A stretch of 64,000 nucleotides of DNA from Picochlorum sp. SENEW3 (GCA_034226945.1 CP120455.1:1054001-1118000), one strand, 5' to 3'. Counted from the first letter of the stretch, positions 1 to 64,000 are shown. The notes: generated from the letters alone by a model not told the origin. Numbers and translations are program-made.

Positions 1-1
1 T

Positions 2-3000
2 CAGGGTCTTGGAAAGACAGCTACAGTACTGTCTTTCATTCGATCATTAAGAAAAGACTTTGCATGCCATAAGCCAATCCTTATCATCGCACCCTCCTCT
101 TCTCTGGCATTTTGGGAGGGTGAATTCCTCCAATGGCTGGGAAATGACATTGATACCGTAACATATTCTGGCTCAGCAGTAGCAAGGAATATTTTGTTAG
201 ACCATGAACTGTGGCTATCTCCCTCAGCTTTGGATGGCAGGGTGGTACATAAAAAGACATTGAATGACAGGGTTCCTAAGTGTGATGTTGTTCTGACAAG
301 CCATGAAGCATTTGCATCAGACTCGGTTGAGCTGTCTGCTATGAAGTGGGAACTCGTTGTATTTGATGAGCGACACCGCATTCAAAGTGCTGCATTGAAA
401 GCTCACCAATTCATTAACGAGATTGACTCGGCACACAAAGTACTCCTCGGATGGCCATCACTGCCAAGCAATGTCCAGGAATTGATGGCCGAAGTTAGTT
501 TCATCAAGTCTCAGTACCAGAACCTCGAGGATCTACCTGGAAATCTCGATGAAGAGGAAGAGAATGTGCAAATTAAGGCTCTAAAAGCAGAATTGGAGCC
601 TGTGATGCTCCAACGGCCCAGATCTATAATTGGGGAAGTCATTGCACCTTCCTATGAAGTTAGAATACCTGTGAAGCTGAGAAAAGAACAGATAGAGTCG
701 TATAAATCTGTCCTTACAAAATCATATGAAGTTTTAGGGGATCCTAAAGCTAGCAGGTTCTCTGGGTACAGAGCTGTTCAACTCAGAGGTGTTGTGAGTG
801 ATCTTCGAGCTGTTTGCGCTCACCCTGGTATTGATAGTGGAGATTCTCTCGATGCCAATCGAATTCAACTCAAACATCAGGATGATCTTGATGAAGCTTT
901 GGGCTTGAGTGAGAAACTTGAGTGTTTTGACATGCTCTTGCAAGCAGAGAAATCTGTGAATAGACGAGTAGCAGTGTTTGCACATTCTTCAACAGTCCTC
1001 TCTCTCCTGAGTGAATGTATGAGAGTAAGGTTTGGTGAAGGAACCTATCGTACGATAACCTCCACAACGCCCTCATTAGATTGTCGCAAGGCAATCAACT
1101 CATTCAATGAAGATGAGTCACATGTATCGTTCATAGTAATGCACCCGATTGCTTGTGGTCTTGGTATGAGCTTAGAGAAATTGGATACAGTCATATTCTT
1201 CGATTCAGACTGGAGCGTGACCTCGGATATAACTGCCTTATGTCGAGCTAGAAAACTGGGAAAGGCTGACTCTCTTCGACTCTACCGCCTATATTGTGAG
1301 GACACGATAGAAGAACGTTTGATTGCTCTTGCCGAGAAAACAAAAGGAATGGAAATCGCACTTCGCCAGAGCCATGGCCGTGCATATTCTCGAGGGGCCA
1401 AAGTGCTGGACGAGATCTTACGGGCTGGCGTTGAGCAAATGTTTTCCGAGGATGCAGCAGGTGGGAAGGACCCTGAAATCAAGCAAGAAGAGCCTGATAG
1501 TCTAGAGTTGGCGAAGGATGGCAAACCAAATGATAAGGAGCAGAAAGAGTCAATTTCAAACGAATACTTCAGAGGGGATAACATCAAAATGTTGGTGAAT
1601 ACTGACCCTGCAGAGGCATTTGAGAAAAACAAGGGTGATGCCGCACAATGCAGACTGAATGAAGCATTACCTGGGACAACCGTTATCGACTTGACACCTC
1701 TAAAGCCAAATACAACTCCACAAGAACCACCGTCTGCAGAAGAAGAGTTGTCTGGAGAAGAAGGGGCTGATCCAGATGCTCATTCGAGGGCAGAGGCGGC
1801 GCTTCTTGCTTCCAAGTTTTGGTCTTCCCTTCTCCAGGAGTCCTGGCAAAAGTATCAAAAAGAACGAGGCGCGCTTCTTGATGCCAGTGTAGAAGATGAC
1901 GAGGAAGATGAAGAAGAAGATACCGGCCGAAGAATATCGGCGTCTTTGGGTGGTGTATCATATGAAGAAGAAGAGGACATACATAGAAGGAGAGGCAGAG
2001 GCCGGGGTCGTGGTCGGGGGCGAGGCATAAGGAGGCGTGGAGATGACGATGACTATGAGTCAGGATTCACCAAAAGGCGACGTCGAAGAGACAATCAGAA
2101 CCCAAATCTGACACCCGAGGCCCTGGAGTACATTGCAGAGTGGAACAGACAAACGGCTGTCATGAATGCAATCGCTGACCCGTCAACGGCAGAGGCTCTG
2201 ATTGCAAGGAATGCATTCGACAGGCTTGATGCGATGGGAACAGAACTCAATCTTCCCAAACACATCGTCGACCTCTCACACCAGTGTGCACAGATATTGC
2301 TGGTTATGCGGCCGTCTGAGGAAGCTCCATCTGACTTCCAGGACTATACTTTGGTTGCAGTCATAGCTGTTGCAACCTACCTTGGCCAGTACCCAATGGG
2401 AGAGGAACATGGCATACCAACATTGGCGCGAAAGTATGCTCAAGATTCAACGTCCCTTCAGCAGGTCTTTGAGTACATCATTGCATCCGTGAACAATTAT
2501 AGGGAGACGTATATGAGGATGCAGGCACTTCAAGAAGAAGGTGCGCTCGAGGAAGATTATAATGACAGGATTTTGAGGGATCGAGGCCATCCTACAGGAG
2601 GTTTAATGGCTGCTATGTCCGATTTAGATGGATTTGCAGCCAAACTGAATGCCATCCTCCAGGCAGATCTCCGGGCTGCTGCACTTGCGGCGGGTCCCCT
2701 CGAAATACCTGAATTGGATCTCACTGCAAATGCAAACGAAGAAAATGCGGCAGAGCTTGAATCACTATCTGAGAAGCTCCGAAGTATTCATGAGGAAATA
2801 GATCTGCTGGACAGAGTTCAGAACATTCGAGTGAAAAATATTCAGGATGAGTATCAGAGGTTCATGGAAAGAGTCAGGGCAAAAGCTCAGTCCGCCATCG
2901 ACCATGCCAATACAACATATAGTCAGCAACGAAGTGTGCTGATGTCAAGGCATGAAGCCATCTCCGCTCAAATAAAAAAGGACTATCCGCACCTGGCGCA

Positions 3001-3766
3001 AGAGCCACCAAGTCCACAAACAGTGGGAGCCAACACTGTCACAAAGTCTCCAGAAAATGGCAAAGATTTGCCCGTTTCTGCAGGTGGAGTAAATCCCATG
3101 AATATGCTTTCTCATTCAATGGCATCGCAGCTCTTAGCTCTGCAATCCCATTGGGCAGCTAACATGGCAGCTCAGGCGTCGGGAGATGGAAGCCAGCAGC
3201 AGTATCCATTCGGTCAAATGTTTCCTCAGCTCTCTCCAGCAGATTTCTCCGCACAGCTAGAACAGTATACCAAGATGCTTTCAGATCCAAATCAAGGTAC
3301 AGAACAGCAAAATAATGTCTTTCAGGCAATGGCACAAGCTGCTGCTGCTCAGCAGGAGGGTCAAACACAGCCCTCAAATGCTACAGGAAATGCTGAAGGA
3401 GACACAGGGAATGCGGCAGATCCTCCATCAAAGGCGAAATCTCCTCTTGAAATGATGGAAGAAGATTTCGATGCTGACATTGTCGCCGACCTAGGCAATG
3501 AGATTGACAATGATAAAACTCCTGGAGGAGAGGTAGACCCTGTACTGCCACAACCTGACCAACAGAATGAGTCCATCGATATCGAAATTGAAGATCCTCC
3601 TGCAGAGAATGCTACAAAATCACCAACGAAACAAGAGGGGAAATCCCTCGCTCAAGCCGAGAATGTCGTCAGGGTAAGTAGCCTGAGTGGGTGGATGCCG
3701 CAAGGCTCAAACCCCTCCTCTCCTCACGTTAAGCTGCCGCAGCAGCAAGAGCACCAAACGGGCTAG
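2..3766 (+). CDS. CHD/SNF2-family chromatin remodeller-like protein, 5'-truncated, with degenerate helicase motifs and possible MOM1-like C-terminus
   Basis: Frame is open from base 2 (QGLGKTATVLSF...LIIAPSSSLAFWEGEF = motifs I/Ia) into ORF 194..3766. It contains VVFDERH (motif II), LRAVCAHP, ACGLGMSL, DTVIFFDSDW, LYRLYCEDTIEERL and FWSSLL, then RG repeats, a coiled coil and a Q-rich tail. Confidence 0.85.
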   Translation, partial: QGLGKTATVLSFIRSLRKDFACHKPILIIAPSSSLAFWEGEFLQWLGNDIDTVTYSGSAVARNILLDHELWLSPSALDGRVVHKKTLNDRVPKCDVVLTSHEAFASDSVELSAMKWELVVFDERHRIQSAALKAHQFINEIDSAHKVLLGWPSLPSNVQELMAEVSFIKSQYQNLEDLPGNLDEEEENVQIKALKAELEPVMLQRPRSIIGEVIAPSYEVRIPVKLRKEQIESYKSVLTKSYEVLGDPKASRFSGYRAVQLRGVVSDLRAVCAHPGIDSGDSLDANRIQLKHQDDLDEALGLSEKLECFDMLLQAEKSVNRRVAVFAHSSTVLSLLSECMRVRFGEGTYRTITSTTPSLDCRKAINSFNEDESHVSFIVMHPIACGLGMSLEKLDTVIFFDSDWSVTSDITALCRARKLGKADSLRLYRLYCEDTIEERLIALAEKTKGMEIALRQSHGRAYSRGAKVLDEILRAGVEQMFSEDAAGGKDPEIKQEEPDSLELAKDGKPNDKEQKESISNEYFRGDNIKMLVNTDPAEAFEKNKGDAAQCRLNEALPGTTVIDLTPLKPNTTPQEPPSAEEELSGEEGADPDAHSRAEAALLASKFWSSLLQESWQKYQKERGALLDASVEDDEEDEEEDTGRRISASLGGVSYEEEEDIHRRRGRGRGRGRGRGIRRRGDDDDYESGFTKRRRRRDNQNPNLTPEALEYIAEWNRQTAVMNAIADPSTAEALIARNAFDRLDAMGTELNLPKHIVDLSHQCAQILLVMRPSEEAPSDFQDYTLVAVIAVATYLGQYPMGEEHGIPTLARKYAQDSTSLQQVFEYIIASVNNYRETYMRMQALQEEGALEEDYNDRILRDRGHPTGGLMAAMSDLDGFAAKLNAILQADLRAAALAAGPLEIPELDLTANANEENAAELESLSEKLRSIHEEIDLLDRVQNIRVKNIQDEYQRFMERVRAKAQSAIDHANTTYSQQRSVLMSRHEAISAQIKKDYPHLAQEPPSPQTVGANTVTKSPENGKDLPVSAGGVNPMNMLSHSMASQLLALQSHWAANMAAQASGDGSQQQYPFGQMFPQLSPADFSAQLEQYTKMLSDPNQGTEQQNNVFQAMAQAAAAQQEGQTQPSNATGNAEGDTGNAADPPSKAKSPLEMMEEDFDADIVADLGNEIDNDKTPGGEVDPVLPQPDQQNESIDIEIEDPPAENATKSPTKQEGKSLAQAENVVRVSSLSGWMPQGSNPSSPHVKLPQQQEHQTG

Positions 3767-3845
3767 AGTACGATTTTTTTGACGGATATAAATTACAAAT
3801 ATTGACACATGTTACTTTCCGAATACATTATATCAGACAGCATCT

Positions 3846-4435
3846 TTACGATCGACTTTCAACAACCCCATTCTCAGCCAAGTACGGAATTTCAGCTGCC
3901 AGCCAAGGAGCAAGCCCCAGGCAAAGAGCATGTGCAATGCCGAAATGAGGACTATTCTTCGCCCACAAAGGCTTAAAGTGCACCGTCAGACAAATTTTAC
4001 CTCCTCTATACATCTTCGCAGTCTTCCCTTCCAGCTCTGGTATCTCTATTTCTGGGGCAGTTACTGGATACGTTGCTGGTATATCGAATTGAAAGTCAAA
4101 CTCGTACTTGATCAGATCATGAATGTACCAGCACTTGCCTTTCCAATGCGTTCCTTCCTTATTACTCGGTTTAATCGTAAACCAGTCCAGATCAGTCGCC
4201 TTCCCAATCTCAATATATTTGATCAGTGAATTCAGTTCCTGCAGTGACCAGTTTCACATCGTCAGTCTGCCCAACAAATCTACTCTCCAGGCCATTAAAT
4301 GGTTTCTACGTTCACAATATGTACCTCTTTAAGCCTCTTTTGCCATTCATCTTTGTCCCTTGGGCCGGACTTGACCGTCAAAAGGGGAATCTTCTGAACA
4401 GCTTGTTTCGTGCGAGGATCCCAAGCTTCTGACAT
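3846..4435 (-). CDS. UFC1: UFM1-conjugating enzyme 1 (2 exons: 4435-4325, 4238-3846; 167 aa); not in ORF track
   Basis: Manual translation gives [45 protein letters not shown]...[27 protein letters not shown]...[48 protein letters not shown]. The 86-nt GT-AG intron is 4324-4239. The TAK motif and catalytic Cys are intact. Confidence 0.96.
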
Positions 4436-4626
4436 TCTAGGGTATAAATACAATACAATATCTCAAAATAATTGAAATTTACTGCTACTGAGGAGCAGTC
4501 TTGGATATCAAATCAAAATTCGAATTGTCTCAAAATGTCTTAGTAAGGAATTTCTCCCGATTATGAAAGCGACGCAAAACCCCTTTATATGTTTATCCAA
4601 ATCCTGCCTGATATTTATCTGTGCCA

Positions 4627-6087
4627 ATGTCGGGATCTCAGCTTGCCAGAGCCGAAAGGAATGGCGCTGCATACCCATTGCTCCTTTGGGTTGCAGTCTT
4701 TGCTGCTCTATGTGGATCATTCTATTTCGGATATCAGCTTGGGGTGCTGAATCCTGTTCTTGAATATACCCTCCATAGTTTGGATGTGGAGATGCAGTAT
4801 GGGTCCTTGATTGTAAGCTCCGTGTTGGTGGGTGCTTTGTTGGGCTCTTTAGGTGCAGGATCACTTGCAGATAATAAAGGGCCCAAGGTGGCCATTATGA
4901 TGGCAACGGTGCCGAGTGCTGTTGGAAGTGTGGTGAGCGGTGTGTCATGGTCTGCGGGAAGTTTAGTGCTGGGCAGGATGCTCTGTGGCATTGGTGTGGG
5001 GAGTGCCTCAATTCTTACACCTCGGTACTTGGCTGAAATAGCTCCCAAGACTATACGAGGGGCGATCAGTAGTCTCAATCAAATCTGTATTTGCTTTGGA
5101 ATATTATTTGCTTTCATTCTCGGAAGTGTGTACGAAAAGCAGCCAGAGTATGAGGGGTGGATGTCAATAGACTGGTGGAGATGGATGATGGTTTTTGGAT
5201 GCTACATCAGTGCCCTCCAAGGCATTGTCATTGCTTTTTGTCCAGAGACCCCCGTGTGGTTGATTTGGAATGGGTTGCATCTTCAAGCTACAGCGTCGTA
5301 CCACATGCTTCATGGAGCTGTCCCTGATGACATGGAACAGGATGATGAAAGAGCAGAGGAGGACACGCGGATGTTGGTTGCAACTGAGTCGCAGTATAGG
5401 AATAGACGGTCTCGAAGAGATTCGCCAGATTCATCTGGCGAGATTTCATGGAGAGATGTCTTGCACAAAAAGTATAGAAGGATTGTTCGTCTTGCGTGTG
5501 TGATTCCTATTTCTCAGCAATTCAGTGGCATCAATGTGATAATTTTGTATGGTGCAAATGTGATGAAGATGATTGGCATGTCTGATTCGCCGATGCGCTC
5601 AAATATGATTTTAGGCGCTATAAATGCTTTATTTGCAATTCTCTCGGCAATTCTTGTAGACAGAGTTGGGAGAAAGCCATGCTTGGTTGCAAGTTTCACT
5701 GGGATGTGTGTATGTTTGCTCACACTTGCTCTCAGCGTTGGTGGATCAGAACCATCTCATCCACTGGTTGCCTTCTGGTCATTAGTAGGATATATATGTT
5801 TCTTCGGGGTTGGATGTGGAGGTATTCCTTGGGTGTACCTGTCGGAGATTCTTCCTGACGAAATAAAGAAAGATTTACAGGCAGTTGCAACAGCAGGAAA
5901 TTGGTTGGCAAATTTGTTCGTTGGGGCTTCCTTTTCTGCGTTTGTCGCTCTCATAGGAATACAGGGGCTATACCTTTTCTACGCATGCTGCTGCGCACTG
6001 TCTGCTGCATTCTGCGTGAGGTACATGGTAGAGACAAAGCAGAAACCATTGCATCAAATCCATAGGGAATTGTTGATTCTGGAGTGA
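4627..6087 (+). CDS. MFS sugar porter (plastidic glucose transporter-like)
   Basis: FGYQLGVLN, YLAEIAP...RG, CPETPVWL, QQFSGIN, DRVGRK, PWVYLSEI and VETK motifs; about 12 hydrophobic segments. First ATG is at 4627. Confidence 0.92.
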   Translation: MSGSQLARAERNGAAYPLLLWVAVFAALCGSFYFGYQLGVLNPVLEYTLHSLDVEMQYGSLIVSSVLVGALLGSLGAGSLADNKGPKVAIMMATVPSAVGSVVSGVSWSAGSLVLGRMLCGIGVGSASILTPRYLAEIAPKTIRGAISSLNQICICFGILFAFILGSVYEKQPEYEGWMSIDWWRWMMVFGCYISALQGIVIAFCPETPVWLIWNGLHLQATASYHMLHGAVPDDMEQDDERAEEDTRMLVATESQYRNRRSRRDSPDSSGEISWRDVLHKKYRRIVRLACVIPISQQFSGINVIILYGANVMKMIGMSDSPMRSNMILGAINALFAILSAILVDRVGRKPCLVASFTGMCVCLLTLALSVGGSEPSHPLVAFWSLVGYICFFGVGCGGIPWVYLSEILPDEIKKDLQAVATAGNWLANLFVGASFSAFVALIGIQGLYLFYACCCALSAAFCVRYMVETKQKPLHQIHRELLILE

Positions 6088-6148
6088 TTTTTTTTTTCGT
6101 CGTTCTGTGTTGAGGGATTACATGTCAGTTTATTTGTTATCGTATTGA

Positions 6149-8593
6149 TTACACTCGTCTTCCTCCTGCTCGTGTAGATGCTCCTGTCCTCTTGTGTGTC
6201 GCCCTTCCAGCTGATGCGCCACCAGTTCTACCACCACGGGCTGCCATGCCCAAATTCAACTTTCCTTTCAACGCTTCTCTTCGTGCAGCAGCAGCTCCTT
6301 CAGTGTCACCGACTTTATTTTTGAGTTCGGACAACAGGAGCCAGAACTGCTCCATCATGTTGGCCCGTTGTGCGGCTCCAACACCACTCTGTGCAAAAAT
6401 CTTGGAGAGTGTCTGTGCATTCACACATGCCCCTTCAGCATAATCGATGGCAATTTCTGGATGGCCTTGTTGATCATACAAAATCGCAGTATCTCTGAGA
6501 ATTGCAATGCGATTCTGCAAAAGATCTGGCTCATACACAGAAATGGTGCTATCCATGATGTTCAAAACAGCTTCGTGTGCTTGAATGGCTTCCTCAAGAG
6601 CACCACGGGTTTTGCAATGCACACCGACGGCATACAATGCATTCATATGCTGAATGCTGTTTTCGCCATGGACCTTGATGGCAAGCTCAAGAGCATTGGC
6701 CAGAACCTCCTGTGCCTCCTCATGCTCTCCCATTGTATCCAATACACCTGCAGCATTCAACAAATTCCTCATGGCAAAGTGACGGGCAAGCTGTGGTGGC
6801 GTCAGCTTTTTCGTGTTTGCATCCTCATCTTCTGTCTGCGTGGGGGTCAATCCTGGAAGATCTGATCCCTCCTCTTCCTTCTTTTCCTCTTCCTTCTTTT
6901 CTTCTTCTGCAGTATCCCCCTTGGCTTCGAGGACATTTGCTTCAGCTTGCAACTCCTCAGCAGCTTTTAAAAGGAAATCAACGCACTCCCGTGTTCTCCC
7001 AGCCTTGGCAAGATATGCAGTATATTCATACTTGACCTGCTCTGTATTCTGCGACACGAGGGTAAAATCCTTCTTTGCTTGCTCGTACGCTGAAATATAT
7101 GTATCTCTCGTCGACTTGTGCTTTGATATATTACGAAGAACGTATGCATAATTCATATATGCCCTCACAGCACCACCCTTGCTGTCAGCCTGTCTGATGG
7201 CATCCAATGCCACAGCCAATGCAACTTTTGTCTCATTGATTTGCCTTTCAGCCACAAGCATATCAGACAGAGAGAATGCACATGCTGCTACCAATGTTGC
7301 ACGCACTTTACCATACCCTTCTGGCCCCAGGCACAAATCCATAGCAGCCTGCTGCTCTTTCAAACCTTGTTTGATTTTGTTGTTCTCCTTAATCAGCTTG
7401 TGTGCATGGATGCACATGTCCCTGATCTTTTTTTCGAGAGGCGTTAATTCCTCCTCCGTATCCTTTGGTGCCTCTGCAAACGACAAGGTTGGATGAGGAA
7501 TATCATCCAAATGTTCATATTGAGACTCCTCCTCATCCGCAGCCACAGGAGGCGTCTTATCCTCTCCCTTTGCCTTTCCACTCAACGTCTTTCCCCTCAA
7601 ATCTTCCAACGTAAACGTCGTTGCCATCACATCGACCACCTCTTCTTGCTGTGCTTCAGGTGCCTCAGGTGCTTCAGGTGCTTCAGCTTCTGTAACTGGC
7701 TCCTTCACATCTGTTGTAGCCGACTTCTCCTCCTCATCTTCCTCTGTTTTATTCTTCTTTGAATCATGCGATCCAAGAGCCGCACTCACCTCCTCCATCG
7801 CAGCAGCCTGCTTACTCTCCTCAATCACCTTCTCCGCATCCTGGGCAGCCTCCTCTGCCGCAACCTCTGCATCCACAATCTCAACCACCGACTCGATCGC
7901 CTCCTTCTTCATCAACTCAATCTGATCATCTACAATATCACTCACGTCCTCCGCACTATGCAATGTTCCCATGGCATCACCAGCTGCTGCTGCAGCAGCT
8001 GTTGCAGCAAGAGCAGCAGTAGCACTCCCCTTCAACTTCTTTGATTCCTCAGACTCGTGATCTTCCTTCTTCTCTTCCACCACTGGCTCCTCTGGCTTTG
8101 ATTCCTTCGCAACCACCATCTTCTCCTCCTCCTCAGGTGCTGCCTCTGGCGTCGTCTTCAGTGCGTGCTTCTTAGCTCTACGTGGAGGCAGTGCCGGGAC
8201 TCCACTACCACTCTTCTTTGTCCCCTCTACTGGACTCACAGGACTCTTCACCGAAGATGAATCAACATCAGACGATGCAACACTCCTAGGACGGCGTGGT
8301 GGCACCTTTCGAACGCCTCCCTGACGAGACCGATTCTTTACTCGACCAGAGGAAGACTCCACCGCACTCTTCTCCTTCGATCGCCTCGATTTCAACAGAA
8401 AACGTGCCCCAACACCAACAAGGACCCCAACAATCCCCGCTCCGACCATGATTGGAGCCATACCAACAGACCCACGGTGTCCGCCGTCCTGTGGTTCCGT
8501 TGAGGACGGGGATTTCTGCTCTCCTCTTACTCCTCCTAGCCTTTCCCCCTCAGGGCGACTCAATTCCTCAACATCACTATCCGATGTAGACAT
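6149..8593 (-). CDS. N-terminally membrane-anchored acidic protein with C-terminal TPR-like repeats
   Basis: 814-aa ORF with one hydrophobic segment (IMVGAGIVGVLVGVGA) followed by basic residues, a long E/K/A-rich region, and kinesin-light-chain-like helical repeats (e.g. NALYAVGVHCKTRGALEEAIQAHEAVLNI). Confidence 0.7.
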   Translation of the reverse strand: MSTSDSDVEELSRPEGERLGGVRGEQKSPSSTEPQDGGHRGSVGMAPIMVGAGIVGVLVGVGARFLLKSRRSKEKSAVESSSGRVKNRSRQGGVRKVPPRRPRSVASSDVDSSSVKSPVSPVEGTKKSGSGVPALPPRRAKKHALKTTPEAAPEEEEKMVVAKESKPEEPVVEEKKEDHESEESKKLKGSATAALAATAAAAAAGDAMGTLHSAEDVSDIVDDQIELMKKEAIESVVEIVDAEVAAEEAAQDAEKVIEESKQAAAMEEVSAALGSHDSKKNKTEEDEEEKSATTDVKEPVTEAEAPEAPEAPEAQQEEVVDVMATTFTLEDLRGKTLSGKAKGEDKTPPVAADEEESQYEHLDDIPHPTLSFAEAPKDTEEELTPLEKKIRDMCIHAHKLIKENNKIKQGLKEQQAAMDLCLGPEGYGKVRATLVAACAFSLSDMLVAERQINETKVALAVALDAIRQADSKGGAVRAYMNYAYVLRNISKHKSTRDTYISAYEQAKKDFTLVSQNTEQVKYEYTAYLAKAGRTRECVDFLLKAAEELQAEANVLEAKGDTAEEEKKEEEKKEEEGSDLPGLTPTQTEDEDANTKKLTPPQLARHFAMRNLLNAAGVLDTMGEHEEAQEVLANALELAIKVHGENSIQHMNALYAVGVHCKTRGALEEAIQAHEAVLNIMDSTISVYEPDLLQNRIAILRDTAILYDQQGHPEIAIDYAEGACVNAQTLSKIFAQSGVGAAQRANMMEQFWLLLSELKNKVGDTEGAAAARREALKGKLNLGMAARGGRTGGASAGRATHKRTGASTRAGGRRV

Positions 8594-8862
8594 TTTGATT
8601 CAATTGTGCTCTGAGGGAATGTGGTTGGATGGGATGAGTGTCAGATACGTCCAGAGGGCAATAGTCCGTGAATAAAACATTAAATATCTCGATGGGTCCA
8701 TCCATTCTCGAGGCTATTTTCATGGTGCCGTTCTCGGCCTCGACGGTGTTGAAATTGCATGAAAATACCATCATAAACCAAAACATATCTCGAAGAGGGG
8801 ATATCGGAGTGTTTGGTTGATTTCAGAAACGTGGGTCCTGTAAAGTGAATTTAAGCACAGGA

Positions 8863-10561
8863 ATGGGCTATCGTCGATCCTTTCCAAAGGGGATTGCATT
8901 TTTATGCCTTCTTGTTGTTATATTAGCAACATGTATCGGGGGTGTTGATGGATTTCGGAGTAGGAGGGCCCTGTCAGCATCTCTTGAGCGTCGAGGTCGA
9001 GGGTTGTCCTTGAAAGGGGATGATGTAGATGCGACGGCCGCTGTTGGTGGTGCTGAGAAGAAGACAAAGAAAGAAGAGGCTGAGGATGAATATGAGGGGG
9101 ATTATGCGTATGGGACGGGGACTCGGAAGGAAACATTGTCTGAGAAGGAGGCAGAAAAGCTCAAGGAGGGTGACTATCAGGGGGCTGAGGAGTATTCGTA
9201 TGAGGATGATGCTGCATCCAAAAAGGAGGTGAAGAAGGCTAATGCTGATGATGACTATGGTGTGTTTCTGTCCTCTTTGATTTCTGTATCTTTATTTTTT
9301 TCATTCAAGATATTGTGCATGATGTGTATATGATTCATGTGTGTCTGCAGACTATGAGGAGGAGGAAAAGGACGACGGGGGTGACAAGAAGAAGAAGTCG
9401 GATGCAGACGAGTATGATGACTATGATTATGATGATGGTGGAAAGGAGAAGACCGTGAAGAAGGTGTCTGATGAGGACACAAAGAAGCAGAAGAAGGCGT
9501 CTTCGGATGATGAGTATGATGACTATGATGATGAGGATAAGGATATCCAAGAGGAGGAGAGTGATGAAGACTATGAGTTGGACGAGAAGAAGATGGCAAC
9601 AAAAACCGCCAAAGATAAAGATAAAGAAGAAGAAGAAGAAGAAGATGATTATGAGTTGGATGAGAAGAAGGTGGCAACAAAAACCGCCAAAGATAAAGAA
9701 GAAGAAGAAGAAGAAGATGATGATGATGATGATTATGAGTTGGATGAGAAGAAGGGAGATGTGAAGGAAAAGAAGGAGGAGGAGGAAGATGATGATGAAG
9801 ATTATGAGCTAGATGAAAAGAAGGCTGTTACTGAAGAGAAGGAACAGGACAAGGAAGAGGAAGAGAAGGAAGAGGACAAAGAGGAGGACAAGGAAGAGGA
9901 CAAGGAAGAGAAGGGAGAGGACAAGGAAGACAAGGAAGAGAAGGAGGAGGACAAGGGAGACAAGGAAGAAGAAGAGAAGGAAGAAGACAAGGAAGAAGAA
10001 GACAAGGAAGAAGAAGACAAGGAAGAAGACAAGGAAGAAGAAGACAAGGAAGAAGACAAGGAGGAAGAAGACAAGGAAGAAGAAGACAAGGAAAAGGAAG
10101 ACAAGGAAGAGGAAGAAAAGGAAGAAAAGGAAGAAGAAAAGGAAGAAGAAGAAAAGGAAGAAAAAGAGGATTCATATGAGGAAGAAGTGGAGCGCATGGA
10201 GGAAGAGGAGGAAGAGGAAGATACCATCAAATCCAAATCATATGTGAATTATGATGATGATGAAGAAGAAGAAGAAGAAAAATCCAACGACAAAGAAGAA
10301 GACACAGATGGCTCCGCCATCTCATCCACCACATGGGCTATCATTGGTTCTGTCGCCTTCCTTGCCATTGCTGTCATGTACTACATCAGGAGAGCAAAAT
10401 CGCGCGTCCCTCCACCATTCGTGAACAACCAGGGTAATCTAGGAGCAGCAGCACCCAAGTATGTCCCTGTCGAATCCTCTCAAGCAGAGGAAGGAAAGAT
10501 CCCTCCAGCAGCGAAAGAATGGGAAGCAAGTGCAGAGAAATGGGAAGATGCCAAATTTTGA
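8863..10561 (+). CDS. Type I membrane protein with very acidic low-complexity ectodomain (exons 8863-9259, 9351-10561)
   Basis: Signal peptide (IAFLCLLVVILATCIGGVDG). A phase-1 GT-AG intron at 9260-9350 joins the two ORFs in frame. D/E/K repeats, TM helix WAIIGSVAFLAIAVMYYI, short tail; TGTAA at 10614. Confidence 0.8.
9570..10280 (+). repeat. Coding purine-rich tandem repeats (GAAGAAGACAAG-type units; four DYELDEKK copies)
   Basis: Repeated gacaaggaagaagaa units and gaa/gat triplet runs inside the acidic protein CDS. Confidence 0.9.
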
Positions 10562-10692
10562 ATATAGACCCTTCGCGACACTAATCATGTACATAAAATA
10601 ATTTATATATATTTGTAAGATACGTTTTGTAGATTCAAAGCAGATACAGACGTAGAAGAAGGGAGAAACGCACGGGTGAAGTGGCTCAAAGA

Positions 10693-11166
10693 ATGATCCG
10701 TGTCACGTCACCAAGAGGATTGGATGTTCCAAAAGTTTCCACAAATAAGAATACAAATTGGTTAGATAATAAATCCAGTTGGTTGTTTTACACATTACTG
10801 GTCCTTGTGTCGTGGTTGGTGATCTCGAATTTTGTTGAACCAGGACTGGCGTGGACATACGTCCATATTGCTCACGGACTCCTTACATATTATCTATTTC
10901 ATTGGATTAAAGGATCTCCTATTCAAGGTGACCAAGGCAAATACGATTCATTGACCTTTTGGGAACAAATAGACAATGGGGTGCAGGGAACAGCAACTCG
11001 AAAGTTCTTTATAGCAGTACCGGTGGTGTTGTTCTTGTTGGCGTCTCACACATCGGATTTTGAAAAGCAACCACTGGGTGTGAATTTGATTGTCGTGGTC
11101 GTACTGATCGTAGCAAAGATGTCTAGCATGCACAAAGTGCGGATCATGGGAATTAACAAATTCTAG
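10693..11166 (+). CDS. ORM1: ORMDL/ORM1 sphingolipid synthesis regulator
   Basis: NKNTNW, FHWIKGSP, DQGKYDSLTFWEQID, RKFF..VPVVLFLLASH and AKMSSMHKVRIMGIN motifs. Confidence 0.95.
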   Translation: MIRVTSPRGLDVPKVSTNKNTNWLDNKSSWLFYTLLVLVSWLVISNFVEPGLAWTYVHIAHGLLTYYLFHWIKGSPIQGDQGKYDSLTFWEQIDNGVQGTATRKFFIAVPVVLFLLASHTSDFEKQPLGVNLIVVVVLIVAKMSSMHKVRIMGINKF

Positions 11167-11206
11167 CAACTCGAATTCATGATATATAAATGTATAGAGA
11201 GTACTC

Positions 11207-12001
11207 TCATTGTTGTAAATGACTTCTTCGGGGAGATATCGATGTCACGTCTCCATCGTCCGGCCACACGTCCTCGCTTTCTGTCGAAATGAGTGACCTT
11301 CTTGGTGATGTTGGTGGCGTTGACCGAGGACTATGTGCACTTATGCCTGGGGATGCTTGCATCGGCAATGTCCATTCGTTCACGTCTCCATGCTGCATGA
11401 TCCTATTTCCCGTCTCATATTCAAACGCATATCTATCGCTCGCAATCTCTCCCTCCAAATTCAGCTTCACATAGACCCCATCATCCCTCATCTCAACATG
11501 ATGCCTCCGCTGCCTGGCCCCCACCGATTTCCACGACCCAGCTTTCAGGGATCCATCCGGCTGTATATCTGCCTCTTGATACCATTTCTCACCATCATTC
11601 AACGACACATGATAGAAATGCCATGGGCATTTCAAACATGGATGCCCCCCAACATCTTCAATATCACCCAATGCCAAAGGCCCTCCACTATGAAAGCATA
11701 TACTATCCAGACAATGCAGCTCACCTTTATACTCTATGATTGATATATATCTACCATTCAAGCACACATGCACCCTTTTCGCACTCGTATACGGATATGG
11801 AAGGGGATAGTTTGTCTGTGGTGGAGTGCTTGCCCCTCCACTCGTACTCGGAGGATGAAAGACACTTTTATCCGCAATCTTTGCCCATCCATCCTCATCA
11901 ATAGTCTCAATAATCATACCAGTACTTGTTATATTGTCTTTCAAAGCCCGAGTGGGAGACTGCGTCTGTCGGACTGGGGATTTCTTCCCTCGGTTTGCCA
12001 T
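11207..12001 (-). CDS. Rieske [2Fe-2S] domain protein (soluble Rieske-ferredoxin type)
   Basis: CFHSGGPL...CPWH ligand motifs flanked by S/P-rich low-complexity ends. Confidence 0.85.
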   Translation of the reverse strand: MANRGKKSPVRQTQSPTRALKDNITSTGMIIETIDEDGWAKIADKSVFHPPSTSGGASTPPQTNYPLPYPYTSAKRVHVCLNGRYISIIEYKGELHCLDSICFHSGGPLALGDIEDVGGHPCLKCPWHFYHVSLNDGEKWYQEADIQPDGSLKAGSWKSVGARQRRHHVEMRDDGVYVKLNLEGEIASDRYAFEYETGNRIMQHGDVNEWTLPMQASPGISAHSPRSTPPTSPRRSLISTESEDVWPDDGDVTSISPRRSHLQQ

Positions 12002-12153
12002 TGTGGTCCAGTCGCTTTCTCTCCCCCCCTCTCTCTCTCAGTCGAGTATGTATTTCACTTGTATGCACGTGGTCATGTCAACGGTTTATGCAGGAACCCA
12101 ATCAAAGCAAACTCGAAGGTGGATGTCCGTATATAGATACATTAAAGATTCAT

Positions 12154-12207
12154 TCCGTGGAAAGAAATAAGAAACAATCGAACGTTCAGAATCTGAACTT
12201 CAGATGA
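12154..12207. repeat. 54-bp direct repeat, copy 1
   Basis: tccgtggaaagaaataagaaacaatcgaacgttcagaatctgaacttcagatga; 50/54 identical to 14462-14515. Confidence 0.9.
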
Positions 12208-12545
12208 AAGGTCAACGCATCTCAACTGAACTAGAAGAAAAGGAGTCTAGCAACCACATTGATGCCTCTTTCATTACGCATACCCTATTAATCAACTAGG
12301 TGCATCGCATATACGTGCTCTAGAATGACTCGCAACAGAAATGCTCTGTTTTCCCATTCCGCAAACCTTAGGTTTCGCAACACTCATGCTTGCTTTCAAT
12401 TCGAACCACTGGTGTCATTTTAAAAGTGTAGTGAATATAGAAATACACTGGTATGAATGTATCACATGCACAATTTTTAATGAATGGTTGAACGAATTCG
12501 TTCGAACGATTAGACGTGAATTGAATTCATTCATTCATTTAACCA

Positions 12546-13457
12546 TTACTGCTTCTTTCCGTACTTCTTCATCAATGGCTCAATGAATCTTTGCCTATGA
12601 GCAGATACCTTAGTGTAAATCGTGAAAGGATTTAGAAACTCATTATTGCACAGCTTAAGATCCAACACCCTTCCAGCAACACCATACTGCCTTCCTTCAT
12701 AAAAGACTGGGCCACCAGAATCTCCTGAACACGCACTCTTGATACCCACGCCAATATTACTCGAAGGCGTGTAAAAGTAACCACCAACAAGACAGATTTC
12801 CTTCCTTCTGTACACATTCTGTTGAACTATTGAAATCTCGGAGTCGGGATTTGAATTTTCAAAAGGACATGGGGCCACACCCGGCTCTCCAAGGGTCAGG
12901 TTCACCTCAAACAACCTTGGAGGACTGAGCCCTTGCACCTCCCCAGTCTCCTTATTCGTTGCCGTATAGTCATTGTTCACTCCAAATCCAATCGCTGTCA
13001 TGATTGTTCCAGCCGCAGGCTTGGTATTTCTCTCTGCCAGCTTGGCAAATGGGCTCGACATGGTACCATTCAACACCACAACGCCAATATCATTCCCATC
13101 AGATTTCTGATATCTGGGGTGACTAATGAGTTTCTTCGGTTGCACAATCTCATCGGCACTCTTGAGTACATCTTTCTTCCAATCATACTTGATATTCCCC
13201 TTGGCCAGGAACATCTTTTTCGTGGATTGACCCTTCAGACAGTGCGCAGCAGTCAGAACAAGATTCTTCTGAATCAGCGTACCGCCACAAGACTCCCTCT
13301 TTTTCTCATCCATAATCATGACATATTCTCCAAATGATTTCTTCGGTGCCATCACGCCTCCAATGATACGACCACTCGCCGCCTCGACGACCGTGGTTGT
13401 AGTCATCAACATCATGACATGACACACGACCCAGAAACACAGGCCGTAACCACTCAT
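12546..13457 (-). CDS. Secreted trypsin/chymotrypsin-family (S1A) serine protease
   Basis: Signal peptide, R-IIGG activation site, CGGTLI, LTAAHC, DIGVV and GDSGGP (catalytic triad intact); intronless. Confidence 0.92.
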   Translation of the reverse strand: MSGYGLCFWVVCHVMMLMTTTTVVEAASGRIIGGVMAPKKSFGEYVMIMDEKKRESCGGTLIQKNLVLTAAHCLKGQSTKKMFLAKGNIKYDWKKDVLKSADEIVQPKKLISHPRYQKSDGNDIGVVVLNGTMSSPFAKLAERNTKPAAGTIMTAIGFGVNNDYTATNKETGEVQGLSPPRLFEVNLTLGEPGVAPCPFENSNPDSEISIVQQNVYRRKEICLVGGYFYTPSSNIGVGIKSACSGDSGGPVFYEGRQYGVAGRVLDLKLCNNEFLNPFTIYTKVSAHRQRFIEPLMKKYGKKQ

Positions 13458-13549
13458 TGTTGTTATTGTAATTTACCAATAATAGTGATATTATGCAATA
13501 AAAAATACTAAAGGGCACAGGTGCTTATAGGAGGGAAGATCCCTTATGG

Positions 13550-13571
13550 AATCCCTGATTAATCAGGGATT
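13550..13571. repeat. Perfect 22-bp palindrome
   Basis: aatccctgattaatcagggatt, about 90 bp upstream of the protease ATG. Confidence 0.85.
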
Positions 13572-14418
13572 TTCGTCCTCCCCCTGACACGAAATGACAT
13601 TTTCGGTCAAAATCGGGCTTTGATGGGACACCAAATATGACTTACCTGGTATACATATACATGTACATACAGATTTGTACGTATACGTAGGAAAGACGAT
13701 CTCCTACTTAATTAATGTACCTATTTAAGATCTTGTCATAGTTCTATGTAAGTGCAACAGAATGCTCCGGAGAAATATTCGGAGAATATGGGTCCAAGGA
13801 TTGCCCAGATGACGATGAGCGAGTATGGGTTTAGTACTGATGAAGATGAGAAGCTCGTGGAAGGGTTGGATGAACTTGCCCTAAATGAGGAGAAAGGTCA
13901 GAATAGCCCATGAATGCCAAAATTGGACCTTCTAGCCTCTCTTGACTGAGGGAGTTGGTTTCATATGCATTTAATACCTTTGTAAATACCACAGAATGGC
14001 TCATCATCACCAACACATGGCTCTAAGCCCTGAATCTAGGGCCGTCCCAGTGAGCCTGAGCACCGAATAATGTCCAGAGGCACCCCGGGATGAGATATTA
14101 AAACCGACACTACAGGCAAATCGTTTTTCTCCGCGAAATATCGTTTCCGCGAGATGATCGAGAAGAAATTTTCAGTGAGAACTGAGATGTATTGTTCGCG
14201 AGAGGCTCGTCTCAAAGTGGTAAGTTCAGTGAAAAAGGGGACTACTTAAGTAGTATGGCTATTCTTCGCGATTAGTCTCTCAGAAGGGATGATAGGTAGC
14301 GTTTCCTTCGTGAATAGCTCAAATTTATCGCGGAAAAAAATTTGCCTGTATAGTTTTGGTCACCATGGTATGTATGAATTTACATTATGCCCCCTGACCA
14401 GGTCGTCTTTTGATCAAG

Positions 14419-14458
14419 CTGGGTACCTCCACCCCACCACAGCTGTGGTGGTACCCAG
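14419..14458. repeat. Hairpin with perfect 18-bp palindrome core
   Basis: ccaccacagctgtggtgg (14434-14451) nested within ctgggtacc...ggtacccag arms. Confidence 0.8.
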
Positions 14459-14461
14459 GGC

Positions 14462-14515
14462 TCCATGGAAAGAAATGAGACACAATCGAACGTTCAGAAT
14501 CTGAACTTGAGATGA
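14462..14515. repeat. 54-bp direct repeat, copy 2
   Basis: tccatggaaagaaatgagacacaatcgaacgttcagaatctgaacttgagatga; 4 mismatches to copy 1. Confidence 0.9.
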
Positions 14516-14746
14516 TAAGAGATGCTCTAGGCCTCTAGGATGGACCCGTGGGAGAGCCGAGGGGGTCCATCACACAGATACATTCCGTACATAAACAATT
14601 AAAAAACCTACATCGCCGGATCGGCAGGAGGCAAATGGATAAGGCATTGTCGTTATCCAGACCCATCGGGTACTAGACCATGCAACCCAGCCATCAGCTC
14701 TATCAAATTAATCAAAGGTTTACTTTATCAAGCGAAATTTAATACG

Positions 14747-16398
14747 ATGATGTCTACAACAATGTCCCTTTCCATGGGAGCCAAGGTTTCCATGGGTGCT
14801 CAGACCAAGAGAACCCCAAGCATGGCTCCAACCATGAAGCATGCCATGGTGTCCTCACCAATTATGACACCAACTACATCTGTGTCAATGGTCAAGAAGG
14901 CTGAACGAAGCCTGTCACAGAAGGTGTTTGCAGTTGCCGATGGGACTGTGTTGGATAGGCCTTTGCGAGTGGCTGTGATTGGCGGAGGACCATCTGGAGC
15001 ATGCGCTGCGGAGACTTTGGCCAAGGGGGGAGTTGAAACGTTCCTTTTTGAGCGTAAAATGGACAACTGCAAGGTACGAGGTGTTTGGCGGGAGTGGTGT
15101 GTGGTATCTGGGGTGTATCCCATTGAATGCGTTCTTTGATGGGGTGGTGTGCTAAGATGGGCGGATCCAATCTTATCCCCCCACCCTTTGGTTCTTCACA
15201 CTCACACATGGTGAATAATAATAACTATCAATGTATGCAGCCATGTGGAGGAGCTATTCCAATCTGTATGGTCGAGGAGTTTGACTTGCCAATGGAGATT
15301 ATTGATCGTCGCGTGACAAAGATGAAGATGATTTCTCCATCCAACCGTGAGGTTGATGTTGGAAAGACTTTGAACGATAAGGAGTGGATTGGTATGTGCC
15401 GCAGAGAGGTGTTCGATGACTACCTTCGTAAGCGCGCCGAAAAGTTGGGAGCCAACTTGATCAATGGTTTGTACATGCGCATGGAGCAGGAAGGAGATGG
15501 CCCAATTACCTTGCACTATAACAAGTATGAGGAGGGAAGCAAGGTGGGAGTGCCATCCACATTGGAGGTTGACATGATCATTGGAGCTGATGGAGCAAAC
15601 TCTCGTGTTGCACAGAACATTGGTGCTGGAGAAGCAGACTATGCTATTGCTTTCCAGGAGCGTATTCGTATCGATGATGAGAAGATGGAGTACTACAAGG
15701 ATTTGGCTGAGATGTATGTCGGAGATGATGTGTCTCCAGATTTCTACGGATGGGTGTTCCCCAAGTATGATCACGTTGCCGTTGGAACTGGAACTGTGGT
15801 GAACAAGACAGCGATCAAGCAGTACCAGCAGGCAACACGCGATCGCTCCAAGGTGAAGACTGAGGGAGGAAAGATCATCAGAGTTGAGGCCCATCCTATT
15901 CCAGAGCACCCACGCCCACGCAGATTCAAGGGACGTGTCGCTTTGGTTGGAGATGCCGCTGGATATGTGACCAAGTGCTCTGGTGAGGGTATCTACTTTG
16001 CCGCCAAGTCTGGACGTATGGCTGCTGAGGCTATTGTGGAGTACAGTGAGCAAGGAAAGAAGATGGCCGGAGAGGCTGCCATCAAGAGCTACTTGTTCAA
16101 GTGGGATAAGAAGTACTGGGCTACATACAAGGTGCTCGACATCCTCCAGAAGGTCTTCTATAGAAGCAACCCAGCTAGGGAGGCATTCGTTGAGTTGTGC
16201 GAAAGTGACTACGTCCAGAAGATGACATTTGATTCATACTTGTACAAGACTGTTGTTCCAGGAACACCATTAGAGGATGTGAAGCTTTTGGTTGGTACTG
16301 TCGGTTCTTTGCTTCGTGGAAACGCATTGCGTTCTGGAAAGGGACTCAGTGTGTCTTTCGGTAGCAAGAGCAACGAAGAAAAGGTGATGGTCAACTAA
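14747..16398 (+). CDS. CHLP: Geranylgeranyl reductase, chloroplast (exons 14747-15073, 15241-16398)
   Basis: Transit peptide, LRVAVIGGGPSG, DNCK|PCGGAIP across the GT-AG intron 15074-15240, GADGANSRVA, YGWVFPK and GDAAGYVTKCSGEGIYFA. Confidence 0.97.
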
Positions 16399-16518
16399 AT
16401 GTACACAAGTGTCACCGTAATACTAGCATTCGCCATAATCTTTAGCTGCCATGAGTTGTTGCAACAACCACAATCATCATAATGTTTAGGCTGTAATTTT
16501 TTTACATTCATAGTATTG

Positions 16519-18624
16519 CTATTGACTGAGTATCCTGGGTACTTGAAAATCTGTCATACTGACCTCGTCAAAAGCAGTGCAACACTCGAACAACCAATCT
16601 TTTTTGACGACGTCTGCGTGTTCTGGTATACCAGGTGGACGGACAGATGCCTCATCGTTCATCAGGATGCAGATGTCTGCTTCTGAGATGTGAAACAGTG
16701 TTGCTCCTAGTTCAATGGCAAGGCGTCTGACCACCTGGTAGGATTCGTCTCCCTTTTTACCCTGCGTATAAATTGACACTTTTTTTCCTTGCAGCAGGTT
16801 TGGAAGATTTTCTGCAGACTGTGTTCTGAATTCTCTGGATCGAATGGCCCCCTCTTGGAAAATCACATTGGCTAGATATTCATCTTCTGGCAACCAGAAA
16901 CCTGCTTCAAGAGATGCAGTGATATATTCTGGGCGTAGCAAATATGCACCATGAACGACAGCGAGCATTGTTTTCAACGTTCTTCGATTATCTCCGATGA
17001 TCAGATGTGTAATGGTTTTATGTTTCCTGGCATTGTTATTGGTCCACAGTCTCAGTCCCTCTAATTGATTCACAGCCTTTTTGCACAACTCTAGCACCGA
17101 GGATTCGACTGATGTTACTGCCAGAACTCCTGATATCTTCCTATTCTGATTGATGCATTCTTGAGAAGGATGTTGAGATTGTGATGGCAAGGTAAGCATC
17201 TCCTGGCTGAGTCTTGTCGCTTGAGAGGGAGGGTAAATTCCTGCTCCAACAGAAACCTCTGGAGAATGCTCACAGACCGAAGCATTTTCCTTTCCGTTGT
17301 ACACATGTGGCGAATCACTCAAAGAGCTCTCGTCAGGACCTTCCACCACAGGTGAGTTGGCAAGTCTGGAGGAATGTCTCAGCCTACATGGACTGCCGCC
17401 ACTGCTCGCTTGTGATAAGTGAGATTTCTTGCTCTTCTTCCTTAAATCCCAGGGTCGCAAGGTCGACCAAGGACTTGGCACCCGTTTTCTAGTAAAAGGG
17501 GTGGCGTCCTGTTTTCTGGCTTTGGATGCAGTGCCAAAGTCAAAGCCAGGGCCTGGCCTTGAGACATCAGAAGGGGTACCCCAGGGACTGGGAACTCTCT
17601 CAATCTCAGGGATCGGCACTGATGATCCTACAGTCTTTTTCAGAACTGGTTCAACAGCAACTGGGCTCTCAGGAAGATTTTTGCTGAGCAGCACTGGTCT
17701 CTCAGGACGAGTATATAACTGTCGCACAGAGAAACGCTGCGATACGAGAATCTGTTCCGATAGATTTGGACACCTGCTGAATATCTGCTCCCGTGGCTTC
17801 GCAGAGTGCTGCGATGGCTTTTCTGCCTTTTTCTTCTGCTTATTTTGTTCGTTCGCAGTTTTATTTGCTTTGCCTGCGGACCCTCGGTCAGATTGATCTT
17901 CCTTGGGAGTTGCAGATGACAATCTTTTGCAACACCGCTGACTGAGTGGTGTATCCAGATCATCTGCATCTGATGCGACCTCCTCCTCCTCTGGTATATC
18001 CAACATCTTACAGAATCCGCTCGCAAGAACACCTGCTGCGGCTTGAGTAGCTTCTCCAATTGGAGGGAAATCCTCCTCCTCAGTATCATCATGGCACTGT
18101 TGCAATTGTTTCGCCGATGAAAACTCATCACGATTGACATCAAAGCAAGCAATCGGTTTCGGAGCAGAGCTACCTTTGGACGTCTTTTTCCTTTTTGACC
18201 CCTGTCCACGCTTGCTCGATTCTAAAGATAAAGGAGGGGGCTTACGGTCCAAGCTAGGAAGAAAGGCATAGTCACCCTCACTGAGCAAACATCCATCTCT
18301 AACACAGTCTTCCACCCACAATGCGCTCACAATCTTGAGCGTGACGCTACCCTTCTGTTTCTTCCTTTGATCTATATATCCACGCAACCGTTCTAGCCTC
18401 TTGTCATCTTCTGCAGTGTCGCTGTCCTTGACGACAATCACATGTGTGACACCTTTCCTCATACGAGGCGCACAGACTGCTCCATGTACCTCTAATTTAG
18501 ACTCTATAATACTTTTAATATTCTTCTTATCCGGTGAGCATTCGATTTTGGCCACCAGACCGAGAAAGAATTTGTCTCCATCACCCTCTGACCTTGACTT
18601 GTGTCGAGACCGTAACTCTGGCAT
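16519..18624 (-). CDS. BRCT-domain protein with microcephalin-like layout (one N-terminal BRCT, tandem C-terminal BRCTs)
   Basis: GVTHVIV...IVSALWVEDC at the N-terminus; ITHLII...RRTLKTMLAVVHGAYLL...SLEAGFWLPEDEY and VVKKDWLFEC at the C-terminus; disordered middle. Confidence 0.8.
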   Translation of the reverse strand: MPELRSRHKSRSEGDGDKFFLGLVAKIECSPDKKNIKSIIESKLEVHGAVCAPRMRKGVTHVIVVKDSDTAEDDKRLERLRGYIDQRKKQKGSVTLKIVSALWVEDCVRDGCLLSEGDYAFLPSLDRKPPPLSLESSKRGQGSKRKKTSKGSSAPKPIACFDVNRDEFSSAKQLQQCHDDTEEEDFPPIGEATQAAAGVLASGFCKMLDIPEEEEVASDADDLDTPLSQRCCKRLSSATPKEDQSDRGSAGKANKTANEQNKQKKKAEKPSQHSAKPREQIFSRCPNLSEQILVSQRFSVRQLYTRPERPVLLSKNLPESPVAVEPVLKKTVGSSVPIPEIERVPSPWGTPSDVSRPGPGFDFGTASKARKQDATPFTRKRVPSPWSTLRPWDLRKKSKKSHLSQASSGGSPCRLRHSSRLANSPVVEGPDESSLSDSPHVYNGKENASVCEHSPEVSVGAGIYPPSQATRLSQEMLTLPSQSQHPSQECINQNRKISGVLAVTSVESSVLELCKKAVNQLEGLRLWTNNNARKHKTITHLIIGDNRRTLKTMLAVVHGAYLLRPEYITASLEAGFWLPEDEYLANVIFQEGAIRSREFRTQSAENLPNLLQGKKVSIYTQGKKGDESYQVVRRLAIELGATLFHISEADICILMNDEASVRPPGIPEHADVVKKDWLFECCTAFDEVSMTDFQVPRILSQ

Positions 18625-19168
18625 ACTTCCACACTACTCTATTGGTACCTAACCAACAGCTAAGAAAATTTAATGACCGATTGCAACGATGGAGAACCGC
18701 AGAACTAAAGGCAAAGAGATCCTGTTGAGAGTTCGTTACTCCCAGTCGGGCCGATGCGAACTCTCCAGACAATATTTGACGGGTTAAAATGATTAGATTT
18801 ACATTAAATTATGATTTAATGACCATGCAGTGCATATCACTCTGGTTTTTGGGAGCGGTTGATATGCAGTCCGCAGCTGCGTCGGTCTGCCGGGGGCGCC
18901 TCGACCCAGTTGCCATGGATGGCTCAGCCATTGGGTACTGTCGTGGCCACGTGAGGATTGAGAGGCAAAATAGAAATTTTGACTGATTCAACATCATATC
19001 AGCTTGGTAGAATGACAACAAAAGTTGGAGTCACCCGGAAAGGAATCACGCACTTTATTTTTTTTGGGTGGTACATTATGGACGCTTGATTAGAGACGAT
19101 GGAAACAACGTCTATCCATCAAAGATTTTATCTTGAATGAATTTTCATCAAGCAAGAGTAGGGGCGTG

Positions 19169-21625
19169 ATGGAGAAGAGGAAGCCCATTCCGTCTTGGAA
19201 GCGGCTTCGGAGGGAAACATACCTCCTCCTCCTCCTCTTGCTAGCAACAGCTTTATCGACATTCATGTGGCTTGACCCTGTTGGTGATGTGGATCTATCG
19301 GGGTTGATGATGAGCTCCAATGATGTTCCAGAAGAAGAAGAAGGAGAGCCTGATATACTGTCTTTTGTGGATCCGTTCATTGGAACTGGGGGTCATGGGC
19401 ATACATTCCCTGGTGCAGCAGTGCCTTTTGGTATGGTACAAGTCAGTCCGGATAACGGTGTGAAAGCATTGGATTGGGCTTCTGGATATCATTATTCATC
19501 AAATAAAATCATTGGGTTTTCTCATACGCATCTTAGTGGGACGGGGATGCCTGATTTGATGGATGTATCGCTGATGCCATCATGTGTGATGGCAAATCAA
19601 AATGATGGATTACAGGAGGTGATTGAGGGGCTATTACTGAAGAAAACGAGTTTTAAAACGCCCGAACTGATGTCACAATATCCAAAAAAGTTTGACAGGG
19701 ATGCCTTTCAGTCGCTCATTGAGAACACCATGTCTCATGACAATGAACACGCGCAGCCTGGATACTATGCAGTCTTGCTGGATAAGCATGATATTCATGT
19801 CGAGCTTGCAGCCACCGAGGTGGCAGGAATGCATAAATATTCACAACATGATGGATCAGAGTGTGGTATACCTGTTGTATCTCTTGATGTATCGACCTGC
19901 TATTCTACAGGCACTCCAATAGAAGGCAGCATCAGAATTCTATCAGACCGCAGTGTTACTGGCAGTCGGAAAGTAAACGCATGGGCTTCTCATAGACAAA
20001 TCTTCTACCACATTATGTTTTCGAAACCATTTCTCGATGTGGCTATGTTACATGGCTCGGACTCGCTTCAATGGGATGGGTGTAACGGTGATGGATGCCA
20101 ATTGGCGTTCTTCTCATTTGACCACCTGGACGACTTGAAAATCATCGTAGGTCTCTCCACAGGAAGCGAAGCAGGCGCTCAAATGTCAGCTGAAGCAGCA
20201 TATGCACGTTTTGGGTTTGATCAAGAGAGTATGGTCAAAGCAGCGCAGGATACGTGGAGAAATACTATTGGCAGAATCCAGATACAAACTCAAAATCTCA
20301 CACAAAAGACAATCTTCTACACGGGCATGTATCACGCTCATTTGGCTCCTGTACTTCATTCTGATCTGAATGGATCTTTCTGGGGACCAGATTCTAGTTC
20401 TCATACGATACAGAATCACACGTATTATTCGACATTGTCACTATGGGATACCTTTCGAGCGCAGAATGCTCTCCTTTCTCTCTTGCAGCCACAACGCGCC
20501 AGAGACATTGCGTTGACCTTATTGACACATGCATCTCTTTTCAGGAACATTCTTCCAATATGGACAATGGGAGGAAAGGAAACAGATACCATGCCAGGGT
20601 ATCACGCAGTCTGCATACTAGCAGAGGCTCTGCAAAAAGGCTTGATGTCACTTGATGAAGCTCGCATGGCATTGGATGCAGCAGTTGCAACCTCGCGCAA
20701 ACAGACTGCAGCTCTCGAAGACTATGGGTACATTCCGTATGATATGGAGTATGAGTCTGCCAGCAAGACATTAGAATATGCGTATGATGATTGGTGTGTG
20801 TCCCAACTTGCCAAGGCTGTTGGCGACTCGGCGTTGGAAAACCAGTATGCCAACAGATCCATGTTTTACAAAAACATCTTTGACTCGAAAACAGGTTTCA
20901 TGCGACCGAGAAACAAACAAGGTGGATTCATGAAACGATTTGATCCTCAAAGATCAGAGCACGAGCTGGGACATTTCACAGAAGGGACAGGCTGGCAGTA
21001 CCTCTGGTTTGTCCTCCATGACATCCCAGGTCTCGCTACTCTCCTTGGAGGCCCTCGTGCCATGGAGGACAAATTAGATGAGTTTTTCTTCCCAAAAACC
21101 GCAGCATCTATTCATGGAAAGGATGTGTCCATGGACATCACAGGTATTTTAGGACGATATGCCCATGGCAATGAACCAGGCCATCACACTCTCTTCCTAT
21201 ACAATCTTCTCGGATCTCCAAGGAAAACACAGCATCTAGGGCATGTCATCACAAATTTATTTTATTCTACAGGACATGATGGGATCATAGGAAACGAGGA
21301 TTGTGGCCAAATGTCAGCATGGTTCATTTTCACATCCATGGGATTGTATCCTATCAATCCAGCAGACGGCAAATACCATATCACAAGCCCCCTCTTTGAC
21401 TCGGTCCGCATTCGTACATCTCCATTACACACCAGCAAAGATGTATACTTTACAATTCATGCTCCAGGAGCTGCTTCCAAGAATATGAAGTACATCAAGA
21501 GTGCAAGGCTCAACAATAAGCCTCTCTCCATGGAAGCAGGTTCATTCTTTCTGACACATGATGACCTTGTCCGAGGTGGCACACTGGATCTAGAGATGAT
21601 GCATGGCGATACTCCATTCTTCTGA
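19169..21625 (+). CDS. Glycoside hydrolase family 92 alpha-mannosidase with N-terminal membrane anchor
   Basis: VDPFIGTGGHGHTFPGA..PFGMVQVSPD, GFSHTHLSGTG, SLWDTFRA, SKTLEYAYDDW, FTEGTGWQY, YAHGNEPGHH and GNEDCGQMSAW; intronless. Confidence 0.95.
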   Translation: MEKRKPIPSWKRLRRETYLLLLLLLATALSTFMWLDPVGDVDLSGLMMSSNDVPEEEEGEPDILSFVDPFIGTGGHGHTFPGAAVPFGMVQVSPDNGVKALDWASGYHYSSNKIIGFSHTHLSGTGMPDLMDVSLMPSCVMANQNDGLQEVIEGLLLKKTSFKTPELMSQYPKKFDRDAFQSLIENTMSHDNEHAQPGYYAVLLDKHDIHVELAATEVAGMHKYSQHDGSECGIPVVSLDVSTCYSTGTPIEGSIRILSDRSVTGSRKVNAWASHRQIFYHIMFSKPFLDVAMLHGSDSLQWDGCNGDGCQLAFFSFDHLDDLKIIVGLSTGSEAGAQMSAEAAYARFGFDQESMVKAAQDTWRNTIGRIQIQTQNLTQKTIFYTGMYHAHLAPVLHSDLNGSFWGPDSSSHTIQNHTYYSTLSLWDTFRAQNALLSLLQPQRARDIALTLLTHASLFRNILPIWTMGGKETDTMPGYHAVCILAEALQKGLMSLDEARMALDAAVATSRKQTAALEDYGYIPYDMEYESASKTLEYAYDDWCVSQLAKAVGDSALENQYANRSMFYKNIFDSKTGFMRPRNKQGGFMKRFDPQRSEHELGHFTEGTGWQYLWFVLHDIPGLATLLGGPRAMEDKLDEFFFPKTAASIHGKDVSMDITGILGRYAHGNEPGHHTLFLYNLLGSPRKTQHLGHVITNLFYSTGHDGIIGNEDCGQMSAWFIFTSMGLYPINPADGKYHITSPLFDSVRIRTSPLHTSKDVYFTIHAPGAASKNMKYIKSARLNNKPLSMEAGSFFLTHDDLVRGGTLDLEMMHGDTPFF

Positions 21626-21936
21626 TGAACCCCCTTTGGGTTCTGAAACCAGAGAATGATGCATGCATTCAGTTTTCTTCTTGTTCTTTTTCTTTTAGAG
21701 AAGGAGAGATTCCAATCTTGATGGAATCTAACAGAATCGAATCAATACCTAAATCGTTTCAATGATATTCCTGTTCTCTGTACTTTATTTTTAATTAAAT
21801 TGTTTCTTAGAAACATTTCAGCGCCTGCAGAGGCCGGATAGTGTTGCGTGAGGATTTGAAATTCACAAAAGGCCAGTGACATATTTCTCCCTTCCTATCC
21901 GTGTATGATTGTTTCCATCCTCGATTGGAAAATCAT

Positions 21937-23853
21937 ATGAATTGCTTACAGGGACTCAAGGCGCCCAAAGTGCGGGTTGTTGATGCTGTTTGGTGTCGAC
22001 AGCAGCAGAGCCTGAAAGGCAAGGATGGACGAAAGCCACGGGTTTCTGTTGCCTGTTTTCCTCGGAATGAAGACTTTGACTTGGATGGGGATGATGATTG
22101 GGATCATTTCAGTGTGAGTGGAGCCAGTGTTGATGTCGTTGGAAGTTCAGATGCTGAAATTGATGTGTTTGGAGAGTCCACATCTGGAGATTTGCAATTC
22201 ACAAAGGAACAGAAGGAGATTAAGAATGGAGTCACATCGCTGGGTTTGGAGGGGAGCTTTGATATGGCATCGATGGAGTATGAGGAGTTGAAGGATCGGT
22301 GTAATCACGTGTTGGATCAACTGGGCTTGAATATGGCTGATGCTGGAATGGATACTAGTACAACGTATCCGCATGGCATGCCGCAGAGGGCTATATTTTG
22401 CTCGAGGACCCTGAATTTGAGATCTATTCAAGCGATAGGGTATGACATGGACTATACGCTCGTTCATTATGACGTGAATGCCTGGGAAGGACGGGCATAT
22501 GAATATGGTTTGAGTTCTCTTGGGAACATGGGATGTCCTATCAATGGATTGACGTTTGACCCGGATTTGGTGATTCGAGGGTTGATTATGGATACTCAGT
22601 TGGGAAATATAGTAAAGGTGGATCGGTTTGGGTTCGTGAAGCGTGCGATGCATGGGACCAAAATGATGACACCTGCAGAAGTTCGTTTCTCGTATGGAAG
22701 AGACTTGGTGAAGCTTGGGGATGAATCCAGATGGGTCTTTTTGAATACGCTGTTCTCTGTGTCAGAGGCTGTCATGTATGCTCAAATGGTTGATAGGTTG
22801 GATGAAGGGTTGATACCGTATTCTACATGTCCCCAGAGTTACGAAGCCCTGTATGGATTGGTCAAGCAGGCGGTCTTTAATGCGCATGTGGAAGGAAAAT
22901 TGAAAGCAGAGATTATGCAGAATCCTAAGAAATTCGTCAGGCCTGATCCTGATCTGCCTCAGACTTTGATCGATCAGCGTGCAGCTGGGAAGACGTTGAT
23001 GCTGATTACGAATTCAGATTTCCAGTATACGCAATGTGTCATGTCTCATGCGTTCAATGGACATCTCGAGCAAGGGACGAGTTGGGAAGATTTATTCGAT
23101 TATATCATTGTGAATGCTAGAAAACCAGACTTTTTTAGGTCGGATCAGAGTTTGTATGAGATTGTGACTGAGGATGGGTTGATGAGGCCTGTGCGCTCCA
23201 TGGGGAAGGGTGGACATAAGATGTACTGTGGTGGTTCGGCAAAGATTGTTCAGCAAGCTTTGGGCTTCTCGGGTGATGAAATATTGTATATCGGTGATCA
23301 TATATATACCGATGCTGCGCTTGCGAAACTGGAATTTAAATGGAGAACTTGCCTAATCTTGAGAGAGTTGGAAGCTGAAATTGTAGCCCTTGCAGGTGGA
23401 CGGGAGCACAGAAGGTTCTTAAAGAGTCTATTGGATAAAAAAGAGAGAGTTGGTTTTGCATTTAATCAGATACGTGTACATAGACAGCGCATTTTGAACA
23501 AAGGGCAGAGTTTAAGCAAGGAAATGTATGAAAAGGTGCAAGAATATAACCGAGTTTTGGCAGAGCTGTTGATTGTCATGCGGAACCTGGATGAAGATAT
23601 CGGTCCAGCGATCAGTACGGATGGAAATGCGTTTAATCCCCGTTGGGGATATCTCAGTAAAGCTGGTGTGAATGATAGATCGCAACTGCAGAAGCAGATT
23701 GAAAAGTATGCAGACATTTACACCTCACGCGTGAGCAATTTGCTTCAGTATTCTCCGTTTGTGTACTTCAGATCCCCAACGCAGTCGATGGCACATGATA
23801 GAAGAACAGTTGACCATCTTGTCATCGAGCGCATGAATTCAGACGATGATTGA
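21937..23853 (+). CDS. HAD-superfamily subfamily IG 5'-nucleotidase, likely plastid-targeted
   Basis: IFCSRTLNLRSIQAIGYDMDYTL, LITNS, ARKPDFF, ILYIGDHIYTD and KYADIYTSRVSN motifs. Confidence 0.93.
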   Translation: MNCLQGLKAPKVRVVDAVWCRQQQSLKGKDGRKPRVSVACFPRNEDFDLDGDDDWDHFSVSGASVDVVGSSDAEIDVFGESTSGDLQFTKEQKEIKNGVTSLGLEGSFDMASMEYEELKDRCNHVLDQLGLNMADAGMDTSTTYPHGMPQRAIFCSRTLNLRSIQAIGYDMDYTLVHYDVNAWEGRAYEYGLSSLGNMGCPINGLTFDPDLVIRGLIMDTQLGNIVKVDRFGFVKRAMHGTKMMTPAEVRFSYGRDLVKLGDESRWVFLNTLFSVSEAVMYAQMVDRLDEGLIPYSTCPQSYEALYGLVKQAVFNAHVEGKLKAEIMQNPKKFVRPDPDLPQTLIDQRAAGKTLMLITNSDFQYTQCVMSHAFNGHLEQGTSWEDLFDYIIVNARKPDFFRSDQSLYEIVTEDGLMRPVRSMGKGGHKMYCGGSAKIVQQALGFSGDEILYIGDHIYTDAALAKLEFKWRTCLILRELEAEIVALAGGREHRRFLKSLLDKKERVGFAFNQIRVHRQRILNKGQSLSKEMYEKVQEYNRVLAELLIVMRNLDEDIGPAISTDGNAFNPRWGYLSKAGVNDRSQLQKQIEKYADIYTSRVSNLLQYSPFVYFRSPTQSMAHDRRTVDHLVIERMNSDDD

Positions 23854-23861
23854 CTACATGA

Positions 23862-26800
23862 CTACTGAGACCATTCTGCTGGATCCCATCCATGGACTGC
23901 CCCCCAATCATATGCTTTCTGGAGCATCTCATCAAAGGTGTTTTCTCGCACGAGGGACTGGTGCATCCTATACAGTTTCAATGCAGCCACAGCATCTTCA
24001 ATCGAGTCATGGGTGTCGCCCTGAATGGAAGATTTCAAAAAGAATGATGACAAGAATTTCAAGCTTAGCCTTCGTCCTCGTCCAGAATAGTACAGGTCCA
24101 TCGTATCGATGATTTGATCCTGAGGAACAACAATATTAAGCATTTTGAAATCCTTTTTGAGACCATGGCCAACAAATAAGCAGCCAATATCGATCATGTA
24201 TCGTAGTTTGAGATATGCCTTCCTCAATGTTGTCAAATGCCTCTGTGAATGTTCCATGTCTAAATCTCCGGGCAACAGTCCACTGTAACGAGTCAAGTGA
24301 TCATACACTGGCTCTACAGAACGTATATAATCATCAATGCAAGGAGTACCAGCCAAAGGCCCATCGCCTCGCACGAGACTCACCCTTCCAAGACCCAAGC
24401 GAGATGTTCTCGACCAATCATCCTGTTCATTCAAGACCATTTTTTCCGGTGCCGAATATGCAACAAACTCGGCATCCAGAGCAAATATATCGCCTTTTTT
24501 CGGTAGATCAAGTTCGGTGAACGGCACAAATGTTTTCGGTAACAGATTTGCCTCGGCCACCTTTTGAATTGGGGGCTCATTGCACAATTCAATAAATCTA
24601 CTTTCTGAGAGCACACTGACAGCTGCAGGCAGCTCCTTCCCCTGAACATTCTTCAGATACGATACCTTTGTAAAGAACAAAAGCACTGGAACCTTCTGCG
24701 CATCAAAGGTTCGTCGAATCTCGTTGATGGCGCAGGGTGAAATGACAAAGTCATTGAATGTCATCCACGTGAAGCCCAAGTCGCCTGATTTCTCCAGGTT
24801 GTGAGAGGTATCATAATATGAGGGTACATTTATATGTGCTATTAAATGACCTTCGTATGATTTTCCCATCTCCTCAGCCTCGTCCTTATCGTAGACATAT
24901 GAAATGACTCCGGTTAAGAGGAACAGGTCACGATAATGGCCTTCCGGAACTGGACCAAGTTTCTTGCTCAACTCTTCCAAGGTATCCGCCTGTTCTACCG
25001 ATGTGGACCCAGCTACATGACTGAAGGTAATCGATATCGCCAAAGGAAACGAACCAATTGTGGAAAAGTCCCAAAATTTTGACAATCCTCTATCTTCAAC
25101 ACCTGTGTAAGCAATCAACACTGTTGGCAGCCTTGTTGGTGAACGCTCCTGCCTCACTGGCTGATATCTCACATTCTCATCAAACCACGCTTTCATTTCC
25201 GAAGACGTGTGTAACGATTTTTCCAAAATTGTCGAAAATTGTATCGAAAAGATCTCGACGTCACCCGGATATTTCAGCTCGAGCTGGAATGTGGAAATCT
25301 CTTGCTCCTTTGGAGCCAATTTGTGTGTAAGACATGTCGTCTTCTGTTTTTGTCGCAAGCAGAATATATCCTGAATACAATGTCTATCATCTGAAGCATT
25401 TTTGTTGTCAATTTCCTCCCTATCCATCCTCGTGATAATGAATCGACACAAGCGTTCTATCCTTCTGACAAGACTCTTGTCTTTTTGTGCCTCGACAGCA
25501 ATATCCACAGATCCTCTTTCCCCTTTCACGCCTTCCAAAAGACCTAGAGCGACAGCTTCTGAAGTCTGTCTCAGAGCCCTCAAAAGGTTTGACGCCTGCA
25601 CATATCATCACGATCAATCTACGTATCCATGATGCATCAAAAAAAATTCCAAACGCGTGTGACAGTACCTGACAAACCTCCCCTTGCGACGTTGACAGCA
25701 TATGAAACAGCAAAGAAACCTCGTCTAACAATGTGAACTCTTTATCCACCTCTGGAGCATGACCTAACGCAAAATCCCTCAATGGCCTGGTGAAGTACAA
25801 CACCTGAATCAATGCATTCATGTAACAATTTGCCAGACCATTCTCCAGACCTGAAAATGGAGTCGCATTATGAGCTTTAAAATCAAACTCTTCAAACCTA
25901 GTCCCTTTCTGCTGCCGAATAACAGTCCTTCTAAACTTTTTCGGAATTACAATACCACCTTCCTTCTCTCGCCTCGATGCCCTCTCATGGATGGCAGCCT
26001 CAGTCTCTTTTCCTGTCCGCCTGTGTTGGCTCCTTTTATTTCGTATACTATACACCCCCGCCGCTGATTTCCCTGGAGGGTTATTCTCATCGTATTTTGG
26101 GTTTTTAATATACGTGACAAAATCAGTAACTTTGCCAGAGGCCAACAACGAGGCATCAACAACTCTTGGAGGAAGCCCAACAGACATGACTTCATCCTGG
26201 CCAACAGACGATGCATAATATTCATCCAGACCGATCGGATATACGGGAGCCGTCGAAAAACTAGTATCTTCATCTATATATGGAACGATGCTCCTATCAA
26301 TAGGGTGCGCATATTCAGGAACAACCCCAGTTGCAACAACAGGCTCCACAGAAGCTGACCACAGGTGCACGTATCCATTCGTTCCTCCAAACACCATGCA
26401 GTCCCCACTTGCGCTAATATCACACGCAGCCAACATATCTCCTCTCATATCGATAAAATGAGTCTCCGTGGTGGTGCTGGTGACACCAGATGTATCCATC
26501 AGAGAAAACATGCCCTTTGCAGAACAAACCAAAAGTGTTGACCTGAGGGTGGGATGAAACTTTAGCGCAACTGGCCCTTCGTTGAAAGGCAATGTAGAAA
26601 CAGCTTTTAATCCCATGCGAGCATCAAATACCCGCACCACAGGCTCCAAGACTGGCCTGTCAGCACGTCCTCCATACCCAGCACTTGCAATTAGATTCCC
26701 CGCCGATTCAAGTGCTACAAAACCGTGCGCATACACTTTCGACTCTGAAACCAAACCATCCCCAGAGAATTTTCCTTTCCGTGGATCAAACACAGAGAGA

Positions 26801-27459
26801 TGGCCCTCTGGAGAAGCCAACGCCACCTGTCCACTACCCAACGGACCAGTCATTGCTACAACTCCATGCTGCGTCGAATACGACGCCCCTTCCCTTCCTC
26901 GAGTAACATCATACATGAATACACCTCCACCATGCCGACCCATCAGAACCTGATGATTCCAATGCTGATACATAAATCCACCTAGGTCACCAACCTGGTC
27001 CAAGTAACACATCCTCGATGCACCCCCAGACATGTGAATACTAAACTGTCCAGCACTTAAACTAGCCACGCCACCACCCAAGGATTCCATTTGAACAATA
27101 GACTCTTTCGAATGATCGCTTACACAGCTATAATACTCCATGGTTCGACAGATATGCTGAAACAGAGATCCATGATGACTTCCAGTCCACACAGCCTCCT
27201 CCGACACATCAAAACACATCGCAGATGTACCATCATATGAGTATCCATCATGTATACATGCCAGCCCGACTTCTCTCAACCTTCCATCATGCTCTGCCTG
27301 ATACAACTCTTGCCCACCAGGACCAGACCCATAATAGTTCTCGTACGAGTATCCCTCCGATGCGTCCGCACCATGTTCCGAGTAATAATATCCATCATCT
27401 TGATAATATTGCTCATACGCATCAGGGTGTTGAGGCGCACCACCAAATTGCTCTGCCAT
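23862..27459 (-). CDS. PAN2: PAN2 poly(A) deadenylase catalytic subunit (exons 27459-25669, 25595-23862)
   Basis: WD40-like N-terminus, pseudo-UCH domain (GLENGLANCYMNALIQVLYF) and DEDD exonuclease (ALDAEFV, FVGHGLKKDF, HDSIEDA). A 73-nt intron at 25668-25596 joins GEVCQ|ASNLLRAL. Confidence 0.95.
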
Positions 27460-27878
27460 GTCTGAGAAAATACATTAATGTTTCGTATTTCTTTGCAGGA
27501 CCGTGCTTATATCCATCTCCAATGCATTAAATGTACTACCAGAATTCCAATTATTTTTATTTATTACCGAGGTAATATCATCAACAAAAGACATGGGGAA
27601 ACCCAGTCTGGTGTCGATCTTCTTCTTTTTTAAAGACAAAACAAGGAAGTTTTCTTCTTTTCTCTGTTCTTCTTATGAAGAAGACGTTTTACGCGAGGAT
27701 ACTCCTGATTCATAATACGAATATTGGGTATCATATATAGACGGAGGGATTGGGGTGGTTGCCAAAGTCTTGCTTTTTTTCGAACAACAACAACCTCAGC
27801 AACGTTTCTGAGCAGCTGTTTTTCTACGCTACCGTTGTTTGGTTCGGTACAGCGACGATAGGCTGCTCTGGAGCAAGA

Positions 27879-28549
27879 ATGTCTGGTAATAATGGCTTTG
27901 ACTTTCCTGAATTTTGGGAGTATCCCCCGTACTACACCGTACAGCCGGTTGCAGAGACATTTCACAAACAGAAAGAGCTGTGGTGTGGTCTGATATTGAG
28001 ATATTGCAAGCATACGAGGACATTCATCATTGATGTCCATGATGAGGACCTTGCTCTTTTTCGGAACAAAAAGATTGATCGTACGTATATAGTCTTGTGT
28101 GCATGCATTGTGCTTGCTCAATTAATCTGTGGTCTGGATGTAGGGCATCTTGATCGAGGAGAGAAACGGGTCTTTTTGGACGCTCTTGTGGAGGACGGGA
28201 AAGCGATATGGGTGGATAAGAAAGATACATGTTTGATTTTGTGGAAGAGTGTGGATGAGTGGGCGGATTCGGTGTATTCCTGGTGTAAGAATATGGCCGA
28301 GTCTGTGATTCTTGTGGACGATTTGTGTGGGCATGATGGGGAAATGCAGGGTTCTGATATATCTGGGTTGCCCATGGCGCTTGTCGTTCCAGTTATCGCG
28401 TGTTTGGAAAAGTCTGGTCGGGCAAAGTACGTATTCATTGCTATTGTGTTGGGTCATATGTACGAAATGTATGGTTGCTGGAACAAGAACTTTGAATGTG
28501 CAGGAAATTCAAGAGTAAAACTGGAGAGGCTGGGCTCAAGATATTTTAA
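27879..28549 (+). CDS. VPS25: ESCRT-II subunit VPS25 (exons 27879-28080, 28144-28426, 28504-28549)
   Basis: FDFPEFWEYPPYYTVQP, LFRNKKIDR and LILWKSVDEWAD; splicing restores the C-terminus GRAKKFKSKTGEAGLKIF*. Confidence 0.92.
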
Positions 28550-28571
28550 ATTATTGCTACTGTATATATTA

Positions 28572-31439
28572 TTATTTCGCGACTATATTCAAAATTTTAT
28601 CCTGAATGAAAATAATCTTTTTAACCTCCTTTCCATCCAACTGCTTTGACACATTTGCAATGGTTGTTGCAAGTTCCATGGCATCATCCTGGGAGCATCC
28701 CTTTGGAACCTCGATTTTGCCTCTCACCTTGCCATTCACTTGGACTGGTAAATGAACAGAGGATTCTACCAAAAGTGATTCGTCGGCCTCTGGCCATGAT
28801 TCATACGCGAGACTGTCTGTGCCTCCCAGTGTCTCCCACATTTCTTCTGCCAAATGGGGCGCATATGGTGCCAACAGGAGAATGAATTGTTGCAGGATTG
28901 TCCGTGGGTAGGACTCCCACTTGTACGCGGCGTTCACAAACTCCATCATTGCTGCTATTCCTGTATTGAAGCGCATTTCTTCCGTCTCTTCAGACACCTT
29001 TTTAATAGTGGCATGAAGAGTCTTGAGTTGCTCTATGGTGGGGGCGTCATCTGTGATGTGGCTCATATCAGAGGAAGCACCATCCCCATCTGCTGGAGGG
29101 GCTGCTCCGCCGAATTTCACAAGCCTATAGACTCGTGCTAAAAATCTATGCACGCCTTCGACTCCTTTAGGATTCCACATCTTGGTTTCTCTGAGTGGTC
29201 CCATGAACATTTCATACAATCTGAGAGAGTCTGCTCCATACCCAAAGACAACATCATCTGGGTTGATCACATTACCCCTACTCTTACTCATTTTATGAGC
29301 TCGAGCTGTGACCGCAACAGAAGGATCTTTCTTCAACACATACCCTCCTCCTTTAGGCTCGACCTCGTCCTCTGTGAGTCTATGTGCCATGGCACCTTCT
29401 GTCCCTTCACTCACATAGGATCCATGTTCATCCGTGTACACTGTATACTCCAATTCACCCAAGATCATTCCCTGTGATACCAGTCTTTGGAATGGCTCTT
29501 TGGTTGATACCGCTCCAGTATCATACAGAACCTTGTGCCAGAAGCGAGCATACAATAAATGCAGTACTGCATGTTCTGCCCCACCAACATACAAATCCAC
29601 AGGCATCCAATACTGTTCAGCCTCTGGGCTCACAAGCCGTGCCGCATTCGTAGGATCAATATACCTCAAGTAATACCAACACGATCCAGCCCACTGAGGC
29701 ATGGTTGATGCCTCCCTGATCGCAGGTGCACCAGAGATTGGATCAATTGCCTTCATCCACTCTGTCTGCTTTGCAAGTGGTGGATCAGGTGTCCCACTCG
29801 GCGCAAAATCATTCGTGTCTGGTAATTTCAATGGAAGATCCGTCTCTGGAATACCTATGGGGTCATCAGATCCCTCCTTATATACAACAGGGAATGGCTC
29901 TCCCCAATATCTCTGACGAGCAAACAACCAGTCACGCAACTTGTAATTCACCTTTGGTCCTCCTGCGTTATTCTCCGCCAACCAAGCCGCAATAGCCTGC
30001 TTCGCATCATATGTCGTCTTTCCATTAATATCTAAAGATTCACAGGCAGACGACACAGCAACCCCATGCTCTGTAAAGGGCAACTCAGCCTCACGTGTTC
30101 CCTCTGGTTGAATCACTGCCCTCATTGGAAGATTATACACCTGCGCAAACTCGTAATCACGAGCGTCATGCGCTGGAACAGCCATCACAGCTCCAGTACC
30201 ATAACTTCCAAGAACATAATCCCCCACCCAAATAGGAATAGACTCCCCCGTCAACGGGTGAATCGCATATGCTCCAGTAAACACTCCAGACTTGGTCTTT
30301 GCCAATTCTGTCCTCTCCAAATCCGACTTCCTCGCAGCCGCCTCCACATAGTCCTTCACAGCAGAAGCACAGTCTTCCTTCACCACCTTCTCAACAAGCG
30401 GATGTTCCGGAGCAATCACCACATACGTGGCACCAAACAATGTATCAGCCCTGGTTGTATACACCTCCACACACGCATCCATACCATCCACAGCAAACTT
30501 GACCGTCGCACCCTCTGACCTCCCAATCCAATTCCTCTGCATATCTTTAATGGATTCGTCCCAATCCAACCCATCCAAATCCTCCAACAACCGATCCGCA
30601 TACTCGGTAATCTTCAACATCCACTGCTTCAATGGCATCCTCACCACAGGGTATCCCCCTCGCTCACTCTTCCCATCAATCACTTCCTCATTCGCCAACA
30701 CCGTCCCCAACTCTGGACACCAATTCACAGGAACCTCCGCCCGATACGCCAACCCTCTGTTCAACAACTGAAGAAAGATCCACTGCGTCCACTTGTAGTA
30801 CTCTGGATCACAGGTAGACACCTCCCTCTGCCAATCATAGGAAAATCCCAGCGACTGCAATTGCTCCCGAAACCGATCTATATTCGTATTCGTTGTCTCA
30901 GCAGGGTGTGTACCAGTCTGAATCGCATACTGCTCAGCAGGCAACCCAAACGCATCCCACCCCATGGGATGCAGCACATTAAATCCCTTCATCCGCTTAT
31001 ACCTCGCCATGATATCCGTCGCTGTATACCCCTCAGGATGCCCTACATGCAACCCAGCTCCACTTGGATACGGAAACATATCCAATGCGTAGAATTTAGG
31101 CTTGCTCGTATCCAAATCTTTGAACTCGGGCGTCCTAAATGTCTGCTTCTCCTCCCAATAGTCCCTCCATTTCTTCTCAATCGCCGTAAATGGATATGCA
31201 TTGCTTTGAGATGTTGCCTCCACCTCTGTCTCTGTTGCTGGAGACGACACTCGCGTCTTTTGTCGGTTCGGCTGCAGACTCGTCGACCACGAGAGCCCCA
31301 GACGCATCGATCGAGCATGCTCTCCCACACATTTTACATGTGTATAACATTGATGGCGTGAAAATAGACGGGACATGGCCCGATGATATGCAGAGCCCCC
31401 AGCAGTAGCACTACCACACACTGCTGTATGCTTTGACAT
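28572..31439 (-). CDS. Leucine--tRNA ligase, organellar (bacterial type)
   Basis: [46 protein letters not shown] and KMSKSRGN; N-terminal targeting peptide; first ATG at 31439. Confidence 0.96.
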
Positions 31440-31496
31440 GACCACCCACAACACCAATCGTGTATTAAAAATCTAATAAATTAAAATAATTCTTCA

Positions 31497-31938
31497 TCAC
31501 AAGTTCCTCTCTGCTAAGAATTTGATCAATGGCTTTGCCACAGCATCGACACTCTGCAAGACAGGATACCCCCTCATTGAGATGAGAACACATGGCAATA
31601 CAATAACCAGATACTAAAGGCTCTTCTGATGAACGAATAGCACACATACCTCATTCCATTGTCTCTTCAGATATCGTCGCATCGCGTATCCGAACAATCG
31701 ACCATCTTCCTCCTGCTGTGCCTCTCCCCATGGGTTGGTATTGTGAGCAACCAGCTCTGGGTACGAGTCCAACACGAGGGCGTTATTTCTCCACAGCGAT
31801 ACCTACGCAGATATATACACAATCCTTCATTTATTATTTGATATCTATCTAATCCACACGTACCCGTGTCGAAGAAATGAGACCGATTCCAACGCAACTT
31901 CCAAACAGAAATCCACCAATCTGAGCACGATACAGCAT
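31497..31938 (-). CDS. Small 94-aa single-TM protein, MICOS MIC13(QIL1)/Mic12-like (exons 31938-31864, 31802-31650, 31553-31497); not in ORF track
   Basis: Two phase-0 GT-AG introns (61 and 96 nt) give MLYRAQIGGFLFGSCVGIGLISSTR|VSLWRNNALV...RLFGYAMRRYLKRQWNE|SVDAVAKPLIKFLAERNL*, with an N-terminal GxxxG TM and a C-terminal WN motif. Confidence 0.75.
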
Positions 31939-31967
31939 CGCTTCTATTCTATAAAGACTATACTGTT

Positions 31968-32651
31968 TCAGTCTTGTCGAATAATTATTGGAACCATTTC
32001 CTGATGTGATCCTGAACGGGGTTTTCCTGGCTTTGAGCCAGCAAGGTCCATGCCACTGGGCGCAGACGATATCAACGATGCCAGAGGAATGTCCTCTAGT
32101 TCTTCCCTCATGCAGAGTCGCTCAGCGATGACTGCAGTCAGGGCAAAACTGGTCACAAGACACACCCAGAACGCTGCGCTATTTGGGAATGCTTTGCCGT
32201 ATGCCCAGCAGAGAGCACCGTGAATGCAATAGATTGTAAAGCTAAAGTCTGCGCATTTCTTTGAGCGTCTGACGGATTTCCACACGCATACGGACATGGC
32301 GAGTGATGTTATTCCATATGATGCAGCTGCCATGTATCCTTGGAATGTATCAAAGCGGACCAGGGTCCAGTCGAATGGTATTGTGAGCCAGTCGAGGGAT
32401 GGCATGGCAGAGAGCTTTGCTTGTTTCTGAGAGGCTGTTGTGGCTCCATCAGCAAGGTAGGGTACTGCGATACAATGATAGAAATGATGTCATATGTATA
32501 TGTTATGTTTTCCTATGTGATGGATGAATGCCGTACCGACGAGTGCTCCAAAAGCGAGGGTTAAAACGACCTGGAAAAGAATTTGCAAGATGACAATGCG
32601 TTGAAGAATTCTAGAGGGATTCTTCAAATCCTCTTCCTGGTATCGTATCAT
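31968..32651 (-). CDS. SYS1: SYS1-like Golgi integral membrane protein (exons 32651-32537, 32464-31968)
   Basis: Exon 1 MIRYQEEDLKNPSRILQRIVILQILFQ... is joined by a 72-nt intron to VRRSKKCADFSFTIY..H, FP...FW and ERLCMREELEDIPL. Confidence 0.88.
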
Positions 32652-32865
32652 AGTCCGTTATGTAATGTAATTAATGAGTCACCGATGATTACAGAGGATC
32701 GTCAAAGTACAAACTGTCGACCTTTTACTCAACGACCACGTCCATGTCGTTACTTGTCTCCTTTTGGTTATTATTGCAATCTGTACTCTCACACATACTA
32801 TTAACATGGGATATAAATATTATGAATACGATTGATCAATCGCACAGATGATTGTTATGTTTCAT

Positions 32866-34365
32866 TCAGCTGCAAGGTACTTTCCAAACACGGACAAGCC
32901 CATCTTCACCGCCAGTGGCAAACACCCCGTCTCCTACTGCAGACTTTAATGAAGGTTCCAAGCACGTGATAGTGGCCATGTGGGCCTCAAGTATCGAATG
33001 TTGAACCTTTCCTGTGGATGCATCGAAGATGTATACATCATGTCCGGCGACACCTGCGATACTATTGGGACCCACCCATGCCATGTGGCAGAGTCCAGAG
33101 GCACATGGCAGTCCAACCCTGGCAAGGCACACTGGGTCTTCTTGCAGATGATGGCGGACATCAATATTCCATAATCTCAAGGTGAGATCGTCAGAAGCTG
33201 TGGCGACGCGTGTGCCATCTGGGGATATGGCGACGCCGGTCACTCGCTTCTTATGCCCCGAGAGGCTGGTGAGTTTTTTTCCCTCTGGCAGGGCAAACAC
33301 TGGAACATCAGAGGAAAAGGTTGCAACGCAGACGATGGAACCGTCTGGGGACACGGCCACGTCATTGTTGAGGATACTATTCGTATCGATGTTTTTCAAT
33401 GATTGCAGAGATTCCTTGGCCACATCAAGTGCAGCGACGCGTGGCTTCTTGGATGCTGCAACCAGCCTGGTGCTCGACCCTGTCAGGAGGAGAGGATCGA
33501 AATCAATCTTTGGGGCAAAGATTTTCGGCGCCTTGTCCAATGTATCCATAGATGGATGTTTTGGGTCCAAACTAATACGTGCTGTATGGACTTCAACCGT
33601 CGTGTAAGGACCGTACGTGATGAATGCAACGAGCATGGCCTTGCCCTGCTCCTCCACCTCAAGGCACACAACGTCAAACACACCATCTCTGACAATGTGA
33701 TGCGCCACCAGGGACCAAGTCGGCGCTTTCTTCGCGGATGATACGCCACCACGTCCCTCCTTTGTTGTTGCTGCTGCAAATACCCGTATCTCTCGGTCTT
33801 TGCACGCCGTAACCATGTGTGATCCGCACAGAGACAATCCAGTCACCTCCTCTGTACGATGCTTGCTGTTGATTGTCTCCAGAAACAACTTGCTCTCGTG
33901 CTGTTTCATCCCAGATACCGCATCAGATTTCTTGATCTCCTTCTCCATTCGCTTCAACGCTTTCAGTGACATACCAGGCTGCTGCTGCTGCTCTGAAGGC
34001 GCCCCTGGTTCTTTGTTGTTGTCTTCCTGCTTCCTGCTCGTTGTGGTGGTTGACGAGTTTGTCTTCTTCTTCTTCTTTGTATTCTTCGCTTTGTTACTGG
34101 TATTCTTCTGAGTAGTTTTACTATGTGATTTTGTATTCAATGTTTCTAATGAATCTTGTTCTGCTATCGAAAACAGCTTCCCGACCTGTCTTCGAATGGG
34201 CAGGATGATCCCAAACAGGACAGTCTGCAACAAGAGCACACATACAGATACACCAAATATACCCAAGGACACTATTGTTATGGGTGATAATTCATTCGAA
34301 TAGGCTATGCCCATATTCTCTAGGAAACGCTGAACAGCTCCTCGAACGACCAAGGCCAACGTCAT
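32866..34365 (-). CDS. Membrane-anchored WD40 protein (TBL2-like)
   Basis: N-terminal TM, K-rich linker, AVSPDG...ATFSSDV, LSGHKKRVTGVAISPDG.RVATASDDLTLRLWNIDVRHHLQEDP and ATGGEDGLVRVW. Confidence 0.8.
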   Translation of the reverse strand: MTLALVVRGAVQRFLENMGIAYSNELSPITIVSLGIFGVSVCVLLLQTVLFGIILPIRRQVGKLFSIAEQDSLETLNTKSHSKTTQKNTSNKAKNTKKKKKTNSSTTTTSRKQEDNNKEPGAPSEQQQQPGMSLKALKRMEKEIKKSDAVSGMKQHESKLFLETINSKHRTEEVTGLSLCGSHMVTACKDREIRVFAAATTKEGRGGVSSAKKAPTWSLVAHHIVRDGVFDVVCLEVEEQGKAMLVAFITYGPYTTVEVHTARISLDPKHPSMDTLDKAPKIFAPKIDFDPLLLTGSSTRLVAASKKPRVAALDVAKESLQSLKNIDTNSILNNDVAVSPDGSIVCVATFSSDVPVFALPEGKKLTSLSGHKKRVTGVAISPDGTRVATASDDLTLRLWNIDVRHHLQEDPVCLARVGLPCASGLCHMAWVGPNSIAGVAGHDVYIFDASTGKVQHSILEAHMATITCLEPSLKSAVGDGVFATGGEDGLVRVWKVPCS

Positions 34366-34498
34366 GTCTGGTTCTCCCGAGATCACTTTTCTTCTTTCTT
34401 TCGTTGTTTGTTTGCTACAATCGTATGATAATAATCACAAAAACAGATATGAAGAAAAAAAATATGAAATGCATCATCAGTGTTACAAGGATTCATTT

Positions 34499-35194
34499 CT
34501 AGCATGAGTCGGTCTGTTGTCCTGACCGATTGGATGGCAAAGACAAGTCTGGCCTCCCCCAGTTTTCTTCATATGTCGAAGCGACCTCTGAATCCAGGTT
34601 CAATCCAGATTTCAATGCTTCCTTCCCACTCGATACGAATTTTCCACCTATTCGACGTCGTCCACTTGTGGTGAACTTTTGCATCCATCCCTGGTATCCA
34701 CCCTCAACTCCATACACCCTGGCATATCCCTTGCCCTGCAGGATGTCGGCGGTTGCTATGCCAATGTCTCCATCCTCACAGACAAGGAGCAGCCCTGTGT
34801 TTGTATTCGAGTATCGACGTTGGATGACAGCAGCATAATCCTCAATATCACCTCCCTGGTGGTATGGAATATTCACCGTCATACGGGGAGGCTTTGTGAT
34901 GTGCCCATAATCATATGCTTTCTCTGATCGCATATCCACAAACACGCATGTCTTACTATCGAGCATGGCCTTGGCATCCTCACATTGCAGAGTAAAATTC
35001 TGTCCTCCTTCTGCTATACTATCATCAGCTAGTGCTCTCGAAATATACAGTCCACCATTCCTGGGAAGCATTCCTGGGGTCAATGCTTTGCGAGAGATTG
35101 GTGCTGCATGTCTAGTCCGATCTCTGCACAAGTAATAACTATTATTGCTCCTCATTCCCAATGGACAGCGTGATCTGAGCCACTGGGTTGTCAT
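34499..35194 (-). CDS. Rhodanese-like domain protein, likely chloroplast
   Basis: FVDMRSEKAYDYGHI, LLLVCEDG and VEGGYQGW; transit-peptide-like start at ATG 35194. Confidence 0.82.
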   Translation of the reverse strand: MTTQWLRSRCPLGMRSNNSYYLCRDRTRHAAPISRKALTPGMLPRNGGLYISRALADDSIAEGGQNFTLQCEDAKAMLDSKTCVFVDMRSEKAYDYGHITKPPRMTVNIPYHQGGDIEDYAAVIQRRYSNTNTGLLLVCEDGDIGIATADILQGKGYARVYGVEGGYQGWMQKFTTSGRRRIGGKFVSSGKEALKSGLNLDSEVASTYEENWGRPDLSLPSNRSGQQTDSC

Positions 35195-35778
35195 CGTGCT
35201 ACTCTCTCTGAAGAGAGAAGAAGAGTCTTCTCCTTCCGCCTTGCTTTGAGGACAACACGAGGAAATACGTATCAACGTAATACTATAATAATCGCATACT
35301 GTTTTGATACAGCAGTTGTTGGCATCAATCAAAAGGGGCCTCGGGATATGCGAGGGAATTGGTGTTGTTGTAGCGTTTCTTTATTACCGGTCAAAACAAT
35401 TGTTTGGCCGAAGGCATATGCCTCTCATGCATGAGAATTGACACGTTCTTCATCATCTTTATGAGTGGGTCGTATATATATTTATTTTGTAGAATTATGT
35501 ATGTATTGCAACCGTAGTCTGCCTTGGGTGATTGGGTATCCACAATTGCATGGATTGTATGTCAGCAGATTGTGTCCGCTGGGGGTACCTTGTTGACAGG
35601 CGCCTTGTCTGAATTAACCGACCAGGCATGAACAAGGCCAATGCTCGGTCATTCTCCAGGATTGATAGGAGACAAGCAATTGCCATCAGGCGCGTCCTCT
35701 TCTCCATGACCATGGGTGTGGTTCAAGATACCGTTTTACCTCGTCATGCATGCATTACCATTAAAATCATGAAGTATC

Positions 35779-37377
35779 ATGGGTTCCATACGCACTCATG
35801 ATGAGGAATATGCCTCATCGAAAAAGCAATCCATGGCAGGGCACATGTTGTCCACGACCCATGTGTCCATGCCTGGTACTCTTGAATTTGAACCATTGCT
35901 GCTAACCTCTCCTCAAGGATCTTTGCTTGATAGACATCCTAGTCGTGCATCGCTTCAATTAGAACAGGATGGAGGGGAGACTGTTGGGAGTATTCTGCAC
36001 GAGGCAAAGAAATTGGTCAGTCTGTCCTCGGGACTCGTTGTCACAGCCTTGTCGAGTTTTCTGGTACCAATGGTCCAGTTATCATATGTTGGGCATATAG
36101 GAAAATATGAATTATCAGTGGCGGTTCTGGCTGCATCGTTGTCCAATGCCACGGGATTTTCGCTCGTATCAGGTGCTTTGGGTGCTTTGGAGACATTGGT
36201 ATCGAATGCCCATGGGGCTGGTGCGCATGCTCAGAAGGGTATCATACTCCAGAGATCTCTGATTCTTACGATTCTTCTGTGTACCGCAGTCGTTCTGCTT
36301 GTGTGGACACAGATGGAACGGTTGATGGTCACCTTTGGACAGGATGCTGGTCTGTCCAAAGATGCAAGTTGGTTTCTCATGCTCAATGCTCCGAGTTTGT
36401 TCTTTATGGCATCGTCTGAGACGCTAAAGAGATATTTTGTTTGTCAATCGCTCGTTATACCTCCAACTGTGGCGGCATTATGCTCTGTTGTTGTGACAGT
36501 GGGATTCAACCATGTGTTTCTGAGGCTGATGGGATTGGGGCTCAAAGGAGCTGCCCTTGCGGCCAACTTGTCTCAACTGAGTCCTTTGGTGATTCTTATT
36601 GTCTGGTTGAGTATGAGAGAGAAACGATTGCATCGCATGGATTCCATGGAAGCAACATGGTTTGGATTTTCCATGGAAGCATTGTATGGATGGAAAGAGT
36701 ATATTTTGTTGGCCATTCCCAGCGCTGCCATGGTGGCGTTGGAATGGAGTATTTTTGAAATTTGTTTATTCATGAGCGGATGGTTAGAGGACCCAGAGTT
36801 ACACGTGGCTATAATGGGGTTGTCGTTGAATGTGTCAGGAACACTATATATGTTGCCGTCGGGCATTGCTTTTGCAGGCGCGACTCGAGTTGGAAATGCT
36901 ATCGGAGCAAAACTAGCACACCATGCTCGGCGATCAGCCTGGACCTGTGTTGGTCTGACAACGATCTGTCAACTATTGATTGGCAGTCTTGTGGTACTGG
37001 GACGAGATCATGTCGCATCAATTTTTACAAATGATTATCAAGTCTTGCAAGGCACGGCTCAAGTGATGCCACTCGTGTGTTGGTGCATGTTTGGAGATGG
37101 GTTGAATGCGAGCGTGGGAGGTGCGTTCCGAGGGTTGGGGAAACAAAAACTCGGGGCCATATTTAATTTAGTAGCATACTGGATATTAGGACTGCCGCTG
37201 GCGTATAGTTTAGCATTCAAGGCAGATTTGGGTCTTGTTGGTCTGTGGATTGGGTTGAGCACCTGTGCCATGTTGAACGGTCTGGTTATGGTCTCTGCCT
37301 TGAAGTTCAAAATAGACTGGAAAGAATGTGTTGAGAGCGCGACATCACGACTCGCGAATGACCCGACTGTTGATTAG
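35779..37377 (+). CDS. MATE/DTX efflux transporter
   Basis: VGHIGKYEL, GALETLVSNAHGA, LAIPSAAMVALEW, TRVGNAIGA and RGLGKQKLGA..NLVAYWILGLP motifs. Confidence 0.94.
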   Translation: MGSIRTHDEEYASSKKQSMAGHMLSTTHVSMPGTLEFEPLLLTSPQGSLLDRHPSRASLQLEQDGGETVGSILHEAKKLVSLSSGLVVTALSSFLVPMVQLSYVGHIGKYELSVAVLAASLSNATGFSLVSGALGALETLVSNAHGAGAHAQKGIILQRSLILTILLCTAVVLLVWTQMERLMVTFGQDAGLSKDASWFLMLNAPSLFFMASSETLKRYFVCQSLVIPPTVAALCSVVVTVGFNHVFLRLMGLGLKGAALAANLSQLSPLVILIVWLSMREKRLHRMDSMEATWFGFSMEALYGWKEYILLAIPSAAMVALEWSIFEICLFMSGWLEDPELHVAIMGLSLNVSGTLYMLPSGIAFAGATRVGNAIGAKLAHHARRSAWTCVGLTTICQLLIGSLVVLGRDHVASIFTNDYQVLQGTAQVMPLVCWCMFGDGLNASVGGAFRGLGKQKLGAIFNLVAYWILGLPLAYSLAFKADLGLVGLWIGLSTCAMLNGLVMVSALKFKIDWKECVESATSRLANDPTVD

Positions 37378-37386
37378 ATGATGATT

Positions 37387-38289
37387 CTATTGTTTCATTG
37401 TAAAATGATGATATGTTTCCTCCCACGAGCGATGATGACGATGATGCAATGATTGCTCCTTGTATTCCACGCGCCCATTTCTATGTACAACGACAACTGT
37501 GATACTTCGAGTCCCCCATACCCTTCCATCCATCAATTGTATCGGGTGTACAAAAATATTGGTAGAGTCTTGAATTGACTGTCTACCATCATCTCTCATG
37601 CATGAAAAAACGCAATCCCAAGGAAATTCCCCATCTCCATCAAACACACCCGCCTCTACCATTTCCTTAAACTTTTCTTTCGCTCGTGTGGCTTTTGGCC
37701 ACGTTCCATCAATGTCCAGGTTGCTCAGCACATGAATGCCTTTGGAGATGGGAACAGGGCTTTCGCGTCTGTTGTTCGTGGTATAATACATTTCCAGTTT
37801 CTCCGATGCAAAATCTGCTGTAATAAGATGAAATGGTGCGTACCTATCTTTCTGCAATCCCTCTGATAAAAATTCATTCAACTGCCCAGCATGGTGCAAA
37901 CAACTCAGCACTGGAAGTTCTCCTCGACTTGGCTGCCCTACAGTTTTGAAGGAATCGCTCCTCAAACCTGGCCTACCGTTTGTCAAAAAAGAAACCCTGT
38001 TTGTCACCCGGCTGCAACAAAGCCACGTCCCTCCAGCAACGCAGTCTCTCCCACCCAACAATATCTTGTCTGTATCTCCGAAAGCCTGTCGAAAGGCGTC
38101 AAGGTCCTCCCACCAGTGCGCTGGTTTTGTTTCTCTGCAACCATCAATAAAATAGTTGTAGTAATAGAAGGTTGATGGGGTGGTATAAAGAAGAATGGGT
38201 CCCCACCTGGTGAAATCTTCGTCGCGATTGAATGCCAACACCAAGGAAAATTTACTACAGGTATCGAATGCAAATACTGCCAGACACAT
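37387..38289 (-). CDS. TANGO2: TANGO2/NRDE family protein (probable 72-nt in-frame intron 38206-38135)
   Basis: N-terminal MC, NRDE, GGRD..AGGTWL, FLTN, SRGEL, IHVLSN and GTRS motifs. Confidence 0.92.
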   Translation of the reverse strand: MCLAVFAFDTCSKFSLVLAFNRDEDFTRWGPILLYTTPSTFYYYNYFIDGCRETKPAHWWEDLDAFRQAFGDTDKILLGGRDCVAGGTWLCCSRVTNRVSFLTNGRPGLRSDSFKTVGQPSRGELPVLSCLHHAGQLNEFLSEGLQKDRYAPFHLITADFASEKLEMYYTTNNRRESPVPISKGIHVLSNLDIDGTWPKATRAKEKFKEMVEAGVFDGDGEFPWDCVFSCMRDDGRQSIQDSTNIFVHPIQLMDGRVWGTRSITVVVVHRNGRVEYKEQSLHHRHHRSWEETYHHFTMKQ

Positions 38290-38343
38290 GTTTCATATTC
38301 ATCTTGATCACAATTATGTATAAATAAAATATCGCAATGGGGG

Positions 38344-40026
38344 TCAGTGGACCCATTCTCCAAAGTCGTCGTCTTCTGCCTGCGTGTCCTTGGAGGCAGA
38401 ATCATCCGTCTTCTTCTTTGCAGGCCTGCCTTCCCCTGGTCCATTCCAATTGATGCTCTGGGACATGATCCAGTCACGGAGTTGATCTGAGATTTCAGCG
38501 TCCTCTGGTCTGGTAGGATCACTGCTAAACTTGCTCAGGAGCTGTCGCATGCTATTTTGATACGACCCTGGCCACTCATGGGCAGTACTGCTGTGCCTGT
38601 TCTGCAATGACAGCGCGGACGAAGACACTGTCTGCAACGTATTAGAGGAACTTTTGCCTCGAGACGCTATGGAGGAGGAAGAGAACGGAGACTCGAATAC
38701 TTGTGGTGCTGTACCTGCATTGGAAATGTGTAGATTTTCCATGAGTTGTTGTGCATCAGATGCAATGTCATGTGGAGATTTCCTGGTGTCAGAAGAGGCC
38801 TGCGTGTCATCATCCGTCCATTCAGGTACCCAACTTGCAGAGGATGTACTGTGCTTGATATCGATGAGATCCTTGTCCGTATCATTCTCGAAACTGAGCA
38901 AATCCTTTCCACCTGCTTGGCTGACATGGTGGTCTGTCTGATCCTCATCATCAGCATTCTGTAATGACTCTTCTTTCACATGATCTCCAATCCTCCGAAC
39001 CGCTTGATCAACAGTCTCTGCTAAAGGATTATTCAGTGATCGTAGCAACTCGATTTGAGCATCAGACCATGGTGTTCCAAGTGCTGTGGTGAGCAAGTCC
39101 TGAAGGGTGCTTTCAGGCAAGCTGGGTATGGTTTTTCGAAGCAAATCTACAATCTCCTCCATATCTTCTAGTTTTAATATATCATCCTCCCATCGAGAAA
39201 GTATATGAAATGCTACTTTCATCATGGGTAAATCATACGAGTCTGTAATCATCACATCCATGACACGAGCTGAAAATTTAATTGGGAATTCTGAAGCAAA
39301 GCACGTCAGCAACCATCCAGACGCATATAATACAGGGAGCACCATTCTTTCTTCCATATAATCTCGTAGCTTGGATGGAATAAGCTGATTCAGCTGCCAC
39401 AGGCGAGCTTGAAGATGCTGCATCCCATTAGGTTTGTAAAAATCTCGCAAGCCTCTCTCTTGCATGACCAATACAAAGGCTGTAAACGCTTCTGGGGGAC
39501 TCAAATACGTCAGAAATATTCCAGCTACAAAATTCATGCCCTGACTGTAGCCTACTTCGGGGTCGAGAGCGGCGTATGCATGCAACACATTATACATGGC
39601 TCGTTGTCCAGCAGGAGAACTTAATGTCACATGGCCAGGAAAAGTTCTATGCATGTCTTTCTCAATTTCAGATGCAACGGAAGCATCTATAGAATCATTG
39701 ATGTGCAATTTATAGAATTCCGTCATTTCCTCTGCCCTTCCTTGGCTGCTATGAAGCTTTGAAAGCCACAATTCTGTCCTCATGTTTGCAGGAACATCAT
39801 TGAACACCCGCCGTCCACACTGAAGATCAATCAGACCACCACCAGATCGTTCTAATGCTTTCTGTTTCTGTGATACACTCCGCCGTATAGCTCCGTGGTG
39901 TTCATGCTCTGAAGAGGAGGTCTGACGAGTGTTGGAGGCATACCCCATGTCAGCCTCTGTGAAGCCATCAGACTCATCCTCGCCATCAGGACCATAGACG
40001 AGCCAATTGATAAAACCTCCGAGCAT
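38344..40026 (-). CDS. TBC-domain Rab GTPase-activating protein (EVI5-like)
   Basis: IEKDMHRTFP (Arg finger), VGYSQGMNF (Gln finger) and LYASGWLLTCF. Confidence 0.92.
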   Translation of the reverse strand: MLGGFINWLVYGPDGEDESDGFTEADMGYASNTRQTSSSEHEHHGAIRRSVSQKQKALERSGGGLIDLQCGRRVFNDVPANMRTELWLSKLHSSQGRAEEMTEFYKLHINDSIDASVASEIEKDMHRTFPGHVTLSSPAGQRAMYNVLHAYAALDPEVGYSQGMNFVAGIFLTYLSPPEAFTAFVLVMQERGLRDFYKPNGMQHLQARLWQLNQLIPSKLRDYMEERMVLPVLYASGWLLTCFASEFPIKFSARVMDVMITDSYDLPMMKVAFHILSRWEDDILKLEDMEEIVDLLRKTIPSLPESTLQDLLTTALGTPWSDAQIELLRSLNNPLAETVDQAVRRIGDHVKEESLQNADDEDQTDHHVSQAGGKDLLSFENDTDKDLIDIKHSTSSASWVPEWTDDDTQASSDTRKSPHDIASDAQQLMENLHISNAGTAPQVFESPFSSSSIASRGKSSSNTLQTVSSSALSLQNRHSSTAHEWPGSYQNSMRQLLSKFSSDPTRPEDAEISDQLRDWIMSQSINWNGPGEGRPAKKKTDDSASKDTQAEDDDFGEWVH

Positions 40027-40758
40027 CACTGGAGGGAGGATACGAGTGGAGAACGCAAGGGTGGCTCAGGCAACCAAATGAAATGTAGCAAAATGTCAAA
40101 TGGAGTTCCTGTTCAAAGAAGCGTGTTTGGATAATAACGCCAATGCCTTGGACATGGAATGCTGTGTTCTGATATTAATCATCAAGCTGTATTCTTTTCT
40201 CTCGTCGAATCATCGAAAGCAGGTAAAAGAAGCATACGCAAACAAGAGCAATGTATTCTCTGCTCGACGTCGACACTGAAATTCTCAACCCCGTCGTATA
40301 TAGCAATGATGGGGCATAAATGGGATCGAATTCCAACGTTTTTTGCTTCTGTTCTGCCCTTTCGTGACTCATCTCTATTCGATAATCGATACTGGAAATT
40401 CAGAGTAATGCCTTGGCCCATCGACGGGTGCGCTGGATGGTGAGTACAAAAAGGGGGAAGAGCGGAGCCACCCACATTCAAGCTGATGGTTGATCATGGA
40501 CAATTTGAAGACGGATGCTTCATATGCTTGATTTCAGATTATTTCAAGGTATATTTGTCTGAGAAAATCGCATCGAGAGGCGATAATATCTGGGCATCGC
40601 TGCACCTGATAGTGGTCAAGACATTCCTCCCTTGTAGATCTCTTTTGTCCCTTGGTGTGTCTGAGGGCTCTCCAGTGATGATGGTATGTGATCTAGGATG
40701 TGTCCATGCATCGAAAATATTATCAAATTCTTTGCATTGATTGTTGGCTGACCCAAAC

Positions 40759-42021
40759 ATGCTGCAGATACGGTCGCTTCTTCTTGCAGTGCTGCTGGTA
40801 TCCTGCCTCTTGGCAGTACGAGCAGCAGACTTTAGGTCGGGCTTGCAGCTTCAGAAAAAGCTTCGACTGAACCCGAAACCATCTTCTCCATGGATTTTGT
40901 TCAATGATGGGACTGGTAATATCAATAATGGGGTCAGAAAGTATCTGAGAATCAAGCATAAGAAGACAACCTCCATCATGTTTGAGTACGAGTTCAAGTT
41001 CTCGGGTACATTCGAGTGGGGCAAGAAGGGTGGACTTTTACCTGGAGTGATTGGAGGGAGATCTAGATGTGCGAAAAAAGAGTCTGGATCGCGATGCTGG
41101 AGAGTACAGCTTTCCTGGAAACCAGATGGGAGTGCAGGACTTGAGGCCAGGCTGCCATTTGAGAATATCAGGGATGTCGAGAGGAGTGTATCACCAGCAA
41201 TCAAGTGGAAAACAAACGGATATAACAAAGTGACAATGTTCTTACAGATGAATGACAAGAGGGACAATAATGGCAGACTAGAGATTATAGTGAATGGCAA
41301 GTCCTTCTTGTCAAAGGATGACGTGACGTTTGACAAAAAGAAGACAAAGAGCAAGCATATTCTTTTGAATGGGGAATACAACGATGATTCTATTCCTACA
41401 CCAGAAGAGGAGGTTTTCAGGTATATTTTGACCAGGCGGATGAGAGTGTACAAGGCAGAACCAATATCGCTTCCATCACCACCACCACCACCGCCACCGT
41501 TGCCACCGCCACCGCCACCGTCGCCATCGCCATTACCCAGTCTTCCAGAGCCCATCGTCGAAGAAGACCAAGATTTCCCAATAGTACCCAGCCCCTCTCC
41601 TCCACCACAGTACACAGGAGGCACATTGAAGGTGACCCTCAAATGGACCACTGGCAGAATGGAAACCGACATACCACCAAACTCTGGGAGAACTTTCGAC
41701 CCAGACGCAAAGATATTGCACCTTTGTTCTAGAGACACGCTCTACTTCCTATGGTCAGGAGAGAACATGGGCCTCTATGGATTCTATACAGAAGAGCATT
41801 ATGACGGATGCATCAAAGACGACTTGAATTATATCAAAAACACAAGAACAAATGGAGATTTCCTCACAAAGCCAAATAGAGGAGGGTGGAGGTATTATGC
41901 TTACATCACAGGAGCAGATGATGGTGCCTGCAAGTATGGCTGTGGAACCCCTCAAGATGAAGGCAAGGAAGTCAGAGGAACATGCGCCCAAAAGATTGCT
42001 GTGCGCTGGAACAAGTGTTAA
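40759..42021 (+). CDS. Secreted modular protein: polysaccharide lyase family 14-like domain + Pro-rich linker + phytocyanin/cupredoxin-like domain
   Basis: Signal peptide; FEYEFKF...FEWGKKGGLLPGVIGG...CWRVQLSWKPDG, NNGRLEIIVNG; SPPPPP linker; DTLYFLW...HYDGC...GWRYY...C..GC...KIAV. Confidence 0.65.
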   Translation: MLQIRSLLLAVLLVSCLLAVRAADFRSGLQLQKKLRLNPKPSSPWILFNDGTGNINNGVRKYLRIKHKKTTSIMFEYEFKFSGTFEWGKKGGLLPGVIGGRSRCAKKESGSRCWRVQLSWKPDGSAGLEARLPFENIRDVERSVSPAIKWKTNGYNKVTMFLQMNDKRDNNGRLEIIVNGKSFLSKDDVTFDKKKTKSKHILLNGEYNDDSIPTPEEEVFRYILTRRMRVYKAEPISLPSPPPPPPPLPPPPPPSPSPLPSLPEPIVEEDQDFPIVPSPSPPPQYTGGTLKVTLKWTTGRMETDIPPNSGRTFDPDAKILHLCSRDTLYFLWSGENMGLYGFYTEEHYDGCIKDDLNYIKNTRTNGDFLTKPNRGGWRYYAYITGADDGACKYGCGTPQDEGKEVRGTCAQKIAVRWNKC

Positions 42022-42637
42022 ACAAGTGAAACCAAGAAAATCATCATCATTCTTTCGCATTCGTGTACAACATTCACCAAAACATTACCATGTCCTGGAT
42101 ACAACATCACCCTGCACAGCCTGTTTGTGAGGCACGTCTCATTGGGCCCTGACTGCTTTGCATCTCTTGACAATTATGTAAAACCATCTTTAGTATTTAC
42201 ATGGGTTGGCTTTCGTTCCTGCACGCCAACTCATGCATGAAGATCCCATGCAGTCCCATTGGGACAGGGGATGCCCCTGATGGAAAATTCAAATTTGCTC
42301 CCTCCTCTTGGACGGATCGAATTTGGAGCCGGGATTAATAGCATTGTATACATTCACAAGTGAATATACACGGGGAAACACATTCAAAATATCTAAATAG
42401 AGGTCATTTGGATAGCAGCAGCGTGTTTTGTGTTCACGCGTGCTCCGTCCCCTGAGGTTTTCTAGCACTTTTGACAGCGCTTTTTCTGGTGCCAACGTGT
42501 ACTTGGTTATTTGATCCCTTCTCTTTCACAAAAGAGTACAAAAGCGCATGCCATTTCATTTGTATTGCACAGACGCAGCATTTGCCTAGACGGTGGGGCA
42601 GCACTGGTAGATAACAGTCGAACGCGGAGTCACGAAC

Positions 42638-45091
42638 ATGTCTTCGAACGACGCCAATCACAAGGTATGCACGTCATTTCATCTCAATCTACGAATTGAA
42701 TACTGACAATATGGTAATCTGTTTGTACAGCGTGGGGAAGGACCCGTCGGGTCGAGGTTGTACCCTTTGCTCTTCAAGGCGAATACGACAGGACAGTTTC
42801 GCAATATATGCTCCCGCCTCTCTTCTGATAGTCCAAGAGAGACGGAAACTCTGTCTGTAGGCCGGTCAAAGGAAGAGTTGCCAGGCGAGTGTCCTGTACG
42901 TCGCAAAGATTTGCTCTGCAAAATACTTGGAGTACAAGATGAATATGAAATTGATGACCGCAAGGCAGAGGTGCTCACGAAAATACTCATGTACCCGATC
43001 ATATTTTGTGATTGTGCGCCTCACACCATCATAAATCACCCGAATATGCGAAAGCACGTGTGGGAGATGATTGGATATTCTAGAGAGCTGGACACATCAG
43101 TCCTGTTTGGTGAATTTTTAAATGCGCAATACGCCGCATTTCAGCAGTCTCGGCAGCACGTGATTTCAAAGGTGAAAAAAGCACAGATATCTGTGAACCT
43201 CAAATCGTTCAAAAACGCTGATAAAACTGCCAAATACGTCATGGCAAACACATTACGGCTGCATGATGGGCAGGCAGTGTTTTGCTGCATTGATGAGGGA
43301 GAAAAATCACATGATGAGCGGTCCACGATGATCCATCAGTTGCAATCTATGGTGAAATGTATTAAAAGTGCAGAAGTGGCAGAAAAAGTGAACGGATTCG
43401 TGATTAATTCGTCCAGCTGTCTGGCCCTCTGCAGACATGTTGAAGATGCAGACCCTTCAACAATTGCCTTTCCGTGTCAGCTGTACGGATTGAAAAAGTT
43501 GCTAAAGTCCATAATTCAGAAGGATATTAGATTACAAGAAACGCTCCAAGAATGCTCCAAGTTGTTTGAAGTTGCCAAAGCACGTGGGTATTGCTCCTCT
43601 GAAACCATTGAAAGGATTGACTCATGGATCAATATCATCCGACGAGACGATCCTAGAGCTACGCACACATTGCTCTTATGCCCATATATTCTCACAGTGG
43701 ACAAATTGTCAAATCAATTACGCGGTATTCAGTCCGACTCGTCAGATATTGGAATGGACATGAATCCGGCAGGAGCAGCAGATGTCGACCATACATGGGA
43801 GCAAATTTCAAAATACTCAAAACTTTTAGAGCCGTTCATCTACATTCTAACCTCTCTGGAGACAGAATCGCCGACATTAGGACAGATATATTTGATGTGG
43901 TCATGCCTCACGAGGCATGCATCAGTATGGTGTGAGCTGCTCATCAAGTCTGATGAATTCATCCCATACAACACACAATGCACATCACAGCGGACAATTG
44001 AGGAACACGTTGCACAGTTTAAATCGTCATATTATCACCCTGTATTCACTCTAGGGTGCGTATTAGATTGCAGACTCTGGACAATATCGCATGGCACAGC
44101 GCGACCAAATACTGCCAGCCTTTCCATCCATGAGATTGGTTCAGCAAAGGAGCTGGCATCCTCTCTCGCTCGTACCCAGGACGCAGCCTACGAACTCAAA
44201 AAATTGGTCGACTTTGGGATTCCAGCGTACTGTGTGGAAGACGTACGGAATGTAGCAGGAGATGTGCATTGTGGATGCGTGATATCCTCAGACTCTGATC
44301 CAGATGAGATTGCAGCCGCGCTTTCAGTCTGGAGGGATGTCTCAGAGGATTTCCCCAACCTATCGTCAATCGCAGAATCTCTCTTCATGATGAGAGGAAC
44401 ATGTGAAAAGTCGACAAGCATCCCATCTGTGACACGATGGCTCACAAAATCCAGAGACAGCAGCAGTTTTCCACATGATACCGCACAGAAAATGGCAGAA
44501 CTTGCTCTGTATTATCGACTCAAGGATAATCATGATACAGATTGCTCCACAGAGCAATCAATGAAGACAAATCACGCCAGCATATCTCATTATTTTGGAT
44601 TGAACACGCGCGAGACGAGTGATATGATGCATCGGATCAGAACAAGGCCGACAGCTGCAGGGGATGCTAGCAATCCATCAGTCTATAAAACACCGCCGAG
44701 GACACAGTTGCTTTCTAGAGCACCGCAACCAAACAATAGCCTGAGCACACCACATCAGGATGGCCTCAGTCTAGGGTTATTGCAACTCACGGATCAACGG
44801 CTCCAATCAGACTGGAACTTTGGGGAGGCTCTTGATGAAACCCTGTACCCATCAATCATGCAGGCCAAGGGTGCCATCCACGAAGACCTGAAGCAGAAGG
44901 ATCAGAAAAACAAGGAACAGGAAACCACCAGACACATTGTACAGAAGAGGCTCGTGGATCACTTTCCAAAGCGCAAGACGGATGACGTCAAATCAACACC
45001 GGCAACTGCCCCCCTCAGTCCCCTCCTTGAATCACCAAACTCTGCTCGAAAGAAGCAGCGCAAAGCTCTCCATCCTCGATCAGCGAGTTGA
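42638..45091 (+). CDS. Domesticated hAT-transposase-derived protein (exons 42638-42664, 42731-45091)
   Basis: FPCQLYGLKKLLKSI (degenerate CxxH helix), KLLEPF..ILTSLETESPTLG.IY..W, LGCVLDCR, and a dimerisation-like VWRDVSEDFPNLSSIAESLF. A 66-nt phase-0 intron links an upstream ATG exon in frame. No TIRs seen. Confidence 0.7.
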
Positions 45092-45413
45092 ATAGTATAC
45101 AATGTCTATCGTCAACATGTAATAATATTCGAACAATTGTTGTATACATCATGGCATCAGCCAATCGATTGGATCTCTCTTGACCCAAAGAGTCTGATCA
45201 TGGGTCTGTCTGACAATCCCAAGGCCCCTCCCTCGAGATCTGAGGGAGATTGTTCCAAAACCATAACAGCAGCCCTCCGCACCCCATATTCTAAAATACT
45301 AGTAATATTCTGGTGACTCTCAAGCCCGTGAGCTCTGTTAGTCTCCATTTATTCAAGAAAACAACCAGTGTGTGGATTGTGATCGAATCGTAACAACTAC
45401 TCCTTGTATCATC

Positions 45414-47084
<1,671 letters not shown>

Positions 47085-47159
47085 ATGCATGCACGCATCT
47101 TTGAAATATAAGAGTCATCATCACAATATATACATGTAAATCTTACACTGTGTTGTGTT

Positions 47160-48446
47160 TTAAAACCGATACAGAATTGTCCCATCTGGCTGCATGTCAC
47201 CATATGTGGATGGGTTCTCATCTGAATGATGAGATGCATGCCATGCCACCACATCATCATACTTGAGCGTGCCTCCAAAAATATCCAACGCACTTCCAAC
47301 AGTTATATCAACTCGTCCTTGACCTTTTGATGCCACTCTATCCAAATCCTCCAAAGAGCTGGCTCCTCCAGCATATGTGACTGGAACAGGAGAGAACTTG
47401 CCCAGCAATTCTACCAAATCATCATCTATTCCTAGCTTTTTCCCCTCGACATCTACTCCATGAACAAGAAACTCGTCGCAACTCTGCGCCAAATCAGCCA
47501 AATTCTCTTCATTCAACACCAAATCGGACCACTTTTGCCATCGGTCTGTCACCACATAATACAACCCATCCTCTTTTCTTCGACAACTGAGATCGAGCAC
47601 AATCCTTTCCTTTCCAACTAAATCCACTAATGCTGCCAAACGATCTCTATCGAGAGCTCCATCGCGGAATACAAATGATGTGACAATGACATGACTCGCC
47701 CCAGCATCCAAATACATGCGAGCATTCTCTGTTGTCACACCCCCACCAATCTGCATCCCTCCAGGGTACGCTTCTAAAGCACCAAATGCCTGACTCTTAC
47801 TTCCAGCATCGGCTCCCAACATGATGATGTGACCTCCCGTCAGCCCATCCTTCTTGTACAGGTCTGCATAGTATTCAGCAGGCTTTTCAGACTCAAAATT
47901 TGTTTCCAATACACCACTCTCTTTCTGTTGTCCATCATCACTGCATATAATAATATGTTACTATGTAACTGTAGTATTTGTACCAAAACAAAAAAAGAAA
48001 AGAAAGACACTGAAGCAAAAAGAGAGAGAGAGTTTTTTCACTGGAGAAAAAAAATTTTCTTTCACCTTCTCTCTCTCTCTCTCTCTCTCTCTCCTCGTAA
48101 TACAACAGCATACCTCGCTCTTGAAGCAGAAGATACATCACCATCATCTGTCAATGTCGATCCAACAATCTGCTTGACTTTTCCCTACACATCATAATGA
48201 TTTCAAACCATCATCATCATCATGCTACATCACCTCAGCATACACACAACAAACAAACAATCATCCTCTCACCTTGTGAATATCGATGCATGGTCGAAAC
48301 CTCACAGATGCATACGTCTGAACAACAACACCTCTCCGACGCACATGCCTTCTCGTCGTCACCCAACCATGGTTTCTACTTGCTGTTCCTGTCCCTCCCA
48401 GCAGCCTCATGGAACCATTCAATCGGCAACCGTGCTGTACTTCCAT
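47160..48446 (-). CDS. HISN3: ProFAR (BBMII) isomerase of histidine synthesis, chloroplast (exons 48446-48273, 48184-48114, 47940-47160)
   Basis: [61 protein letters not shown] and [11 protein letters not shown]; introns of 88 and 173 nt keep frame. Confidence 0.95.
48068..48093. repeat. (TC)13 microsatellite in HISN3 intron 2
   Basis: Directly visible dinucleotide run; a complementary (AG)n run lies at about 48021-48032. Confidence 0.9.
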
Positions 48447-48750
48447 ACCACAGTCGTATCAATATTATAAAATTTATGTAAATGCGTCTGATGCGATCCA
48501 ATGAAGGACTGAATAGCTACAATCAGCAGTTCCGGATCATCCAAAAGTCCATATTTGAAACATTAAGAATACTTTGAGAATTTTCGTATGAAAAACATCG
48601 TGACTTGTGACTGTCGATGACACCCAAATTCATCAATTTTTAATATGTAATATTAGAAATTACAGTACTGGGAGTGGCAATGGTACACCAGTATTTGGCA
48701 TCCTTACAAAAGTAAAGAAAAAAAAGCAGGGTGAAAGAAAAAGAAAAAGA

Positions 48751-50403
48751 ATGTCTTTCGAGTCACCCTGCTCAAAGCGACACAAGGGTAATCCTGAAAT
48801 ACACACACACATTGAAACAGGAGATTCTGTTATTGTTGTTGGAAGGGGTCGGTTGCGTGTTTCTCATGGTACAGTTCTGGTGCATGGCTATTCCTTGCAT
48901 GGACCTCGTGGGACATTAGACCTTGCTTGTGACGCTCATTTTCCCATCTGTATATCTTCTCAAGACCATACAGATGCTCAAGTGCCATATGTGGCTGCTG
49001 GGTATGCTACAATATCTCTACATGAGGATGAGAATGCCATGGCAGAGTCAGTTGCACAAGAACACAAGAATGCATCATCAGATGCAGTTGGTTCGTCGCT
49101 GCGGATTGTAAAGGTCCCTGATGCCACGGCATTTCATCCACAGGAATGGAAGGATGTGGCATATACCATGGCGTCGTCGATATCCGAGGCTATGGCAGCT
49201 GGTATGATTGGCCATCCCCCTGTGATTTGTGTCTGTGGAGGGAAAAATACTGGCAAGTCATCATTCTGCCGATACCTGGTGAATATGCTGCTCAATTACA
49301 ATTCATCTGTGGATTATTTGGATATGGATTGTGGTCAGACAGAGTTTACTCCACCGGGACTGGTGTCATTGTGCGAGATTCGTCAGCCATTGGTTGGTCC
49401 TCCATACTATGATAGAAGAGGGAGTATTGCATCAAAGATGAGCCATTTCATTGGCGATACATCGCCGTCCTCTGACCCTGACGCATACGTGAAACGTATC
49501 TTGAATTTATACATGATATCGCAGAAGCGATCCCGCATGGCTGCGACGATGAGACCTTTGGTGATCAATACCTATGGGTGGATACAGGGATTGGGATTGG
49601 ATGTGCTTGGAGCGTGCTTTGACCGCATGGAGATTACGCATGCTGTAAGAATACAGAGTGATAAAGAGAGGAATAATGTTTCGGAAGAATTCTTCGCCGC
49701 GAAAGAGGGGGCTGGTTTCGCACCACTCCAATACGTCATACCTGCCCTGTCCTCTGCTGCAGCTCCTAGTACTGTTGCTGCCAGGAAGGTCCATCAAGGT
49801 ATTCTCGCCGCAGAAGCAGTCACAGGTAGACATAGTAGTACGTATAGCGCAGTGGAGAGAAGGAATATGCAGTGGAATAGTTTTGCGATGCAATGCTGCC
49901 CAGCATATACTACTAGAGAAGGAGTAGAGTCGAGCAGTGATGATTATTCTCAGCAGAGAGACTGCAGCCTCGCAGATATTGGAACACGATTGGCGTCTCA
50001 ACCGCCATACGCCGTCCCTTTAGACTCATTAGAAATATCGTGTACGCATAGCAGTATACAAAAGGATCACATCATGCGAGTGCTGAATGGATCCGTGGTA
50101 GGCCTCTGTATCCAGAATTCAAAAAAGAAACAGAGCATGATGGAGGAATGTGTTGGACTGGGCATTGTCAGATCCGTCAATGTCGCCACTCGCATGCTCT
50201 ACATACTCACCTCAGTACATGATCAGGCCGTTCTCAAGTCTGTGAATCACCTGGTCATTGGAAAACTCGACCTGCCACCCCATCTTCTTCAAACAAATCA
50301 GTTCAAATCCCCCTACCTGGCTCTGCATGCCATGACAGCTGAAGGCACCGCAGCAGGGGCTGGGAAGTCTAGAAATAATTTATTACGAGCAAGTCAACTG
50401 TAA
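48751..50403 (+). CDS. NOL9: Polynucleotide 5'-hydroxyl kinase NOL9/GRC3
   Basis: CGGKNTGKSSFCRYLVN, LDMDCGQTEFTPPG, PLVINTYGWIQGLG, LNGSVVGL and CVGLGIVRSV motifs. Confidence 0.93.
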   Translation: MSFESPCSKRHKGNPEIHTHIETGDSVIVVGRGRLRVSHGTVLVHGYSLHGPRGTLDLACDAHFPICISSQDHTDAQVPYVAAGYATISLHEDENAMAESVAQEHKNASSDAVGSSLRIVKVPDATAFHPQEWKDVAYTMASSISEAMAAGMIGHPPVICVCGGKNTGKSSFCRYLVNMLLNYNSSVDYLDMDCGQTEFTPPGLVSLCEIRQPLVGPPYYDRRGSIASKMSHFIGDTSPSSDPDAYVKRILNLYMISQKRSRMAATMRPLVINTYGWIQGLGLDVLGACFDRMEITHAVRIQSDKERNNVSEEFFAAKEGAGFAPLQYVIPALSSAAAPSTVAARKVHQGILAAEAVTGRHSSTYSAVERRNMQWNSFAMQCCPAYTTREGVESSSDDYSQQRDCSLADIGTRLASQPPYAVPLDSLEISCTHSSIQKDHIMRVLNGSVVGLCIQNSKKKQSMMEECVGLGIVRSVNVATRMLYILTSVHDQAVLKSVNHLVIGKLDLPPHLLQTNQFKSPYLALHAMTAEGTAAGAGKSRNNLLRASQL

Positions 50404-50418
50404 TTTTCTTAATATGTA

Positions 50419-52758
50419 ATGGATCAGATACTGGAAGAAGAACAGGAGGGTGACATTGATCCCTCGACCCTTATTCGACTGGCATGTCTCGGTGACGACG
50501 TGTTTGCTGACGATGAGGATGATCTGAGTGCTTGGAAATCATCAACAAAAAATATTGATGTATCTACCAAGGTGAATGCTGATTTGGTGGCCTCTTTGAT
50601 AGCACGGTTGAGGACACGGGTGGTGGAACTGGAAGGGGAGTGTGAAAGTTTGTCAGTGTCCACGGGGGATGGGATTGCGGATGCCATGTCTGAGTATCGT
50701 ACGATTATATCATCCTGTTCAGATATACAGAGGAGTGTGAATGATATGTCTGCCTCGATGCAACGGCTTGGAACTGATTTTTCAGAGAGGATACAGGCTC
50801 TGGTGGAGTTGGATGTTGCACATTGTCGGATGAAGGAGACCAAGGCGGTGATTGGGCTGGCTGGGGAGATTCTTGGGATTTTGAGGGAGATATATACGTG
50901 TATGAATGAGGGTGATGTGTATCATGCGGCGAAAATGTATCGGTCAGCGTGTTTGGCATATAAACCATCGTTGGAGGAGGCAGCAAAGGGTGGATGGCAG
51001 GAAGAGGACGGTCGTGGTTCGGGTGACGGGGTGTGGGATGTGCGGGAGGAGTCGTCTTTTATGAAGGAGAATTTAGGGTATATTGCTCCGTTTTTGTTGA
51101 AAAGGTTGGAGGAGATTGAGGATCGATTGGATCAGCAGGTGTCTTCCATGGTGAAGGAATGGTTGGCGTATGCTGGACAAGTTGCTGAAAAGATCGGGGT
51201 ACATGCCATGAAGCAGTGCGAAGAATACCATATGTATTGTGCGGGGGAGTCTAATATACGGAAAAGATGCTTTGATGCTTTGAGTGCGACGGAGGATGAT
51301 GATGAAAGGGTCCAGGTTGTGATGGATGCTGTCATGGAGGCACGGAGGGGCTGGGAGCAGCGGGAAGGGTCTGAAGCGGTTGAGGTTAGACTGGATATGC
51401 TTCTGAATGCAGTTTCTGTTCAAACTGCGTATTCAGATATGACTGGGTTGCAGCGACAGTATGAGAATAGTCGGGAAGGTCAGTTGGGAACGCTGCTTGT
51501 TCCACCTGAAGATGGTTTGAGGGGTGGGGCGTACTTGGCTCAGCTTGTGGGATATTTTATTGTAGAATTGAGTGTCTATAGATATATTAAAGAGTTAGAT
51601 ACGAGCAGATTTCTTGGGACTGTGTGGGATGGAGCATGTGCTGCCATGTCAGCAGAGTTGGGGTCCATGTTGGATGAATCAGCAAGTCTTGAGGGTATGT
51701 TGAAGATGAAAGATCAAGCACTGTTTGCGTGTCAGTCGCTTGAAGAGTGGAGTGTTGATGTTGTGAATACAACCCCTCTAAGGCAGTCTTTGAGGAAGAG
51801 AGCATCTCGGTTTCAAATGCTGTTGCAAGAGCCAACATTGGCTGACCTGGAGAATTCAGAGGGTGAGGCAGAGTCGTTGCAGAAAGCGGTGGAGACGTGT
51901 TTGAAGCAAGTCATGAGGTTTTTTGATGGACTTGTGTCGCATGATGAGCTCGTGCATGCGTCTGTGTTTGAGACTGAGCATGTGTTTTTCAAAATGTTCA
52001 CAAGCCTTATGCCAGAGGCAGAGACATGTGATGCGTATGATAATGCCTATGTTGATGAGCTTTTGAGCTTGATTGAATCAATTAGGTTTGTGCAACGTGT
52101 GCTTGTGGGTCAGTTGGGGCAGGCTGGTCAGGCTGTTGACCCTTTGAGTCAATTGAAGAGTTTGACACAGGATGCTGTGACTAGGCTGGCTCAGTTTCTG
52201 TGCAAGAGGACTATGGAGAATGCGTTGGATACTATAGAAAAACCACATGATGTGTGGAATCTGACGGCAAAGACGGAAGACCCTGTGAGTCCGTGGTGTG
52301 ATGCAATCATTGAGCAGATTGACTTTCAGCATGATGAATTGAGAGAGTTTGGGTTTCCTGACGAGATTGTGGATGCGATGATGTCTGCGTATCTCAAGAG
52401 TATTTCATCTCGTATTGTGGAGTTTGTTCAAAATTATAAAGGATCTATTACTGGTATCGGCGCATTCACGTTGTACAGAGATTTGCAATCACTGACCATG
52501 CACATGACTGCAAACAGAGGCAGGGATCAGTGCTCTGAGCTTGTCGAGATCCTCGTAGTGAGCAAATCTGTAGCATTTGGGGATTCAGAGGCACTTATTG
52601 ATATCAAAGATACAGATTCGGCACGAGAGATTGCAGCATTGAGGATGTGCTTTCTGGAAAAGGTGGTCAACTCGTCACACAAGGTGGAAAACTTGGAACC
52701 AATTAGCAGGGCCAGAGCCCTGAGTATTATCAAAAAACTCAAAGAGAACTTCTTTTGA
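50419..52758 (+). CDS. Exocyst subunit SEC15-like (divergent)
   Basis: N-terminal coiled coil, VKEWL...AEKIG..AM, YENSREGQL and YLAQLVGYFIVE match Sec15 signatures; all-helical. Confidence 0.7.
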   Translation: MDQILEEEQEGDIDPSTLIRLACLGDDVFADDEDDLSAWKSSTKNIDVSTKVNADLVASLIARLRTRVVELEGECESLSVSTGDGIADAMSEYRTIISSCSDIQRSVNDMSASMQRLGTDFSERIQALVELDVAHCRMKETKAVIGLAGEILGILREIYTCMNEGDVYHAAKMYRSACLAYKPSLEEAAKGGWQEEDGRGSGDGVWDVREESSFMKENLGYIAPFLLKRLEEIEDRLDQQVSSMVKEWLAYAGQVAEKIGVHAMKQCEEYHMYCAGESNIRKRCFDALSATEDDDERVQVVMDAVMEARRGWEQREGSEAVEVRLDMLLNAVSVQTAYSDMTGLQRQYENSREGQLGTLLVPPEDGLRGGAYLAQLVGYFIVELSVYRYIKELDTSRFLGTVWDGACAAMSAELGSMLDESASLEGMLKMKDQALFACQSLEEWSVDVVNTTPLRQSLRKRASRFQMLLQEPTLADLENSEGEAESLQKAVETCLKQVMRFFDGLVSHDELVHASVFETEHVFFKMFTSLMPEAETCDAYDNAYVDELLSLIESIRFVQRVLVGQLGQAGQAVDPLSQLKSLTQDAVTRLAQFLCKRTMENALDTIEKPHDVWNLTAKTEDPVSPWCDAIIEQIDFQHDELREFGFPDEIVDAMMSAYLKSISSRIVEFVQNYKGSITGIGAFTLYRDLQSLTMHMTANRGRDQCSELVEILVVSKSVAFGDSEALIDIKDTDSAREIAALRMCFLEKVVNSSHKVENLEPISRARALSIIKKLKENFF

Positions 52759-52798
52759 TGTGCTATCGTAGGATGTTTACAGATGAAACGATACAGTT

Positions 52799-54448
52799 TT
52801 ATGGTTTCTTCTTTTTTGTTGCTCTCTTTTTGACATGTTTTTTCACCTTTGTCTTTCTCTTCTCAGCTTTATCCGCCTTGACCTGCTTTTTATTTGCTTT
52901 TCGTAATTCTCTGATTTCTTCTTTGCTTAATTTTTGTCTCTCTTCAAACATGTGCTCGTCATCACTCTCAGAACCATCAGAAGAGGACGCAGTCTCCTCC
53001 TCCTCCGCCTCGCTGTCATTGTCAACTATGGCACCTGACATGTCCTCTTTCATTCCAGCAATGGCCTGATAGTAAATTCCTTCAGTATTTTCTCCCTTCT
53101 GGAGTCGCTCATGATCTCGCTCAAAGTGAACCACCTCCTCTAGCTTTTTAGGAATATATGCCTGAGACCACACCTTTTCTGCAACTTCTTCTTCCACAGT
53201 CTGCACAATTGGCCGAGCTGCAGCTGTCTCCATCAATGCATCCAACTCGGCGTCTAAATTTTCATCTGTTAGAGCTGGGTTGACCACAAAGTCAAATAAT
53301 TCTTTATTTGTAAGGGTCGCAACACCTTGTCGCCTAAAATAATCATTTGAATGCTTGCAGTCTTCCCGTAGAAAGTCAAACGCCCGAGGGTGATCCAATT
53401 CAACACTTTGAGATACATCAATGACATGAATTTCGTCATTATGTACCAGTAAATTATATTCTGAAAAATCTGCGTGCACCAATCTGCATTTTTGGTACAA
53501 TGACCACAGGATAAGAATGACTTCTGTGTAGGCCCTCCTCATCCTTGCAGGAGGCAGCCCTGCGTCCTTCAAACGAGGCGCCGCCGTTCCTCCAGTCCCC
53601 AAAAACTCCATGACTAGAATATGAAGTCGCAACTGAATGGGCTTGGGACACGGTATTCCAGCGGCGTGTAGCCGTGACAAGTTTCTCATTTCCTTTTCTG
53701 CCCACATCTTGACCATTTTCCTTGGATTCGATTTGCAAAATCTCTGGAATCGAGAGTCCCCAGTCACATATCTATCTCTATCTTTGAAAACTAAAATAGC
53801 TGTTTTGTACACTTTAATGGCCAACTCAACCCCAGATGCATCCTCAGTTGCATGGTACACATTTGCCTCCTTTCCCGTGGAAATGCAACCATTAATCTCC
53901 GAAAAAACACCTCTATTAAGCATTTTAAACAACACCATACGCGTCCGTGGATCCAATACTTGCTCGACTGTCGCCCTATCAGCCCGATCACGAGACTTGG
54001 TCACAGGTGCCTTCTTCATGCCCGTAGCAGCATTTTGTGATGCCTTTCGACCTCCAAGCGCATCCACAACTTCCTCCTCAAAATGCAACGTAGGGAGAGC
54101 TCTAGCGTCAAACTTGGACTCTAATCGAGGCATATTATTCCTCGTAGCCTTCATAGCCTTTTTCCTCTGATCCTGGTTCATCTGACCACCATTAGCATTC
54201 GGCCTGTATGATGACATCCCTGTGGAATACGCAACGCCTCCGTGAGCCCCTTTCGCCTCGAGTCCCTCACGCATATCAGCCCATTCTAATGCAGAAGCGA
54301 CATCATCGTCATCCTCACTACTGTCATCCCACGAATCATCTTCCTCCCCAGCATCATACCACGAAGTCTCTACCCCTATGATACCATTGTTTTCCACAGT
54401 ATCCTCCTTCCTCTCGTCCAACCGCAATTCCTCAAACGTCTCCTCCAT
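52799..54448 (-). CDS. RIO1: RIO1 atypical Ser/Thr kinase
   Basis: DRATVEQVLDPRTR, GCISTGKEANVY, WAEKEMRNL, LVHADFSEYN, IDVSQSVE and a K-rich C-terminus. Confidence 0.97.
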   Translation of the reverse strand: MEETFEELRLDERKEDTVENNGIIGVETSWYDAGEEDDSWDDSSEDDDDVASALEWADMREGLEAKGAHGGVAYSTGMSSYRPNANGGQMNQDQRKKAMKATRNNMPRLESKFDARALPTLHFEEEVVDALGGRKASQNAATGMKKAPVTKSRDRADRATVEQVLDPRTRMVLFKMLNRGVFSEINGCISTGKEANVYHATEDASGVELAIKVYKTAILVFKDRDRYVTGDSRFQRFCKSNPRKMVKMWAEKEMRNLSRLHAAGIPCPKPIQLRLHILVMEFLGTGGTAAPRLKDAGLPPARMRRAYTEVILILWSLYQKCRLVHADFSEYNLLVHNDEIHVIDVSQSVELDHPRAFDFLREDCKHSNDYFRRQGVATLTNKELFDFVVNPALTDENLDAELDALMETAAARPIVQTVEEEVAEKVWSQAYIPKKLEEVVHFERDHERLQKGENTEGIYYQAIAGMKEDMSGAIVDNDSEAEEEETASSSDGSESDDEHMFEERQKLSKEEIRELRKANKKQVKADKAEKRKTKVKKHVKKRATKKKKP

Positions 54449-54994
54449 GAGAGCGTACTAAGTAATAAGAAAAGAGTACTCCAGCTGTCGATTTCCGCTG
54501 ATTCCTTTGGAGACCCAGCAACGACACTGCTTAAAACTTGGACTCCTTGTTATTCTATCTTCAAACACCCACAAAGCCCGGATTTGTCTTACTTGATAAA
54601 TACAATGCAATTTTAAGGTTTGTATGGATACCCGCACAGCCTTAAAGAGACACCAATTTGTTATAATTAATCCTCCACTCAGACATGCAGCACAGACTCT
54701 ACCTGACAAATAGAAATGAGGTTTCTATGGCACAGGAAAGTCTTGGCATGCACTTTATAACATTTTCTAATTGCATTGAAATACCATTCAAAGAGACAAC
54801 GGCTTTTCTCTTGATTTGTATTATGGCATGAGAGCACTCCTGGGAGTACTACCCGTCAAAATTACTTTTGATGGGAGACATCGACATGGCGGCCTTGCAG
54901 CACTGTGTGGGTCAGAATGGAGATATGTATCTGATTCATGGATCCCTGTACCCATTAATAAAACTCCTCTCTTTGATATTGATACGTGGAGCAG

Positions 54995-55137
54995 GTATGT
55001 GTGGTCGTTGACCCCCACTGGCGCGTCTCAGCGCCCAAGGAATAATTGTGTTCCTCGAGTTGCATTTTCATACTGCCTTTTGAGTGGTTGTACGCATCGC
55101 ATGTGCTAATATATGGACTTTTTTTTCATTTTTTCAG
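54995..55137 (+). other. Probable 5'-UTR intron of eRF1
   Basis: CAG|GTATGT donor, gctaat branch-like site and long polypyrimidine tract ending ttttcag, 94 nt upstream of the ATG. Confidence 0.6.
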
Positions 55138-55231
55138 GATACTGTTGGGTGTACACGTCGCTTTGGTTTTGGCATTGCGGCTTTAGGTGATTGACTCGTT
55201 TGCTCGTTTCTTTTAAAATCGGCACGCAATC

Positions 55232-56846
55232 ATGGCGGATGAACAAGCAGATCAACAAGTGCAGTTGTGGAAGATGAAAAGGGTACGGTATAGTGTGCTG
55301 TTGACAGGAGTGATGCGTTGTCCTGTTTTCTGAATAAATATCACTCTGTGTGTGTAGCTCATAAAAATGTTGAATGATGCCAAAGGGAATGGAACGTCCA
55401 TGATTAGTCTCATCCTTCCTCCTAAATCCCAAGTTTCTCAGACCCAGACGATGCTTCAGACAGAGTATGGAACGGCGTCCAATATCAAGTCCAGGGTGAA
55501 CAGACAGTCTGTTCTGGGTGCTATTACATCTGCCCAGCAGAGGTTGAAATTGTACAATAAAGTTCCACCAAATGGTCTCATTGTCTACACTGGTACTGTT
55601 GTGACAGATGAAGGGAAAGAAAAGAAGATGAATATCGACTTTGAGCCATTCAAGCCGATCAACACGTCTCTGTATCTTTGTGATAATAAATTCCACACAG
55701 AGGCATTGTCAGAGTTGATGGAGACTGATCAAAAATACGGATTTATCGTCATGGATGGACATGGATCGTTGTATGGAACGTTGAGCGGAAATCATAGAGA
55801 AATTTTGCACAAGTTTACTGTCGATCTTCCAAAAAAGCACGGAAGGGGAGGACAGTCTGCCCTGCGTTTTGCTCGTCTTCGTTTGGAAAAGCGTCATAAT
55901 TACGTTCGTAAGGTTGCTGAGATTGCAGTACAGCATTTTATTACAAATGATCGTCCAAATGTTGCTGGACTAGTGCTTGCTGGTTCTGCCGATTTCAAGA
56001 CAGAGTTGAGTCAGTCTGATATGTTTGATCAGCGTTTGCAAGCAATCATCATGGCCATTGTGGATGTGTCATATGGTGCGTGTTCCTGTGGTATAGAAAC
56101 CTTTTGTTTTTTTCAGTGAGAGGGTACCTTACCAATTTCCTGTCAAACCCCATGACAGTAGATCAAATGGCGGCTACCCAACAATAATTTTGCCACCCCT
56201 CGCAATGATTCAAGAAGCGTGACCTCTTGAATCGCTTTTCTGGGTCCATGACAAGTCTAACATGTATATTTATAATATTACAGGAGGAGAAAATGGATTT
56301 AATCAAGCAATTGAGCTGTCAGCAGAGACATTGGCCAATGTCAAGTTTGTTCAAGAGAAACGGTTGCTGTCTTCCTTCTTTGACCAAATCTCACAGGACA
56401 CTGGCAAATTTTGCTTTGGTATCAGAGATACGTTGGCGTGCTTAGATATGGGTGCTGTTGAAACCCTGATTGTCTGGGAGAACCTTGAAATCACTCGTTT
56501 GGTGTATAAAACGCCAGATGGTGCTCAGGATGTGAAATATTTGTCAAAGGAGCAAGAAGGCGATGGAGAGCATTACCAAGATAGTGATGGCAGTACATTG
56601 GAGGTGGTGGACAAAATGCCACTTTTAGAATGGCTGGCAGAAAATTACAAGCAGTTTGGTTGTAAACTGGAGTTTGTGACGAATAAGAGTCAGGAGGGTA
56701 GTCAATTCTGCAGAGGCTTTGGTGGCATTGGAGGCATTCTTAGATATAGTGTGGATACTGCTGATTTTGATGATGAATATGGGGAGGAGGGTGTGTATTC
56801 AGATTCTGACAGTGAAGATGGATGGTCCACTGACCCTGATATTTAA
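55232..56846 (+). CDS. ERF1: Eukaryotic release factor 1 (exons 55232-55282, 55358-56075, 56284-56846)
   Basis: [29 protein letters not shown] and VSY|GGENGF motifs; canonical GT-AG introns. Confidence 0.97.
56122..56256 (+). ncRNA. Candidate intronic box H/ACA snoRNA
   Basis: Hairpin gggta...taccc (56122-56179), H box ACAATA (56181-56186), second hairpin accc/gggt with upper stem gattcaaga/tcttgaatc, and ACA at 56251; 135 nt in an unusually long (208-nt) intron. Confidence 0.45.
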
Positions 56847-56928
56847 ATATATGATGTTCATGTTTAACATTATTAGTATTAATAATAACAGCGCTAGGCA
56901 AAATAATAAGAACAATCGCCATAAAAGA

Positions 56929-59859
56929 TTATTTTAATTTCTTACTCTTCAGTCTTGAATCTAAAAAGCTCTGCCTCATCGATACTTCACTCTTATAGCT
57001 GATACAGCTTGGCACGATGAGACACACCAGTACCTGGTACACCAGCAAATTGGACAGACACGTGGCTGTGGAAATGTCTCCAAAAGCAGCCGAGCACATG
57101 CTTGAATTCAAGAGGGCCGTCATTGGTAACATTGCTGTCAAGCAGATGACAAGAGCCTTGAAGCGAGGCCGCAATCCAAACGTCAGCATAATAACTTGCA
57201 AAAGCGAGCTCCCTTGGATAAGTGCGGAACTAGGACTCGGTGATGACCCATATGTTAACACATGAAGCATTGTATGCAGGAGCGTGAATCCCACACAAAG
57301 CCATTCCCTATGATTGGTGTACATCTCCTGGCTCCAAAAACTTGAACCTACAACTGCAGTACTGTACAGTAACAGTATGATTGCAGCTATCCAGGCTAGC
57401 ATTGACGTGGAATACTCCCCAGTGTACAATGCCAACCCTTGAGAAAACATGGTCATGGCAAGGACTGACAGGTCAATTGTCACCCGCCTACGATTAAACC
57501 AGACCTTGTACTGCTCCTCGAGATACTGCGATGAATACTCCAAAAAGACGCCCATTTCTTTCCCTTCAGAATCCTGCTCCTGGCCAGATATGGTAGTTTT
57601 GGATCCTGAAACCCTATACCATGTCTTCTTGCAAAGAGTGTCCTTTTCTTGAGCAGAAAGAAGTTCATTCTTCTCAGCTCCAACACTAATGCGACCCTCA
57701 ATTTCTTCTGCATTACCTACCAGTGTTGCTAGTGCAATGGGAGATGTTCCATCAATAGACTTGGCACCTTCCCAGCCATCAATAGCATCAACGCAGTATT
57801 GAGTCAACAGTTCTGCGGCATGCCCCTTGTCTTTCACCATGACGGCCAAATGAAGAGCTGTTGTCTTCCCTCTCCCTTCCCTACAGCATTCCAGCGACAA
57901 TCCATACCGCTGCCCCCAAGATAAGATGCATTGCAATACTTCCACACTTTGACTCTTCACAGCATGTTGAAGCAGAGTCATTCCTGTTGATTCCATGCAG
58001 GACTCCTCAATGGAAGACATAAGGACCTGTTTGTCTCTATTGCTGCACAGATACGCTTCCAACGCACTTTCCAATAGATGGTGCATCTTTCTCTGTATCA
58101 ATAACGGGATCAATGCTCGCGCACTCTCTGAAGGAGACTTTGGAGCCCTCTTATATTCCCTTGCAACATCCTCATGAGACATTCCACCGGCAAGCTTATC
58201 CTTTGCTTCCATAATCATTCCAATTCTATACAAAATAGTTCGTAAACATGCATTACGGCCCACTCCAAGCATTTTAACTTCATCAGCCTCCTCTGCATTC
58301 GTGCACAGGACCACCAATTGCGCTGCAGTTGTGTATGGACCTCTATTCAACTCAACCTGAAGCACGCCTGGCTTCACACAACCAAACACTGAGATGAATA
58401 GACTTTGTGATTTATCATGCGTTTCAATTGACATCAATTGAGTTTCAAGATGCTCGCCTCGTGATCTGACAAACACATTGTCACTGCTTCGCACACGCTC
58501 AGATTCCACAATAATCTCCACTGGCTCTCTCTGCGCAACAATTGCCAAAGATGATACCGATGTTAACGCTGGAAGAAGATTTCCAGCATTTCTCAATGAG
58601 AATATCTGTCGTATATTGTTTCCGTCAGTATATACCAAGTGCTCATCAATCTGCAATATAGCATTTTTTGTAATTGGAGCTCCGTCTGCCCTTGCTGTAC
58701 TTCTCAAGAATTTCTCAGCCTTCTCCCTCACATCCATACATGTACTATACTTGTGCTTCTCAACAATGGCATCAGCCTGAAGATACACACACCCCGGTCG
58801 CATATAACCCTCCACAGCATGTGCATCACACAATCCTTCCAGTCCAGACGCAACACCTGGTGTCAAATCCGCAGGGGTTACCTTGTCCAGCTTGCATGCA
58901 ACACTGAACAATTCTTGGTCCCATTCTGGATGACTCAAAGGATTGTCCACTGACCTCAAGATCTCCTGGCAAAAATCAGCACAACCTGGTAGCACCTTTC
59001 CTCCAGCCCCTACTGACATAATATCATTATTAAAAGTACTGTTCGGTTGGGACTCCCTCCTTGTAGGACCACACAACTCATCTAAATCCCAAGAATTCCT
59101 TTCATCAGAAAGGTATAATATATCAGCATGCATATCGCTTTGCTGTTCCACTGATGAGACGACAGGATCCAAATACGAATCCTGCAACAGATCCAAATCC
59201 GCATTCACCGGAAGCATGCTCTCAGGACTTGAGATCTCCGCACAACTGCTTTGATCTGTCGTTGGAACATATCCTTTCACACTATCCGACTTTCTACTCT
59301 GAGAATCCTTCTCATCAGTACTTGTCGACACATCAGACTCTTTCGAACTATGGAGCACAGAATCAAGACTGTTCCCTCCCTTCCTCATCATACCCAATTT
59401 TGCCTTTGCTTTCGCCTCCATCGCTGCAAGCTTTTTATCAGATATATTGTACTTTTGCCTCAGTGCATCCCTATCAATGTATCCGCGAGACTTCAACATG
59501 TGCTGAATCTCTCGCAACCTCTTCCTCCGCACATTATGCTTCTCCAACCGGGCAATACACGATTTTTTATTCCCATCAAACTCTGATAAAGCATGAAACT
59601 TGCCGCACTGCTGGCAAAATCGCTTCTTCTCCCCTCCAACAATGGAGCACCTTGCCTTTTGATGATCAGGGCACACCCGATACCGTGTGTAGTACTTCTT
59701 CTTCAACCCCACTAGGTTCACATGACATCCATCCGCCTGACACTCCACATTCACTTGATCTACAGTGCTAGAACTGTCCTTTCCACCGCCTTCTCTCGGC
59801 TCTGCAACTGTAGAAAATCGATGCAGGACCCAGTCTTCCTGCTTCCAAGAATCACCCAT
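56929..59859 (-). CDS. SBP-domain (SPL) transcription factor with ankyrin repeats and multi-pass C-terminal membrane region
   Basis: CQADGC...YRVCPDH...RFCQQCGKFH.LSEFDGNKKSC..RL..HN.RR; KL..VTPADL...EGYMRPGCVYL; TLLQHAV and TALHLAV; several C-terminal hydrophobic helices. Confidence 0.92.
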   Translation of the reverse strand: MGDSWKQEDWVLHRFSTVAEPREGGGKDSSSTVDQVNVECQADGCHVNLVGLKKKYYTRYRVCPDHQKARCSIVGGEKKRFCQQCGKFHALSEFDGNKKSCIARLEKHNVRRKRLREIQHMLKSRGYIDRDALRQKYNISDKKLAAMEAKAKAKLGMMRKGGNSLDSVLHSSKESDVSTSTDEKDSQSRKSDSVKGYVPTTDQSSCAEISSPESMLPVNADLDLLQDSYLDPVVSSVEQQSDMHADILYLSDERNSWDLDELCGPTRRESQPNSTFNNDIMSVGAGGKVLPGCADFCQEILRSVDNPLSHPEWDQELFSVACKLDKVTPADLTPGVASGLEGLCDAHAVEGYMRPGCVYLQADAIVEKHKYSTCMDVREKAEKFLRSTARADGAPITKNAILQIDEHLVYTDGNNIRQIFSLRNAGNLLPALTSVSSLAIVAQREPVEIIVESERVRSSDNVFVRSRGEHLETQLMSIETHDKSQSLFISVFGCVKPGVLQVELNRGPYTTAAQLVVLCTNAEEADEVKMLGVGRNACLRTILYRIGMIMEAKDKLAGGMSHEDVAREYKRAPKSPSESARALIPLLIQRKMHHLLESALEAYLCSNRDKQVLMSSIEESCMESTGMTLLQHAVKSQSVEVLQCILSWGQRYGLSLECCREGRGKTTALHLAVMVKDKGHAAELLTQYCVDAIDGWEGAKSIDGTSPIALATLVGNAEEIEGRISVGAEKNELLSAQEKDTLCKKTWYRVSGSKTTISGQEQDSEGKEMGVFLEYSSQYLEEQYKVWFNRRRVTIDLSVLAMTMFSQGLALYTGEYSTSMLAWIAAIILLLYSTAVVGSSFWSQEMYTNHREWLCVGFTLLHTMLHVLTYGSSPSPSSALIQGSSLLQVIMLTFGLRPRFKALVICLTAMLPMTALLNSSMCSAAFGDISTATCLSNLLVYQVLVCLIVPSCISYKSEVSMRQSFLDSRLKSKKLK

Positions 59860-60529
59860 GGTCACACCGGTACGTCGCCAACAGATATCAGCACCTTCTT
59901 CTTCACGTGTGTATCAAATTCACTGTATGAAAACACATGCACATATCGACCCTGCATGCACAAGACCAAAACGAGGTCAAACTACTATTTCCGGTACCAA
60001 CAAGACTCTTCCCATCCAACCCATCCTCCGACCGGAAACAATTCACGAAAGCAGGAGGCCAAAAAAGTACCACCCTCCGGCAGCCGGACAACCGTCTCCT
60101 GCTCTGTGTATATTCCTAGGCAAAACGCCTATAGTATCCAACTGAAATATATAAATGTCGTCGCGCAATACCAGCAATGAATTCCTCAAGAGGACGAGAG
60201 CAACGCGACCACTACCCCCAACACGTATGAGGTTGGCTGAACAGAATCGCAATACCCTACCTTTCTCACTCGCAAAATGACAAGAATTGCAAATAATAAA
60301 TGACGGAATAAATGATGGTGTCAGTTTCGATACGCCTCGTGCCGTCGTTTTCCCAGCAACTTGGAGCGTGAGCAAGAAGAGCCCTCATGATGACGTCAGC
60401 GAGGTCTGTAATTAGTACATATTATAATACATCTATATACGGAGATACACCTAGACTCACAAATACCCCGCTGTATCTCTCTCAGGTTCACATACCATTC
60501 GTATAAAATCATTCAAAAGCATTAGTATC

Positions 60530-61555
60530 ATGAGTAGCAGTGAGGACGTGCTGTTTTCTGTGAAGAATGCTCTGTATCTCGGAGCAGCGCAAACGGCAAT
60601 CAGTGATGCCGCGCAACTCACAGGATTGACGGATGAAGAGCGAGTGATGCGGGATATTCTGACGCATAGAGCGTATATAGAGTTGGGATCGAGCGAGGTA
60701 GGTCGGTTTGAGTGGAGGAAGGAGTGTCTTGTTTTCTTGACGTTGTGTTGCGAGTCATCGTCGTCTTACAGGCTACGATCACATCGTATCTGATTATGAA
60801 GTACTGTTAATAATCTCTCATATATTGTGACGTAGGTTGTGCTGAACGAGGTGGGGCAGGATGAGGGGCACCCTGGGTTGAAAGCGGTGAGGTTGTTGGC
60901 AGAGGTGAGCAAGTCGAACGAGTATGCGTCTGCTGCAGAGGTGGTGAGGGGATGGATTGACGACGCGTCCATGTCTCGTAATGAGACTGCCATGGTGGTG
61001 GCTGCGACGGTGCTTTGTATGGTTGAGGATTATGAGACTGCTCTCAAGGCGTGCCACAGTGGGCAAGGTCTGGAGAATATGGCCATTGGTGTTCAGGTGT
61101 TGATCAGTATGAATAGATTAGATGTTGCAAGTGCACAGGTTTCAAAGATGAGTGAAATGGATGATGATGCGACATTGACTCAGTTGGCAACAGCATGGGT
61201 TGGGTCAAGGCAAGGAGGTCGAAAGCTGCAAGAAGCATACTACATCTATCAAGAGTTGGGAGATAAATTTGCTTGGACTGTCAAGCTTCATAATGGACTG
61301 GCGTGCTGTCAGATGCAGATGGAGCGTTGGGATGATGCCGAGGCGGAACTGTTGCAGGCCCTTGAGAAGAATGCAAAGGATGCGGATACGCTTGCAAATC
61401 TCTCTCTTGTGAGCATCTATTTAGGCAAGCCTGCGGCCAGGTATATTGGTATGCTGCAGACTGTGGCTCCACATCATCCCATGGTGGTCAGAATGGCAAA
61501 AGCTGAGGAAGCGTTTGATGGGGCACAGGAGCAGACTGCTGTTGCAGCCACGTGA
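60530..61555 (+). CDS. COPE: Coatomer subunit epsilon (exons 60530-60697, 60836-61555)
   Basis: LFSVKNALYLG, RAYIELG, DDDATLTQLATAW, QEAYYIYQEL and DADTLAN; 138-nt intron. Confidence 0.95.
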
Positions 61556-61577
61556 ATACAAGGCATGGTTGTTGTTT

Positions 61578-62633
61578 TTACTTGTCACACTGTAAATATG
61601 AGAAATAAGAACACGTTCTATCCAATGCTTCTTCCATAGATACGAGAGGTTTATATCCAAAGTCCTTTGTAGCGCGTTTGCAACTGAATGTTCTGTTCAC
61701 CGCAGACACTGTTATTCTGAATGGCGTAAAATCAGTCTCCAGTTTTGTAAATGGACTCAACAATGGAACCAGAATATATTGCACAAAGCACGCAATCAAC
61801 ATAATGAGATGATATGGAAGATGGATTCTGGGCCTACCGTACCCCAAACCTTCACAAACATCCCCCATCATGCCCCAGAATGGCCTGGGATCATCATTGG
61901 TGATAAAGTATGCCTTGCCTGCACATGAACTGCCCTTTTGCAACGCGGCCGCTGCCAAAATATGCGCATGCGCAATATTGCCAGCATATGTCCAATCCAT
62001 CATATTCCTTCCATTGCCGATGATGTACTTCATCTTGCCTGCTTTTGCTTTGGACACAATGGTGGGAACCGTCAACTGATCATACTCGCCAAAAATACCA
62101 GATGGCCTCAACGCACACGTCAGTACACCACCCTTTCCATTCGCATCCAAGATGAGTTTCTCTCCTTCAATCTTGGTGATTGTGTAAAAATCAAGAGGCT
62201 TGGCAGCGTATGGGATGTCCTCATCGACAAGGAAAAGATCCTTTCCATCAAACACTACTGATGCTGATGATGTATACACCAAAGCCTTTACCCCGTGCTT
62301 GACGCACGCATCAATCACATGCCGCGTGCCATCTACATTCACGCTCTGCATCAACTGATGATTGTACGCATTTGATCCAGTTGGTGCTGCCGTTGCTGTG
62401 TGCATCACCACACTGGCTCCTTCAATTCCCCCATCTACATCCTCTGGCTTTCTCAAATCGCATTCAATATATTTGACACCTGCAACACGATCTTTTGCAT
62501 CTGGTATTCTAATATCCATGACCCGAACATCATAGGTTCCACTCCCTTGAAGCAACTCCACAATATGCCTCCCAAGGAACCCAGCACCGCCGGTCACAAC
62601 AGCGCATTCCTTGGTAGTCCTCGTCTTCACCAT
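61578..62633 (-). CDS. 3beta-hydroxysteroid dehydrogenase/C4-decarboxylase (ERG26/NSDHL family)
   Basis: VTGGAGFLG, VNVDGT, LVYTSSASVVFDG, YTITK and LRPSGIFG motifs. Confidence 0.94.
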   Translation of the reverse strand: MVKTRTTKECAVVTGGAGFLGRHIVELLQGSGTYDVRVMDIRIPDAKDRVAGVKYIECDLRKPEDVDGGIEGASVVMHTATAAPTGSNAYNHQLMQSVNVDGTRHVIDACVKHGVKALVYTSSASVVFDGKDLFLVDEDIPYAAKPLDFYTITKIEGEKLILDANGKGGVLTCALRPSGIFGEYDQLTVPTIVSKAKAGKMKYIIGNGRNMMDWTYAGNIAHAHILAAAALQKGSSCAGKAYFITNDDPRPFWGMMGDVCEGLGYGRPRIHLPYHLIMLIACFVQYILVPLLSPFTKLETDFTPFRITVSAVNRTFSCKRATKDFGYKPLVSMEEALDRTCSYFSYLQCDK

Positions 62634-62683
62634 TGATTAAATATGTGTAATTTAAACTCAAAAATCAAGCACAGTGAATCGTC

Positions 62684-62905
62684 TTAACGCTGCTTTCTAC
62701 GCTCACTCAACTTTTGATCCACGTCTTCGAACGAATGCGATTCTTCCACTGGAGGATATTTAACGTATTGTTTCCTATCAATCACGTTTGTCTGAAATGT
62801 ATCTTTTTTAAATATAACCCAGCCTGTCAAGGAAATTGGAATCGCCAGATACACTGCAAATTTAAACACCTCTAGTGGCCCCTTCTTTCGAACTATTCCA
62901 TTCAT
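62684..62905 (-). CDS. PET100-like cytochrome c oxidase assembly factor
   Basis: 73 aa; LEVFKFAVYLAIPI signature and YVKYPP. Confidence 0.8.
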   Translation of the reverse strand: MNGIVRKKGPLEVFKFAVYLAIPISLTGWVIFKKDTFQTNVIDRKQYVKYPPVEESHSFEDVDQKLSERRKQR

Positions 62906-63375
62906 TCGATTTCTCTGTCAAATCAATTTCTGATCTTATTATAATTATTTGTCTTTCTTTCAAATAGTCATGCTCACATTACATTGATGACCGAGTTTCC
63001 ACGAGCAGGATCCTGCCCAATCGGTTCTTACACAGTGCCTGTGACAGGCCCCATATAGGGTGGATCAATCTTCCAGGTCCTGAGCCTTCATCAATTAATG
63101 ACATGTTTAGAGTCACTTAAATTTATAAATCTAGATATATTGACATGAGAAAATGCTAGACTTGCAAAAATATATGCAGCACGGTAAAAGAAATATATCT
63201 GTTCAAGAATGCCTCTGTAGTTCTCAGATCTTCTTGTGCGGGGGCAATGCAGACAGTATTTAGCATCACTGCAAGTGATGCAACAGGCTGTTGAGATCTC
63301 TGTTGTCTTTAAGCATGGCGCTAAGAGGACATTGTTTGCTTTACTCAAGCACGACTTTAAAATTTTTCATTGCCT

Positions 63376-63999
63376 TTAAGCAACCTGGGTGGTACTGAGC
63401 GATACTGTGTCAAGCGTGCCAATCCATCCCTTCTGTCCAATACCAGGTGATGAATTATCGGCAGGTACTCCATTTCCAATATCTTTGCATGCCTGCATGG
63501 TGGCACGTCTGGTGACCACACCGAAATAATTTGCCTGGTACAAATCCTCCCATGGTTTGAAAACATTTGCATACATGTAATTCTCAGCATCTGTGAATGT
63601 TGGAGAGGTTGCCTCCGTCTTATCAAATGGCCAATTATTAGTGGCAAAATCACTGCAATCGCTTTTCTGGTTGGACTTAAAGTAAAGCCTCACGTGAATT
63701 CCTACACCAGCAGCTGAATTATCAATAGCTTTGACTTCCATCGTGATGTCTTTGGTTGTCAGAGATTCAGAGGTGGCCCAGTTCTTAAATGCCTTGACCA
63801 CATGAACACCTACATTGCTCATTGAATTTGAGGTGTCACCTGAATATGACGTTTTTGTGAATGCTGAGAGTGAAACAATCACTTGGATTCCAACATTGTT
63901 GTCTGGGCAATTGTTGCTCTGGCACAGAACTGGGTTATCATCTTCCTCGCACAGTGGGTTTGTACCCACACTAATACTATTTGGTGGCGAGACAGCGCC
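63376..63999 (-). CDS. 3' part of an unknown, probably extracellular protein continuing beyond the window
   Basis: Frame stays open to the window edge (GAVSPPNSISVGTNPLC...); N/D/S/T-rich with several Cys; no family recognised. Confidence 0.55.
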   Translation of the reverse strand, partial: GAVSPPNSISVGTNPLCEEDDNPVLCQSNNCPDNNVGIQVIVSLSAFTKTSYSGDTSNSMSNVGVHVVKAFKNWATSESLTTKDITMEVKAIDNSAAGVGIHVRLYFKSNQKSDCSDFATNNWPFDKTEATSPTFTDAENYMYANVFKPWEDLYQANYFGVVTRRATMQACKDIGNGVPADNSSPGIGQKGWIGTLDTVSLSTTQVA

Positions 64000-64000
64000 A

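What the first reader, a model, noticed from the sequence alone, without database searches (positions are those of the whole stretch)
2..3766. Degenerate CHD-type ATPase with apparent MOM1-like C-terminal domains in a green alga
Seen in sequence: Walker A (GLGKT) is intact, but motif III reads LLGWP (usually LTGTP) and motif VI reads DITALCRARKLG (usually DxQAxxRAHRIG). The ATPase is followed by FWSSLLQESWQKY, a helical block (about 2216-2490, RLDAMGTELNLPKHIV...APSDFQDY...ATYLGQ) and a long coiled coil (about 2745-2975). From memory, this order and spacing resembles plant MOM1, a CHD3-derived silencing factor with decayed SNF2, CMM1 and CMM2 that is generally considered land-plant specific. 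Inference: this could be an intermediate between CHD3 and MOM1, placing MOM1-type silencing machinery in chlorophytes.
Basis: partly seen in the sequence, partly recalled or inferred. Interest (0 to 1): 0.7.

Follow-up and report, generated by a model that had tools for sequence, protein, structure and literature searches.

The report
Algal MOM1-like CHD chromatin protein
This is the expressed 3' part of a green-alga gene for a CHD-type chromatin protein whose motor motifs are eroded and whose best-conserved tail looks, in fold and layout, like that of the land-plant silencing factor MOM1, which hints that this design is older than land plants.

Summary
Window 2-3766 (+) is one uninterrupted frame of 1254 codons, open at its 5' end. 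It has an intact Walker A, motif II DERH, motif III LLGWP and motif VI DITALCRARKLG. After these come an FW..LL motif, an RG tract, a helical block and an ~80-residue helix.

Full-length homologues (1789-1908 aa) add zf-CW, PWWP and two chromodomains upstream. Distant members lose the Walker A lysine or the Walker B glutamate. The C-terminal block is the best-conserved part of the protein.

An ML tree places the ATPase with the plant PKR1/CHR4 and MOM clades of CHD subfamily II (99/96). The order among these three is unresolved.

The helical block models as a single cyclin-box (TFIIB-like) fold. So does MOM1's CMM1 domain when modelled here. The long helix is predicted to form an antiparallel homodimer, and its hydrophobic periodicity is hendecad-like. 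Solved CMM2 has both properties.

Sequence support for homology with CMM1/CMM2 is weak. Pfam's MOM1 domain does not hit, and hhalign gives P 0.014 and 0.066.

Verdict: this is a new chlorophyte branch of the PKR1/MOM lineage with MOM1-like architecture. Homology of the tail is likely (~55%) but unproven, and "CHD3-to-MOM1 intermediate" overstates it.

The parts
2..3766 (+). 3' part (1254 codons plus stop) of an intron-less CHD subfamily II gene. The 5' part, with zf-CW, PWWP and two chromodomains in homologues, lies upstream of the window.
   Evidence: ORF; homologues P0002-P0008 of 1789-1908 aa and their Pfam domains; run X13 contig covers 1-3910 without a joint
5..829 (+). SNF2 lobe 1 (aa 2-276): Walker A GLGKT (nt 5-19), motif II DERH (nt 365-376), altered motif III LLGWP (nt 443-457).
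914..1261 (+). SNF2 lobe 2 / Helicase_C (aa 305-417 and onward): altered motif V ACGLG (nt 1154-1165) and motif VI DITALCRARKLG (nt 1226-1261). The second arginine is replaced by lysine and the glutamine by threonine.
1817..1855 (+). FWSSLLQESWQKY, an FW..LL motif of the kind found after the ATPase in MOM and Mi-2 proteins (the DUF1087 region). The Pfam DUF1087 model itself does not hit.
   Evidence: motif present in ALG, MOM and Mi-2 rows; no Pfam hit
1985..2041 (+). RG-rich basic tract (RRRGRGRGRGRGRGIRRRG) after an acidic run.
2177..2515 (+). Single cyclin-box (TFIIB-like) fold, aa ~726-838. It is the most conserved segment of the protein and the positional counterpart of MOM1 CMM1.
2591..2662 (+). 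Conserved helix SDLDGFAAKLNAILQADL... (aa ~864-887). It touches the long helix in the predicted dimer.
2747..2983 (+). Long helix, aa 916-994, predicted to form an antiparallel homodimer with hendecad-like periodicity. It is the positional counterpart of MOM1 CMM2.
   Evidence: (ipSAE 0.58, best control 0.00; contact pairs sum to 511-515)
3092..3163 (+). Conserved short motif NPMNMLSHSMASQLLALQSHWAAN.
3446..3469 (+). Conserved acidic motif LEMMEEDF.
3671..3694 (+). Conserved C-terminal motif RVSSLSGW.
3767..3910 (+). Probable 3' untranslated region. The X13 contig ends at 3910 and runs into adapter sequence.
   Evidence: tables 7 and 8

Best explanation
The stretch is the expressed 3' two-thirds of a gene of about 1,900 codons for a chlorophyte member of the PKR1/CHR4-MOM lineage of CHD subfamily II.

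Layout. In homologues the protein reads: zf-CW, PWWP, two chromodomains, SNF2 motor, FW..LL motif with acidic and RG tracts, cyclin-box domain, ~80-residue helix, short conserved C-terminal motifs.

The motor. In this clade it keeps Walker A and Walker B. It has fixed non-canonical motifs III, V and VI. In more distant family members the Walker A lysine or the Walker B glutamate is lost. ATP-driven DNA translocation is therefore not what the family as a whole conserves.

The tail. What is conserved most strongly is the C-terminal module. Inferred mechanism: the N-terminal readers and the motor-derived fold hold the protein on methylated nucleosomes. The long helix pairs two copies antiparallel. 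The cyclin-box and the short motifs recruit partners.

Relation to MOM1. This is the design of plant MOM1, which has a decayed CHD motor, CMM1 and a dimerising CMM2 platform. I judge the tail module to be probably homologous to CMM1 plus CMM2 (about 55%). That would put the origin of the MOM1-type module before the split of chlorophytes and streptophytes.

Shown: the anatomy, conservation, phylogenetic position, predicted folds and presence in RNA libraries. Inferred: chromatin binding, loss of remodelling activity, dimerisation in vivo, homology of the tail, and any silencing role.
For: Anatomy and motifs.

Family and upstream domains.

Motif states in 13 family proteins:
- Walker A: GKT in 9, GKS in 2, GRA in 2.
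- Motif II: DERH in 8, DERN in 1, and one each of DDRE, DLRG, DARS and DGRA.
- None has TGTP.

Segment identity: the cyclin-like block is 88% identical among the 8 close members, against 69% and 73% for the ATPase lobes. Against Prototheca it is 48% identical, against 24-27% for the lobes.

Expression: a 4119-nt contig of run X13 covers 1-3910 without a joint, and a neighbouring contig of the same run carries a GT..AG-type skip. Two marine metatranscriptomes cover parts of the gene.

Nearest non-family proteins: PKR1/CHR4-type proteins with PWWP, PHD, chromo and DUF1087 domains, from Riccia (308 bits), Marchantia (305) and Physcomitrium CHR4 (268). Mi-2 scores 223, CHD1 about 203 and CHD7 198.

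ML tree, 57 rows x 485 columns:
- {PKR1, MOM, family} 99/96
- {MOM, family} 93/71
- family plus Gonium 100/100

Topology tests: the AU test rejects keeping the family outside Mi2+PKR1+MOM (p 0.0097). Without MOM and the 5 longest rows, the family still pairs with PKR1 (SH-aLRT 95).

Folds:

Profile comparison:
- The only hhalign hit between the family tail profile and whole MOM proteins lies on CMM1, over 89 columns.
- On trimmed alignments P is 0.014, against 0.6 when reversed. 0 of 90 column shuffles reach the observed score.
- PKR1 tails used as a control give P 0.46-0.95.

Helix:
- Predicted homodimer score 0.58 against a best control of 0.00. The mark was reached by 21 of 30 solved one-chain pairs and 0 of 23 single chains in microbes, and by 17 of 29 and 0 of 30 in eukaryotes. 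The runs agree in at least 90% of contacts, and the partner's pLDDT is at least 75.
- Contact pairs such as 230-281 and 245-270 sum to 511-515, which means the helices are antiparallel.
- Hydrophobic power is 31 and 30 at periods 3.6 and 3.667, against 5 at 3.5. MOM CMM2 gives 32, 27 and 5.
- A CMM2 HMM finds 27 family proteins (E 0.0015-0.083 in a set of 266) before any unrelated one. The family helix HMM finds MOM P0221 at its CMM2 (E 0.0077), with the next unrelated protein at 1.4.

Solved CMM2 is an antiparallel, hendecad-based dimer that is needed for silencing (PMC3276543, passages read).
Against: Against homology of the tail:
- No similarity at accepted thresholds. Pfam's MOM1-like domain (PF25029) does not hit the protein or its segments at E<=10, nor 4 homologues at E<=0.1.
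- phmmer of aa 700-1060 against 1.84 billion representatives gave 165 hits. Of the 150 listed, only five are 994 aa or longer: four SNF2 proteins (three scanned with Pfam, plus family member P0007) and P0122 (994 aa, no Pfam family). None carries a PHD finger or a MOM1 domain.
- PDB sequence searches at E<=10 never list MOM1.
- hhalign probabilities are 0.3-7%.
- The family cyclin-block HMM finds no MOM.
- With single-sequence templates, MOM proteins rank 1, 12, 22, 27, 46 and 67 of 107.
- 2 of 90 block shuffles reach the observed score.
- The coiled-coil cross-hits could come from shared periodicity alone.
- The dimer pass may owe something to solved look-alikes.

Against the evolutionary scenario:
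- Trujillo et al. 2022 (PMC9113485, sections 7-8 and passages read) place MOM inside embryophyte PKR1, and their CMM HMMs found nothing in Chlorophyta.
- PKR1 tails lack the module, so homology needs an early duplication and later losses.
- The MOM+PKR1 topology is not rejected (p 0.19).
- MOM and the family sit on long branches with odd composition.
- No PKL or PKR4 sequence was in the tree.
- Spacing differs: about 70 residues between the two tail elements here against about 470 in P0221.
- The readers differ (zf-CW against PHD), and there is no CMM3-like end.

Against a dead motor:
- In this clade Walker A and B are intact and the ATPase lobes are 69-73% identical, so the motor may still work.
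Confidence: 0.5

Rival explanations
1. The gene and anatomy are the same, but the tail is a lineage-specific invention. On this reading a chlorophyte PKR1-type CHD independently gained a cyclin-box domain and a long dimerising helix. The likeness to MOM1 CMM1/CMM2 would then be convergence on common helical folds, and the protein's partners and role need not resemble MOM1's.
For: - All sequence-level tests are below accepted thresholds.
- The cyclin box and the coiled coil are very common folds.
- The published origin of MOM lies inside embryophyte PKR1, with no chlorophyte CMM hits (PMC9113485, passages read).
- PKR1 tails lack the module.
- Spacing and N-terminal readers differ.
Against: - Two gains of the same two folds, in the same order, at the same place after the FW..LL motif, in two branches of one small clade, would be a large coincidence.
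- The single best profile match in a 2231-column MOM profile falls on CMM1, helix on helix.
- There are reciprocal weak HMM hits for the helix, and the unusual 3.6-3.67 periodicity is shared.
Confidence: 0.3
2. In this clade the protein is still a working ATP-dependent remodeller, the chlorophyte orthologue of PKR1/CHR4. Its motifs III, V and VI would be unusual but functional, and the cyclin-box and helix would be accessory regulatory or dimerisation parts.
For: - Walker A GLGKT and Walker B DE are intact in 9 of 13 family proteins, this one included.
- The first motif VI arginine is kept.
- The ATPase lobes are 69-73% identical among close members, so they are constrained.
- The altered motifs are fixed rather than drifting within the clade.
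Against: - No member has the TGTP motif III.
- The second motif VI arginine and the glutamine are replaced.
- The Walker A lysine is replaced in 2 of the 13 family proteins and the Walker B glutamate in 4 (both in P0032 and P0033), while these four keep the tail.
- The tail is more conserved than the motor.
- The roles of these residues are recalled, not tested.
Confidence: 0.15
3. The frame is a decaying pseudogene or an assembly artefact with no function.
For: The ATPase motifs depart from consensus.
Against: - The 3765-nt frame is open.
- Seven full-length homologues share 54-63% identity over 98-99% of the query, and one segment is 88% conserved.
- 165 representative hits to the tail.
- The gene is present in RNA libraries and in several independent runs.
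Confidence: 0.02

Closest known systems
MOM1 (MORPHEUS' MOLECULE 1) clade of plant CHD subfamily II
   Same: - Both are CHD-derived proteins with chromodomains and an eroded or dispensable SNF2 motor.
- Both have an FW..LL motif after the motor.
- Both then have a globular helical domain that models as a cyclin box.
- Both then have an ~80-residue helix. In MOM1 it is solved as an antiparallel hendecad dimer; here the same is predicted (PMC3276543).
- The ATPases fall in one clade together with PKR1.
   Different: - No significant sequence match to the Pfam MOM1-like domain or to CMM2.
- The readers are zf-CW and PWWP instead of PHD.
- There is no CMM3-type acidic C-terminus.
- The two tail elements are about 70 residues apart, not about 470.
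- The host is a chlorophyte, while MOM is reported only from embryophytes (PMC9113485, PMC2507757).
- Walker A and B are still intact here.
PKR1 / CHR4 clade (PICKLE RELATED 1) of plant CHD subfamily II
   Same: - These are the best non-family matches (262-308 bits).
- They are the sister or neighbour in all trees, also without MOM.
- In bryophyte and streptophyte-alga members a PWWP domain lies ahead of the chromodomains.
   Different: - PKR1 proteins have canonical ATPase scores (SNF2-rel_dom about 263 bits against 103 here), a PHD finger and a Pfam DUF1087 hit.
- They have no cyclin-box or long-helix module.
- The algal family has zf-CW in place of PHD.
Mi-2 / CHD3-CHD4
   Same: Tandem chromodomains plus an SNF2 motor, and an FW/YW..LL motif followed by a basic patch. 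Both belong to subfamily II in the tree (84/96).
   Different: No PHD, CHDNT, DUF1086 or CHDCT2 domains. The tree separates Mi-2 from {PKR1, MOM, family} at 99/96.
TFIIB / cyclin-box fold superfamily
   Different: There is one repeat only. No Pfam cyclin or TFIIB hit, and identity is 9-16%. The domain is fused to a chromatin remodeller, and no kinase or TBP context is known.
ZCWPW1-type zf-CW plus PWWP reader pair (recalled)
   Same: Homologues carry zf-CW followed by PWWP at the N-terminus.
   Different: Here the pair is fused to a CHD protein. It lies outside the window, and its binding specificity is untested.

Membership tests
SNF2-family ATPase | SNF2-related N-lobe and Helicase_C lobe | tested here: met
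   Pfam SNF2-rel_dom 1.7e-29 (103.3 bits, cut-off 24.9) and Helicase_C 9.9e-8 (32.7 bits, cut-off 23.5). 81 PDB SNF2 chains at E<=0.01.
SNF2-family ATPase | Canonical catalytic and coupling motifs I-VI | tested here: not met
   Motif I and the DE of motif II are kept. Motifs III (LLGWP), V (ACGLG) and VI (RARK; the Q is replaced by T) are altered. Activity itself was not tested.
CHD family | Tandem chromodomains directly N-terminal of the motor | tested here: met
   Not in the window, because the gene is cut at its 5' end. They are present in the homologues examined: Pfam Chromo with 2 stretches in P0002, P0005 and P0009 and 1 in P0006. The A1 profile aligns from the chromodomains through the motor to Chd1 and CHD4 (about 320 bits each).
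CHD subfamily II | Groups with Mi-2, PKR1 and MOM in an ATPase tree | tested here: met
   Split {Mi2, PKR1, MOM, family} 84/96 (UFBoot/SH-aLRT), 57 rows x 485 columns. No PKL or PKR4 rows were available.
CHD subfamily II | DUF1087 accessory domain | tested here: inconclusive
   Pfam DUF1087 does not hit. An FW..LL motif of the Mi-2/MOM type is present at aa 606.
PKR1/CHR4-MOM lineage | Clade with PKR1 and MOM that excludes Mi-2, CHD1, CHD7 and ISWI | tested here: met
   99/96. The AU test rejects the family lying outside Mi2+PKR1+MOM, p 0.0097 (the group was named after the tree was seen). The family pairs with PKR1 at SH-aLRT 95 without MOM.
MOM clade | CMM1 (Pfam PF25029, MOM1-like domain) | tested here: not met
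   No hit at E<=1 for the whole protein or at E<=10 for segments. MOM homologues score 152-166 bits. At fold level both are cyclin boxes, and hhalign gives P 0.014. This is a likeness, not membership.
MOM clade | CMM2, an antiparallel hendecad coiled-coil dimer | tested here: inconclusive
   Sequence: no 3VEM hit at E<=10. hhalign P 0.066. Weak reciprocal HMM hits. Structure: predicted antiparallel homodimer scoring 0.58 against a best control of 0.00, and 3.6-3.67 periodicity as in CMM2.
MOM clade | CMM3 C-terminal motif and N-terminal PHD finger | tested here: not met
   The family's C-termini do not resemble the ...CLSDD(D/E) end of MOM rows, judged by eye. No PHD hit in 4 homologues. MOM rows P0221 and P0228 have PHD.
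MOM clade | Sister to or nested among MOM sequences in a tree | tested here: inconclusive
   {MOM, family} 93/71. The alternative MOM+PKR1 is not rejected, p-AU 0.19. Both groups sit on long branches.
Cyclin-box fold (TFIIB/cyclin superfamily) | Five-helix cyclin-box topology | tested here: met
   [not shown]
Cyclin or TFIIB protein families | Sequence-profile match to cyclin or TFIIB Pfam models | tested here: not met
   No such Pfam hit at E<=10.

The most novel reading that the evidence does not exclude
MOM1's functional tail would not be a land-plant invention. That tail is a cyclin-box domain (CMM1) followed by a hendecad antiparallel dimerisation helix (CMM2). On this reading it was already present in the PKR1/MOM-lineage CHD protein of the common ancestor of green algae and land plants. 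Chlorophytes keep it in a protein that reads histone methylation through zf-CW, PWWP and chromodomains, while its motor decays, as happened later and independently in MOM1. MOM1-type, remodelling-independent silencing could then be studied in fast-growing unicellular algae.
Probability: 0.4. Interest if true: 0.8.

Novelty: new variant of a known kind. Interest (0 to 1): 0.65.

Why it matters
MOM1 is a textbook oddity of plant epigenetics. It is a CHD-derived silencer that needs neither its motor nor changes in DNA methylation, and its origin is placed within land plants (PMC2507757, PMC9113485).

A conserved chlorophyte family now shows the same features: the same lineage of motor, the same two tail folds in the same order, and the same tendency to lose catalytic residues. 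Either the MOM1-type module is hundreds of millions of years older than thought, or evolution built it twice in one clade.

Both readings are testable, and the algae concerned are easy to grow and edit.

A by-product is that MOM1's CMM1 domain, whose function is unknown, models as a cyclin box. I found nothing in print on this.

Tried and rejected
- No whole genome is held for the window, so upstream sequence and partner genes (PIAL-like, MORC) could not be sought.
- The ESM Atlas gave no usable hit for aa 700-1000.
- The first word-indexed search found no canonical CHD, only 22 hits, because the motor shares few exact words with them. A later search with P0002 residues 470-1130 gave the references used.
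- PDB sequence searches with the tail and with profile A2 at E<=10 listed only noise: CstF-77, ribosomal S2, a kinetochore coiled coil.
- Pfam on four tail segments at E<=10 gave only weak coiled-coil noise: UPF0242, PRONE.
- Foldseek gave no match at E<=0.001 for either model. I used its rank order only alongside VIA-align.
- The block-shuffle null for hhalign keeps real local signal (mean 16.3), so I do not treat it as a clean null.
- The family cyclin-block HMM found no MOM protein.
- The supplement of Trujillo et al. 2022 was too large to read. I therefore cannot say whether their four chlorophyte 'PKR1' sequences are members of this family.
- Earlier notes of this scan held nothing.
- I considered a SANT-SLIDE reading of the helical block and dropped it after the fold searches.
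- Parts of the gene without metatranscriptome cover in X18 and X19 are not evidence of anything.

Full report
**What is in the sequence**

Window 2..3766 on the + strand is one open frame of 1254 codons. It runs off the 5' end of the window and stops at 3764-3766.

Pfam recognises an SNF2-related lobe (aa 2-276, 1.7e-29) and Helicase_C (aa 305-417, 9.9e-8). It finds nothing significant in the remaining 800 residues.

The closest solved proteins are yeast Chd1 (176 bits) and human CHD4 (174 bits), ahead of ISWI (about 143) and Snf2 (about 115).

The printed alignment to Chd1 shows which motifs depart from the norm:
- Walker A GLGKT is intact.
- The DE of motif II is kept (DERH in place of DEAH).
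- Motif III reads LLGWPSLPS in place of LITGTPLQN.
- Motif V reads HPIACGLGMSL in place of STRAGGLGINL.
- Motif VI reads DITALCRARKLGK in place of DLQAMARAHRIGQ.

The canonical names of these motifs and the roles of the residues are my recalled knowledge.

**The gene is real and expressed**

Seven full-length homologues (P0002-P0008, 1789-1908 aa) share 54-63% identity over 98-99% of the query. A contig of run X13, 4119 nt long at depth 182, covers window 1-3910 in one piece and ends in adapter sequence at 3910. A neighbouring contig of the same run skips 86 nt at 4237-4324, with CT..AC ends. That is a GT..AG intron on the other strand, so the run behaves like RNA. Two marine metatranscriptomes cover parts of the gene. 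These are assembled contigs, so they show presence, not expression level.

**The organism**

An SBP-box transcription factor lies in the window, and SBP-box factors are restricted to green plants as far as I recall. The only named family members are from Prototheca wickerhamii (P0173) and, by the ATPase tree, Gonium pectorale (P0176). These support 'a chlorophyte green alga'.

**The whole protein**

The homologues carry zf-CW, PWWP and two chromodomains ahead of the motor. The window's gene is cut before these.

The altered motifs are fixed in all eight close members. In 13 family proteins:
- Walker A is GKT in 9, GKS in 2 and GRA in 2.
- Motif II is DERH in 8, DERN in 1, and DDRE, DLRG, DARS and DGRA in one each.
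- None has TGTP.

Catalytic residues are therefore not what the family conserves. Yet within the window's own clade the lobes are still 69% and 73% identical.

The most conserved segment is aa 700-850. It is 88% identical among close members and 48% identical to Prototheca, where the motor lobes are only 24-27% identical. The next most conserved are the following helix and the long helix.

phmmer of aa 700-1060 against 1.84 billion representatives found 165 proteins at E<=0.001, mostly short fragments. Of the 150 listed, only five are 994 aa or longer. Four carry an SNF2 domain: family member P0007, P0032 and P0033 (zf-CW, PWWP, chromo, SNF2) and P0054 (SNF2 and Helicase_C only). The fifth, P0122 (994 aa), matches the long helix at its N-terminus and has no Pfam family. 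None carries a PHD finger or a MOM1 domain.

**Which SNF2 subfamily**

A search with the chromodomain-motor part of P0002 returned 101 proteins at E<=1e-10. The best non-family hits were PKR1/CHR4-type proteins:
- Riccia, 308 bits
- Marchantia, 305 bits
- Gonium, 289 bits
- Physcomitrium 'CHROMATIN REMODELING 4', 268 bits
- a streptophyte-alga protein, 262 bits

By Pfam these carry PWWP, PHD, chromodomains and DUF1087. Mi-2 scored 223, CHD1 proteins about 203, CHD7 198 and ISWI about 186.

I cut the motor from 70 proteins. I dropped 13 near-redundant or very long rows: 7 CHD1, 3 ISWI, 1 CHD7, 1 SNF2 and 1 other. I then built an IQ-TREE tree of 57 rows x 485 columns (LG+C20+F+G4 PMSF). Support values (UFBoot/SH-aLRT) are:
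- {Mi-2, PKR1, MOM, family} 84/96
- {PKR1, MOM, family} 99/96
- {MOM, family} 93/71
- family plus Gonium 100/100

An AU test does not reject MOM+PKR1 as a clade without the family (p 0.19). It does reject keeping the family outside Mi-2+PKR1+MOM (delta lnL 14.8, p 0.0097). This group was named after the tree had been seen.

Without MOM and the five longest family rows (46 rows, quick search), the family still pairs with PKR1 (SH-aLRT 95). Its position is therefore not simply attraction to the long MOM branch.

Limits: no PKL or PKR4 sequence was available, and MOM and several family rows have long branches and odd composition.

According to Trujillo et al. 2022 (PMC9113485, sections 7-8 and passages read), MOM is nested in PKR1, PKR1 occurs in 4 chlorophyte species, and MOM was not found in Chlorophyta. 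Their supplement could not be read.

**The tail: the helical block**

AlphaFold2 on aa 700-1000, with a 42-row alignment, gave pLDDT 88 and an all-helical model.

VIA-align against 48,161 PDB representatives put cyclin-fold chains in nearly all of the top 32 rows:

Foldseek found nothing at E<=0.001, but its top rows are the same families. The helical block, aa ~726-838, is therefore a single cyclin box.

The search also returned six MOM homologues, two of them named 'Helicase protein MOM1' or 'MOM1-like'. All carry Pfam PF25029, the 'MOM1-like domain', about 250 residues after Helicase_C. Its position corresponds to CMM1 of Caikovski et al. 2008 (PMC2507757, passages read).

I modelled this domain from P0221 with the five other MOM rows. 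The result had pLDDT 77.5, pTM 0.69 and five helices. It hits the same PDB chains:

**The tail: the long helix**

Two copies of aa 859-1000 gave a score of 0.58 (runs 0.56, 0.59, 0.58) against a best control of 0.00. The calibration counts and the agreement between runs are quoted in the For line. The pass may owe something to solved look-alikes.

The closest contacts (230-281, 241-274, 245-270, 248-267) have a constant sum of 511-515. The two helices therefore run antiparallel, centred near aa 955.

The family's mean hydrophobicity along the helix has spectral power 31 and 30 at periods 3.6 and 3.667, against 5 at 3.5. The 95th percentile of shuffles is 25.5. The MOM CMM2 alignment gives 32, 27 and 5.

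Solved CMM2 is an 82-residue helix that forms an antiparallel dimer built on four hendecads. That dimerisation is required for silencing (PMC3276543, abstract and passages read).

**Is the tail homologous to CMM1/CMM2?**

Evidence in favour:
- The only hhalign hit between the family tail profile and whole MOM proteins (2231 columns) falls on CMM1, over 89 columns, with helices on helices (E 0.21).
- With trimmed alignments the block against CMM1 gives P 0.014 (88 columns), against 0.6 for the reversed control.
- The helix against CMM2 gives P 0.066 (57 columns), against 0.26 reversed.
- The two crossed pairs give 0.52 and 0.69.
- 0 of 90 column shuffles reach the observed score.
- A subset of divergent family members gives P 0.0054.
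- PKR1 tails used as a control give P 0.46-0.95.
- The CMM1 model lists 8 family proteins (E 0.029-0.77) before the first unrelated one.
- The family helix model finds MOM P0221 at its CMM2 (E 0.0077), with the next unrelated protein at 1.4.

Evidence against:
- Pfam's MOM1 domain never hits the family.
- The PDB entry of CMM2 never appears at E<=10.
- The family block model finds no MOM.
- hhalign probabilities are 0.3-7%.
- 2 of 90 block shuffles reach the score.
- With single MOM sequences as templates, the six MOM proteins rank 1, 12, 22, 27, 46 and 67 of 107.
- The helix cross-hits could reflect shared periodicity alone.

The sequence evidence is therefore suggestive, not significant. The case for homology rests mainly on four points taken together: the same lineage, the same order, the same two folds and the same unusual coiled-coil type.

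**Explanation**

I read the protein as a dimeric chromatin scaffold.
- The reader domains (zf-CW, PWWP, chromodomains) and a motor-derived fold place it on nucleosomes.
- The hendecad helix pairs two copies.
- The cyclin box and the short conserved motifs bind partners. These motifs are NPMNMLSHSMASQLLALQ, LEMMEEDF and RVSSLSGW.

In the window's clade the motor may still bind or slowly hydrolyse ATP. In distant members it cannot be a normal ATPase. This works like MOM1.

Membership of the MOM clade, as defined by the Pfam domain, PHD and CMM3, is not met. Membership of the PKR1/MOM lineage is met.

'Intermediate between CHD3 and MOM1' is not the right description. The family is a chlorophyte sister branch with its own reader set.

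My odds are:
- about 50-55% that the tail is homologous to CMM1 plus CMM2
- about 30% that it is convergent
- about 15% that the protein is still chiefly a working remodeller

**Novelty**

The named members are annotated only as 'hypothetical protein' or 'Chromo domain-containing protein'. Full-text searches were run for five term sets:
- MOM1 with CMM2 and CHD3
- zf-CW, PWWP, chromodomain, SNF2 and Chlorophyta
- MOM1 with CMM1 and cyclin
- MOM1 with PKR1 and alga
- MOM1 with AlphaFold and CMM1

None of them found a description of this family, of a cyclin-box reading of CMM1, or of CMM-like domains in green algae. The unread supplement of Trujillo et al. may list some members as chlorophyte PKR1.

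Noticed in passing
window 4063-4472, minus strand: A contig of run X13 joins 4237 to 4324, skipping 86 nt with CT..AC ends on the + strand. That is a GT..AG intron of a minus-strand transcript. It lies between the CHD gene and the sugar-transporter gene, and no long ORF was assigned to it.
   Followed up: no
window 23862-27459, minus strand: A PAN2-like gene appears as two overlapping ORFs. ORF 25420-27459 carries PAN2_N and the start of UCH_1. ORF 23862-25601 carries the rest of UCH_1 and RNase_T. This suggests a short intron or a frameshift in an otherwise intron-poor region.
   Followed up: no
window 19133-21625, plus strand: A glycosyl hydrolase family 92 (alpha-mannosidase-like) gene with very strong Pfam scores (2.1e-146). 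As far as I recall, this family is mostly bacterial and fungal, so its origin in a green alga might be worth a look.
   Followed up: no
window 56929-59865, minus strand: An SBP-box (SQUAMOSA promoter-binding) transcription factor of 978 aa. I used it only as a marker of the green lineage.
   Followed up: partly
[not shown]
   Followed up: yes
proteins P0174, P0175, P0177, P0178 (bryophyte and streptophyte-alga PKR1/CHR4-type): These PKR1-type proteins carry a PWWP domain ahead of the PHD finger and the chromodomains. The chlorophyte family shares the PWWP but has zf-CW where they have PHD.
   Followed up: partly
window 6149-8593, minus strand: An 814-aa protein with a TPR_12 repeat and long acidic and alanine-rich low-complexity stretches. 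It is the next gene but one after the CHD gene, and its function is unknown.
   Followed up: no
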